Shown here: positions 1 through 64,000 of the stretch, in pieces
Position numbering within the stretch: the stretch's first letter is position 1
How the letters are laid out: every line of letters starts with the position of its first letter
Notes under the pieces: generated by a model
The model's input: the letters and a program-made list of their open reading frames with translations, nothing else
Database searches by the model: none
What the model was told of the DNA's origin: nothing
Assembly: GCA_002269645.1 (NCBI GenBank)
Contig: NIVC01003228.1
Coordinates: forward strand, 1 to 64,000
Direction: 5' to 3'
Length of the DNA: 64,000 bases
Source: Macrostomum lignano
Taxonomy: Eukaryota
Translations under genes and position numbers: made by a program

Positions 1-1318
1 GAGAGGGAGACGGAGGGAGAGGGAGACAGGGGAGAGGGAACAGGGCGAGAGGGAGACAGGGAAAAGGATCGAGGAGTAGAGGGGTGGAGAGGGAGAGGGG
101 AAGACAGCAACCAACAGAGAGAGACAGGGGGGAGAACAGAGAGAGACAGGGGGGAGAACAGAGAGAGACAGGGGGGAGAGGGAGACAGGGGAAAAGGATC
201 GAGGAGTAGAGGGGGTGGAGAGGGAGAGGGGAAGACAGCAACCAACAGAGAGAGACAGGGGGGAGAGGGAGACAGGGCGAGAGGGGAGACAGGGGAAAAG
301 GATCGAGGAGTAGAGGGGGTGGAGAGGGAGAGGGGAAGACAGCAACCAACAGAGAGAGACAGGGGGAGAGGGAGACAGGGCGAGAGGGAGACAGGGGAAA
401 AGGATCGAGGAGTAGAGGGGTGGAGAGGGAGAGGGGAAGACAGCAACCAACAGAGAGAGACAGGGGGAGAGGGAGACAGGGCGAGAGGGAGACAGGGGAA
501 AAGGATCGAGAGTAGAGGGGTGGAGAGGGAGAGGGGAAGACAGCAACCAACAGAGAGAGACAGGGGGGAGAGGGAGACAGGGCGAGAGGGAGACAGGGGA
601 AAAGGATCGAGGAGTAGAGGGGTTGGAGAGGGAGAGGGGAAGACAGCAACCAACAGAGAGAGACAGGGGGAGAGGGAGACAGGGCGAGAGGGAGACAGGG
701 GAAAAGGATCGAGGAGTAGAGGGGTGGAGAGGGAGAGGGGAAGACAGCAACCAACAGAGAGAGACAGGGGGAGAGGGAGACAGGGCGAGAGGGAGACAGG
801 GGAAAAGGATCGAGGAGTAGAGGGGGTGGAGAGGGAGAGGGGAAGACAGCAACCAACAGAGAGAGACAGGGGGAGAACAGAGAGAGACAGGGGGAGAGGG
901 AGACAGGGCGAGAGGGAGACAGGGGAAAAGGATCGAGGAGTAGAGGGGGTGGAGAGGGAGAGGGGAAGACAGCAACCAACAGAGAGAGACAGGGGGGAGA
1001 GGGAGACAGGGCGAGAGGGAGACAGGGGAAAAGGATCGAGGAGTAGAGGGGGTGGAGAGGGAGAGGGGAAGACAGCAACCAACAGAGAGAGACAGGGGGA
1101 GAACAGAGAGAGACAGGGGGGAGAGGGAGACAGGGCGAGAGGGAGACAGGGGAAAAGGATCGAGGAGTAGAGGGGTGGAGAGGGAGAGGGGAAGACAGCA
1201 ACCAACAGAGAGAGACAGGGGGGAGAGGGAGACAGGGCGAGAGGGAGACAGGGGAAAAGGATCGAGGAGTAGAGGGGGTGGAGAGGGAGAGGGAAGACAG
1301 CAACCAACAGAGAGAGAC
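1..1318. repeat. ~100-bp purine-rich minisatellite
   Basis: Unit GGGGAGAGGGAGACAGGGCGAGAGGGAGACAGGGGAAAAGGATCGAGGAGTAGAGGGGTGGAGAGGGAGAGGGGAAGACAGCAACCAACAGAGAGAGACA repeated with small indels; runs off the window start. Confidence 0.95.
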
Positions 1319-2299
1319 AATGCGCAGTGCAGGAGGCGCCAGGGGGCTGAACTCCCCAGCTTCATTTTCACTTTCAATTGGAATTTGTCAAGCCTGAAAA
1401 CCGGACCAGCTGGCCTTCGAAGGACAGGCAGATGGCCTTTGAGTGACGGCTTTTTTCCAGTTTCCCATCGGGGCCAACAGTCGCACTTTTAGATTAATTA
1501 ATAATTAATTGATTTGCTTGAGTTGCGCAAACTGCTTTCCGTTTTAAGGCCCGTTGCCACTTAATTTTGTGACTAATGCAATCGGTGCATTGCAAATTCA
1601 TGTAAATCACTGCGATAGTCTTCAAGCAGAGGGACAGATATTTGCTTTAATGATTTTTCTGCTTGTAGACATTGCTTCTAGAAGTGGGCTAACAAAGATG
1701 GGATGGGATATTGGCACGAGTGAATGGAGAATCTCTGGAGCAGAGAGGAGCGATAGAGGGAGCGCGGAGCAGGCAAGACATGAAATTTGACACCCCGGTG
1801 CTCCCAGGGTGTCTCGGGATGAGGCTGGCTGGGATTCCTTCATCTCTGCGCTGCATGCTTGGCAATCAGGCTGTCAAATGTCAGAATGTACTTTAACTGG
1901 CCAAGGATAAGCTGAAGGTGCAACGCATTTATTTTTGAGCACGAGCCCAGAATTACTCATAATGCGGCCCGGCACGGCAGCGAACCCCGTGTAATGAAAA
2001 GCGCCTTAGCTGGCGGGAGATGGCGGGACAGAGAGTGAGGCTGAGGCTAAAGAAATAAGCGGCAGGTGCGCTGCAAAACACTTCTTTTCCCTTCTTCTTG
2101 AGGAACCCCGACTCTCAGAACTGCATATGAGGCGTGTTTTTGCACTGCCGCTGTCATATTTCAAAGAATCAATAGGACAGGATGGGGAGATGCGCACGGC
2201 TGTCTGAGTACCTGTTGAATGCAGGTAGTATTGGGGAAGCAGTGGGTGGATGGGAACAGTTGGATTGTAGGAAGAGGGAAACAGAGCGATAGACAAGGA

Positions 2300-2795
2300 G
2301 TTACAGAGGGAGATCGGGGAGGCTGGGAGGGAAGATAGGGGAGATAAGGGGAGATCGGGGAGGCTGGGAGGGAAGATAGGGGAGATAAGGGAGATCGGGG
2401 AGGCTGGGAGGGAAGATAGGGGAGATAAGGGAGATCGGAGGGCTGATAAGGAAGATAGGGGGAGATAAGGGAGATCGGGGAGGCTGGGAGGGAAGATAGG
2501 GGGAGATAAGGGAGATCGGGGAGGCTGGGAGGGAAGATAGGGGGAGATAAGGGAGATCGGGGAGGCTGGGAGGGAAGATAGGGGGAGATAAGGGAGATCG
2601 GGAGGCTGGGAGGGAAGATAGGGGGAGATAAGGGAGATCGGAGGGCTGATAAGGAAGATAGGGGGAGATAAGGGAGATCGGGGAGGCTGGGAGGGAAGAT
2701 AGGGGGAGATAAGGGAGATCGGGGAGGCTGGGAGGGAAGATAGGGAAGATAAGGGAGATCGGAGGGCTGATAAGGAAGCTAGGGGAGATAACCGA
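2300..2795. repeat. ~39-40-bp minisatellite
   Basis: GGGGAGATAAGGGAGATCGGGGAGGCTGGGAGGGAAGATA repeated in tandem. Confidence 0.95.
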
Positions 2796-3879
2796 GAGGA
2801 GATAAGCAGACAAGTCTGGAAGGAGATCGAAAACAAAATCGGCGGGCAGGAGACTTTGAACTATGAAGAAAATCAAGATTATCGCAAAAAATCAGAGGTC
2901 CATACTGGCTGGCGTGGATGTGCTCCCAACACATTGGACGGGGGAGCATGAATCCAAGGAGGCGGACAGGTAGGCCGCTGACGGAATTAATGGATGGACA
3001 GGTTTGTCTTGAAACACACATGTCGGAGGAAATGAAATAAACTAATGAAAAAACTGGGACCTGGCAGTCTTGGGGATTTGAGTGGCGTGATGGAGCAGGC
3101 CAGTAGCCGGCAGTGCAGCCGCCTTACCCTGTACTGGTTGGTGGCCTCGATGCGATGCCCGCGCTCTCCTTGCAGTCGATTGCCTGCAGCTCAGACAGAA
3201 GAGACGGTGGCGTGAGAGCGGCAGATTTCCAGCTTCCCAGGGGGAATCGCGCAGCAGCAGACGGGCAGCTTTCCCACAAGGCCTTTTATTCACTCCCTGC
3301 CTTATCTCGCCCTTGCACGCTAGTTTTCTCGCCCCAGCCAATCACAGGGCCGCGACCTTCAGTCCGCTGAGCTATTTTTAGCTACAGATGGGTTGCCCCG
3401 CCCTCTTCAGCCAATCGTCCGTCTCGGCCCAGTATTCAGGAGAATGCCTGCTCCACCAAGGCATCCTTCTTAACTCATGCGCGTGGGCGGCTGCAGGCTT
3501 TGCAACAATGATATTATCGCTCATTAATTGATCGCCCATTAAGGCCGACCCAGTGAAACTGATGCCTAATCTTCTAATTGGAGTAGATCCGAGCCAAAGA
3601 GCCAAAGAGATTTAACTAAGGCTTGCTTGAGACAGAATTCTGGCGCTTATTCTTCATTACAAACCAGTGCCTGACTCAGGTGAGCTGGGAGCATTGCTAT
3701 CTTTCACAATGGACCATGCGATCTCCACCGGGCACAGGTTCAAGAGCTAGTTAATGAGCTGAAAAGTTATTTGCGGGTTGCTCGTTTAGTAAACTGGTAA
3801 CGAGTAAAGCCCTTTTTACTTGTGTGGCAACTTTGAGCTGACTCGCGTCTTCAACTCTTCTCCATTCACCCATTGATCG

Positions 3880-4965
3880 CCTTAACTCCCTCATTCACTC
3901 TCCCTCATTCACGCTCCCTCATTCACTCTACCTCATTCACTCTCCCTCATTCACTCTCCCTCATTCACTCTACCTCATTCACTCTCCCTCATTCACTCTC
4001 CCTCATTCACGCTCCATCATTCACTCTACCTCATTCACTCTCCCTCATTCACTCTCCCTCATTCACTCTCCCTCATTAACGCTCCCTCATTCACTCTCCC
4101 TCACTGACTCTCCCTAACTCACTCTCCCTCATTGACCATATCTCACTCACTCCCTCATTGACCATACCTCATTCACTCTCCCTCATTCACACTCCCTCAT
4201 TGACCATATCTCACTCACTCCCTCATTGACCATATCTCGCTCACTCCCTCATTGACCATATCTCATTCAATCTCCCTCATTGACCATATCTCATTCACTC
4301 CCTCATCGACCATATCTCATTCACTCCCTCATCGACCATATCTCATTCACTCCCTCATCGACCATATCTCATTCACTCCCTCATCGACCATATCTCATTC
4401 ACTCTCCCTCATTGACCATCTCATTCACTCCCTCATTGATTATATCTCATTCACTCCCTCATTGACCATATCTCACTCACTCCCTCATTGACCATCTCAT
4501 TCACTCTCCCTCATTGACCATATCTCACTCACTCCCTCATTGACCATATCTCATTCACTCCCTCATTGACCATATCTCATTCACTCTCCCTCATTGACCA
4601 TATCTCACTCACTCCCTCATTGACCATCTCTCACTCACTCCCTCATTGACCATATCATTCACTCTCCCTCATTGACCATATCTCACTCACTCCCTCATTG
4701 ACCATATCTCATTCACTCCCTCATTGACCATATCTCACTCACTCCCTCATTGACCATATCTCATTCACTCCCTCATTGACCATATCTCATTCACTCTCCC
4801 TCATTGACCATATCTCACTCACTCCCTCATTGACCATATCTCATTCACTCTCCCTCATTGACCATATCTCACTCACTCCCTCATTGACCATATCTCATTC
4901 ACTCTCCCTCATTGACCATATCTCACTCACTCCCTCATTGACCATATCTCATTCACTCTCCCTCA
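3880..4965. repeat. pyrimidine-rich compound minisatellite
   Basis: TCATTCACTCTCCC and TCATTGACCATATC subunits in tandem. Confidence 0.95.
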
Positions 4966-5562
4966 CTACCCTTGATTAAATCTCACTCGGCTTACATGCA
5001 CTCTCAGGTTGTTTACAAGAAACTCTTCACTAAAATTTTATGTTGTGATAATGTTATTGGCGTAACATATCGGGAGGTGAGAACAGTCTCAGAAATATAC
5101 CTCACCAAGAGTCGGCATGAGCAGTGACTTTAGGGTTGCATCATTAAAGACCGCGGTGATGAATTTGGAGCAGCACTTTGCCCCAGTCTGACGCAAGTTA
5201 AGCAAAGCAGGACAAGTGCTCGTTCTAAAAATTGAACTCGCAAATATTTTTGAAGCCGAACAAAAATACTTCAGTCGATCTGGCGCGAACTTCGCAAGCC
5301 CTGAAAAGTAGCAGAAGAAGCCATTGGGGAGCTCTGGGCTATGAATAGCCAGCAGGCTCTCTTGGCCTTTGTGCCAACTCCACTCCACTCTGCCTGCTGA
5401 ATTGTTTCTGGCGCACGCAGCCTTTGTAGTAACCTGCTGACCGACAGGACTAGCAAGCGCACGCAGCTTATTGTAAGAGGGTAGATAGGTGGGTGGGCTG
5501 AGAGGGACACAGAGATTGAAATGGAGACAGATAGATCGAAAGGGATCAGACTGAGAGAATAA

Positions 5563-5892
5563 GAGGGAGATAGAGAGACTGAGAGAATAAGAGGGAGATA
5601 GAGAGACTGAGAGAATAAGAGGGAGATAGAGAGACTGAGAGAATAAGAGGGAGATAGAGAGACTGAGAGAATAAGAGGGAGATAGAGAGACTGAGAGAAT
5701 AAGAGGGAGATAGAGAGACTGAGAGAATAAGAGGGAGATAGAGAGACTGAGAGAATAAGAGGGAGATAGAGAGACTGAGAGAATAAGAGGGAGATAGAGA
5801 GACTGAGAGAATAAGAGGGAGATAGAGAGACTGAGAGAATAAGAGGGAGATAGAGAGACTGAGAGAATAAGAGGGAGATAGAGAGACTGAGA
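5563..5892. repeat. 28-bp minisatellite
   Basis: GAGAGACTGAGAGAATAAGAGGGAGATA in tandem. Confidence 0.95.
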
Positions 5893-5967
5893 TACCAAGG
5901 GAGATTCAAGAAAGAGGGTCAGAGGGGAGAGAGATAGAAGCATAGAGGCAACAGAACAAAAGTTTTA

Positions 5968-6014
5968 GGTGGGTAGGTAGGTAGGTAGGTAGGTAGGCAG
6001 GTAGGCAGGTAGGT

Positions 6015-6069
<55 letters not shown>

Positions 6070-6070
6070 T

Positions 6071-6109
<39 letters not shown>

Positions 6110-6182
6110 TAGGTAGGTAGGCAGGCAGGCAGGCAGGCAGGCAGGTAGGTAGGCAAGCAGGCAGGTAGGCAGGCAGGTAGGT
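5968..6182. repeat. (GGCA/GGTA)n microsatellite
   Basis: Direct inspection. Confidence 0.95.
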
Positions 6183-7044
6183 ACTCATATATAGTTAAGC
6201 TGCTAGGTTCGCTAAGATGAGCTGCAGGTATCAGGCTTGCATGAATATTTCTAACGTGCCCCAATGCAAATTAACAAGGCAATTGTGATGACTAAGCCAC
6301 AAATTCTTTAGCAGAGATACGCTAGTATTTACCCGCAGCTACTCACGGGAACTGTTACTCGAGTAGTGCATAAAGCATTGGTATATTTATCGGCATGGCT
6401 GAATTTTGCGATTGCGCGATGAGCAGAAGCGCGAGACTAGCAGCTAATGCAAGCAGACGGGATCACAATAAAGCACTGCTGTGGCTCTCTAAACAAGACG
6501 GCAGCATAGAGTGCAGCAAGAGGCCGCTGTAAGAAATACTGGAATATTGAGCCAAATCGGAGGCTCCGGCCAGCTCGTAGGGGCAATTTGCTCAGCAAAA
6601 ACTGCGTTCCGGGAATTTCAATTAGACAAAATTGGGAAATCGAAATCAGAAATATTTTAAATATAAAAAATCGATGGGCGCTGGTAAAAACATAAACACA
6701 TTTGCTAAAGTACAAAGTGCACTGCCTATTGCTGGAAGCTGTATCGCATTCCCTGGGGAAAATACGCAGGGCAATCGGAGAGAAGCAGACCAAGCAAAAT
6801 TATACTGCTTTGTAAACAGGAATAATTATTGCACAAAACAGCTAGAAACACTCAACTGTGGAGACTTTAAGTAGAGACCGGTGCCGATGCACAGGTAGTG
6901 ATGCAGGGGATGCAGGGAGGCTGAGCTATTGGAATGAAAGAGGAGCTAACGTGAGATAAGGGGAGTGATAGGAAGGCGAAATAACTGACGGGCTGCGAGG
7001 AGGGACACAGAACCTAAAGAGGGAGACAGAGTCGAAGAGAGAGA

Positions 7045-8992
7045 CAACAGAAGCGGAACAGCAGAAGAACAGCGGAAGCAGAACAGCAGAAGCAGAACAG
7101 CAGAGCAGAACAGCAGAACAGCAGAAGCAGAACAGCAGAAGAACAGCACAAGCAGAACAGCAGAAGAACAGCACAAGCAGAACAGAAGCAGATCAGCAGA
7201 AGCAGAACAGCAGAAGAACAGCAGAACAGCAGAAGCAGAACAGCAGAAGAACAGCAGAAGCAGAACAGCAGAAGAACAGCAGAAGCAGAACAGCAGAAGA
7301 ACAGCAGAAGCAGAACAGCAGAAGAACAGCACAAGCAGAACAGAAGCAGAGCAGCAGAAGCAGAACAGCAGAAGAACAGCGGAAGCAGAACAGCAGAAGA
7401 ACAGCAGAAGCAGAACAGCAGAAGAACAGCAGAAGCAGAAGAACAGCACAAGCAGAACAGAAGCAGAGCAGCAGAAGCAGAACAGCAGAAGAACAGCAGA
7501 AGCAGAACAGAAGCAGAGCAGCAGAAGCAGAACAGCAGAACAGCACAAGCAGAACAGCAGAAGAACAGCACAAGCAGAACAGCAGAACAGCACAAGCAGA
7601 ACAGAAGCAGAGCAGCAGAAGCAGAACAGCAGAACAGCAGAAGCAGAACAGCAGAAGCAGAACAGCAGAAGCAGAACAGCAGAAGAACAGCAGAAGAACA
7701 GCGGAAGCAGAACAGCAGAAGAACAGCAGAAGCAGAACAGCAGAAGAACAGCAGAAGCAGAACAGCAGAAGAACAGCACAAGCAGAACAGAAGCAGAGCA
7801 GCAGAAGCAGAACAGCAGAAGAACAGCGGAAGCAGAACAGCAGAAGAACAGCAGAAGCAGAACAGCAGAAGAACAGCAAGAGCAGAAGAACAGCACAAGC
7901 AGAACAGAAGCAGAGCAGCAGAAGCAGAACAGCAGAAGAACAGCACAAGCAGAACAGAAGCAGAGCAGCAGAAGCAGAACAGCAGAAGAACAGCAGAAGC
8001 AGAACAGCAGAAGAACAGCACAAGCAGAACAGCAGAACAGCACAAGCAGAACAGAAGCAGAGCAGCAGAAGCAGAACAGCAGAACAGCAGAAGCAGAACA
8101 GCAGAAGCAGAACAGCAGAAGCAGAACAGCAGAAGAACAGCAGAAGAACAGCGGAAGCAGAACAGCAGAAGCAGAACAGCAGAAGAACAGCAGAACAGCA
8201 GAAGCAGAACAGCAGAAGAACAGCAGAAGCAGAACAGAAGCAGAGCAGCAGAAGCAGAACAGCAGAAGCAGAACAACAGAAGCAGAACAGCAGAAGCAGA
8301 ACAGAAGCAGAGCAGCAGAAGAACAGCAGAACAGCAGAAGCAGAACAGCAGAAGAACAGCACAAGCAGAACATCAGAAGAACAGCAGAAGCAGAACAGCA
8401 GAAGAACAGCAGAAGCAGAACAGAAGCAGAGCAGCAGAAGCAGAACAGCAGAAGCAGAACAGCAGAAGCAGAACAGCAGAAGCAGAACAGAAGCAGAGCA
8501 GCAGAAGAACAGCAGAACAACAGAAGCAGAACAGCAGAAGAACAGCAGAAGCAGAACAGCAGAAGAACAGCAGAAGCAGAACAGCAGAAGAACAGCACAA
8601 GCAGAACAGAAGCAGAGCAGCAGAAGCAGAACAGCAGAAGAACAGCACAAGCAGAACAGCAGAACAGCACAAGCAGAACAGAAGCAGAGCAGCAGAAGCA
8701 GAACAGCAGAACAGCAGAAGCAGAACAGCAGAAGCAGAACAGCAGAAGCAGAAGCAGAACAGCAGAAGCAGAACAGCAGAAGAACAGCAGAAGAACAGCG
8801 GAAGCAGAACAGCAGAAGAACAGCAGAACAGCAGAAGAACAGCAGAACAGCAGAAGCAGAACAGCACAAGAACAGCAGAAGCAGAACAGCAGAAGCAGAA
8901 CAGCAGAAGCAGAACAGAAGCAGAGCAGCAGAAGCAGAACAGAAGCAGAGCAGCAGAAGCAGAACAGAAGCAGAGCAGCAGAAGCAGAACAG
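7045..8992. repeat. CAG/AAG-based compound minisatellite
   Basis: AGCAGAACAGCAGAAGAAC-type subunits over ~1.9 kb; produces spurious C/F/L/S ORFs. Confidence 0.95.
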
Positions 8993-9639
8993 GGATTTGT
9001 CCAACAGATGGCAAGCCGTTCACGCAGACGGGCAGACTCCAACAGGGGTTGGGTGATTCGGAGTTACTAGAATCAAAGCGCGCACAGACAATCACAAAAT
9101 GATCACAAAATGCGCTTACCATGGTAGCAAATGAATGCGGGGTACTTGCTTTACACGAGTCTGAAATAATTATTGCGCACACATAATATCACAACCTAAC
9201 ACTGACTAAATAGCTTTAGACGTACTATGGAATCTAACAGTGCATAAAATTGTATGAAAAACAAATAATAACGGCGCATACAATGCGATTAGCACTACTG
9301 CCGACAAGTAGCCAGACTAGCATCAGGCGGTGCAAAACAAAACCAGATACAGATAATTAGCAATCTTAGTAAAATACGCATTGAACGGGGGGTTGGATAG
9401 ATCTGTGGAAGAGCAACGGAAATTGAACAAGCTTTGCTGCAATAACAGCTGCGTCTGCTAGGGGCAGAAATCCTTAAATAATACATTGAAGTCATCTAGC
9501 ATAAGCAAAGCGAAGCAAACAGCTGAAAAAATTTCTGCAAAAATTAGAATTTTGAGTTTGATCCTGAAAACAGGATAGGGAGCGGAATGGTACAGAGGGC
9601 GGAATGGTACAGGCAGAATGGATATGATAGGGGTATCAG

Positions 9640-11590
9640 ATTGGTGAATGGGCATCAGATTGGTGAATGGGTATCAGATTGGTGAATGGGCATCAGATTG
9701 GTGAATGGGCATCAGATTCGTGAATGGGCATCAGATTGGTGAATGGGCATCAGATTGGTGAATGGGCATCAGATTCGTGAATGGGCATCAGATTGGTGAA
9801 TGGGCATCAGATTGGTGAATGGGCATCAGATTCGTGAATGGGCATCAGATTGGTGAATGGGCATCAGATTGGTGAATGGGCATCAGATTGGTGAATGGGC
9901 ATCAGATTGGTGAATGGGCATCAGATTCGTGAATGGGCATCAGATTGGTGAATGGGCATCAGCTTGGTGAATGGGCATCGAGTTGGTGAATGGGCATCAG
10001 ATTCGTGAATGGGCATCAGATTCGTGAATGGGCATCAGATTCGTGAATGGGCATCAGATTGGTGAATGGGCATCAGATTGGTGAATGGGCATCGGGTTGG
10101 TGAATGGGCATCAGATTGGTGAATGGGCATCAGATTCGTGAATGGGCATCAGATTGGTGAATGGGCATCAGATTGGTGAATGGGCATCAGATTGGTGAAT
10201 GGGCATCAGATTGGTGAATGGGCATCAGATTCGTGAATGGGCATCAGATTGGTGAATGGGCATCAGATTCGTGAATGGGCATCAGATTCGTGAATGGGCA
10301 TCGGGTTGGTGAATGGGCATCAGATTGGTGAATGGGCATCAGATTGGTGAATGGGCATCGGGTTGGTGAATGGGCATCAGATTGGTGAATGGGCATCAGA
10401 TTCGTGAATGGGCATCAGATTGGTGAATGGGCATCAGATTCGTGAATGGGCATCAGATTGGTGAATGGGCATCAGATTAGTGAATGGGCATCAGATTGGT
10501 GAATGGGCATCAGATTGGTGAATGGGCATCGGGTTGGTGAATAGGCATCAGATTGGTGAATGGGAATCGGGTTGGTGAATGGGCATCAGATTGGTGAATG
10601 GGCATCAGATTGGTGAATGGGCATCGGGTTGGTGAATGGGCATCAGATTGGTGAATGGGCATCAGATTGGTGAATGGGCATCAGATTGGTGAATGGGCAT
10701 CAGATTCGTGAATGGGCATCAGATTCGTGAATGGGCATCAGATTAGTGAATGGGCATCAGGTTGGTGAATGGGCATCGAGTTGGTGAATGGGCATCAGAT
10801 TCGTGAATGGGCATCAGATTGGTGAATGGGCATCAGATTGGTGAATGGGCATCAGATTGGTGAATGGGCATCAGATTGGTGAATGGGTATCAGATTGGTG
10901 AATGGGCATCAGATTCGTGAATGGGCATCAGATTGGTGAATGGGCATCGGGTCGGTGAATGGGCATCAGATTGGTGAATGGGCATCAGATTGGTGAATGG
11001 GCATCGGGTTGGTGAATGGGCATCAGATTGGTGAATGGGCATCAGATTCGTGAATAGGCATCAGATTGGTGAATGGGCATCAGATTGGTGAATGGGCATC
11101 AGATTGGTGAATGGGCATCAGATTCGTGAATGGGCATCAGATTGGTGAATGGGCATCAGATTAGTGAATGGGCATCAGATTGGTGAATGGGCATCAGATT
11201 GGTGAATGGGCATCGGGTTGGTGAATGGGCATCAGATTGGTGAATGGGCATCAGATTCGTGAATGGGCATCAGATTGGTGAATGGGCATCAGATTGGTGA
11301 ATGGGCATCGGGTTGGTGAATGGGCATCAGATTGGTGAATGGGCATCAGATTGGTGAATGGGCATCAGATTGGTGAATGGGCATCAGATTCGTGAATGGG
11401 CATCAGATTGGTGAATGGGCATCAGATTAGTGAATGGGCATCAGGTTGGTGAATGGGCATCGAGTTGGTGAATGGGCATCAGATTCGTGAATGGGCATCA
11501 GATTGGTGAATGGGCATCAGATTGGTGAATGGGCATCAGATTGGTGAATGGGCATCAGATTAGTGAATGGGCATCAGATTGGTGAATGGG
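9640..11590. repeat. 19-bp minisatellite, ~100 copies
   Basis: ATTGGTGAATGGGCATCAG in tandem; ends 5 bp from the DYRK stop codon. Confidence 0.97.
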
Positions 11591-11594
11591 AAAC

Positions 11595-19137
<7,543 letters not shown>

Positions 19138-20475
19138 GCGATGTCTGATTTGTTGTGCTAGCCATGAAATTCCCAGTCGTGGCCATAGTCAGTGGTCCAT
19201 AAACCATTTGGCTGTTGCATAAAATTTTTTAGAAAGAAATCCGAGATACAAAAAGTTTAATTCAAAATGATTAATTCAAATTCAAATTCAAATTAATTCA
19301 AAATGAAGGTGTATTAACAGACTTTGATATAAAACTATATAGAATTTAGGACTTGCACCAAGGGTATTAATAATACTTAAATGTGAAAACTAACCATAGT
19401 CCAGATTATGCTGATTGGTAGAAAGTTTTAGTACTCCTGAAATTTATGCCACATATGCCAACTTGAAAGCTTTGCTTACTATTCATACAAACAAAGAAAT
19501 CAAAGAACTTATAAAAGAAAAAATTCTTAAAGACAAGCATATATACTTGCTATAATTTATAGATAAGAATTTTCTCTATACTAGCCTTTAAAAAACATGT
19601 CAACATGAACTTTTAATTTAAAATTAAACTAACATAATTTTGCTAATATATATATAGTATATAGCTAAATTTTTATATACACTAAGCATTCCAATTTCTT
19701 TGCCAACTTCTGACATAAAACATTTGTTTAATTATGCAAAAAATTCTAGACAATGGAATATTGAATCTAAATAAGTAAATTACACTTGCATAGGCAATCA
19801 ATAAAAATTATATAAATGGATATATATTTCCAAATTTTTAATATAGATTAGCAATATGCAGCCTTAAAAGTACTAGCAATATAAAAGGTGCATGTCTAAA
19901 ATGGATACACACAAAGGTGACTATAGTTCTAATTGGCTTATCTAAGGAGAGGTAGCTTTCAATATATTTTAATATGATAGACTATTTCTAGCTACTAAGA
20001 TATAGAAAAGACCATTGTGTATATCCCTTTCGTTTCAACTATGATTTGACTATAATTAACTATAATTACCAGTTATATATATTGGTTACTATTCAAAAGC
20101 TATCTAATACTAGATAGTTTGGCAAATGAGATAAGGAGTTTGATATGGGGGAATTGATAAGAGAGCTTCCATTCCTATACCTTAATCTGTGGCCACCTTG
20201 GTCTGTCATTGTAAAATAATATTAGAAAGCAAAAAAGATTATAATAGTGAATACTATTATTTTTTCTAGAAAAATCTCTATTAAATTTTTGGGTAACACT
20301 ATATATACTTTTTGTACTTTAGTATTAATGGACAAATATGAATGTAAAAGACTGTAAAAAATATTGTATAAGATAAAATTTTCTGACTATATATGCATTA
20401 AAAGATTTTATCATTTTTAATTTTGAGATATATACCTATTGACATTGTTATATTATTAGTATTGCAAACATACAT

Positions 20476-20631
20476 GCGCAACCTTGGGAATCACCCGGCC
20501 GTTTCTATTGGCAACACACACATGTAAGTCGCTATTGGCTGAGAGCAGTCACGTGACTACTATTCTGTCCAATAGCGACTTACGTGTGTGTGTTGCCAAT
20601 AGAAACGGCCGGGTGAATCCCTAGGTTGCGC
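20476..20631. repeat. 156-bp foldback palindrome (MITE-like)
   Basis: 63-bp arms at 20476-20538 and 20569-20631 with 3 mismatches; central AGTCACGTGACT palindrome; no clear TSD. Confidence 0.85.
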
Positions 20632-21653
20632 CCAAGCATGATTGCAAATGGGATATAGAGTCAAATATATATTTAATGTACTATAATTATTAAATTAAGT
20701 TAACTGATCAGCTTGGTACAATTGGTACAATGTGCTATACATAAAAATCTATAGTTTATATTGGAGTTAGCACTTAGCAGATCTTTAAAAAATGAATGTT
20801 GCAATTTTTTATTTGAATTCTGTTTTCTGTTTTCTGAATTCTGTCCATCCATGAAATAAAACAAGCATGGATGGACGAAGGAACCTTTCAAAAAGTGATA
20901 ATGCTTGAAAGAAATGGTCAAAGGCAAATATTAGGTATATTAAAATATTACACCAAAAATATTCCATATTCTTAGCAATTGGGGGGCAATGCCTAGTAGG
21001 TCAATGTAAATAAGTTGAAAGGTTGAATACTCCAAACAGAATATGCAGAAATATCAAAATTCCACATATACTAAGCAGGGGTGTCGGAACTACTTTCAAA
21101 GTGGGGGGGCTCAATAAAAAAGGGCAGATCTGAGTTACTTCAATGCAAATCGAGGGGCAAAAATTTCAACTAATGTAAGTTCATTCATGCATTAAAAAGT
21201 AATTTAATTTCACAACAAAGTACAACCCATTACATATAGCTAATAAAACTCGTAAAATAACTATATATTTACTATTTAGTTGTGCATTTTAGTTTACACA
21301 ATGAGCAGACAGCGACAGCAGTTTAAAAAAAACAAAAATTTACAACTAATTGTACTGTACTTAGATACTCATAGAACTATACATGTATATGTAGTGGAGC
21401 AAATAAATTACTGATCATTAGAGCAATAGTTTATTGAAGTGTTGCAGGACGCAGGTATTGCATTGATTTGATGTTGACAGTACATGTAAGTTTATAGGAA
21501 TATGAAATGAACATTTGAATTTCAATTTGCTCCATTAAGCAAGTCACGTTCATATCAGATACTCGTAATGCAAAAATATATAGCAGTAGGTAGCCAGTAG
21601 TAGTAGCAAACTATGAAAACTGAATAAAAGTCAGTAGTCAGAAGCTCCAAATT

Positions 21654-24600
21654 TCACACTCTGCCAAAAAAAGTTTGCCGACGGCTGTTGCGACTTACAA
21701 ACTCGCGAACAGCTTGTGCGAGGTTCAGATTGTCAGTACGATTCTTATGCACATTAAGTAACATGAAGCTGTTGTATGTTTTGGCAGTCATAGTACTTCG
21801 CAAGTAATTCTTGATCCGTCGTTGGGCTGAAAATGACCTTTCTGCAGTGGCAGATGTCATTGGCACTACCAAGTAGACGTGCAGCATTGCAAGTACATCT
21901 CGAAAGAGCGGCTGGTGAATCTGTTCTCTTGTAAATATGTCATGCAGAGTTGTCAACCTTGAAATGAGCTTTACTTCAGGTGAACAACGCTTGACAAATC
22001 CATGCAGCAAACATAGCTGTGCTTGAAGATTGTCAGCATTCCAATCCACAGGATGGTACGCCATCAGTGATGCTGGAATAGAATTAGGTGCTGCTCCATT
22101 GGCCGCGTGAATAAGAAGCTTCTCCATGTCTTTAAGCACATTATATGCTTCCTGGTCAAATCTACTGTCTAGTTCGCGAACTAAAGCATCAATAGCGGTA
22201 TAATAATGCTGCCTGTAGTATTCTTTTACAGAGTTAGATTGATGCTGAAACGGATGCATTTTACTGCCTTCATGTTCGAGTCGTATTGGAGCCCTTCGTT
22301 CTCTTGGTAGCTTTTGTTCAATGCCGACTGCCTCTGCACCCTCGACTACTTCCTGAAACCGCTCTGAAAACATGCTTCGCTCACGCAAAAGTGCCTCTTT
22401 GAGGCAGTTTACTCCGGTGATAGTGGACTCTGCTGTGACACTAGTGCTTTGAAGAGTAATAGCCAGCTGCTCTGATAATGTAAAAATCACTCGCGCTGCG
22501 CAAATTCCAAAATAAACAGAGAACTTCATAAGGGATTTTTTCAGATCTTCTGCCTTTGATCGATTCTCTCCAGATGACTCACCAGCGATTTCGGCCAAGC
22601 AGTTAAGCAAGTGCTTGTAGCTGTGCAATACAGACGAAATTGCCTTACAACGAACACTCCATCGCGTTGGGCAGAGCATGTGAATACTGTAGCCCTGCTC
22701 TTCCTCAATAAAAAACGACTCATTCAAGGTATGAAATAGGTCAAAGCGCTTTGGAGAGGCTTTGATGAAGACAGCAGTCTCTTGTACAGTACTTAACGCG
22801 GTACTGATGACACTTGATTCTCGAGCGCACCTTTGAAGGGTCAGCTGCAGACAGTGGTTGGCACAATGAACACTCAATGCTAGTGGTTGTTCTTCTTTAA
22901 TGCGAGTTGCCGTGCCTGTCAGTCTACCACTCATACTTGCAGCACCATCATATGCTTGACCTCTTAGGTTGCTAAGCTTCAAGTTACAACGTGTTAGAAT
23001 GTCTTTTAAGGTTGAAGTAATAATTTCAGCTCCAGTTCCGCATAGTTCATGCATGCCAATGAAGTCTTCGTGCACTTGTAAATCTGGCTTTGAAACCCAC
23101 CGAATGCACACTGACATTTGTTCCTTGCAGCTTACGTCACGTGATTCATCAGCAATCAATGCGAATGTCGTTGACTTCTCACTAATGTCAAGTAACAAAC
23201 TTCGGAGAACCTGATGTGCCATGATTTCCATCATCTCTCCAATCACATCAACACTCAAGTACTTGGAATCCTTTAGCCAAGATTGCAGTTCAGGCACATC
23301 TTCAGACCTTAAAATAAGCAGCTGTCTAAGATTGCCTTCAATCTCCTTACTATTTCTTATTGCCATTCCTTGACGCATAAGATATCGCAACGAGCTAAAA
23401 ACCCGCTGCAGATTTTCCCGATTTTGTAATAGCTGTTGAGAATGAATAGCATCTAATTGTGCTCCTATTGTAGATTGTAATTTCAGTCGAGTGTACACCT
23501 TTTCGTAGGCTTCTTGGTGAAAATGACTGTTATTATGTTTCTTTAGCTTTTCAATTGCTTTCTTCCAGTCACAAAAGCCGCGAGAGGTGAATGTACTCTC
23601 TCCACAACTTCTTGATAGCTTCATGCCTGAGTTTACCGCAAAGCGACAATAAAAACAAAAAAGGGTGCCTTGAGATGAGCAGTATGTAAGCCAGTCAAAC
23701 TGCACAAACCATTGTAGTTGGCATGATCGACCTGCATTGCTGCTCCCACTCCCTCCTTGCTTGAAACCAGATATGGAATCAGGCCGATTTTGCAATGCAA
23801 TCTGGCAGCATCCGCAGTCTAACATTTCGCATGGATTAGATGTGCTAGTGCTAAGAATGGTATTTTTTGTTGCAGATACAACAGTCTCACCAACATCGGC
23901 ATTGGCAGCAGCGGCAGGGGCAGTAGGCTCTCTAGAGTCAGCATTGGCAGCGGCAGGGGCAGTAGAGTCAGCATTGGCAGCAGCGGCAGGGGCAGTAGAG
24001 TCAGCATTGGCAGCAGCGGCAGGGGCAGTAGAGTCAGCATTGGCAGCAGCGGCAGGGGCAGTAGAGTCAGCATTGGCAGCAGCGGCAGGGGCAGTAGAGT
24101 CAGCATTGGCAGCAGCGGCAGGGGCAGTAGAGTCAGCATTGGCAGCAGCGGCAGGGGCAGTAGAGTCAGCATTGGCAGCAGCGGCAGGGGCAGTAGAGTC
24201 AGCATTGGCAGCAGCGGCAGGGGCAGTAGAGTCAGCATTGGCAGCAGCGGCAGGGGCAGTAGTGTCAGCATTGGCAGCAGCGGCAGGGGCAGTAGAGTCA
24301 GCATTGGCAGCAGCGGCAGGGGCAGTAGAGTCAGCATTGGCAGCAGCGGCAGGGGCAGTAGAGTCAGCATTGGCAGCAGCGGCAGGGGCAGTAGAGTCAG
24401 CATTGGCAGCAGCGGCAGGGGCAGTAGAGTCAGCATTGGCAGCAGCGGCAGGGGCAGTAGAGTCAGCATTGGCAGCAGCGGCAGGGGCAGTAGAGTCAGC
24501 ATTGGCAGCAGCGGCAGGGGCAGTAGAGTCAGCATTGGCAGCAGCGGCAGGGGCAGTAGAGTCAGCATTGGCAGCAGCGGCAGGGGCAGTAGAGTCAGCA

Positions 24601-25035
24601 TTGGCAGCAGCGGCAGGGGCAGTAGAGTCAGCATTGGCAGCAGCGGCAGGGGCAGTAAGCTCTCTCGAGTCAGCATTGGCAGCAGCGGCAGGGGCAGTAA
24701 GCTCTCTCGAGTCAGCATTGGCAGCAGCGGCAGGGGCAGTAAGCTCTCTCGAGTCAGCATTGGCAGCAGCGGCAGGGGCAGTAAGCTCTCTCGAGTCAGC
24801 TTTAGTAGCAGCAGCTGTGCCAGATGGAGCATTCGAGTTAGCTTCAATAGGAGAAACAAGCCTAAAAAACAGCAATTAACAAGCAGCATACGAGCGTACA
24901 GCTTAATATCAACACAGTATCATATCTTCATACATTTAGATTACGTACTTACCAGTTAGTCATTTTCCTTGACTTTTTGGCTGCCTGTTTCATATCCTCT
25001 TCATGTTGTTTCTTTCTCCTTTTAGCCGTTGGCAT
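21654..25035 (-). CDS. hAT transposase (ZMYM1-like: TTF-type Zn finger, DUF4371-type core, hAT C-terminal dimerisation domain), ~1096 aa, 2 exons
   Basis: Exon 1 is 25035-24953 (MPTAKRRKK..., NLS-like), followed by a 91-nt GT-AG intron and exon 2 at 24861-21654; phases match. Motifs: WFVQFDWL..FCFYC, ADESRD, AYDGAASM, HCANH (CxxH), TRW, TAERSFS..RRIKNYLRSTM. Confidence 0.93.
23890..24800. repeat. 33/42-bp in-frame minisatellite inside the transposase
   Basis: Encodes roughly 26 copies of ADSTAPAAAAN / ADSRELTAPAAAAN. Confidence 0.95.
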
Positions 25036-26273
25036 TTTATTTTAGATTGTATTTTTCTGAAACTGATAGGTCTGTACGGCTCTGAATTTTCCCTGAAGGC
25101 TCTGAAGCCAAGCTTTTAAGCCCAGCCCAATACCAGGTGTAGTGATTCGTATAGTATTTTTTATTTAAAAGCTTTAAACACTGTCTGTCTTTCTCAGATC
25201 CCAGTAAAGTTGCTTATTTACCCACTGTCTTATTATTTCGTCCTCAGTGGACTCCCCACATTCCCCGCTCTCCACTGACCACTGGCAAGATTCATGAATG
25301 TACTGTCTATGTACATCTACGTGGGGCCCTTGCCGGTCCACTGTAGGGGGCAGGGTCAGAATCTCTGGAGTGGAGAGGGGGCAGGACAGGAAAGGAAAAC
25401 TTGAGTGCAGTCCAGTCAAGATTTAGCAATAAACAAGAGACAGAAAGGAAGGATAAGGAGTAGCGGACACTAAGCACTGTACATTCAAATCAAAGTGAAT
25501 GGTTTAACTTTAATGGATTTGGGGGTCTTGGCCCTACTTGGGTTGTGCTTATTGGGGGCAACTAAGGTCCTAGGACACAGGGCACTTAGAAAATTTACCG
25601 GGGCACTTTAAAATTTTAAAAGGGCACTTTTAAGGGTCTTTCAAAAAGTGGGGGGGCTCCAGCCCCCCCGTGCCCCCCCGGTTCCGACACCCCTGATACT
25701 AAGCGTCACAACAAATCTGTTTAGATACTAAACGCCTAAACTACTAAACTAAATTGATTGTTTCATTAATCATTAGTACGCAGACTACGCAGTATTGAGA
25801 TATAGACTCGATATTCCCGAAAGCAAAAACTTAAACCTAACCACGATAATATTGAAAGCGATAAAACAAGTTAGTTGTCTTTAACAAGCACTTTGCGCAA
25901 AAATACAGTCGTGTTTGATTGATTTCCCAATTATACTCAATTTAACTGACACAGTAAATATAAAGAATCAATTCAATTAAAAATTAAAAACGCAGTAAAC
26001 TGGAAATTGTGTTTGAGTTTTTACTTGATGATGGCCAGAGCACTGAAATTTTCTACTCAAACACGAGCCAAAAAATCCATGGAAAACGAATGTACTAAAA
26101 AAACTGAAAAATATAGACCTTAAGGCACTAACTGAAGATAAACTTTCCCAAAGCTTTAATAAAAAGAGAAATACCTAGTGCAAAGGCACCTGAAGATACA
26201 CAGAGAAATAGAACTTAGCCAAAAGCTAGAGAATCAGCAACATATTAAATTCTACACAAACGCCTATCTCTAT

Positions 26274-26580
26274 AAAAAAATCCGCAGGCCCGACCTTTCA
26301 GATTACTTTCCAGGCATATTTTGCAGTGGTTTGCGGTATTTTGCGATAGCTTTAATAGGATCGCTGTCTGTACGCTCAGAGGGCGCCTGAGGGATACCGT
26401 CAGAGCACCTTGGTACAGGTATAGGCCTGCCTTCCTATACAGCGACCCACAGCCCTTCCCGATCCACTATTACCCTCCAACCCAGCCTACTCACTCATTA
26501 CAAGCTTTCAGCCAGGCAGAGACAAGTTTCACAGGCGTACTGCGGTTAGGCGTCTCTATGCGAGACAAAACCGACACGGC
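26274..26580 (-). ncRNA. Candidate ~300-nt structured RNA of unknown family placed behind the SL-RNA promoter
   Basis: Starts exactly one array period (1152 bp) from the SL +1. Shares the SL upstream region and first 9 nt (GCCGTGTCG), then diverges. Several clean stems, GC-richer than the left flank, ends in T7. Family not recognised. Confidence 0.4.
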
Positions 26581-27139
26581 AATGAGACGAGCTGGAACCC
26601 GCTCTCACTCAGTGCACAGCTCTCCGTTGGAGCCTCCAGCCCTAGGGCAAATTATTTTGTTGAACTTTATCTACTCCAAGTAAGTTTTGCCGACTAGTGC
26701 AGCACTATTTTGCACTACAGCTTGAAAAGAGCTGCGCGAAAAAGTCTTTCTTTCTTTTAGCCGACATGTTTAGAAAGTGTGCACACAAAGGCGCCGCCTA
26801 ATTGATTGATTGATTGATTGCTATAAATCAAGTAAAATTCCCATGTGAGAGATGGAGATACTCGTAAAACTATTAATACACAGTACATATAACATAGCGT
26901 TACCGCGTGCAAATGCAAAGTGCGCATAGAAAATAATGAAACGCGAATCGAATCCCTTGCTTGACTTGATAGAGTCGAGTGGAGTGGAACTCGAAAGGAA
27001 TCAGCAGACCTATGGTAAAAATTCAAGCAGCATCCAGTTGGCGGGCGCGGGCGGATTGGTGGGCCTGGGCCTAAGTATTAATGCATGCAGCAGCTGGAGT
27101 TAGTTGATGAGCGCGCGGCATGCAGTTAAAGAGGCAAAA

Positions 27140-27259
27140 AAGACAACAGCATTTGGTATTCCCAGGCGGTCACCCATCCAAGTACTAATCAAACCCAACG
27201 TTGCTTAACTTCGGTGATCAGACGAGAACCGGTGTTTTCAACGTGGTATGGCCGTTGCC
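27140..27259 (-). rRNA. 5S: 5S rRNA, copy 1
   Basis: GGCAACGGCCATACCACGTTGAAAACACCGGTTCTCGTCTGATCACCGAAGTTAAGC...TAGTACTTGGATGGGTGACCGCCTGGGAATAC...; 120 nt, A and C boxes, T6 terminator. Confidence 0.98.
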
Positions 27260-27615
27260 ACTGGCTGATAGGAGCTGAGCTCATAATTAACCTGAACCTG
27301 CAGCTACATGTATACGGACCATACGGTACGGATCAACTGTGGGCCTCTCGTCTATACTCCAATTAATATATAATTCATTGTTGGCGCCATCAACAAAGTT
27401 GTACATGTACATATGCACATCCGCATGCATAGAGCGATCTAAGAAATTACATTTGATTATTGCAACTCGAAGAGATAGCCTGCACTGTACACCGCGATGC
27501 ATATGCGCGCTATATGATGCTACATATGCTATGGTGCAACAACTAATTTTACAACTTAAATCCAGAATTACAATTAACCAACTATAATTAGTTAATGTTG
27601 TCTTTGGCTTTGTTA

Positions 27616-27732
27616 GGCAGCCGCGGTAGCGCGGCTTGTCAAAAATTATTGAGTAGATCGCTCAATTGGATCCACGCGGTGTCTTACCATGCAAAATTAA
27701 GAGTCTTCGCAGTAAGAGACCGTCGACACGGC
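27616..27732 (-). ncRNA. Spliced-leader (SL) RNA, copy 1
   Basis: 45-nt leader GCCGTGTCGACGGTCTCTTACTGCGAAGACTCTTAATTTTGCATG ends in ATG (typical of flatworm SLs). It is followed by donor GTAAGAC paired in a stem, a second stem TGGATC/GATCTA, Sm site AATTTTTG and a 3' hairpin GCCGCG-CTAC-CGCGGC. The 3' end is approximate. Confidence 0.92.
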
Positions 27733-28291
27733 AAAGAGACGAGCTGGAACCCGCTCTCACTCAGTGCACAGCTCTCCGTTGGAGCCTCGAGCCCTAGGGC
27801 AAATTATTTTGTTGAACTTTATCTACTCCAAGTAAGTTTTGCCGACTAGTGCAGCACTATTTTGCACTACAGCTTGAAAAGAGCTGCGCGAAAAAGTCTT
27901 TCTTTCTTTTAGCCGACATGTTTAGAAAGTGTGCACACAAAGGCGCCGCCTAATTGATTGATTGATTGATTGCTATAAATCAAGTAAAATTCCCATGTGA
28001 GAGATGGAGATACTCGTAAAACTATTAATACACAGTACATATAACATAGCGTTACCGCGTGCAAATGCAAAGTGCGCATAGAAAATAATGAAACGCGAAT
28101 CGAATCCCTTGCTTGACTTGATAGAGTCGAGTGGAGTGGAACTCGAAAGGAATCAGCAGACCTATGGTAAAAATTCAAGCAGCATCCAGTTGGCGGGCGC
28201 GGGCGGATTGGTGGGCCTGGGCCTAAGTATTAATGCATGCAGCAGCTGGAGTTAGTTGATGAGCGCGCGGCATGCAGTTAAAGAGGCAAAA

Positions 28292-28411
28292 AAGACAACA
28301 GCATTTGGTATTCCCAGGCGGTCACCCATCCAAGTACTAATCAAACCCAACGTTGCTTAACTTCGGTGATCAGACGAGAACCGGTGTTTTCAACGTGGTA
28401 TGGCCGTTGCC
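28292..28411 (-). rRNA. 5S: 5S rRNA, copy 2
   Basis: Same as copy 1. Confidence 0.98.
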
Positions 28412-28767
28412 ACTGGTTGATAGGAGCTGAGCTCATAATTAACCTGAACCTGCAGCTACATGTATACGGACCATACGGTACGGATCAACTGTGGGCCTCT
28501 CGTCTATACTCCAATTAATATATAATTCATTGTTGGCGCCATCAACAAAGTTGTACATGTACATATGCACATCCGCATGCATAGAGCGATCTAAGAAATT
28601 ACATTTGATTATTGCAACTCGAAGAGATAGCCTGCACTGTACACCGCGATGCATATGCGCGCTATATGATGCTATATATGCTATGGTGCAACAACTAATT
28701 TTACAACTTAAATCCAGAATTACAATTAACCAACTATAATTAGTTAATGTTGTCTTTGGCTTTGTTA

Positions 28768-28884
28768 GGCAGCCGCGGTAGCGCGGCTTGTCACAAATTA
28801 TTGAGTAGATCGCTCAATTGGATCCACGCGGTGTCTTACCATGCAAAATTAAGAGTCTTCGCAGTAAGAGACCGTCGACACGGC
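28768..28884 (-). ncRNA. SL RNA, copy 2 (Sm-site variant AATTTGTG)
   Basis: As copy 1 except an a>c change at 28794. Confidence 0.9.
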
Positions 28885-29443
28885 AAAGAGACGAGCTGGA
28901 ACCCGCTCTCACTCAGTGCACAGCTCTCCGTTGGAGCCTCGAGCCCTAGGGCAAATTATTTTGTTGAACTTTATCTACTCCAAGTAAGTTTTGCCGACTA
29001 GTGCAGCACTATTTTGCACTACAGCTTGAAAAGAGCTGCGCGAAAAAGTCTTTCTTTCTTTTAGCCGACATGTTTAGAAAGTGTGCACACAAAGGCGCCG
29101 CCTAATTGATTGATTGATTGATTGCTATAAATCAAGTAAAATTCCCATGTGAGAGATGGAGATACTCGTAAAACTATTAATACACAGTACATATAACATA
29201 GCGTTACCGCGTGCAAATGCAAAGTGCGCATAGAAAATAATGAAACGCGAATCGAATCCCTTGCTTGACTTGATAGAGTCGAGTGGAGTGGAACTCGAAA
29301 GGAATCAGCAGACCTATGGTAAAAATTCAAGCAGCATCCAGTTGGCGGGCGCGGGCGGATTGGTGGGCCTGGGCCTAAGTATTAATGCATGCAGCAGCTG
29401 GAGTTAGTTGATGAGCGCGCGGCATGCAGTTAAAGAGGCAAAA

Positions 29444-29563
29444 AAGACAACAGCATTTGGTATTCCCAGGCGGTCACCCATCCAAGTACTAATCAAACCC
29501 AACGTTGCTTAACTTCGGTGATCAGACGAGAACCGGTGTTTTCAACGTGGTATGGCCGTTGCC
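29444..29563 (-). rRNA. 5S: 5S rRNA, copy 3
   Basis: Same as copy 1. Confidence 0.98.
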
Positions 29564-29919
29564 ACTGGCTGATAGGAGCTGAGCTCATAATTAACCTGAA
29601 CCTGCAGCTACATGTATACGGACCATACGGTACGGATCAACTGTGGGCCTCTCGTCTATACTCCAATTAATATATAATTCATTGTTGGCGCCATCAACAA
29701 AGTTGTACATGTACATATGCACATCCGCATGCATAGAGCGATCTAAGAAATTACATTTGATTATTGCAACTCGAAGAGATAGCCTGCACTGTACACCGCG
29801 ATGCATATGCGCGCTATATGATGCTATATATGCTATGGTGCAACAACTAATTTTACAACTTAAATCCAGAATTACAATTAACCAACTATAATTAGTTAAT
29901 GTTGTCTTTGGCTTTGTTA

Positions 29920-30036
29920 GGCAGCCGCGGTAGCGCGGCTTGTCAAAAATTATTGAGTAGATCGCTCAATTGGATCCACGCGGTGTCTTACCATGCAAAA
30001 TTAAGAGTCTTCGCAGTAAGAGACCGTCGACACGGC
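29920..30036 (-). ncRNA. SL RNA, copy 3
   Basis: Same as copy 1. Confidence 0.92.
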
Positions 30037-30595
30037 AAAGAGACGAGCTGGAACCCGCTCTCACTCAGTGCACAGCTCTCCGTTGGAGCCTCGAGCCCTA
30101 GGGCAAATTATTTTGTTGAACTTTATCTACTCCAAGTAAGTTTTGCCGACTAGTGCAGCACTATTTTGCACTACAGCTTGAAAAGAGCTGCGCGAAAAAG
30201 TCTTTCTTTCTTTTAGCCGACATGTTTAGAAAGTGTGCACACAAAGGCGCCGCCTAATTGATTGATTGATTGATTGCTATAAATCAAGTAAAATTCCCAT
30301 GTGAGAGATGGAGATACTCGTAAAACTATTAATACACAGTACATATAACATAGCGTTACCGCGTGCAAATGCAAAGTGCGCATAGAAAATAATGAAACGC
30401 GAATCGAATCCCTTGCTTGACTTGATAGAGTCGAGTGGAGTGGAACTCGAAAGGAATCAGCAGACCTATGGTAAAAATTCAAGCAGCATCCAGTTGGCGG
30501 GCGCGGGCGGATTGGTGGGCCTGGGCCTAAGTATTAATGCATGCAGCAGCTGGAGTTAGTTGATGAGCGCGCGGCATGCAGTTAAAGAGGCAAAA

Positions 30596-30715
30596 AAGAC
30601 AACAGCATTTGGTATTCCCAGGCGGTCACCCATCCAAGTACTAATCAAACCCAACGTTGCTTAACTTCGGTGATCAGACGAGAACCGGTGTTTTCAACGT
30701 GGTATGGCCGTTGCC
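30596..30715 (-). rRNA. 5S: 5S rRNA, copy 4
   Basis: Same as copy 1. Confidence 0.98.
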
Positions 30716-31071
30716 ACTGGCTGATAGGAGCTGAGCTCATAATTAACCTGAACCTGCAGCTACATGTATACGGACCATACGGTACGGATCAACTGTGGGC
30801 CTCTCGTCTATACTCCAATTAATATATAATTCATTGTTGGCGCCATCAACAAAGTTGTACATGTACATATGCACATCCGCATGCATAGAGCGATCTAAGA
30901 AATTACATTTGATTATTGCAACTCGAAGAGATAGCCTGCACTGTACACCGCGATGCATATGCGCGCTATATGATGCTACATATGCTATGGTGCAACAACT
31001 AATTTTACAACTTAAATCCAGAATTACAATTAACCAACTATAATTAGTTAATGTTGTCTTTGGCTTTGTTA

Positions 31072-31188
31072 GGCAGCCGCGGTAGCGCGGCTTGTCAAAA
31101 ATTATTGAGTAGATCGCTCAATTGGATCCACGCGGTGTCTTACCATGCAAAATTAAGAGTCTTCGCAGTAAGAGACCGTCGACACGGC
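31072..31188 (-). ncRNA. SL RNA, copy 4
   Basis: Same as copy 1. Confidence 0.92.
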
Positions 31189-31747
31189 AAAGAGACGAGC
31201 TGGAACCCGCTCTCACTCAGTGCACAGCTCTCCGTTGGAGCCTCGAGCCCTAGGGCAAATTATTTTGTTGAACTTTATCTACTCCAAGTAAGTTTTGCCG
31301 ACTAGTGCAGCACTATTTTGCACTACAGCTTGAAAAGAGCTGCGCGAAAAAGTCTTTCTTTCTTTTAGCCGACATGTTTAGAAAGTGTGCACACAAAGGC
31401 GCCGCCTAATTGATTGATTGATTGATTGCTATAAATCAAGTAAAATTCCCATGTGAGAGATGGAGATACTCGTAAAACTATTAATACACAGTACATATAA
31501 CATAGCGTTACCGCGTGCAAATGCAAAGTGCGCATAGAAAATAATGAAACGCGAATCGAATCCCTTGCTTGACTTGATAGAGTCGAGTGGAGTGGAACTC
31601 GAAAGGAATCAGCAGACCTATGGTAAAAATTCAAGCAGCATCCAGTTGGCGGGCGCGGGCGGATTGGTGGGCCTGGGCCTAAGTATTAATGCATGCAGCA
31701 GCTGGAGTTAGTTGATGAGCGCGCGGCATGCAGTTAAAGAGGCAAAA

Positions 31748-31867
31748 AAGACAACAGCATTTGGTATTCCCAGGCGGTCACCCATCCAAGTACTAATCAA
31801 ACCCAACGTTGCTTAACTTCGGTGATCAGACGAGAACCGGTGTTTTCAACGTGGTATGGCCGTTGCC
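31748..31867 (-). rRNA. 5S: 5S rRNA, copy 5
   Basis: Same as copy 1. Confidence 0.98.
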
Positions 31868-32223
31868 ACTGGCTGATAGGAGCTGAGCTCATAATTAACC
31901 TGAACCTGCAGCTACATGTATACGGACCATACGGTACGGATCAACTGTGGGCCTCTCGTCTATACTCCAATTAATATATAATTCATTGTTGGCGCCATCA
32001 ACAAAGTTGTACATGTACATATGCACATCCGCATGCATAGAGCGATCTAAGAAATTACATTTGATTATTGCAACTCGAAGAGATAGCCTGCACTGTACAC
32101 CGCGATGCATATGCGCGCTATATGATGCTACATATGCTATGGTGCAACAACTAATTTTACAACTTAAATCCAGAATTACAATTAACCAACTATAATTAGT
32201 TAATGTTGTCTTTGGCTTTGTTA

Positions 32224-32340
32224 GGCAGCCGCGGTAGCGCGGCTTGTCAAAAATTATTGAGTAGATCGCTCAATTGGATCCACGCGGTGTCTTACCATGC
32301 AAAATTAAGAGTCTTCGCAGTAAGAGACCGTCGACACGGC
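32224..32340 (-). ncRNA. SL RNA, copy 5
   Basis: Same as copy 1. Confidence 0.92.
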
Positions 32341-32899
32341 AAAGAGACGAGCTGGAACCCGCTCTCACTCAGTGCACAGCTCTCCGTTGGAGCCTCGAGC
32401 CCTAGGGCAAATTATTTTGTTGAACTTTATCTACTCCAAGTAAGTTTTGCCGACTAGTGCAGCACTATTTTGCACTACAGCTTGAAAAGAGCTGCGCGAA
32501 AAAGTCTTTCTTTCTTTTAGCCGACATGTTTAGAAAGTGTGCACACAAAGGCGCCGCCTAATTGATTGATTGATTGATTGCTATAAATCAAGTAAAATTC
32601 CCATGTGAGAGATGGAGATACTCGTAAAACTATTAATACACAGTACATATAACATAGCGTTACCGCGTGCAAATGCAAAGTGCGCATAGAAAATAATGAA
32701 ACGCGAATCGAATCCCTTGCTTGACTTGATAGAGTCGAGTGGAGTGGAACTCGAAAGGAATCAGCAGACCTATGGTAAAAATTCAAGCAGCATCCAGTTG
32801 GCGGGCGCGGGCGGATTGGTGGGCCTGGGCCTAAGTATTAATGCATGCAGCAGCTGGAGTTAGTTGATGAGCGCGCGGCATGCAGTTAAAGAGGCAAAA

Positions 32900-33019
32900 A
32901 AGACAACAGCATTTGGTATTCCCAGGCGGTCACCCATCCAAGTACTAATCAAACCCAACGTTGCTTAACTTCGGTGATCAGACGAGAACCGGTGTTTTCA
33001 ACGTGGTATGGCCGTTGCC
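32900..33019 (-). rRNA. 5S: 5S rRNA, copy 6
   Basis: Same as copy 1. Confidence 0.98.
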
Positions 33020-33375
33020 ACTGGCTGATAGGAGCTGAGCTCATAATTAACCTGAACCTGCAGCTACATGTATACGGACCATACGGTACGGATCAACTGT
33101 GGGCCTCTCGTCTATACTCCAATTAATATATAATTCATTGTTGGCGCCATCAACAAAGTTGTACATGTACATATGCACATCCGCATGCATAGAGCGATCT
33201 AAGAAATTACATTTGATTATTGCAACTCGAAGAGATAGCCTGCACTGTACACCGCGATGCATATGCGCGCTATATGATGCTATATATGCTATGGTGCAAC
33301 AACTAATTTTACAACTTAAATCCAGAATTACAATTAACCAACTATAATTAGTTAATGTTGTCTTTGGCTTTGTTA

Positions 33376-33492
33376 GGCAGCCGCGGTAGCGCGGCTTGTC
33401 AAAAATTATTGAGTAGATCGCTCAATTGGATCCACGCGGTGTCTTACCATGCAAAATTAAGAGTCTTCGCAGTAAGAGACCGTCGACACGGC
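33376..33492 (-). ncRNA. SL RNA, copy 6
   Basis: Same as copy 1. Confidence 0.92.
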
Positions 33493-34051
33493 AAAGAGAC
33501 GAGCTGGAACCCGCTCTCACTCAGTGCACAGCTCTCCGTTGGAGCCTCGAGCCCTAGGGCAAATTATTTTGTTGAACTTTATCTACTCCAAGTAAGTTTT
33601 GCCGACTAGTGCAGCACTATTTTGCACTACAGCTTGAAAAGAGCTGCGCGAAAAAGTCTTTCTTTCTTTTAGCCGACATGTTTAGAAAGTGTGCACACAA
33701 AGGCGCCGCCTAATTGATTGATTGATTGATTGCTATAAATCAAGTAAAATTCCCATGTGAGAGATGGAGATACTCGTAAAACTATTAATACACAGTACAT
33801 ATAACATAGCGTTACCGCGTGCAAATGCAAAGTGCGCATAGAAAATAATGAAACGCGAATCGAATCCCTTGCTTGACTTGATAGAGTCGAGTGGAGTGGA
33901 ACTCGAAAGGAATCAGCAGACCTATGGTAAAAATTCAAGCAGCATCCAGTTGGCGGGCGCGGGCGGATTGGTGGGCCTGGGCCTAAGTATTAATGCATGC
34001 AGCAGCTGGAGTTAGTTGATGAGCGCGCGGCATGCAGTTAAAGAGGCAAAA

Positions 34052-34171
34052 AAGACAACAGCATTTGGTATTCCCAGGCGGTCACCCATCCAAGTACTAA
34101 CCAAACCCAACGTTGCTTAACTTCGGTGATCAGACGAGAACCGGTGTTTTCAATGTGGTATGGCCGTGGCC
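34052..34171 (-). rRNA. 5S: 5S rRNA, copy 7 (variant class)
   Basis: Three substitutions relative to copies 1-6: A4C, G18A, A71G. Confidence 0.96.
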
Positions 34172-34527
34172 ACTGGCTGATAGGAGCTGAGCTCATAATT
34201 AACCTGAACCTGCAGCTACATGTATACGGACCATACGGTACGGATCAATTGTTGGCCTCTCGTCTATACTCCAATTAATATATAATTCATTGTTGGCGCC
34301 ATCAACAAAGTTGTACATGTACATATGCACATCCGCATGCATAGAGCGATCTAAGAAATTACATTTGATTATTGCAACTCGAAGAGATAGCCTGCACTGT
34401 ACACCGCGATGCATATGCGCGCTATATGATGCTATATATGCTATGGTGCAACAACTAATTTTACAACTTAAATCCAGAATTACAATTAACCAACTATAAT
34501 TAGTTAATGTTGTCTTTGGCTTTGTTA

Positions 34528-34644
34528 GGCAGCCGCGGTAGCGCGGCTTGTCAAAAATTATTGAGTAGATCGCTCAATTGGATCCACGCGGTGTCTTACC
34601 ATGCAAAATTAAGAGTCTTCGCAGTAAGAGACCGTCGACACGGC
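34528..34644 (-). ncRNA. SL RNA, copy 7
   Basis: Same as copy 1. Confidence 0.92.
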
Positions 34645-35203
34645 AAAGAGACGAGCTGGAACCCGCTCTCACTCAGTGCACAGCTCTCCGTTGGAGCCTC
34701 GAGCCCTAGGGCAAATTATTTTGTTGAACTTTATCTACTCCAAGTAAGTTTTGCCGACTAGTGCAGCACTATTTTGCACTACAGCTTGAAAAGAGCTGCG
34801 CGAAAAAGTCTTTCTTTCTTTTAGCCGACATGTTTAGAAAGTGTGCACACAAAGGCGCCGCCTAATTGATTGATTGATTGATTGCTATAAATCAAGTAAA
34901 ATTCCCATGTGAGAGATGGAGATACTCGTAAAACTATTAATACACAGTACATATAACATAGCGTTACCGCGTGCAAATGCAAAGTGCGCATAGAAAATAA
35001 TGAAACGCGAATCGAATCCCTTGCTTGACTTGATAGAGTCGAGTGGAGTGGAACTCGAAAGGAATCAGCAGACCTATGGTAAAAATTCAAGCAGCATCCA
35101 GTTGGCGGGCGCGGGCGGATTGGTGGGCCTGGGCCTAAGTATTAATGCATGCAGCAGCTGGAGTTAGTTGATGAGCGCGCGGCATGCAGTTAAAGAGGCA
35201 AAA

Positions 35204-35323
35204 AAGACAACAGCATTTGGTATTCCCAGGCGGTCACCCATCCAAGTACTAACCAAACCCAACGTTGCTTAACTTCGGTGATCAGACGAGAACCGGTGTT
35301 TTCAATGTGGTATGGCCGTGGCC
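35204..35323 (-). rRNA. 5S: 5S rRNA, copy 8 (variant class)
   Basis: Same three substitutions as copy 7. Confidence 0.96.
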
Positions 35324-35800
35324 ACTGGCTGATAGGAGCTGAGCTCATAATTAACCTGAACCTGCAGCTACATGTATACGGACCATACGGTACGGATCAA
35401 TTGTTGGCCTCTCGTCTATACTCCAATGAATATATAATTAGTAATGCGGACGGATTACCGCGCTCGTAGTATATAGTAACTATAGTGGTGATTTGCAGTC
35501 AAGTCAAAGTCAACCTAACTAGCTCAACGCAAACAGTAACGCGTAGTCCAGTTTGACTCTATAATTCATTGTTGGCGCCATCAACAAAGTTGTACATATG
35601 CACATCCGCATGCATAGAGCGATCTAAGAAATTACATTTGATTATTGCAACTCGAAGAGATAGCCTGCACTGTACACCGCGATGCATATGCGCGCTATAT
35701 GATGCTATATGTGCTATGGTGCAACAACTAATTTTACAACTTAAATCCAGAATTACAATTAACCAACTATAATTAGTTAATGTTGTCTTTGGCTTTGTTA

Positions 35801-35824
35801 GGCAGCCGCGGTAGCGCGGCTTGT
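35801..35824 (-). pseudogene. Truncated SL RNA remnant (3' hairpin only) at the array edge
   Basis: GGCAGCCGCGGTAGCGCGGCTTGT, then array homology stops before the Sm site. Confidence 0.85.
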
Positions 35825-35863
35825 TAAACGTGTGTTTGTTTTACCAACGAATACATAAGGCAC

Positions 35864-36361
35864 ATGACACAACTCCTTGTTCATTTTTCCAGACGTGTGG
35901 ACATCCGTGGCGTCATTGACACGGTGGAGGAACCATCACCTATCATTACGAAACAAGGGAAGAAGGTTCATCGTGCCCGGTTAACCATTATTGATAATTC
36001 TGCTGCCTCCGTCTCCCTCATATTCTGGGGATCGTCCTCCGACCGGATAAATCAGTATCAGCACGGAGAATGCCTCGCCTTCATGAGAGGAGTGCTACAA
36101 GAGTACCCGGCTGGTACATTGCAAGTTGATTGTACTCATGCTCGAATACAGAAGCTGCAAGAGTATGAGGCAACCCAGCTGGACAATTGTGTGCGAGAAG
36201 CCAAACTACTGGGCACTAACTTCGAAGTCGCTTCGGTCTCACAGATAGAGACAACAGACCTTGCTAACTCGACTCAGCATACGCCAATCCGGTCAAGTCT
36301 CTATGCAAGTATTCAACCCGGAGGTGACAAGTTACACGTCGAGTTTAAGTTTGGCTCTTAA
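35864..36361 (+). CDS. RPA70-like OB-fold (ssDNA-binding) exon, probably transposon (Helitron-like) cargo
   Basis: VDIRGVIDTVEEPSPIITKQGKKVHRARLTIIDNSAASVSLIFWG resembles the RPA1 DBD-B pattern (VD..GV......I..K.G......L.L.D.S...V.LT.WG); likely acceptor TTTTTCCAG at 35892; 5' part not seen. Confidence 0.65.
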   Translation: MTQLLVHFSRRVDIRGVIDTVEEPSPIITKQGKKVHRARLTIIDNSAASVSLIFWGSSSDRINQYQHGECLAFMRGVLQEYPAGTLQVDCTHARIQKLQEYEATQLDNCVREAKLLGTNFEVASVSQIETTDLANSTQHTPIRSSLYASIQPGGDKLHVEFKFGS

Positions 36362-37659
36362 CTGGTGAGGGTTAATTGGATAGCTTTTGGGTTATGTTTG
36401 ACTACGCTCTTGTGTGCCTCAAATAATATTAATTCAAAACACCGTTACCTTTTTAGTTTGTGGGTGATTTAATCTGCATGACATATAATTCAAGCGTGTC
36501 TAAGTAAGTGGGACATTTATTGTATTGGATTTCTCATACAATCATAGGTCAGAGTAATCATATGTCACCTCATGATTATCTTTAATTTACAGGAAGCGCA
36601 ACAGGGAGGTCACCGAATGTGAGGAGGGTTCGGATTTGGAGAGTCCTTCCAAGTGCACCACACCTCGGCACTAGGAACTCGTCTTGTAAAGATAAGAAAG
36701 ATAAAAAGACTCCATGTTAGATAAATTAGAAACAAAATTGTTATAATACCATCTTTATACTTGTTATGTTCTGCTACTTGTATGAGTAGTAGTATCATCA
36801 TCAAATAGTCAGGCGACTTGTAGTAGTATTAGTTACAGATCAAGGGTAGTAAGACGAAAGTATAAATGTATCTCTTACCATAAATTAAAAACCCACATTT
36901 ATTACCGTAGAACAATAGCGTAATGTAAATGAATGGAACTGAAAACTCTCTTACCTGTCATGCCAGATTAAGAGTGCTCTACTCAACTAATGCTTCACCA
37001 AAAAGGTCAACTATTGTTCGCAAAAAATTAGAAAGTGGTAAAAACTTTCTTTCCAATCGATCAAACCGTGTTCTTAGCAGTATATAAATGCAAGTGAAAT
37101 TACAAGCAAATTAATCAGATTCTGGAGTGATCTAAGAACTCTCTAAGGAACTCTTTTTTTCTGCGACACAACGCCTGTATAGTCGACTTGTGATGCTAGA
37201 TTATTCGGCGAATCTACAAGTATTTGCGACAAATTGTGACTATTTGCGACTCATACGGAACTGGTGAAGTCCGAAACTAAGTGGACAGATTTGGTCACGG
37301 TTCTGGAACTGATTCTAGAATCGGAACCGTCGAAATGAAAAGTTCCGAACCGATTTTGGTTTTTGAGTCGGTGTAATGTATAAATAAATAGCGGCCCCAG
37401 TGCGTGACAACGATTGTTTTGCGAGCGCCGGTAGGCCGGTAGTCACGTGCTGCGGACGCTGTTTAATTCCATTGGCTAGAGATTTGACGATCAGCAACTG
37501 TCTATGGTCTTCTTTTAGAAAATTAGAACGGGGGTCAAGGGGGCTTGTGGGGGCGGCGCCCTCACTTACTCTATATTAATCCTTTCTAAAATAGGAATCA
37601 AGAAAACGTAGTAGAACATTGGCTTATTTTTATGTCTATGGTAGCAATCCATTATACTA

Positions 37660-37662
<3 letters not shown>

Positions 37663-37725
<63 letters not shown>
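37663..37725. repeat. (GT)n microsatellite
   Basis: Direct inspection. Confidence 0.97.
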
Positions 37726-37728
<3 letters not shown>

Positions 37729-38455
37729 CACGTTTAAAAGCAAACCGTTTGACCAATTTTCTCCATTTTTTTACCAACTTGTAGGAAATTCAACAGAGAT
37801 GGTATGATTAGTGTTAGTCTAGACAAATTGACAAGTCAAGTCATAATTGCAAGCGAAAAGAGGTGAGGAAACGATAGCCCATAGGCAAACCTGTTTATTG
37901 ATAATAAGCGTACGGTAGGGCAGGTGCAACGATAATATTCAATCAATAATATTTGGGGTTAAAAGCATGCACAAATGTGCAAGTACAAATCTGAATATGA
38001 TAGGGCATAGAAATAGCGCACGAAGTAAACGAGAGAGAGAAAGAGACAAGTGCGGCATGCACTCACTGAGCAAAGCTACAAACACAAACCCAACAATTAG
38101 TTTTTGGTATGTTTTCGTCAATGTTAAGTACCTGTAAAAGGTTAAAAACAGGTGTTTTCCCTATCTAATCCAATGTATTTTCTTCTAAGTTAGAAAGTTA
38201 TATAGTCTATGGCTGATGCATGCTGTTTATAACGAAAATCTGGGCGTATGCAAATTTCGCCTAAAATTCCTAAGATTAGAGGAGAAAGTATGATGTATTT
38301 TTAAATGGTAAAGAGCTTTCTTTAAAAAGGTATTTCTCTATCTAATCTATTCTTAATAGTCTACGGCTGATGCTGCTTTTTAAAGAATTTTATATACATA
38401 GGATCCTATTCTAGAGTTCCTTTTTACGTACTACTACCCTTAATCTCATCATTAG

Positions 38456-39068
38456 TTCCCATCAATAATACTTGCAAACACATTGCTGCCCTGCGCAGAA
38501 AGCGAAAGAGCACACTTCAGAGAAATCGTGAAGCGAAAGATAAGAGAATAAATGAATCGGATGCTTCTCGGCAGGAACGTCTGGAGTCGGGTCGTGAGCG
38601 AGAGGCGCTGCGTCGTTTTGCTGCTGAGCGTAGAGAATGTTTACGAACAGTTTCAACCAGTTTAAGTAATCCAGTTTCCAGTACTCAAGTAGCTCCCGTT
38701 CCTGGTGATGGAAACTGCTTTTTTCACGCTATCACCCACCAGCTCCAAGGTACTGAGCTTCAATCATGCCCATCTACTAAGCGTCAATTGTTTGCCGAAC
38801 GTTTGGCATTGTTACTTCAAGACTACCCTGAAATTGTTGCATCATACGAGACGACAGTGGAACAAATTGTGGCTGAAACTCGTTCTGACGGTGTGTATGT
38901 GCATGATTTAGTTTCGACGTTCATACATCGTGTTCTTAATGTCAATTATGAGATCTATCAGCGAGATGATGTCAACCGCAAAACGCTTCGCTTGATTCAG
39001 ACAGGGCACGAATCTAAGAATTGAAGTTCCGCTTCACATTACGCATATATGCGTTCGGAGGGGCAACT
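38456..39068 (+). pseudogene. Exon with a SWIM-like CKH motif, an Arg/Glu-rich helical repeat and an OTU-like cysteine protease; internal stop
   Basis: One frame (largely missed by the ORF track) reads PINNTCKHIAALRRKRK...NESDASRQERLESGREREALRRFAAE...VPGDGNCFFHAITHQL...KN*SSASHY. TGA at 39022-39024 precedes the OTU His. AG/GT boundaries at 38455/39069; further small exons follow (e.g. 39160-39201). Confidence 0.7.
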
Positions 39069-40661
39069 GTGAGGTATTATTTCTCTGAAATGTGTTCGAC
39101 AAAAACACATCATATTATATATATAGTCTCTAACAAGTGTTAATTTTTTCACTTTGTAGAAAACATTCGCGCTGTCGAACGAGTTTCAATCGGCAATCGC
39201 AGTAAGTCATGTTTTCACTGATATTCATATTTTGTTTCATATTTCATTACTACCTTCATTTATACTCGTATTTTCATATTATTTCATTCCGTATCATTAG
39301 GTTGTTTAACAATGTGTCTTTACAGGCGACATGACGAGCACGTCCGCTTCCCTGGTGGAGAGTGAGATGGTTAACCTGCTGTGTATATGGTAGTTGCTCA
39401 TAACAACAACGCGAAGGTTTGGTACTTTCTGAATGACGCATTACGTATGTTGATGTTATATTCCATAGTTTCTTAACTTTCTTGCTGAGTACTGACAGTT
39501 TTTGCCCTGTTAATTTAAAAGATTTTCCACCTAAGAGTAAGATACACAGTTAAATTACTTGGTATTCGGTATTTCAGCCAGTGATGAACCAGGTTGCCGA
39601 ATCAGACTGCTGGTACCTAAATTTTTAAAGTAAGTTGATTAATTTACTATGCCATCCGTTAAAACATACATATTAAATCGACCTAACTGTAAAACATAAG
39701 TTTGCGTACCACGTTCCATATGAAACGAATCAAAATAATTGGTTAGACTCAACTCTTAACTGTCATTTTATGGCACCGCCAGAAGACAGAAGAAATTTTA
39801 CAGGAATCCAGCCTTCTGATAACGAGGGGTAAGGTAGTGATGAGCAAGAGAAACTTGGACAAGTTTTAGTGGAATATTGGGTGTAACTTGATTGAGACAC
39901 CAGCTTTATGACGTTGATCGTAAAATTAAGTACGGTGAACAAACTCGTTTCCTGAACATAGACAGATAAAAACTATGGAGAAGCAACTTGGACATATATA
40001 TTACGGGTTATATAGCCCATAGCCCATGGCTGATTTCGATTGTCCTAAATTTTCTGAGCTTTATCTGTATTGCTGATATAATATATAACGTAATCTTCTA
40101 TAATCTATAAATATACTAAAGCTGAGACCGTCGTGTACGTATGTGTTTTTGCGTTTATTTTATAATATAATATAATAAATAACAGCCACGAATAAAAATT
40201 TGGTGTGCAAATGCAAATCATATTGTTTATGGTCAATGCTTCCGCCTTAATTTCATCTGCTTGTGGGAGAGGGTAGCAATCTTTTTAACTGGTAAAATGT
40301 CAATTGGAGGTGATTTATCTCATAAAAAATCATGCAACGATATCATTTATGAGAATTTCGAGGTTTTTAAAAGCTTTTTCTATGAATAAAGATGAGGTCC
40401 GTGAGATTTAATATCTTGAAGCTGTGTGTCTTAATTGTAATGGTAAGTAACTTGCAGACAAGTTCAATCTTAACAAACCAGCTGGAATAAATGAGTTTTT
40501 TCACTGTTGGTTGAAGTCCCCCGAAGGGGGGCATTAGATTGCTAGTTAAAGCTAAAAGTCGTTGTCACGCACTGTACAAAAAGCTACAACTTAGAAGCTA
40601 TACTTAAGCGAGAACGTTTCATTTCACAAAGCAGAGCAGAGCGGAGAGAGCCAAACTAAAA

Positions 40662-42010
40662 ATGGGGGCACCACAGGTTGTGCACTTAATAAATTATCAG
40701 CATCTTCCGGTTGACAGTCTCAATGGATTCACACGCGAGGAGTTGGATCTCGTTACCGAGTTGTCCGGGATCGACTGCCGTAGGGACGAATTAGTGAGCG
40801 ATTTCATCTCCTTCATTGAACGCTCTCTGGGCGAAGATGTGTCAGCTATTCCTATTCCCGACCTACCAGCCGATTTCGATCAAGAACTCAAAGAGCTAGA
40901 CGACGCAGAAATTGCTGGTCTTCCTGCGAGTAGTCGTAAGCAGATGGTTGAGCATGGAGAAAGGCTGGTTGCATTCTCGAACAGCCGTGGTTTAAACGCC
41001 AATCTAGGTAACGTTGATGACGCCACTCTGAATCACTACCTGCGCATCTATTATTTTCAACTAAAGACAAAGGAAGGCCGCGCTTATTCACCTTCTTCGC
41101 TAGTTTGCTTTCGTGCTGGAATACAACGATACTTGAATATTGTAGTGAAACGCAGGACCAACTGAGTTGCTAGCGGAACTCCTTTCGACGGTTCCAATCG
41201 CATGTTACAGTACAAAGTCCGGGAATACATTCAGTCTGGACAATCTACACAGAGCTTCGATCCAATTGAAGAAGGCGATATGTTGACGCTTCGGGCTTTT
41301 TTCGATCGCAGTGACGCTGAGTGGCTACAATACGAAGTTATGTTTGAGTTGCTATACCAATTGGGCGAGCGTGGTCAGGAACATTTAAAGTAATTTCTGA
41401 CGAAGAAGCCTCTGATTCGCCGCGTCGATGCGGATGGCAGATCCTACGCTTGTCTGCCTCTGCTACCGTCCAAGAACCGCCGAGCTGAACTGGACTCTGC
41501 TGCAGTAGCAGACAATAAACACGCAAGGATGTATGACGCCAAACTTCTGGATTTGTACGAGGCATCAATTCCTACGAATTGTGAATCGTTTTTACCGCGG
41601 CCGATAAAGTCTACGTCGGAGAAAAAGTTTTATTTCTCAACGAATGCGCGTCGCGGATACAGATTTCTGCAAGAATTTATGTCCAATCTTTCTGAGAAGG
41701 CCTAGCTAAGCAAACGATACACGAATCACTGCATCAGGTAATCTTGAACTACGATAAAATAGTACTACAGAATAATAATAGTAGGAGTAAGCAAAAATAA
41801 CGGTACTAAATATATTTGCATTAAAAAACGATTTCTTTCCAGAGTGACGCGAATTTGTGACCTGGATTCTTGTGGTCAAAGTGTTCACGACATTATGCTA
41901 GTAGCTGCATGGGCACAAATCAGTCTACAGTGCGACGAGATTTACACAAAAGACGCGACCGAAGTCTCTACAAGTCTGCTCAATGTGTTCAAGCCGCTAT
42001 GAAGCGTGAG
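40662..42010 (+). pseudogene. Crypton-type (DUF3504-like) tyrosine recombinase, decayed, with one intron
   Basis: LNHYLRIYYFQLKTKEGRAYSPSSLVCFRAGIQRYL, LGERGQE (catalytic R), YTNHCIR (HxxR) split by a GT-AG intron at 41738-41842, then IMLV..GHK in a shifted frame; in-frame stops at 41163, 41391 and 41703. Confidence 0.8.
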
Positions 42011-42517
42011 ATCAAGGATCGAGTCGTTGGTTCCGGAGCCAGTGTATCCGGAGCCAGTTGGTTCCGGGCTGCTTCGGGGTCTAGTACCTCCGGATCTGTT
42101 TGTCAGTTGCGCATGGGTACTGAGTCTGAGCACCTCCGAGTGGAATCCTCGTCTGGGAAGCGGATGCGAATCCCCGTTAATGGAGACGCCAACATCATTG
42201 ACTTCCTCTTCGAATAAAGTTAACCGGCTGTAATTATTTCTTTTCATTTTATTCATACTCAGTTCACCACGACATTAACATGCGTTTTCACTAGATTGCT
42301 TTTTGTTACACTTTAGAGTTTGTATGTTTGAACCTATTGATCGTTCAACTATTTAACTATTCCCCGTTTTCTTGCAAAAATATACGGTTTCGTCTCAGTT
42401 GGAAATACCTGCGCAGACAATGCATTGTTCTGCATAAAAACCTACATACAATGATCGTCAAATTGCTAGACAATTGTTAGTTGTCTATGTGATTCTGATA
42501 TAGACAATGTATGATTA

Positions 42518-43073
42518 TCGAGAGGTCACGCTTCACACACAACTGCCATAGCGTCGAGGCCGACACCAACAAGCGTTGCAATCGACCGCGTTAAACCAGC
42601 ACGGTTGCCCACTCCCCAGCGCGATGAGCCTACCAAGACCTCCGATATGGATGAGCCCATCCGAGCAAGGTTGAGACCCCGCCGTGTCACTTTTGCGTGA
42701 TCTGTGTTTGGTTTGTGTCCATACGGACACTACGAACATGTTCTTGTTTGTGCATGATGCCGTTTTCATAATGTTACTGTACCGAACCGATGCACATCTA
42801 GTTATCTTCCTTTTGGGAGGGGGTAGTTATAGCACTATGCGTTTTAATATAACACAACACTACAACACTAAGCATGCTTCTATTGTCTAGGGCAGAGGTT
42901 AATGATCAAATACAGTTCGTCAGCGCTAAGCTAAGAAGCCAGAGCGGCATTCCCTACCGCTAGCTTCACACCTTCGTTTCCACTGCAATTATCTGCTTTT
43001 TCTTAGTTGTAGCAACCGCTACAAATAGGCCGAGACGCGGTAAGGAAGTTGTGTGTGAAGCGTGACCTCTCGA
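42518..43073. mobile_element. 556-bp non-autonomous TIR element carrying a Gypsy 3' fragment
   Basis: Perfect 27-bp TIRs TCGAGAGGTCACGCTTCACACACAACT (42518-42544 / 43047-43073) with TA on both sides. The interior has VAIDRVKPA...RRVTFA* (Gypsy integrase C-terminus), a PPT GGGAGGGG and a probable LTR ending CTACA at 43023. Confidence 0.8.
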
Positions 43074-43423
43074 TAGTGGAATTGTGTCTATTTTCGTCCA
43101 AAAACCAATTCAAAACGGCTAGGACACAACTTCCCAGACGGGAATTGTTCACGGGAAATATGTGGCAATGCATGTCTAAAATTAGACGTCTAGGGTCTGG
43201 TTTGAACCACAGACATAAGTAGCTGCAACAAAAATACCACGGCCAAAGTCACCAACGAATAATCCAAAGTCGCCAACCAATAATCCAAAGTCGCCAAGTG
43301 GCCTTTGGATTTCCGCAGCTCTTTTGGATTTCCCTAGCCCAGCGACCATAGAATATATGTTCAACAATCACGCAGCCACACCGTGATAGATTCCCTTATG
43401 CACATTAGTAAAACAATGAGAAG

Positions 43424-44005
43424 TTGGCGACTTTGGCTGGCGACTTTGGCTGGCGATTTGGCTGGCGACTTTGGCTGGCGACTTTGGCTGGCGACTTTGG
43501 CTGGCGACTTTGGCTGGCGACTTTGGCTGGCGACTTTGGATGGCGATTTGGCTGGCGACTATGGCTGGCGACTTTGGCTGGCGACTTTGGTTGGCGACTT
43601 TGGTTGGCGACTTTGGCTGGCGACTTTGGTTGGCGACTTTGGCTCGCGACTTTGGCTGGTGACTTTGGTTGGCGACTTTGGCTGGCGACTTTGGCTGGCG
43701 ATTTGGCTGGCGACTTTGGCTGGCGACTTTGGCTGGCGACTTTGGCTGGCGACTTTGGCTGGCGACTTTGGCTGGCGACTTTGGATGGCGATTTGGCTGG
43801 CGACTATGGCTGGCGACTTTGGCTGGCGACTTTGGTTGGCGACTTTGGTTGGCGACTTTGGCTGGCGACTTTGGTTGGCGACTTTGGCTCGCGACTTTGG
43901 CTGGTGACTTTGGTTGGCGACTTTGGTTGGCGACTTTGGTTGGCGACTTTGGTTGGCGACTTTGGTTGGCGACTATGGCTGGCTACTTTGGCTGGCAACT
44001 TTGGC
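43424..44005. repeat. 13-bp minisatellite
   Basis: GGCGACTTTGGCT in tandem; a few inverted copies at 43245-43300. Confidence 0.95.
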
Positions 44006-44686
44006 TTATGGTTATTGTCATTGGTGTTCACTTTGATTAATGATCATTAAAACTGGTGATTTATTAATACGGTCGTATCAATGCTATTGTACTAATTGCG
44101 TTTAACATCATCGTCTAACACTCAATTTTAATACACATGTTACGTTTTAACAATAGTGTTCTAGTAACAATGTTTCAATATACATATCGTGCTTTTATTT
44201 TCTTTATCACACAATGTCAGTCAACTATAGTATTTTACTGATTATATACGCTTCTACGATCAAAGAACACAACTTGTATATAATAGATACATCCAATGAG
44301 TTTGATAATCGCCAATACGGAGCGGATGTTAATAGATTTTACATGTCTATATGTACTATTATTATATATAGCAAAGAAAGAAATTTGTTCGATTGTTCGA
44401 TTGCCTCAACAAAGCAAATATAGCGAGCCAGATTAGAATGTCTATGGTTCTGCATTATTCCGTCTGTGTTAGTCTGGCATCTTGATGTAAATCGATTGCA
44501 TTCACTTTTGTTATTTATAGAACTCCTTGAGCCGGTGGTCACCTATCGACATATCATTACCATAGACATAAACGTTATAAGACAGGTCAATAATATGCTC
44601 GGTTTGTAAATTCGATAAACTTTGAATGCCGTTTTTCACTTCGCTTGATTGGCCTTAATCTAATATATCAGATTATAATCTAATAA

Positions 44687-44848
44687 TTAGGGTTAGGGTT
44701 AAGTTAGGGTTAGGGCTAGCGTCAATTAGGGTTAGGGTTAGGTTAGGGTTAGGGCTGGCGTCAATTAGGGTTAGGGTTAAGTTAGGGTTAGGGCTGGCGT
44801 CAATTAGGGTTAGGGTAAGTTAGGGTTAGGGTTAGGGTTAGGGCTGGC
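44687..44848. repeat. Interstitial degenerate (TTAGGG)n in ~38-bp higher-order units
   Basis: TTAGGG runs interrupted by GCTGGCGTCAA. Confidence 0.85.
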
Positions 44849-45709
44849 TACTCTCAGACAGCAACAGGCGTTTCCCCAGATAAGTTGTTCAAAACAGCAG
44901 CATACATTTCATTAGACGAAATGAAATAAAAAAAATTTTTTATGCGAAAAATTTTCTAAGTCAAAATAATTTTGAGACTTAGAGAAATTTCATATTTCTC
45001 GGTCAGCGCAGCGTTTCCCAGAATAAAATAGGCTGTAACAGGTAAGTGGTTGGGTTAGTGGGATAAATATAGTGGTAGGTAGATAGGTGAGTAGGTAGGT
45101 AGGTAGGTAGGTAGGTAGGTATTTAGGTAGGTCGGTAGACAATTATATGTTTGGGTTGGGATTATAGTTGGACTTGGGTCAGTCAGATCGGGTCTTGTCA
45201 GATTGGGTTAGTTAGTCAGTCAATCGGTATGTATTAGCGTGCGTTAGGCATTATTGTATACATGCATGTTAGCTATATGACTGCTTGCTATATGGCTGGT
45301 TGTGGCAGTCAGTCAAACTTTTTAGCTATTTATAGCATATGTTACTATAAATATTATTAAATATCTTTTTACTATTTATAGCATATTGTTACTATAAATA
45401 TTACTAACTGTTACTATTTATGGCAATATGTAACTATAATTAGTAACAAATGCCACTAGTTATTGAAACATGTAACTATAAATAGATGCGTTTTCACCCC
45501 TTAGAGAAATTAGAAAGCCATAGACTATTCTAACTCGTGTAATAGAATCAAGCAATCAGTGAGTGAATGAATCTTCTATATCTCTTTTACCATAGACAAC
45601 TAGCAGTGAGGCTCAAAATACATGTGTTTTTGCTATCTCGGATTAAATTGCTTGCTGGTAGTCTCTACTAGCTTGCAAAATGCTATAGTAAAAAAGATAT
45701 TTATTAATA

Positions 45710-46927
45710 TACCTTTTCAAGCTCGACTTTGGCAAAAGTGACTTCAATTTTGGCAGCCCATAGAAAAAGCATACGCCTGCCAGCAACATGTCTATGGTCA
45801 ACTGTGGTAGAATCGGTTAAAGCGTGCATTCAACTTTGGCAAAAGTGAGCGAATTTTGGCAACACAATAAACTGAACGGAAAACGGTAACAAACGAACTA
45901 GGAAACAAGATTTAAGCACAAAGCACGATACTGTCGTTGTTACTGTTGAAGTCATTGAATAACATCACTGATCAATGTCATTGTAGGTGAGGCAGCGGGG
46001 TCCGTAGCTCAGCACGTGTTCGTGCCACTGCCGACATTTTTCGGCGGTGATGGAACTGGACGCTGCCTCAACTTGAGCCGTCAGAATGCGCAGTCGACGA
46101 TGCTGCAGCGTCTCACCAGCCTGCGCTGCAGCATGCCTGTCGTGAAGCTCCTGCACGATGCGGGGTTCAGTCAGGCGCCTCTTGAGATCTGCCTTCAAAC
46201 AGGAGATCGCCATCTCCGCAGCGTTCAGAAATGGCTGTCAGACATCATGACGGCACGTTCACCGGCACCTGCCCATCCCTTTGTCCTTGCCGTCCACAAA
46301 TTACAGCCAAACTCGTCCACGTAGATGAGATTGTGTGCTAAGATGCCGGCTTCCATAAACCACTGCATGTGGTCGAAGCGCGCCACCTTGGTGATATCCG
46401 AATTCCAGTGCTCATGCACTCGCCGAACGTCCTTCAGCGTGATGTACAGAGTACAGTCCAGGCGACGGCTGATTGCCTGCACCGACACGCCAGGTGCGCC
46501 TGGAAGTTCGGCTTCCATATTCTCCTTCATCTCCATCAACGAGTCACAGCATTTAACATTGGTGGTGTAAATTTTGGCCTCACGGCTCCTCCTCGTTGCT
46601 TCAGCGCAACGCGATCTTCAGTGACAAACCTGTGGATAATTGTGTCGGCCGTGGTTCTCTTTATGTCGAGGTCCTTCGCCAGTCGTCTCCAGTCTCTTCC
46701 TTCTTGGTAGCTGCGCACCAGCCGTTCTCGATCCCGCAGCGATATACGCGCGTTCGGCATCTTGTTCGGTTGAGTTGCCAAAATTCGCTCACTTTTGCCA
46801 AAGTTGAATGCACGCTTTAACCGATTCTACCACAGTTGACCATAGACATGTTGCTGGCAGGCGTATGCTTTTTCTATGGGCTGCCAAAATTGAAGTCACT
46901 TTTGCCAAATTCGAGCTTGAAAATGTA
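45710..46927 (-). mobile_element. Internally deleted Tc1/IS630-like DNA transposon with ~154-bp TIRs
   Basis: TIRs at 45710-45863 and 46774-46927 (2 mismatches seen), TA on both sides. Frameshifted transposase from ATG 46760: HTH region, IYVDEFGCNLW (first D), then directly PFLNAAEMAISCLK (E); the second-D segment is missing. Confidence 0.9.
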
Positions 46928-47212
46928 TATTTATAGTAACTTATGCTATAAATAGCTAACAAACGATTAAATATATGCATGCGCGATTGCATTTACTATT
47001 GCACGCTCTATTATGCCATCATTAATCATTTGACAGTCAGTAGTGATGATCTCTGTCATCCACCATGCATCAATGCAGCCGGCCAACCAGACGTGCATAC
47101 AGTCAGCCAGTCAGGCAGTCAGTCAGTCAGTCAGTCAGCATATATACATACAAAATAAAATATGCATTGTCAGCTACTACTGAAAGAAGTATTAAACCAT
47201 AACCATTAATCT

Positions 47213-47214
<2 letters not shown>

Positions 47215-47283
<69 letters not shown>
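47215..47283. repeat. (CCTG)n microsatellite
   Basis: Direct inspection. Confidence 0.95.
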
Positions 47284-48236
47284 ACTGAACTACAATAATT
47301 CATTCATTCTCTCTCTACCCTCCCCCCACACTAACCCTAACCCTAACCCTAACACATAAAACAAACAAATTTTATTCTGGGAGACGCGCTGCGACAATTG
47401 TTTGTTGTCTATGGTAATCACTCGCCAGTCTATTCATCTGAATATCGACATCTCAATAGCTGAACATGGCTGTTTGCAGTGGCGAGCATGGTCGGTGCAT
47501 ACGGCTGGTTGCAGTGGTGAGCATGGTCGGTGTACACGAGTGCACATGGAATAGATCGATGTGAGAATAGATACAATAGACAAGAGAAACTCAGACACTT
47601 GAGCGAGTATAAATGAATGAACTACTGGGTGATATCCAAATTCACATCCAAAAGAGGAACTTTATTAAAATTTCACCCTAATAGTAAGTGCTGTGGCATG
47701 TCTTGGCAGGAGGCTGTTAAAATTGGAAAATTGATTGATATAAACCAACTGACAGCTGTATATTAATTAGTAAGTCGAGAAAGATCACAATGTTTTATAT
47801 GTTGCTTCTGCCATTTTTAAATCGTTTGTACATATATATTTTTTATTTATGCGATTATATTTTTGCTCATGGTTTGTACATATATTTGGATCCTTATTTG
47901 ATTGGCTGACTTTGTTTCAAAGCGGTCAATTCATTGGGTTGTTAAATAATCGAATGTGTAAAGTGCATGCCGTTACATACGTTATAAAATTTGTTTGTAT
48001 AAATATTTAAGTGGTTTATTGACCAAGATTCCGTTGCTGGTTATTGACGCCAAAACTGTGTCCAAGTCATGTACATACAATTTTCAGATGGGTCAAGATT
48101 TTAGTCATGGCCGGTTGCTGTCAAACTTGTCATCATAGATGTCAAAGGAGTGTGATTATAATTGTCAATGTTGCTTTGCTAGTGACTGTAATCAAAACTG
48201 CTAACCAGTCACTGTGGTCACATCACCCGTCAATCG

Positions 48237-49005
48237 GGGTCACATCACCAGTCAATGTGGTCATATCGCCAGTCCCCGCGGTCACATCACAAGTCAATGT
48301 GGTCACATCACTAGTCAATAATGTCACATCACCAGTTAACACGGTCACATCACCAGTCACCGCGGTCACATCACCAGTCAACATGGTCACATCACCAGTC
48401 ATCGCGGTCACATCACCAGTCATCGCGGTCACATCATCAGTCAACGCGGTCACATCACCAGTAATCGCGGTCACATCACCAGTCAACATGGTCACATCAC
48501 CAGTCATCGCGGTCAAATCACCAGTCAACACGGTCACATAACCAGTCACTGCGGTCACATCACCAGTCACTGCGGTCACATCACCAGTCAACAGGATCAC
48601 ATCACCAGTCATCGCGGTCACATCATCAGTCAACGCGGTCAAATTACCAGTAATCGCGGTCACATCACCAGTCAACATGGTCACATCACCAGTCACCGCG
48701 GTCACATCACCAGTCAACATGATCACATCACCAGTCATCGCGGTCACATCACCAGTCAACGCGGTCACATCACCAGTCATCGCAGTCACATCACCAGTCA
48801 ACATGGTCACATCACCAGTCATCGCGGTCACATCACCAGATAACAATGTCACATCACCAGTCACCGCGGTCACATCACCAGTCAAAATGGTCACATCACC
48901 AGTCATCGCGGTCACATCACCAATCAACGCGGTCACATCACCAGTCATCGCGGTCACATCACTAGTCAACGCGGTCACATCACCAGTCAACACGGTCACA
49001 TCACC
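48237..49005. repeat. 21-bp satellite, array 1
   Basis: GGTCACATCACCAGTCAnnnn in tandem; 86-bp direct repeats at 48120-48205 and 49075-49160. Confidence 0.95.
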
Positions 49006-50019
49006 ATTCACTCTCACTCTCACTCAAGCACAATAATTGGGCTGTAATAGATCAACAAATTAATAGTCTGAACTGTCAAACTTGTCCTCATAAATGCCAA
49101 AGGTGTGTGATTATAATTGCCAATGTTGCTTTGCTAGTGACTGTAATCAAAACTGCTAACATTGTGTATGTATATATGTATGTATGTATGTATGTATGTG
49201 TGTGTGCGTCTGCTTGTCAAAGTTGTGCTCAATTGAGTCAAATCTGAGTACATGATTTATATTCGATATAACAGAAAAAAGTAAAATATTTTTTTAAAAG
49301 GTAAAAAAGTAAAAAAAGTAAAAGTAAAAACTATCAGCATAAGACAGACAGTATTGACTGTGTGTTAATTAATCCAAGTCTGTTATTTCCGATTGATAGC
49401 CGCAGTTGAACAAACCCCAATTGTATAGCCTCTCCCCTCCCACACCACTCTCCCGATGCTTTCCTCTCCTCTCCATGCCATGGGCCGCTGCAAGTCAAAA
49501 TCACACCCGCCTATTTGTTTCTTCTATTCGTTTGTGACTGCGATTAAGAAAGTACAAGTTAAACTGTCTGGGTTATAATATAGCATGCTGTTTGTACACA
49601 CTCTAAACTCCCTTCTGGCTGAATACTCATTCTACTGCACCTTTTTTGCCATAGACTAAAAATTTGAAGTCTCCCTATCGATTTATCACTCTCGATACGT
49701 TGTTGCAGCCATAGACGTAGATTGAGGCCGACCTGTCCATCTCGATGTTTTAAACCCTGACCATTTCGCTCTTGCTCAGTTGTAAGCAGAGCGGCGTCTT
49801 GCGCCCGGCTCTCTCGCTTGCTCTCTCTAGTATAGATAAGCATAGCTACTACGTTCACCTTTCGCGTATCTATCAAGTAAGTTGCAACTGTGCTTTTTTA
49901 AATATGTTTTATTATATCACGAGTGGAGCTACTCCTTTGAAGGTAAAATAGTACGAACTCTCATCCTGGAAATTCTGAAGCGGAAGAACTCCCATTCACT
50001 TTTATAATTATGTCAAAAT

Positions 50020-51085
50020 TGCACTTTCACTATATGTAACAGGTCCCTTACATGCTGCATGTTTAGGTGGAGCAGCCTCTCGGGTATGATATAACACTTT
50101 AATTATTATTATTTCACATTTGCACTATCACTATATATAACAGGTCCCTTACATGCTGCATGTTTAGGTGGAGCAGCCTCTCGGGTATGCTATAACACTT
50201 TAATTATTATTATTTCACATTTGCACTATCACTATATATAACAGGTCCCTTACATGCTGCATGTTTAGGTGGAGCAGCCTCTCGGGTATGCTATAACACT
50301 TTAATTATTATTATTTCACATTTGCACTATCACTATATATAACAGGTCCCTTACATGCTGCATGTTTAGGTGGAGCAGCCTCTCGGGTATGCTATAACAC
50401 TTTAATTATTATTATTTCACATTTGCACTTTCACTATATATAACAGGTCCCTTACATGCTGCATGTTTAGGTGGAGCAGCCTCTCGGGTATGCTATAACA
50501 CTTTAATTATTATTATTTCACATTTGCACTATCACTATATATAACAGGTCCCTTACATGCTGCATGTTTAGGTGGAGCAGCCTCTCGGGTATGCTATAAC
50601 ACTTTAATTATTATTATTTCACATTTGCACTATCACTATATATAACAGGTCCCTTACATGCTGCATGTTTAGGTGGAGCAGCCTCTCGGGTATGCTATAA
50701 CACTTTAATTATTATTATTTCACATTTGCACTATCACTATATATAACAGGTCCCTTACATGCTGCATGTTTAGGTGGAGCAGCCTCTCGGGTATGCTATA
50801 ACACTTTAATTATTATTATTTCACATTTGCACTATCACTATATATAACAGGTCCCTTACATGCTGCATGTTTAGGTGGAGCAGCCTCTCGGGTATGCTAT
50901 AACACTTTAATTATTATTATTTCACATTTGCACTTTCACTATATATAACAGGTCCCTTACATGCTGCATGTTTAGGTGGAGCAGCCTCTCGGGTATGCTA
51001 TAACACTTTAATTATTATTATTTCACATTTGCACTATCACTATATATAACAGGTCCCTTACATGCTGCATGTTTAGGTGGAGCAA
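50020..51085. repeat. 101-bp tandem repeat (~10 copies)
   Basis: AGGTCCCTTACATGCTGCATGTTTAGGTGGAGCAGCC... at a 101-bp period. Confidence 0.97.
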
Positions 51086-51859
51086 TATGCTATAGCACTT
51101 TAACTACAATTATCTAATGATCACAGTTTCGCTATACAACAGGTCTATTACATGATGCGAGTTCAGTTGAAGCAGCCTCTCTATTATAAACCCTTTTTAT
51201 TATAGCTAGCGTGTTAAAACAAGTCATGTTTTCTTATGTGTGGAAAGGCATGGAAACTGTATGCGCTACTATTCTGGATAAATTGGGAATCTACTTCAAC
51301 GCACTGCTGGCTAATAACTTCAAGCGTTTGAATCTTCATATCGCCAATTCACATAGACTTTCTATCAGTAGCTTTGCAAGTTTTAATAAATATACTGACG
51401 CTGCTGTTCTGACCACAGATTCTATATAACCTAGATTGGTCACTCCAAGAGAAGTTGTTCGCTCATCGAAAACCCAGTGTTTTTGCCACAGACGCGAGTT
51501 GAATACTGCCGCATTAACATATGTTTTTAGTAAACTATGTTATTTGCCTTTAACGCTAGGCGAGTCAATATTGAGAAATGACTTTTAATTGGAGAAAACG
51601 CGAGTAACAAATTTCTGAGCCGAATATTTATTGAATGCGCGGAACATTAAAACAAATAAAGATATTATTACTTCCATAAAGATATGGTGATTAAACAAGC
51701 AAGCATGACAGGCAAGCATGACAGATAAGCATGACAGATAAGCGTGACAGATAAGCGTGACTGATAAGCATGACAGATAAGCAAACACAGTATTTAAGAA
51801 AGCGTGCCAAATAAGTAAAATAATGAAGCACAGTGAGTACCCTAACCACATGCATCATG

Positions 51860-52633
51860 TCACAACTTCTTGAGCTTGCGGTTAGCAATAGCGCGATCTC
51901 TTTCCTTCCGCACAGTCTCCATCTTCTCTCGGCACCACTGATGCAATCGCATGTGCACAAAAAGCCTTGCCGCTTGTGCATTGCTTTCGGCTCGATGTTC
52001 GATACAAAATGGAAGCTGCACACCAACTCGCTCAAATCTGCCGAGGATTCTTGCCCAAATGGCATCAGCAGCTGCTGCTGTTGCCATTTCTCGACGAAAA
52101 ATCTTCTCCATCTTGCAGAATATCGCAACACATGCGCTCGACGGCTGAGTAAGGCCGTATCGAGAATCTTCAAAGTTTTTGTGGGTGAAGATTCGAGCAG
52201 GTGACTCGTCTGTTACCAACTCGACAGCATACGTATCTTCACGATGCAGAACTGGTGGATACATGTTGTCAGCAATGTGGTCTGGTCGCGGCTCGACTTC
52301 AACCGATTCCTTCTCCAAGCGTGGTGGAAAAGTGTAGGGATTTGGAAGGGCATCTTTTCTAAGTCGAGCTGAACGTCGTTCGTGTAGTGGGCAGGAGTAA
52401 TCGGTTTCTTTAAAATGCAGACTGCACACTTTCAGCCTCCGCTGCCGCACAAAATTTAAGTCAACATCGCGTAATTCAAGTATCTCTATCCAACGAACTG
52501 CTACCTGGTCATCGCTTGGAAATTTGTGTAGATGGACTGCAAATCCATGCACTGAAGCTGGAGTGTCCTCTGTAGTATAGCAGGCAGCTGCACAACAAGC
52601 GTGGCTACTAAGACGATTGATGATCAGCTCCAT
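51860..52633 (-). CDS. THAP-domain protein, 257 aa; likely an internally deleted P-element/THAP9-type transposase
   Basis: C..AC...HKFP....RW.....VCSLHF......LRKDALP is a THAP zinc finger. The C-terminus LTQPSSACVAIFCKMEKIF...FCIEH...LFVHMRLHQW...RKLKKL resembles the P-transposase C-terminal region. Imperfect 27-bp inverted repeats at 51467-51493 / 52743-52769. Confidence 0.8.
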   Translation of the reverse strand: MELIINRLSSHACCAAACYTTEDTPASVHGFAVHLHKFPSDDQVAVRWIEILELRDVDLNFVRQRRLKVCSLHFKETDYSCPLHERRSARLRKDALPNPYTFPPRLEKESVEVEPRPDHIADNMYPPVLHREDTYAVELVTDESPARIFTHKNFEDSRYGLTQPSSACVAIFCKMEKIFRREMATAAAADAIWARILGRFERVGVQLPFCIEHRAESNAQAARLFVHMRLHQWCREKMETVRKERDRAIANRKLKKL

Positions 52634-52996
52634 GGCTAACGTGCGAAGCAGCAGCTCACAGCCAGCGAGTTTTGAGCTCGCGATAGATTTATCAAATAAA
52701 TTATTAAATGCAGAGTGCTGCGCTGGCAGCAGACAACTGACTGTCTATGGGCAAAACGCTGGGTTTTCGCGGCAGACGGCTGGCGGACGCAGTTTCCATT
52801 GCAAATTCGATGAGTGACCAATCTAGGCAATATAGAATCTGTGGTTCTGACATTTGCAAACCCAACTGAATGGGTTGGTTAATTGATGGACTTTCGTGTT
52901 TCATTATTGTCATCCAAGGTGACCGTTTGAACTTTTGATATCCAATGAAGGAAAAACAGCTGGATTCATTTAGCACAACTGCTTTTGATCGGTGAT

Positions 52997-54170
52997 CGAG
53001 GTCAAATCACCAGTCTTAGGGGTCAAAACACCAGTAGAGGTCACATCACCAGTCGCCAAGGTCACATCACCAGTCTTAGGGGTCAAAACACCAGTAGAGG
53101 TCACATCACCAGTCACCAAGGTCACATCACCAGTCACCAAGGTCACATCACCAGTCACCAAGGTCACATCACCAGTCACCAAGGTCACATCACCAGTCAC
53201 CAAGGTCACATCACCAGTCACCAAGGTCACATCACCAGTCACCAAGGTCACATCACCAGTCACCAAGGTCACATCACCAGTCACCAAGGTCACATCACCA
53301 GTCACCAAGGTCACATCGCCAGTCACCAAGGTCACATCACCAGTCACCAAGGTCACATCACCAGTCACCAAGGTCACATCACCAGTCACCAAGGTCACAT
53401 CAACAGTCACCAAGGTCACATCAACAGTCACCAAGGTCACATCACCAGTCAACAGGGTCACATCACCAGTCACCAAGGTCACTTCACCAGTCAACAAGGT
53501 CACATCACCAGTCCCCAAGGTCAAAACACCAGTAGAGGTCATAACACCAGTGGAGGTCACATCACCAGTCACCAAGGTCACATCACCAGTCAACAGGGTC
53601 ACATCACCAGTCACCAAGGTCACTTCACCAGTCACCAAGGTCACATCACCAGTCACCAAGGTCACATCACCAGTCACCAAGGTCACATCACCAGTCACCA
53701 AGGTCACATCACCAGTCACCAAGGTCACATCACCAGTCACCAAGGTCACATCAACAGTCACCAAGGTCACATCAACAGTCACCAAGGTCACATCACCAGT
53801 CAACAGGGTCACTTCACCAGTCACCAAGGTCACTTCACCAGTCAACAAGGTCACATCACCAGTCCCCAAGGTCAAAACACCAGTAGAGGTCATAACACCA
53901 GTGGAGGTCACATCACCAGTCACCAAGGTCACATCACCAGTCAACAGGGTCACATCACCAGTCACCAAGGTCACTTCACCAGTCACCAAGGTCACATCAC
54001 CAGTCAATAGGGTCACATCACCAGTCACCGGGGTCACTTCACCAGTCAACAAGATCACATCACTAGTCAACAGGGTCACATCACCAGTCAACACGGTCAC
54101 ATCACCAGTCACCAAGGTCACATCACCAGTCACCAAGGTCACATCACCAGTCCCCAAGGTCAAAACACCA
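52997..54170. repeat. 21-bp satellite, array 2 (same family as 48237-49005)
   Basis: GGTCACATCACCAGTCACCAA in tandem with 18-bp variants. Confidence 0.95.
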
Positions 54171-55530
54171 ATAGAAGTACAGGGGAGAATCCATTGTGAA
54201 TGGAAAGGAAAAGACTGGGAATTGAATTAGGCGTTGAATTTGAAATTTTCAAATGGACATAGAATGAAGAAGAAAAATGCGAAAGCGCCAATTTTAATTA
54301 TATCAATAAACAGATGAATGAATCCAATGCGCATCAATCAATCAATCAATCAATCAAGTATAAATCAGCACAGCGCACTATATTCCAACATTAGTATAAA
54401 AGAAAGGAAAGAAAAGATCAATCACAATTTATCATAATCCAAGATTCCAGATTTTAAACGGATAATAAAGCACCGATACTCATAACTTATTCGAAACTAT
54501 CATAATATCATCCATCCAATTAAACGTAGAAACAATCAAACGAAGCGGAGACTGGGTGAAATGCGTGAACTGATCAAAACTCGCAAGCAAGAGAATAGCT
54601 AACTTAACTAACCATAGATTGAAGAATTGGCTGGATGGCTGATTGATTTGCATTCTGCCTTCGATTGATGCTCGCGCGCGCGCGTTTTAATCACTTAGTA
54701 GGCTACCCCCACGCTTTCTATTTCGATACCAGCGAGCTAAATATAAATGGGGGATGACCCTAGACAGTATACAAGTGACCTTGTCATCGGCCAATACAGA
54801 GCAGCGAAAACCAACCCCCATAATACAAGCCAATAGAGGCGCAAATTTGATGCTAAAATTGGCGAGCATCGTAAATCCTAGGGTCTCAGCTTTTTGTTTT
54901 AGGACACTTCCTCGCACCGACCATACTAAAATTGAGGTGTTAGCACGAATTCAAATTAATAAGTAAGTCTGTAGAATGCGCGACGTCAGACTTGAATGAC
55001 GAAGCTCAAAATTGTTTCTTAGACTTGCCTGTTTGATTTTCTATCAATTGCTCTATAGCTCGTACTAGTAATAACTGACACGTCATTTCTGTGCACAGAT
55101 GATTTCTGTATTTGGTTACCCAAAGCCAGTACACACACCATAGAAACACGATAAAATAGTTGGCTCAGTCACGAATGACTGAGTCATAGCACACTTATGA
55201 TGTCGATTGTTTAAAGTTTCCTGCAACCAAACTTTGCTTAAGTAGTGAATTTCTAAAACAAAAACTACGACAAAGTTGCTTTCCAGAGCGAATTATTTCT
55301 GGTTTCGTTTAATTCTTCAAGTTTCAGCCATTAGGCCCTGCGAATAAACTGAGCAAATGCTCCAACTGTTCTATGAGTTCTATCATTAGTTGTTTCCATT
55401 CTAGAATATTCTCGCTCATTACAGTATTGTCTACGACGAAAGTTGTCTTTCTTACGACGAATGTCGACGAATGTTAATACTCGACGAATGTTAATGTTAA
55501 TAGTCGACGAATGTTAATACTTACTTACTA

Positions 55531-55754
55531 CACCTTTTCACGTTCGATTTTGAACAAAGTCCAGTTCTAAAAAAACTAGCAGAAACTCAATTCAGACAAT
55601 TCAGACTGGGGAAAATTTTGTCTATGGCTAAAACTTGCTTCGGTTGCATAATGTTTTGAACTGGGGTTTGTTGCCCCAGTCGGAATTGTCTGAATTGAAT
55701 TTCCGCTAGTTTTTTTAGAACTGGACTTTGTTCAAAATTGAACGTGAAAAAGTG
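55531..55754. mobile_element. 224-bp MITE with 81-bp TIRs and TA TSD, related to the Tc1-like element at 45710
   Basis: Arms at 55531-55611 and 55674-55754 (5 mismatches); terminus CACCTTTTCACGTTCGATTTTG resembles TACCTTTTCAAGCTCGACTTTG. Confidence 0.88.
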
Positions 55755-56689
55755 TAATAAACGTTATCTCTCTTATAAACCATAGATTTTATGCCTTCCG
55801 GTAGTATATTCAGAGATGCGGGATGTTATGGGACACGATAATCTAGGTGTTTTCAGGGATTAAATTTGTTTGTTTATATCTTCGTTGTCAGTTGGTTGTG
55901 CCCATAGTCACTAAACATTCAATATGATAAAACTTGAACGGTAACAATATGTAACTGGTAAGCAGTTATCGTCAGAACAAAAGTAGAATAATACGACTAC
56001 GTATCGCGCCATTAGAGCTGGGTTTTGAGGCAGATTTGACGCAAAAAACGCAAATTATACTACTATCTGAAAATGAAGTAAGTAGTATACGAAAACGCTA
56101 TCCTAAGCGTGATATATGGCAATATGTAGTCGTAATAATCCATGTGCTCATATATGTACATTAATTCCATGTACAATAATCCCTATCTATCTCAAAATGG
56201 ATATGTACATTAATCCCATGTACATTAATCCCTATCTATCTCAATTGTCCATGTCTATCCCCAATTCTATATGTACGCAGTATGTGCATTAATCTACATG
56301 TACAGTGTCATCCCCAGACGGCCCGCGCACGCGCACACCAGAATTACAACTCGAAACCCTACTACATGTACAGTTGTACAATCTCATCTACTGCCAAATG
56401 AGCCAACTAATTGTGTAGCTCACAACGTAAACGTATATTTCCAATGTACATTCTCAGACAGATTTGAATAATACTGGTCGGAGTCTATATGTACATCGAT
56501 AGCCTCTATACTCATATCCGCTACATACCCTCGGAGACTGTAGGTTTGAATATGCTGATAATTTATTCAAAATCACTTATAAAATACACATACTTTCATA
56601 TGGAGGCGGGCCTGTACAAACTCTCGCCAAGCGACGGGGTGGAGGTTGCGTCATCCAAGCCTCTCCCCAAGTCAGACCCCAAATACAAG

Positions 56690-56860
56690 ACTGTGTTGAA
56701 GCAGTGCTTTATATTTCTATATTGACAGTGCGGATGATACAAGAATTTCGGCTTGTAAGCTCGGAATTTTCTTATCGCATTTTCAAGTTTATCGCACTGC
56801 CCCCAGCTGCTGCAGGGCGGTGCAGCTCGATAAATAAAAAAGCACTTTCTCAATGCCAAG
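56690..56860 (-). pseudogene. Possible decayed non-LTR retrotransposon RT C-terminal fragment
   Basis: YRAAPPCSSWGQCDKLENAIRKFR loosely resembles YAAPVW....DKLERVQRR; weak. Confidence 0.25.
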
Positions 56861-57167
56861 CTCTTTCCCAAGATTAGGACTTCAACGACAGTACAAAAGG
56901 TGGTCTTTTGTACGATCCGACATGTGTATTTTATACTTTACAAAGGTGAAGGGTGACTCATTGTGCCAGTGAGTGGGAAAGCAGTTATTATAGCAATCAT
57001 AAAAACGGACAAGCAAAAGCACTCCCTCCGACTTGAAAGTAATTTTTTGATTTCTTTACTTTTCCCGATGTTTCCCGATGTTTCCCGATGTTTCCAGAGT
57101 CACAGATGAATTATCAATGTCGAATTGCAAGCTCGTCAAGGCAGGCAGCTGGTTGCTGAGGCCTCCG

Positions 57168-60100
57168 TTACTGCAGTTTCAGGGTCACCCGGTGTAGCTC
57201 GGGCAGCAGGCGGACTCCGGGCACGGAGAAGATGGACGCCGCTGATGAGGTCGAAAATGAGAGACAGAAACTTTGTTTCTCTTGTGAGATAAAATTGAGA
57301 TCTGATAAAGTTTTTTGCTACGGATTTTTTGCACGCACCGGCAAAAGCGTGTCTGTGTACTTTAGTCACAGTAGTGCAGAGGTACAAGCGTGTCTGTGTA
57401 CTTTAGTCACAGTAGTGCAGAGGTACAAGCGTGTCTGTGTACTTTAGTCACAGTAGTGCAGAGGTACAAGCGTGTCTGTGTACTTTAGTCACAGTAGTGC
57501 AGAGGTACAAGCGTGTCTGTGTACTTTAGTCACAGTAGTGCAGAGGCACAAGCGTGTCTGTGTACTTTTGTCACAATAGTGCAGAGGCACAAGCGCAAGC
57601 TTTAGCTGGTACAAGAGCACGGGAAAAACTGCTAAGCTCTGGCAAAAGCGCGAAATTTTGCATGTTTATTTCTCCTCAGACTCGTCATCATGCCGTGCTC
57701 AGTCAGTCTCAGCCCGCCTGTAACTATGTAACACCTCTAACTATGCACTTCTGTCATTGTGCACCTCTGTCACTGCGCACCTCCGTCACTATGCATGTCA
57801 TTGTGCACCTCTGTCACTGCGCACCTCCGTCACTATGCATGTCATTGTGCACCTCTGTCACGGTGGGAAACGGTGCACCTCTGTCACTATGCACCTCAGC
57901 CGCTACTTAAAAATGTACTGCAAAACAATGAGCTCCCGTCTCGGCAATGCCCTTTTCAGAAAATTCTAGCTTTCAATTAAACTTTCTTTAACTTTGAAGT
58001 GCTTATTGACTACCAGCGGTCCTTGTCGCGGTGAAATCAAGAGAGCAGTGCCCAGTGCTCACCGGGGTCCAGGCACACCAGCTCTGCCGGCAGGCTGTGA
58101 AAGAAGGCGTGTCGAAGCGCGGCCGCCGCCGTCAGCCGCCTCTGCGGCCGCAGCTGCAGGCAGGCCAGTGCCAGGGCCTCGGCATGCGCCACGGATTGAA
58201 GCCGCGGTGCCGACTGCCGCAGGCGGTGGGCCACCCGGGCGTCCGGGGCGGACTGCTCCGGCCGGCCCGTCACCTGAGTATCAGGGGTCAAGTCCGGTTA
58301 AGACAAGTCCAAGGACTTTCTCTCTTAGGTCCAAGTTCTAATCAACGAGACTAAAGTCAGGCCGGGTCAGGCCGGGTCAGGCCGGGTCAGGCCGGGTCAG
58401 GCCGGGTCAGGCCGGGTCAGGCCGGGTCAGGCCGGGTCAGGCCGGGTCAGGCCGGGTCAGGCCGGGTCAGGCCGGGTCAGGCCGGGTCAGGCCGGGTCAG
58501 GCCGGGTCAGGCCGGGTCAGGCCGGGTCAGGCCGGGTCAGGCCGGGTCAGGCCGGGTCAGGCCGGGTCAGGCCGGGTCAGGCCGGGTCAGGCCGGGTCAG
58601 GCCGGGTCAGGCCGGGTCAGGCCGGGTCAGGCCGGGTCAGGCCGGGTCAGGCCGGGTCAGGCCGGGTCAGGCCGGGTCAGGCCGGGTCAGGCCGGGTCAG
58701 GCCGGGTCAGGCCGGGTCAGGCCGGGTCAGGCCGGGTCAGGCCGGGTCAGGCCGGGTCAGGCCGGGTCAGGCCGGGTCAGGCCGGGTCAGGCCGGGTCAG
58801 GCCGGGTCAGGCCGGGTCAGGCCGGGTCAGGCCGGGTCAGGCCGGGTCAGGCCGGGTCAGGCCGGGTCAGGCCGGGTCAGGCCGGGTCAGGCCGGGTCAG
58901 GCCGGGTCAGGCCGGGTCAGGCCGGGTCAGGCCGGGTCAGGCCGGGTCAGGCCGGGTCAGGCCGGGTCAGGCCGGGTCAGGCCGGGTCAGGCCGGGTCAG
59001 GCCGGGTCAGGCCGGGTCAGGCCGGGTCAGGCCGGGTCAGGCCGGGTCAGGCCGGGTCAGGCCGGGTCAGGCCGGGTCAGGCCGGGTCAGGCCGGGTCAG
59101 GCCGGGTCAGGCCGGGTCAGGCCGGGTCAGGCCGGGTCAGGCCGGGTCAGGCCGGGTCAGGCCGGGTCAGGCCGGGTCAGGCCGGGTCAGTCCGGGTCAG
59201 GCCGGGTCAGGCCGGGTCAGGCCGGGTCAGGCCGGGTCAGGCCGGGTCAGGCCGGGTCAGGCCGGGTCAGGCCGGGTCAGGCCGGGTCAGGCCGGGTCAG
59301 GCCATACAATCAGCCTCCGTCATCGCAGCGCCTCACCCTGAAGATCTCCTCCAGCTGGTCCTCGGCGCTGTGCGCCCCCGGGAACAGAGCGGCCCCGGAC
59401 AGCATCTCGGCGTGGATGCAGCCGACGGCCCACATGTCCAGCGAGGCGGAGTATCGAGTGCCACCCAGCAGCACCTCGGGCGGACGATACCACAGCGTGA
59501 CGATCTCGGAGCTGTAGCTGCGGCTCGGCACCGTCTGAGCCCTGGCCAGGCCGAAGTCGGCCAGCTTGAGCTCCCCGATAGCCGAGATGAGGAGATTTTG
59601 CGGCTTCAAATCCCGGTGCAGTATGCGCCTGCGGTGGCAGAACTCGAGGCCTCGGAGCAGTTGGAATAAAAATAGCTAAGCAGGGAGGTCATCAGATTTT
59701 GGAGATTGATTTGGATTTAGATGTGTCAATAGATGCAGCAGGTCCCTGGGTGTGTATATAGATGCAGCAGGTCCCTGGGTGTGTCTATAGATGCAGCAGG
59801 TCCCTGGGTGTGTCTATAGATGCAGCAGGTCCCTGGGTGTGTCTATAGATGCAGCAGGTCCCTGGGTGTGTCTATAGATGCAGTAGGTCCCTAATACGAG
59901 TAGCTGTGTCGCTAGCTTGGATTATACAGACACTAGATCAGTCCTATGTCTATTTTTGTCTATTACAAAATGATAGTACAGTTAGGCCGTACCTTTGCGT
60001 TGTGGGCCCTGAGCCCTCCGGAGTGCTTCTCCAGGTATTTGCTGAGGTCCTGCGGCTGCATTCGTACAGTCGGGGTTGTGTTGTGTTGCTGCTTGCATTA

Positions 60101-60961
60101 ATTTGAGATTGTCAACAGGGCAATAAAGTTATTAAACCCACTCACCACGTATTCGAACACGAAGGTCAAATTCATCTCCGTGTGTATGATGTCGTGCAGT
60201 GTGACTATGTTTGCGTGCTTTAAGCCTTTCAGCAGGGAGGCTGGAATAAAAAAACCCCATAGTTCCTGAGACACTACTTGAGGCAGGCTCTAGCAAGTAG
60301 CAAATGCGGCGCGTTTTGCCTGTTTTTTCTCACCTTCCCTGATGGCAGTGAACGGAGCGCCCTCCTCGCGTTGCAGTCGAATGTCTTTCAGAGCCACGAT
60401 CGAGTTGTTCACTCTTGAATGCAAATGGGAGTGCAGATCACAATTATCGCTAACACATTACTAAGCTCCCGAGTTCGAGTCGGCGGCGCGGCCACTCTTG
60501 GATGGAGAATCATACAAGAGAGGTCAAGGGGTCATCTGCCCCATCCCGTGGAAATAAGGGGAGGGGTCACGTTTGCTGGAAAATTCACGCCTGCGGCGCT
60601 AAAAAAGCTAAAATATTATGGTCAGTGGGGCTCTTGCCGCCCCAGTCACCAGCCAAGGCAAAGCTTTCAGCGGGCACCCACCGAGACACGCCTTTAAAGA
60701 CGGTGGCGTAGCTGCCCTCGCCGAGCACCTCCAGCCGCTGGTACGAGTCCGACCTGCCGAATCCGCAGCACTCGCCGCCTCCGCAGTCAAGGGCGGACCT
60801 GGGTCGGCGGACGGCCGCAGTCTTCTGCTTCTGCGCGGCGGCATTGCTGCCTGAGGCAGCCTCGGGTGATGCCGGCTGAATGGTGACGGCTGACGCGGCT
60901 GCGGCTGCCACGCTGCCGGCTGAGCGGTGCCGGCGGAGCGGCTGGCCGAGGCGGGCGAAGG
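57168..60961 (-). CDS. CDK14: PFTAIRE-family cyclin-dependent kinase (CDK14/15, Eip63E-like), 7 coding exons identified, 5' end incomplete
   Basis: Exons: 60961-60682, 60413-60334, 60240-60146, 60055-59993, 59675-59337, 58273-58063, 57241-57168. All are GT-AG with consistent phases. Motifs: [57 protein letters not shown]. Candidate upstream exon at 63633-63495. Confidence 0.94.
57346..57597. repeat. 41-bp minisatellite in the last CDK intron
   Basis: GTGTCTGTGTACTTTAGTCACAGTAGTGCAGAGGTACAAGC, ~6 copies. Confidence 0.93.
58357..59303. repeat. 10-bp minisatellite (~94 copies) in a CDK intron
   Basis: (GCCGGGTCAG)n, almost perfect. Confidence 0.98.
59728..59892. repeat. 29-bp minisatellite in a CDK intron
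   Basis: ATAGATGCAGCAGGTCCCTGGGTGTGTCT in tandem. Confidence 0.92.
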
Positions 60962-61134
60962 CTGCGGTGAATTGAAGAGTTGTACACTGGGATTCCCGGA
61001 ATTTTCAGAGTGGATGCTACGGATTCCTAGGGATTCCCGGAATTTTCAGAGTGGATGCTACGGATTCCTAGGGATTCCATGAATTACGGATTCTTAGCCT
61101 TCTAGGGAATTCTCGGGCGATTTTTGAGCGGGGG

Positions 61135-61720
61135 TTCCCTTGATGATTCTTGACTGGGAATTTAATTCCCTTGATGATTCTTGACTGGGAATTTAATTCC
61201 CTTGATGATTCTTGACTGGGAATTCCCTTGAAGATTCTTGACTGGGGATTCCCTTGAAGATTCTTGACTGGGGATTTCCTGGATGATTATTGACTGGGGA
61301 TTCCCTTGTTGATTCTTGACTGGGGATTCCCTTGATGATTATTGACTGGGGATTCCCTTGTTGATTCTTGACTGGAGATTCCCCTGATGATTCTTGACTG
61401 GGGATTCCCTTGATGATTATTGACTGGGAATTCCCCTGATAATTATTGACTGGGGATTCCCCTGAAGATTCTTGACTAGGGATTCCCTTGATGATTCTTG
61501 ACTGGGGATTTCCTTGATGATTCTTGACTGGGAATTCCCTTGATGATTATTGACTGGGAATTCCCCTGATAATTATTGACTGAGGATTCCCCTGACGATT
61601 CTTGACTGGGGATTCACCCCATGCTTCTTGACTGGGAATTCCCTTGATGATTCTTGACTGGGGATTTCCTGGATGACTGCGGATTCCCATAGGAATTATT
61701 GATTGGGGATTCCCCTGTTG
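61135..61720. repeat. ~26-bp degenerate minisatellite upstream of CDK exon 60961
   Basis: GATTCTTGACTGGGGATTCCCTTGAT-like units. Confidence 0.9.
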
Positions 61721-62152
61721 ACTGGGTGGATTGATGGAAGTTCCTTGAGTGTATATCCTGGGAGTTATTCGTGTTGCTGAGTATTCAATGGCTGATTGTT
61801 CTTGTGATTCACTAGGTTAAGCTAGGTATTCCCTATTTGCCCCTGAAAATTGCCGCCATCGATTTTTGGAATCCCCTGGGTTATACAGTTCCAGAGCTTC
61901 CGTATCGATCATTTTAAAATTGCGTGAGCGAGAACAGCTGACATCTCTCGTACCGCAGCATATTGGGATTATTATAAGCTTTGGGATGCAGGCCTCGAGT
62001 GCACTGCAATCAATCAGGTGGCAGCAGCCGACGAAACAAGAAGGGACAGCAGGAAGCTCAGAAAGTTCCACTTCAATTCGGCAGCAGAAATTCGAGACTC
62101 AGATAGATTTGGATCATTTCCCGCCTGGCCAAGCTGAGGTCAGACTGCCCTC

Positions 62153-62400
<248 letters not shown>

Positions 62401-62434
62401 AACTCGCCGTGACCTAAAAAGCCACTTACTGATC

Positions 62435-63333
62435 ACTTACGTGACCTAAAAAGGATTGGCCACGTCCTACGGATGGAAGACGACAGACAAATAAGGTCAC
62501 TTACGTGACCTAAAAAGGATTGGCCACGTCCTACGGATGGAAGACGACAGACAAATAAAGCAAGCCGTATTAGGGTGGTACAGAGGCCTGGAAAGGATCC
62601 CTAAGCGCAAAAAACGGAAAAACAACACCATATCCTACTGGAAGCGCCTCATCCGGGAAGCCGGTATGGAACCGCAAGACATCGAACGCCACGTTCTAGA
62701 CAGGAAACACTGGCGGAACGTAGTACACCAGCGGACTGTACACCTACAAGAGTGGGAGAGAGTGCAAGGAAAAAAGGCCAAGACGGACAGTAACAACAGC
62801 CTGATCGAACGAAGTCAAGAACGGTACCACGTAAAAACGAACCCGAGAGAGGTTGGAGATGGCTTCAAATGCGAATACGAACTCTGCGGCAAAGTGTGTA
62901 AAAGCAAGGGCGGACTAACCATCCACCAAAAGAGGATGCATCGCGTGTTTAAAGAGCCGGTGAAATTCAGATGCCACAAATGCGACAAGGAGTTCCGACA
63001 GGAAGCGACCCTGGCAAACCATGAGAAGGTGTGCCAAGGCGAGACGGAAATAGATGCGTCAAGAGTAAAATGTCAGCAATGTGGAAGCACAATCGTAAAA
63101 TCGAACCTAGCGAGGCACAGAAAGACATGTAAAGAACAACACCACAATCCACCGGAGATGGAGGAGAACAAGAGAAGAGCAAGAAAATACCGAAGGAAGA
63201 CAGCAGAATGCGACAAGTGCGGAAGAACGTTATCGGCGACAAACATGGCGCGACACAAACGCACTTGCGGTGAAGCCTGACGCTGTTCACTCCACGCCGC
63301 AAGGCGATAAACGGAGAAGAAGAAGAAGAAGAA
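62435..63333 (+). mobile_element. 5'-truncated RTE-type non-LTR retrotransposon with C-terminal zinc fingers and a (GAA)6 tail
   Basis: RIGHVLRMEDDRQIKQAVLGW (RTE-like post-RT motif), four Cys/His fingers, stop at 63280, GAA tail at 63316-63333, flanked by duplicated target sequence. Confidence 0.82.
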
Positions 63334-63465
<132 letters not shown>

Positions 63466-63494
63466 AACTCGCCGTGACCTAAAAAGCCACTTAC

Positions 63495-63633
63495 TGATCC
63501 GCAGTCGTAGCAGCTGCTGCTGCCTCTCTGCAGCTCGTCCCACGTCGCCGCCTCCGCCTCTCCCCATAACCCGATGGCAGGAGCTGCGATCCGCTGAACG
63601 ACTTCGATTCGTGCCGATGCCGGCGGCCAGAGT
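63495..63633 (-). other. Candidate upstream exon of the CDK gene
   Basis: Strong acceptor TTGCACTTTCTCCAG and donor GTAAGT; end phase is compatible with exon 60961 in one frame; reading frame not certain. Confidence 0.45.
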
Positions 63634-64000
63634 CTGGAGAAAGTGCAAGCGGTCGGACTAAACAAAGTTCCCACCGTCGCCATCCAATTTGATTTGGATC
63701 AAATTGAAGCTTCCCAGCGCTTAAAGTGGATTTATTTTACAAAAAACTCCCAGACCCCCTGACGAGCGCCGCCACCACCAACAACTGCGGGCCACCGGAG
63801 CCTCTCGAGGCCACCCCCAGGGGAGCCGCCCGAATGCAAATGCATCTGGCGGGCCGAAAATCGCCCCAGGAGCGGGCACAGCGGGCGGCGGGGGAAGGGG
63901 AGAGACGGCCAGTTGCGAATGCCCGCCACCTTTTTCATATCGGACATGGCAACTGTTGCCATGGGGGGGGGGGGTCGCGGGCGGATAGACGATGAAAGTC

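Follow-up and report, generated by a model that had tools for sequence, protein, structure and literature searches.

We are fairly confident that the genome of Macrostomum lignano carries, at a minor locus, a genuine composite tandem array of 5S rRNA and spliced-leader (SL) RNA genes, in which the SL gene is of a variant type. Our analysis revealed both genes in one 1152-bp unit, reiterated head to tail at positions 26572-35828 of the minus strand, with eight full-length 5S genes and seven complete SL RNA genes, all on that strand (Table 1).

Architecture of the array

The array lies on the first 64 kb of M. lignano scaffold NIVC01003228.1 (assembly Mlig_3_7); this whole stretch of 64,000 nucleotides is hereafter called the window. 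Positions 1595-29146 of the window match that scaffold with 100% identity over 27,552 bp and in identical coordinates, which confirms a macrostomid source. Read along the minus strand, each unit consists of a 119-nt 5S gene, a T run, a 560-bp spacer, an SL gene of ~115-120 nt and a ~355-bp spacer leading to the next 5S gene. A BLAST comparison of one unit with the window recovered eight consecutive copies spanning the array, pairwise 99.3-100% identical, and the 22-nt leader core CGGTCTCTTACTGCGAAGACTC was found in seven exact occurrences on the minus strand with a period of 1152 bp, 0 being expected by chance even with 3 mismatches. An earlier note, made from this sequence alone, had placed a Pol III-type 5S gene and an SL-RNA-type gene in one 1152-bp unit on the same strand; that claim is supported, and its counts (8 5S and 7 complete SL genes), period, strand and coordinates all proved right in the Rfam, BLAST and leader-core matches.

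Table 1. Features of the 5S-SL array and its surroundings (window positions).
Feature	Position	Strand	Remarks
Whole tandem array	26572..35828	-	8 x 1152-bp units, with 120 bp extra and 79 nt of one SL gene missing; both flanks unique
Stump of eighth SL gene (left array end)	26572..26580	-	exon nt 1-9 only (GCCGTGTCG); upstream region before stump intact
SL gene 3' fragment (right array end)	35802..35828	-	last hairpin, caagccgcgctaccgcggctgcc
120-bp segment	35440..35559	-	only in edge unit U1 (rightmost copy); bounded by AATTAT repeats
5S rRNA gene U1	35205..35323	-	108.9 bits; edge copy with A4C, G18A, G71
5S rRNA gene U2	34053..34171	-	108.9 bits; A4C, G18A, G71 as in U1
5S rRNA gene U3	32901..33019	-	Rfam, 114.7 bits
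5S rRNA gene U4	31749..31867	-	Rfam, 114.7 bits
5S rRNA gene U5	30597..30715	-	Rfam; TTTTT directly after gene
5S rRNA gene U6	29445..29563	-	Rfam
5S rRNA gene U7	28293..28411	-	Rfam
5S rRNA gene U8 (last unit)	27141..27259	-	Rfam
Variant SL RNA gene copy 1	34526..34644	-	45-nt exon 34644-34600, then donor GTAAG; 3' end approximate
Variant SL RNA gene copy 2	33374..33492	-	leader core and unit comparison
Variant SL RNA gene copy 3	32222..32340	-	leader core and unit comparison
Variant SL RNA gene copy 4	31070..31188	-	leader core and unit comparison
Variant SL RNA gene copy 5	29918..30036	-	leader core and unit comparison
Variant SL RNA gene copy 6	28766..28884	-	Sm site AAUUUGUGA in place of AAUUUUUGA
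Variant SL RNA gene copy 7	27614..27732	-	leader core and unit comparison
DYRK2-like kinase gene BOX15_Mlig003918g2	11598..19146	-	left kinase; 7.4 kb from array
hAT transposon, 4.6 kb	21076..25695	-	between array and DYRK2-like gene; outside array
Reading frame with RPA OB-fold domain	35864..36361	+	starts 36 bp from right array end; outside array
CDK-like kinase gene exons	59313..60457	-	right kinase; ~23.5 kb from array

Few bases differ between units. The inner units are nearly identical, the edge units are more divergent, and the unit-specific variants are ordered in blocks (U1+U2; U3, U4+U7). Unequal crossing-over and gene conversion would copy the unit as a whole and so keep 5S and SL together, and such whole-unit copying would leave the inner units near-identical and the edge units different. 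Since near-identity reflects recent homogenisation, it says nothing about selection.

5S rRNA genes and the main 5S cluster

The 5S genes were called with the Rfam covariance model RF00001 at its gathering score of 38 bits. The eight matches span model positions 1-120 of 120, score 108.9-114.7 bits and are spaced exactly 1152 bp apart, the copies of the edge units U1 and U2 scoring about 6 bits lower. By our reading of the Rfam alignment, the A4C and G18A changes of these two copies would break base pairs. In the consensus unit, TTTTT follows directly on the 5S 3' end (...GCTGTTGTCT), as in a Pol III terminator. From general knowledge of the two gene classes, Pol III would read the 5S gene from its internal promoter and stop at the T run, while the SL gene, in the manner of small nuclear RNA genes, would have an upstream promoter of its own and be transcribed independently. 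When the frame antisense to 5S was used as a protein query, all matches were 5S-derived frames from other eukaryotes; identity reached at most 91%, across roughly half of the query, and none of the proteins matched was from Macrostomum.

The main 5S cluster of M. lignano is terminal on chromosome 2 and visible by FISH, and the 5S FISH primers amplify a product of 1645 bp (PMC5704211, PMC7013459). These primers match the array 5S gene exactly, and the array unit would give a product of ~1147 bp. The unit of 1152 bp thus differs from the ~1.65-kb unit amplified from the main cluster.

Variant SL RNA genes

In 7/7 copies AUG forms the end of the SL exon, with a GU splice donor directly after it (exon end ...TTTTGCATG, then GTAAGACACCG), the donor being identical to that of the environmental Macrostomum contig L003. 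The predicted Sm site has the textbook consensus AAUUUUUGA in six copies and reads AAUUUGUGA in one. The variant SL RNA is predicted to fold into three hairpins (-40.9 kcal/mol, z = -4.5), and 0/200 shuffled sequences were as stable. The canonical SL gene of L003 has the same predicted layout of three hairpins with the Sm site before the last one, and variant and canonical gene are equally stable in their predicted folds. From these features, every part needed for trans-splicing appears to be still present in the variant gene. Joins between the variant leader and mRNAs would be recognised by the stretch ...GACTCTTAATTTTGCATG.

Rfam holds no flatworm SL family, and scans of one unit by gathering score and by E-value found only 5S. 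Because of this, the SL identity rests on the published leaders and on contig L003. The 23-nt core of the variant recurs unchanged in the leaders published for M. lignano (PMC8629364), M. cliftonense and M. hystrix (the latter two in PMC10468722, supplement). In addition, the canonical SL gene of Macrostomum, known from L003 and from M. lignano, where it measures 109 bp (PMC8629364), has an exon of 45 nt like the variant and shares with it the start-site sequence CTCTTTGCCGT and the donor stem GTAAGACACCG. It differs in its Sm site, GUAUUUUUAG as against AAUUUUUGA in the variant, and in the sequence of hairpins 2 and 3. When the two sequences are compared, the 5' extension and the segment beside the Sm site vary in complementary fashion, with three double changes. 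Beyond the start site, the only upstream similarity, 18/28 nt at about -100 to -75, looked by eye like a conserved SL promoter block, but it is statistically weak, as 42/1000 shuffles did as well.

The variant exon is not identical to the mRNA leader. It agrees with the M. cliftonense leader, a 45-nt sequence assembled from transcripts (PMC10468722, suppl. Table S3), at 37/45 positions in an ungapped alignment, with 8 positions different, and with the published M. lignano leader at 30/35 positions; GTCG stands in place of AAAG and CTTAATTTTGC in place of CAATTTATTGC. By these comparisons, the variant gene and its canonical Macrostomum counterpart are diverged sisters. The leader length of 45 nt given in the earlier note agrees with that of M. 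cliftonense. Its SL identification holds as far as the gene type is concerned; the leader, however, is not the one known from Macrostomum mRNAs, which is the sole published leader of the genus, and a role as spliced leader is putative.

The position of the array with respect to the main sources of 5S and leader RNA has also been considered. Ustyantsev and Berezikov reported eight SL gene copies in a deduplicated M. lignano assembly (PMC8629364), a number that coincides with the eight units of the array and could suggest that it is the principal SL and 5S locus, with the variant as the real main leader in the line that was sequenced. We find this very hard to believe: their search required a 100% match to the canonical 35-nt leader, which is absent from the array, and published RNA-seq counts show the canonical leader to be dominant. 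Furthermore, M. lignano, M. cliftonense, M. hystrix and two environmental contigs all have the same canonical leader, and one of these contigs, the mRNA-like L002, starts with it. The array has only eight units, the main 5S unit is of a different size and the canonical SL genes are elsewhere. In our view the known leader comes mainly from genes other than the variant, and the array is probably a small side locus; the "small orphon cluster" of the earlier note fits the evidence better than a main locus does.

On contig L003 the canonical SL gene adjoins a protein-coding reading frame, and there is no 5S gene within 3 kb of it. Linkage to 5S is thus not general for Macrostomum SL genes.

Genomic setting and paralogous scaffolds

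The array had been described as lying between two ordinary kinase genes. These are not its direct neighbours: RPA-OB and OTU reading frames and the 4.6-kb hAT transposon fall between them and the array, and the immediate setting is transposon-rich DNA. The RPA-like frame beside the array had no matches in our search, exact look-up of ten right-flank reading frames found nothing, and exact look-up of four reading frames from the unit returned no other contigs. Self-BLAST of the flanks revealed no repeated element enclosing the array. A site-specific retrotransposon of the SLACS, CZAR or NeSL type was rejected as the cause of the array ends, with no SL remainder and no reverse-transcriptase domain in the flanking reading frames scanned. 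A bacterial promoter and terminator scan was set aside, the locus being eukaryotic.

Beyond 530 bp of unassigned sequence at the left array end, the flank runs into DNA that is collinear in two paralogous scaffolds; on one of them a homologous 5S unit occupies the corresponding place. On this scaffold, NIVC01000755.1, a lone 5S gene lies upstream of the paralogous DYRK gene, in flanks 93.7% identical to the 1152-bp unit; the region includes the 120-bp segment of U1 (upstream of 5S) and the G71 of U1 and U2, and no SL core was found at this gene. Scaffold NIVC01002916.1 (L001) was rejected as an "empty" copy, since comparison with L005 showed that it stops ~4 kb short of the expected 5S position. 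These scaffolds indicate that the locus predates the duplication that gave rise to them; one paralog is now down to a single 5S gene and has lost SL altogether.

These relations also bear on the quality of the assembly. Tandem arrays frequently collapse, a large FISH-visible 5S cluster exists in M. lignano and the units differ at few bases, all of which would suit a larger 5S-SL array collapsed to eight copies, or unrelated sequences joined, in the PacBio assembly. Such an artefact is nevertheless improbable. Unique sequence bounds the array on both sides in one scaffold, and its 9.3 kb are expected to be spannable by long reads. The block order of the variants and the greater divergence of the edge units, the collinear left flank with its paralogous 5S unit and the other unit length of the main cluster speak against it as well.

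Silent relic or second leader

Assuming that the array is real, its variant SL genes (possibly its 5S genes too) may be silent relics kept uniform by recombination alone, with all mRNA leaders coming from canonical SL genes elsewhere. We regard this as a serious possibility, though somewhat short of an even chance. Several transcriptome studies of M. lignano have yielded reports of just one leader (PMC8629364; PMC12582326), and the array is short, lies among transposon-derived sequence and is broken off within an SL gene at both ends. The decay of a paralog to a lone 5S gene and the lower-scoring edge 5S copies with A4C and G18A point the same way, and unit identity carries no information on selection. 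Against this, the Sm site, the donor and a predicted fold as stable as the canonical one are intact in 7/7 copies, and the complementary double changes between the two genes compared are not what a silent relic would suggest.

The variant gene is probably transcribed and would be at most a minor leader donor. We also entertain, tentatively and as the less likely case, a second functional M. lignano leader that would serve only some mRNAs or certain cells and have the 5S-linked array and its relatives as its sole source. Earlier work, with its searches for the canonical leader at 100% identity, could have missed such a leader. Trans-splicing affects about 30% of M. lignano genes, and stem-cell genes are enriched among these (PMC8629364). 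The species serves as a transgenic regeneration model. If a second leader is used, it would have consequences for annotation and the trimming of reads and might be the mark of a distinct transcript class, and Platyhelminthes would join the groups with 5S-linked SL genes. If the variant leader is unused, the array is an ordinary orphon, relevant mainly to repeat annotation.

Comparison with known 5S-SL systems

The 5S-SL arrangement is already known in nematodes, Hydra, copepods and protists, while the flatworm case is apparently unreported: no description of such linkage in flatworms was found in the searchable literature, in line with the earlier note, which was aware of none in macrostomids. 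The nematode 5S-SL1 array has ~110 copies, is the main source of SL1 and carries its two genes in opposite orientation. The M. lignano array, in contrast, has eight copies on one strand, holds a variant SL gene and is probably a minor locus, and the leaders are unrelated in sequence. The likeness lies in the unit, as the 5S rDNA-SL1 repeat of C. elegans and C. briggsae also has one 5S and one SL RNA gene per tandem unit of ~1 kb, homogenised together (Krause & Hirsh 1987; Nelson & Honda 1989; as cited in PMC7986045, PMC12582326). According to a preprint, the two genes of the nematode unit are read by different polymerases (bioRxiv 10.64898/2026.01.07.698080).

The same recurrent pairing, with SL genes in 5S clusters, is found in Hydra, copepods, Oikopleura, kinetoplastids, Euglena and dinoflagellates; these belong to other phyla, their leaders are unrelated and none of these reports concerns Platyhelminthes. 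In the introduction to SLFinder, SL genes are described as "often ... close to 5S rRNA genes" (PMC7346339), and SL-5S linkage has served as an argument for an easy origin of SL RNAs from small nuclear RNA genes that enter 5S arrays (PMC4233971). Among flatworms, SL tandem repeats are known from Schistosoma mansoni (595-nt unit), Opisthorchis felineus (920-bp unit, >300 copies) and cestodes, which have SL clusters (PMC2770079, PMC6530080, PMC12582326). They resemble the present array in that the leader ends in AUG and the genes are tandem and evolve in concert, but no 5S gene has been reported in their units; in S. mansoni a separate count gave 21 copies of the 5S gene, of which four lie within a 3-kb cluster. 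Copepods have SL-only arrays as well as 5S-linked ones (PMC4664967). A flatworm example adds another phylum to 5S-SL linkage, and with linked and unlinked SL genes both within one genus, gain or loss of the linkage can be studied directly in Macrostomum.

Architecture of the Array

The window comprises the first 64 kb of scaffold NIVC01003228.1 (assembly GCA_002269645.1, Mlig_3_7), which has a total length of 109,796 bp; scaffold and window agree at 100% identity across 27,552 bp (window 1595-29146), with matching coordinates. An Rfam search identified eight full-length 5S rRNA genes, all of them minus-strand and exactly 1152 bp apart (scores of 108.9-114.7 bits; gathering score, 38), and a BLAST search of one unit against the window retrieved eight consecutive unit copies (26572-35828) with identities of 99.3-100%. 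The 22-nt core of the leader proposed for the SL (spliced-leader) RNA gene gave exactly seven minus-strand matches with the same 1152-bp period, where chance would give none, even if three mismatches were allowed. The coordinates, period, strand and copy numbers of 5S and SL genes given in the earlier note were thus borne out. The units are hereafter designated U1 (right edge) to U8 (left edge), in minus-strand order. The rightmost copy is split by 120 additional bases (35440-35559), and the array as a whole measures eight units with 120 bp added and 79 nt subtracted.

The anatomy of the unit can be read directly from the DNA (see table), while the assignment of its genes to particular polymerases is presumptive. 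A whole-unit Rfam E-value scan gave no match besides 5S. The SL RNA (~120 nt), if expressed, has a predicted fold of three hairpins (-40.9 kcal/mol, z = -4.5), and 0 of 200 shuffled sequences were equally stable. In the SL copy of U6, a T-to-G change at window position 28776 (unit position 770) turns the Sm site into AAUUUGUGA, which still counts as an Sm site and resembles the one in human U1 snRNA.

Features of the array unit, its surroundings and the paralogous 5S locus
Feature	Position or length	Strand	Remarks
5S gene	unit 1-119	minus	TTTTT directly after
Spacer between 5S and SL exon	560 bp		
SL exon, 45 nt	unit 680-724	minus	GCCGTGTCGACGGTCTCTTACTGCGAAGACTCTTAATTTTGCATG
Downstream of SL exon			GTAAGACACCG... 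first, then two more hairpins and Sm site AAUUUUUGA (consensus)
SL-to-next-5S interval	about 355 bp		AT-rich motif TTAATTATGAG ~30 nt upstream of 5S
hAT transposon, complete	21076-25695 (4620 bp)		left of array; terminal inverted repeats CAGGGGTGTCGGAAC, 8-bp target duplication ATACTAAG
RPA OB-fold domain frame	35864-36361	plus	starts 36 bp right of array
OTU protease domain frame	38371-39021	plus	right of array
THAP frame			right of array, beyond RPA frame
Lone 5S gene	L005 400-518 (NIVC01000755.1 about 211,996-212,114)		Rfam 116.5 bits

Variant and Canonical Leaders

The published (canonical) leader of M. lignano is CGGTCTCTTACTGCGAAGACTCAATTTATTGCATG (PMC8629364), while that of M. cliftonense is the 45-nt GCCGTAAAGACGGTCTCTTACTGCGAAGACTCAATTTATTGCATG, from which the M. 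hystrix leader differs in lacking two bases (PMC10468722, suppl. Table S3). The exon encoded by the array, referred to here as the variant leader, is identical to the M. cliftonense leader at 37 of 45 positions, the first five bases and a 23-nt core being common to both. In the variant, GTCG replaces AAAG and CTTAATTTTGC replaces CAATTTATTGC; the canonical counterpart of the variant stretch GACTCTTAATTTTGCATG is GACTCAATTTATTGCATG.

Scanning JGI metagenome contigs with the leader core recovered two environmental contigs. The first (L003, Ga0302322_100095745), a genomic contig of 3 kb, carries a canonical SL gene at 607-720. The exon of this gene is identical to that of M. cliftonense (45/45), and the gene agrees with the array SL gene in the start-flanking sequence CTCTTTGCCGT, in the donor stem and in its overall fold. 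L003 also carries an intron-free frame of 382 codons (1774-2922), ~1 kb downstream of the SL gene, with the appearance of a putative Na/K-ATPase beta subunit. In the second (L002, Ga0316592_1034293), the canonical leader (1-40) opens an mRNA-like contig and is joined toward a glycine-rich, zinc-knuckle-like reading frame, which looks like an example of trans-splicing from an environmental sample. Based on the comparisons of the leaders and of these two contigs, the canonical leader is conserved throughout the genus Macrostomum, and the array SL gene is its diverged sister. In their search for SL genes, Ustyantsev and Berezikov required 100% identity to the canonical leader (PMC8629364) and would therefore have missed the array.

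The variant SL gene may be functional, in which case it would provide a second M. lignano leader. In favor of function, the donor, the AUG, the Sm site and the predicted fold are intact in all seven SL copies. Exon nt 5-10 and the Sm-adjacent segment differ between the genes in a complementary manner (UGUCGA/UUGACA in the variant, UAAAGA/UUUUUA in the canonical gene), and exchanging the 5' ends between the two destroys the predicted helix. This helix, which overlaps the Sm site, pairs nt 5-10 with nt 91-96 of the SL RNA (e.g., window 30032-30027 with 29946-29941), is predicted in both genes and is kept by three double changes, in a comparison that comprises only two sequences. Against a functional variant, reports on M. 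lignano transcriptomes mention one leader only, the locus is small with decaying edges, and similarity to the canonical gene upstream past the start site is confined to one weak stretch. The identity among units is uninformative on selection.

Array Ends and Paralogous Loci

Both ends of the array lie within SL genes. The left end (26572-26580) breaks after exon nt 9, with nt 1-9 and the full upstream region kept, while the right end (35802-35828) begins near nt 95, immediately ahead of the final hairpin. Since the SL gene represents ~10% of the unit, two random breaks would both fall inside it by chance in roughly 1% of cases. The analysis found neither a transposon nor another cause for this coincidence.

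The region around the array exists in M. lignano in several near-identical copies. Between paralogous scaffolds exons are 99.2% identical and the surrounding non-coding DNA 88-96%, a range largely attributable to 19-bp tandem repeats and GT-rich microsatellite tracts. The long 19-bp repeats lie downstream of the DYRK2-like gene, whose introns contain the GT-rich tracts (~9600-11600, 13400-15200). Scaffold NIVC01000755.1 (L005) carries a third DYRK copy; one intact 5S gene, with flanks 93.7% identical to the array unit, lies ~9.5 kb upstream of this copy and has the same orientation. The 93.7% value falls inside the 88-96% range, and 5S sequence was therefore present at the locus before the region copies diverged. 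The homology of L005 to the unit ends ~117 nt short of the expected SL start, and the SL core was not found near this 5S gene, which either is left over from the array locus or represents its unexpanded state. The paralogous scaffold NIVC01002916.1 stops ~4 kb before the position corresponding to the array and is uninformative on 5S there.

The L005 5S unit has G71, otherwise found only in U1 and U2, as well as the 120-bp segment otherwise restricted to U1. The segment (L005 149-278) is bounded on both sides by AATTAT repeats, and the L005 homology sets in precisely where the segment starts. Either the segment is ancestral and the inner units have lost it by deletion, or it arose as a small, old insertion. 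Overall, edge units are closer to the L005 paralog than inner units are. Paralog-like edges are the usual pattern where homogenisation, here presumably by unequal exchange, is most effective in the middle of an array.

Flanking Genes and Transposons

The earlier note had placed the array between two kinase genes. Both are real but not close neighbors, being separated from the array by 7.4 kb and about 23.5 kb. The left one is the DYRK2-like BOX15_Mlig003918g2, with exons 99-100% identical to M. lignano proteins.

The hAT transposon has an intact transposase frame of 1073 codons with DUF4371 and hAT dimerisation domains. Its insertion is recent, since the site is empty in NIVC01002916.1, and continued activity of the element is possible. 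Within the frame, a 33-bp unit is repeated 22.9 times (24000-24783, 98% identity); the frame stays open and the repeat produces a 'mucin-like' Pfam match. The RPA OB-fold and OTU frames right of the array form a pair that Helitron-type transposons typically carry. A Rep/helicase domain was not found with these frames, and a protein search found no relatives of the RPA frame.

5S-SL Linkage in Macrostomum and Other Groups

No 5S gene was found in the 3,076 bp of L003, and thus not every Macrostomum SL gene is linked to 5S. The 5S FISH primers of M. lignano match the array 5S gene exactly, with a predicted product of ~1147 bp from the array unit, whereas their product from the main cluster, located terminally on chromosome 2, measures 1645 bp (PMC5704211, PMC7013459). 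The array in the window is therefore a minor locus.

A full-text search of the open-access literature found no report of 5S-SL linkage in Platyhelminthes, and flatworm SL repeats, i.e., those of S. mansoni (595 nt) and O. felineus (920 bp) and the cestode clusters, have not been reported to hold 5S. The arrangement is already familiar, however, from nematodes, Hydra, copepods, Oikopleura and several protists. We thus regard the array as a further instance of a known arrangement.

Follow-up and report, generated by a model that had tools for sequence, protein, structure and literature searches.

The segment of ~300 nt downstream of the last spliced-leader (SL) promoter in an array of 5S rRNA and SL RNA genes most probably represents a truncated SL pseudogene that terminates a relocated array fragment and passes into unrelated flanking DNA, and any transcript arising from it would be incidental. 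An earlier note on the same window (the whole 64-kb stretch of DNA analysed here) had offered two readings of this segment: a distinct structured ncRNA of ~300 nt co-regulated with SL, or a chimera formed by promoter capture at the array edge. Family search, folding statistics, end-formation signals and homology all fail to support the former. The latter fits the breaks at +9 and at the far edge, the transposon-rich setting and the private promoter substitutions described below, with promoter capture itself being putative. The array block and its two edges are made up as follows:

26572..35824, minus strand: 5S rRNA/SL RNA tandem array block of 9253 bp, delimited by Rfam 5S matches, SL +1 positions, unit comparison and edge alignment.
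26581..26708, minus strand: upstream (promoter) region of SL, final copy; two private substitutions set it apart from the otherwise identical units.
26572..26580, minus strand: retained SL 5' end, first 9 nt GCCGTGTCG, where homology to the other units ends.
35801..35824, minus strand: 3' fragment of an SL gene (+94 to +117) next to unrelated DNA, located by edge alignment.

Within the block, eight full-length 5S genes on the minus strand (109-115 bits in Rfam) alternate with SL genes at a constant period of 1152, the arrangement that characterises a 5S/SL tandem array. Seven of the SL genes are intact, with +1 positions from 27732 to 34644, and the eighth slot has its +1 at 26580. Between-unit differences amount to 0-7 positions per unit. 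The SL gene occupies 117 nt of the 1152-nt unit; when intact, it reads GCCGTGTCGACGGTCTCTTACTGCGAAGACTCTTAATTTTGCATG|GTAAG..., with an Sm-type site AATTTTTGA and a terminal hairpin GCCGCG/CGCGGC. The start site assumed by the earlier note is reasonable, since the published M. cliftonense SL likewise starts GCCGT (exon GCCGTAAAGACGG...GCATG; supplement of PMC10468722). In the first (edge) unit, a 127-bp insertion (35440-35566) and a nearby 6-bp deletion are found in the spacer upstream of its 5S, and the 5S of this unit and the next one score slightly lower than the others (108.9 vs 114.7 bits).

SL and U1 genes are often dispersed within 5S rDNA arrays (PMC4233971) and a 5S-SL1 cluster of C. 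elegans is described in the literature, so that the array itself, of a type known from other phyla, is ordinary; for macrostomids, the literature searched held no report of 5S-SL linkage. As in nematode 5S-SL1-type arrays, each short unit, here of 1152 bp and nearly identical from copy to copy, pairs a Pol III gene (5S) with one of the Pol II snRNA type (SL). Unlike those arrays, the present one is a short block of eight units, both ends of which are broken in the SL gene, amid transposons and satellites, and it is not necessarily the main 5S/SL array of the genome. Two Macrostomum-type contigs emerged when metagenomes were scanned with the conserved SL core: L002 (Ga0302322_100095745), which has a genomic SL gene, and L001, which represents a trans-spliced mRNA; neither contains anything resembling the candidate. 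The SL gene of L002 (615-725), whose exon is identical to the M. cliftonense SL, is solitary, with no 5S visible by eye in its flanks (0.6 kb upstream, 2.4 kb downstream). Thus, SL-5S linkage is not universal in the genus.

Both edges of the block lie inside the 117-nt SL gene, one at +9 and the other at +94, so that SL +10 to +93 (84 nt) is missing. At the far edge, homology starts at 35824 with ACAAGCCGCGCTACCGCGGCTGCC, which is SL +94 onward, and is preceded by unrelated DNA. The earlier note had stated that the remainder of the broken SL gene is not found further left. This is correct, but the note had missed the fragment of its 3' end at the opposite edge, and this fragment changes the interpretation of the eighth slot. 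The length of the block is fully accounted for by eight units of 1152 bp plus the 127-bp insertion, less the 6-bp deletion of the first unit and the 84 nt of SL. If the two edges were independent, the probability of both falling in the SL gene would be ~0.01; against this, a random linear fragment would have breakpoints as close as 84 of 1152 in unit coordinates in ~15% of cases. A single break in one SL gene explains both edges. Simple in-situ tandem duplication was considered and excluded, because the internal junctions hold a complete, functional-looking SL gene and such a duplication cannot yield both edges. A search for target-site duplications at the array junctions yielded only an imperfect CGTTT/CGGTTTT resemblance. 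Array-free copies of the adjoining RPA-like element, which might have revealed an "empty site", were sought and no homologues were found.

That both ends are broken in the SL gene and that 84 nt are missing suggests a single break of an array fragment, followed by integration. The mechanism, like the lack of function, is inferred. A block of eight 5S/SL units would have been broken inside an SL gene, with one end keeping SL +94 onward (35824) and the other keeping the SL promoter and +1 to +9 (26572-26580). The array fragment, linear or circular, would have been broken once, with loss of ~84 nt of the broken SL gene, and fused with foreign DNA on either side, amid transposon- and satellite-rich DNA. 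If the block is such a fragment, then the 298 nt past the break would simply be DNA flanking the place of integration or rearrangement, a GC-richer patch with an ordinary palindrome, then T-run-rich, AT-rich DNA. Should the last promoter still fire, its product would be an incidental chimeric read-through rather than a dedicated structured RNA.

The DNA on either side of the array contains the following:

21076..25695, minus strand: intact hAT transposon with TIRs, TSD and DUF4371 plus hAT dimerisation domains, 580 bp beyond the candidate, delimiting its left flank.
35828..36358, plus strand: RPA-like OB-fold ORF fragment (Pfam REPA_OB_2, E = 3.6e-11), directly abutting the far array edge.
38371-39021, plus strand: OTU-like cysteine-protease ORF, 2.5 kb beyond the far array edge.

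The hAT element has perfect 15-bp TIRs CAGGGGTGTCGGAAC and a perfect 8-bp TSD ATACTAAG. Its transposase ORF spans 1073 codons, with both domains identified in Pfam, and a 33-bp (11-aa) tandem repeat at 23933-24783 enlarges the N-terminal part of this ORF. On the other side of the array, the RPA-like ORF has no homologue among 5.8-billion protein clusters. The combination of RPA-like OB and OTU occurs in some Helitron-type elements; no Rep/helicase ORF is present in the window. A 167-aa ORF at 40662-41165 (plus strand) shows a weak match to the QRICH1 domain (E = 4e-4, below the Pfam cut-off), and an interstitial block of degenerate TTAGGG telomere-type repeats is observed at 44685-44843. Distinct mini- and microsatellite arrays, ranging in period from 3 to 304 bp and in many cases longer than 1 kb, reach extreme density at 1-19000 and 43000-63500, which suggests a heterochromatic or subtelomeric setting.

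The last promoter copy is what lends the segment the appearance of a gene. As the earlier note had seen, the SL upstream region is almost unchanged in the final unit and the first 9 transcribed nt are kept, and unit comparison bears this out. The break thus spares the whole promoter and the start site, and transcription into the flank may be possible. This counts against the relocated-fragment explanation and in favour of another, which we consider distinctly unlikely: that the segment is a genuine new ncRNA gene created by promoter capture, producing a stable RNA of ~220-300 nt with its own structure and function, co-regulated with SL RNA. The promoter carries two substitutions, at -3 (26583, T>A) and -57 (26637, C>G), which are the sole private changes of that unit. 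Both are within 57 bp of the break, at positions where the seven intact copies are invariant and which are conserved between the SL promoters of the window and of L002. The blocks common to these two promoters are AACAAAA, CC.TAG..CTCGA and CTCTTTGCCGT, and both private changes fall in such blocks; the candidate shares upstream motifs (AACAAAA, CTCGA, CTCTTTG) with an independent Macrostomum-type SL gene. Substitutions at conserved positions argue against a captured promoter in use, although the chance of both changes hitting conserved sites is p ~0.15, as ~40% of upstream positions are conserved. They are suggestive only, and fit an edge copy released from homogenisation or selection (relaxed constraint). 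The indels of the first unit fit the escape of edge copies from homogenisation likewise.

No TATA-like element is present upstream, the region from -35 to -20 reading tgagtgagagcgggttccagc, which is not what a Pol III type-3 promoter would contain. SL RNAs are Pol II Sm-class transcripts. With no TATA and an SL promoter of the Pol II class, the T run at the end of the segment is not a terminator for this promoter and is irrelevant to the case for a captured gene. In Ascaris, the SL sequence itself is reportedly an intragenic promoter element; if flatworms use an element of this type, the loss of everything past +9 would hamper initiation as well.

Past the retained SL nucleotides, the segment comprises:

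26281..26571, minus strand: unique GC-richer flank, the proposed RNA body; GC 0.53, single copy in the window, no Rfam or Pfam match.
26274..26280, minus strand: T7 run, at the transition from GC-rich to AT-rich DNA.
26543..26573, minus strand: 5' hairpin CGGTT/AACCG enclosing GTCTC-GCATA-GAGAC; z = -2.6 for the 41-nt piece.
26358..26448, no strand assigned: domain of nested inverted repeats, with GGGTCGCTGT ... ACAGCGATCC around three smaller palindromes, assessed by folding against shuffles.

The earlier description of this segment as ~300 nt of unrelated GC-richer sequence ending in TTTTTTT before AT-rich DNA was confirmed by composition and by comparison with the rest of the window: the 298 nt after SL +9 have a GC content of 0.53 and terminate in T7, whereas GC drops to 0.32 over the following 578 nt. 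A compositionally distinct island of 300 nt that stops exactly at T7 runs counter to its being mere flank and favours a captured gene. Runs of at least seven T are rare across the window (11 in 54 kb). The T7 run also provides the run of at least four T expected at a Pol III terminator, at the 3' end of the putative RNA; T7 is nevertheless the first of a series, T runs being frequent in the adjoining AT-rich flank, where eight of at least five T occur on the candidate's strand in 578 nt (25696-26273).

A second copy of the 298 nt was not found in the 64-kb window. Neither did we find repeats common to both array flanks, or to the flanks and the rest of the window, and viral and prokaryote genome contigs, when scanned for exact patterns, gave no match. 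On the plus strand, a stop-free frame of 136 codons (26276-26683) runs antisense to the whole candidate and into the SL promoter, a length close to that expected by chance for such a GC content. Neither this frame nor the 120-aa antisense ORF over the candidate has a Pfam domain or a protein homologue, and an exact look-up of the 120-aa ORF in protein collections was empty. These observations bear on a sub-case of the relocated-fragment explanation, in which the 300 nt derive from some dispersed repeat or transposon next to the array. We regard it as a minor possibility: the surroundings are rich in transposons, the frame of 136 codons is open and the palindromic domain folds on both strands (see below), but the segment has neither a second copy in the window nor Pfam domains or protein homologues, and it lies outside the hAT element. 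Membership in that element was considered separately and rejected, as the element, bounded by a perfect TSD, stops at 25695.

We then turn to folding. The stems named in the earlier note are all present, at 26543-26573 and 26358-26448, but as evidence of a structured RNA they do not go beyond chance. The minimum free energy of the whole 307-nt segment is -100.8 kcal/mol, compared to -99.4 +/- 5.5 for dinucleotide shuffles (z = -0.23 to -0.26). Thus, the energy is no lower than that of shuffles, and the segment lacks the excess stability expected of a structured functional RNA. An uninterrupted helix of at least 10 bp (Watson-Crick plus G-U) forms in 159 of 200 shuffles, and a 10-bp helix is therefore expected by chance. 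Locally, two hairpin domains taken alone do beat their shuffles (z = -2.6 and -3.0), which counts for a captured gene and against mere flank. One is the 5' hairpin, the only local folding signal besides the palindrome domain, whose first two bases are SL-derived. The other is the palindrome window 26355-26450, for which z = -3.0 applies when the window is hand-picked; when shuffles are likewise scanned for their best 96-nt window, 9 of 150 attain the energy of the candidate's own (-40.9 kcal/mol), so that the signal is marginal and not significant after window choice. Nor is it strand-specific. The antisense strand of the palindrome window also beats its shuffles (z = -2.0), which points to an inverted repeat at the DNA level rather than a strand-specific RNA structure.

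Searches for known RNA families were carried out in Rfam on three nested ranges. The whole window at gathering thresholds gave nothing beyond 5S, and a 2.6-kb range at E<=10 gave the same result; 361 nt searched at E<=10 with the laxest filters produced two spurious bacterial matches only, of 15-16 bits. The earlier note had denied by eye any match to SRP, 7SK or RNase P/MRP, and the covariance-model search, which extended to U snRNAs, U3, vault, Y and telomerase RNAs among others, is likewise without a match. The candidate resembles the RNAs of ~300 nt (SRP/7SL, RNase P, RNase MRP, 7SK, U3) in length and in its T-run end, which is typical of the Pol III members, and differs from them in having neither a covariance-model match nor an upstream TATA box. 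RNase P was rejected individually: a CR-I-like string GGGAAGGGCUGUG is present, but there is no CR-V/P4 partner by eye and no covariance-model match, the CR-I-like and CR-V assignments following the consensus of these elements. A tRNA or SINE head was also rejected, ARAGORN having found nothing.

The eighth slot has in common with the intact SL genes only GCCGTGTCG (+1 to +9). From SL +10 onward, no residual similarity to the candidate was detected in local or global alignment (886 of 1000 and 1181 of 2000 shuffles score as well), and a diverged or extended SL gene was rejected on this basis. The M. lignano SL RNA has 109 nt and a three-hairpin architecture (PMC8629364). With Macrostomum SL RNA the candidate shares the 5' GCCGT start; it differs in consisting of +1 to +9 only, without exon core, donor, Sm site or terminal hairpin. 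No SL exon with a GU donor pairing back to the 5' end (stem-loop I) can be recognised, the partner GACACCGC being absent, and no Sm site of the AAUUUUUG type lies between two 3' hairpins within ~110 nt in total, the sole U run being the terminal T7. Non-functional SL loci have been described in parasitic flatworms (PMC12582326). Like SL-RNA pseudogenes or truncated end units at array boundaries, this end copy is incomplete and unlike the homogenised inner copies, and lacks donor and Sm site. The difference is that it is cut 9 nt past the start site, so that a complete promoter faces foreign DNA and mimics a new gene.

Could the candidate instead be an SL2-like RNA, a second and divergent spliced leader whose alternative exon ends GCA|GUACG at about +40? 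The first 9 nt are common to SL, a GUCUC...GAGAC hairpin is placed like the GUCU...AGAC of SL, and GUACG is found at +41. Nevertheless, this is highly improbable: alignment past +9 is not above shuffles, there is no intron segment to pair with the SL 5' end, no AUG precedes the putative donor, and both the Sm site and the three-hairpin ~110-nt architecture of the M. lignano SL RNA are lacking.

We also considered the long-sought telomerase RNA (TR) of flatworms, in which CCUAACC (26544-26550) would serve as template. No TR is known from flatworms to date (PMC8480181), which leaves room for such a proposal, TTAGGG repeats are present in the window, and the candidate contains a 7-nt match to a permutation of the template. 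Yet these 7 nt, the longest match to any CCCTAA permutation, amount to one repeat plus a single alignment base, and such a 7-mer is expected ~0.1 times per 300 nt. CCTAACC sits within the predicted closing stem of the 5' hairpin, whereas animal TRs have a single-stranded template of at least ~8 nt (1.3-1.8 repeats), which the candidate does not offer. Finally, neither a pseudoknot nor an H/ACA domain is seen by eye, and known animal TRs all have them (PMC8480181). Together, these points make a telomerase RNA barely conceivable here.

The case for promoter capture thus comes down to the bare adjacency of promoter and segment, the island of distinct composition and two local hairpins of modest strength, and we hold it to be improbable. 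One further resemblance might be added in its favour: ATTAAAG, past the largest stem, loosely recalls the sequence downstream of the SL terminal hairpin. Similarity to the SL 3' flank, however, equals the shuffle mean (the flatworm 3' box being undefined), there is no Sm site, no Rfam family matches, whole-segment folding is unremarkable at z = -0.26, and the far edge shows that the block is a broken fragment. In its fuller form, the SL promoter would drive a lineage-specific snRNA-class transcript of ~220-300 nt, with a functional 5' hairpin and a 3' multibranch domain (26358-26448), co-expressed with the trans-splicing machinery and, at the extreme, serving as the flatworm telomerase RNA; to this we give a slimmer chance still. 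If true, flatworms would have a new class of ncRNA under the SL promoter, and the birth of a gene through promoter capture would be cleanly exemplified. The explanation as a truncated SL pseudogene bordering a relocated fragment agrees with the sharp loss of homology at +9, the two breakpoints, the lack of a family match and of excess structure, and the transposon context.

The locus documents 5S-SL gene linkage in this macrostomid-like genome. It also presents a short array block apparently relocated into transposon-rich DNA, with both ends broken within one SL gene. Its value is in part cautionary, as an array edge that falls just past a transcription start site can mimic a novel gene.
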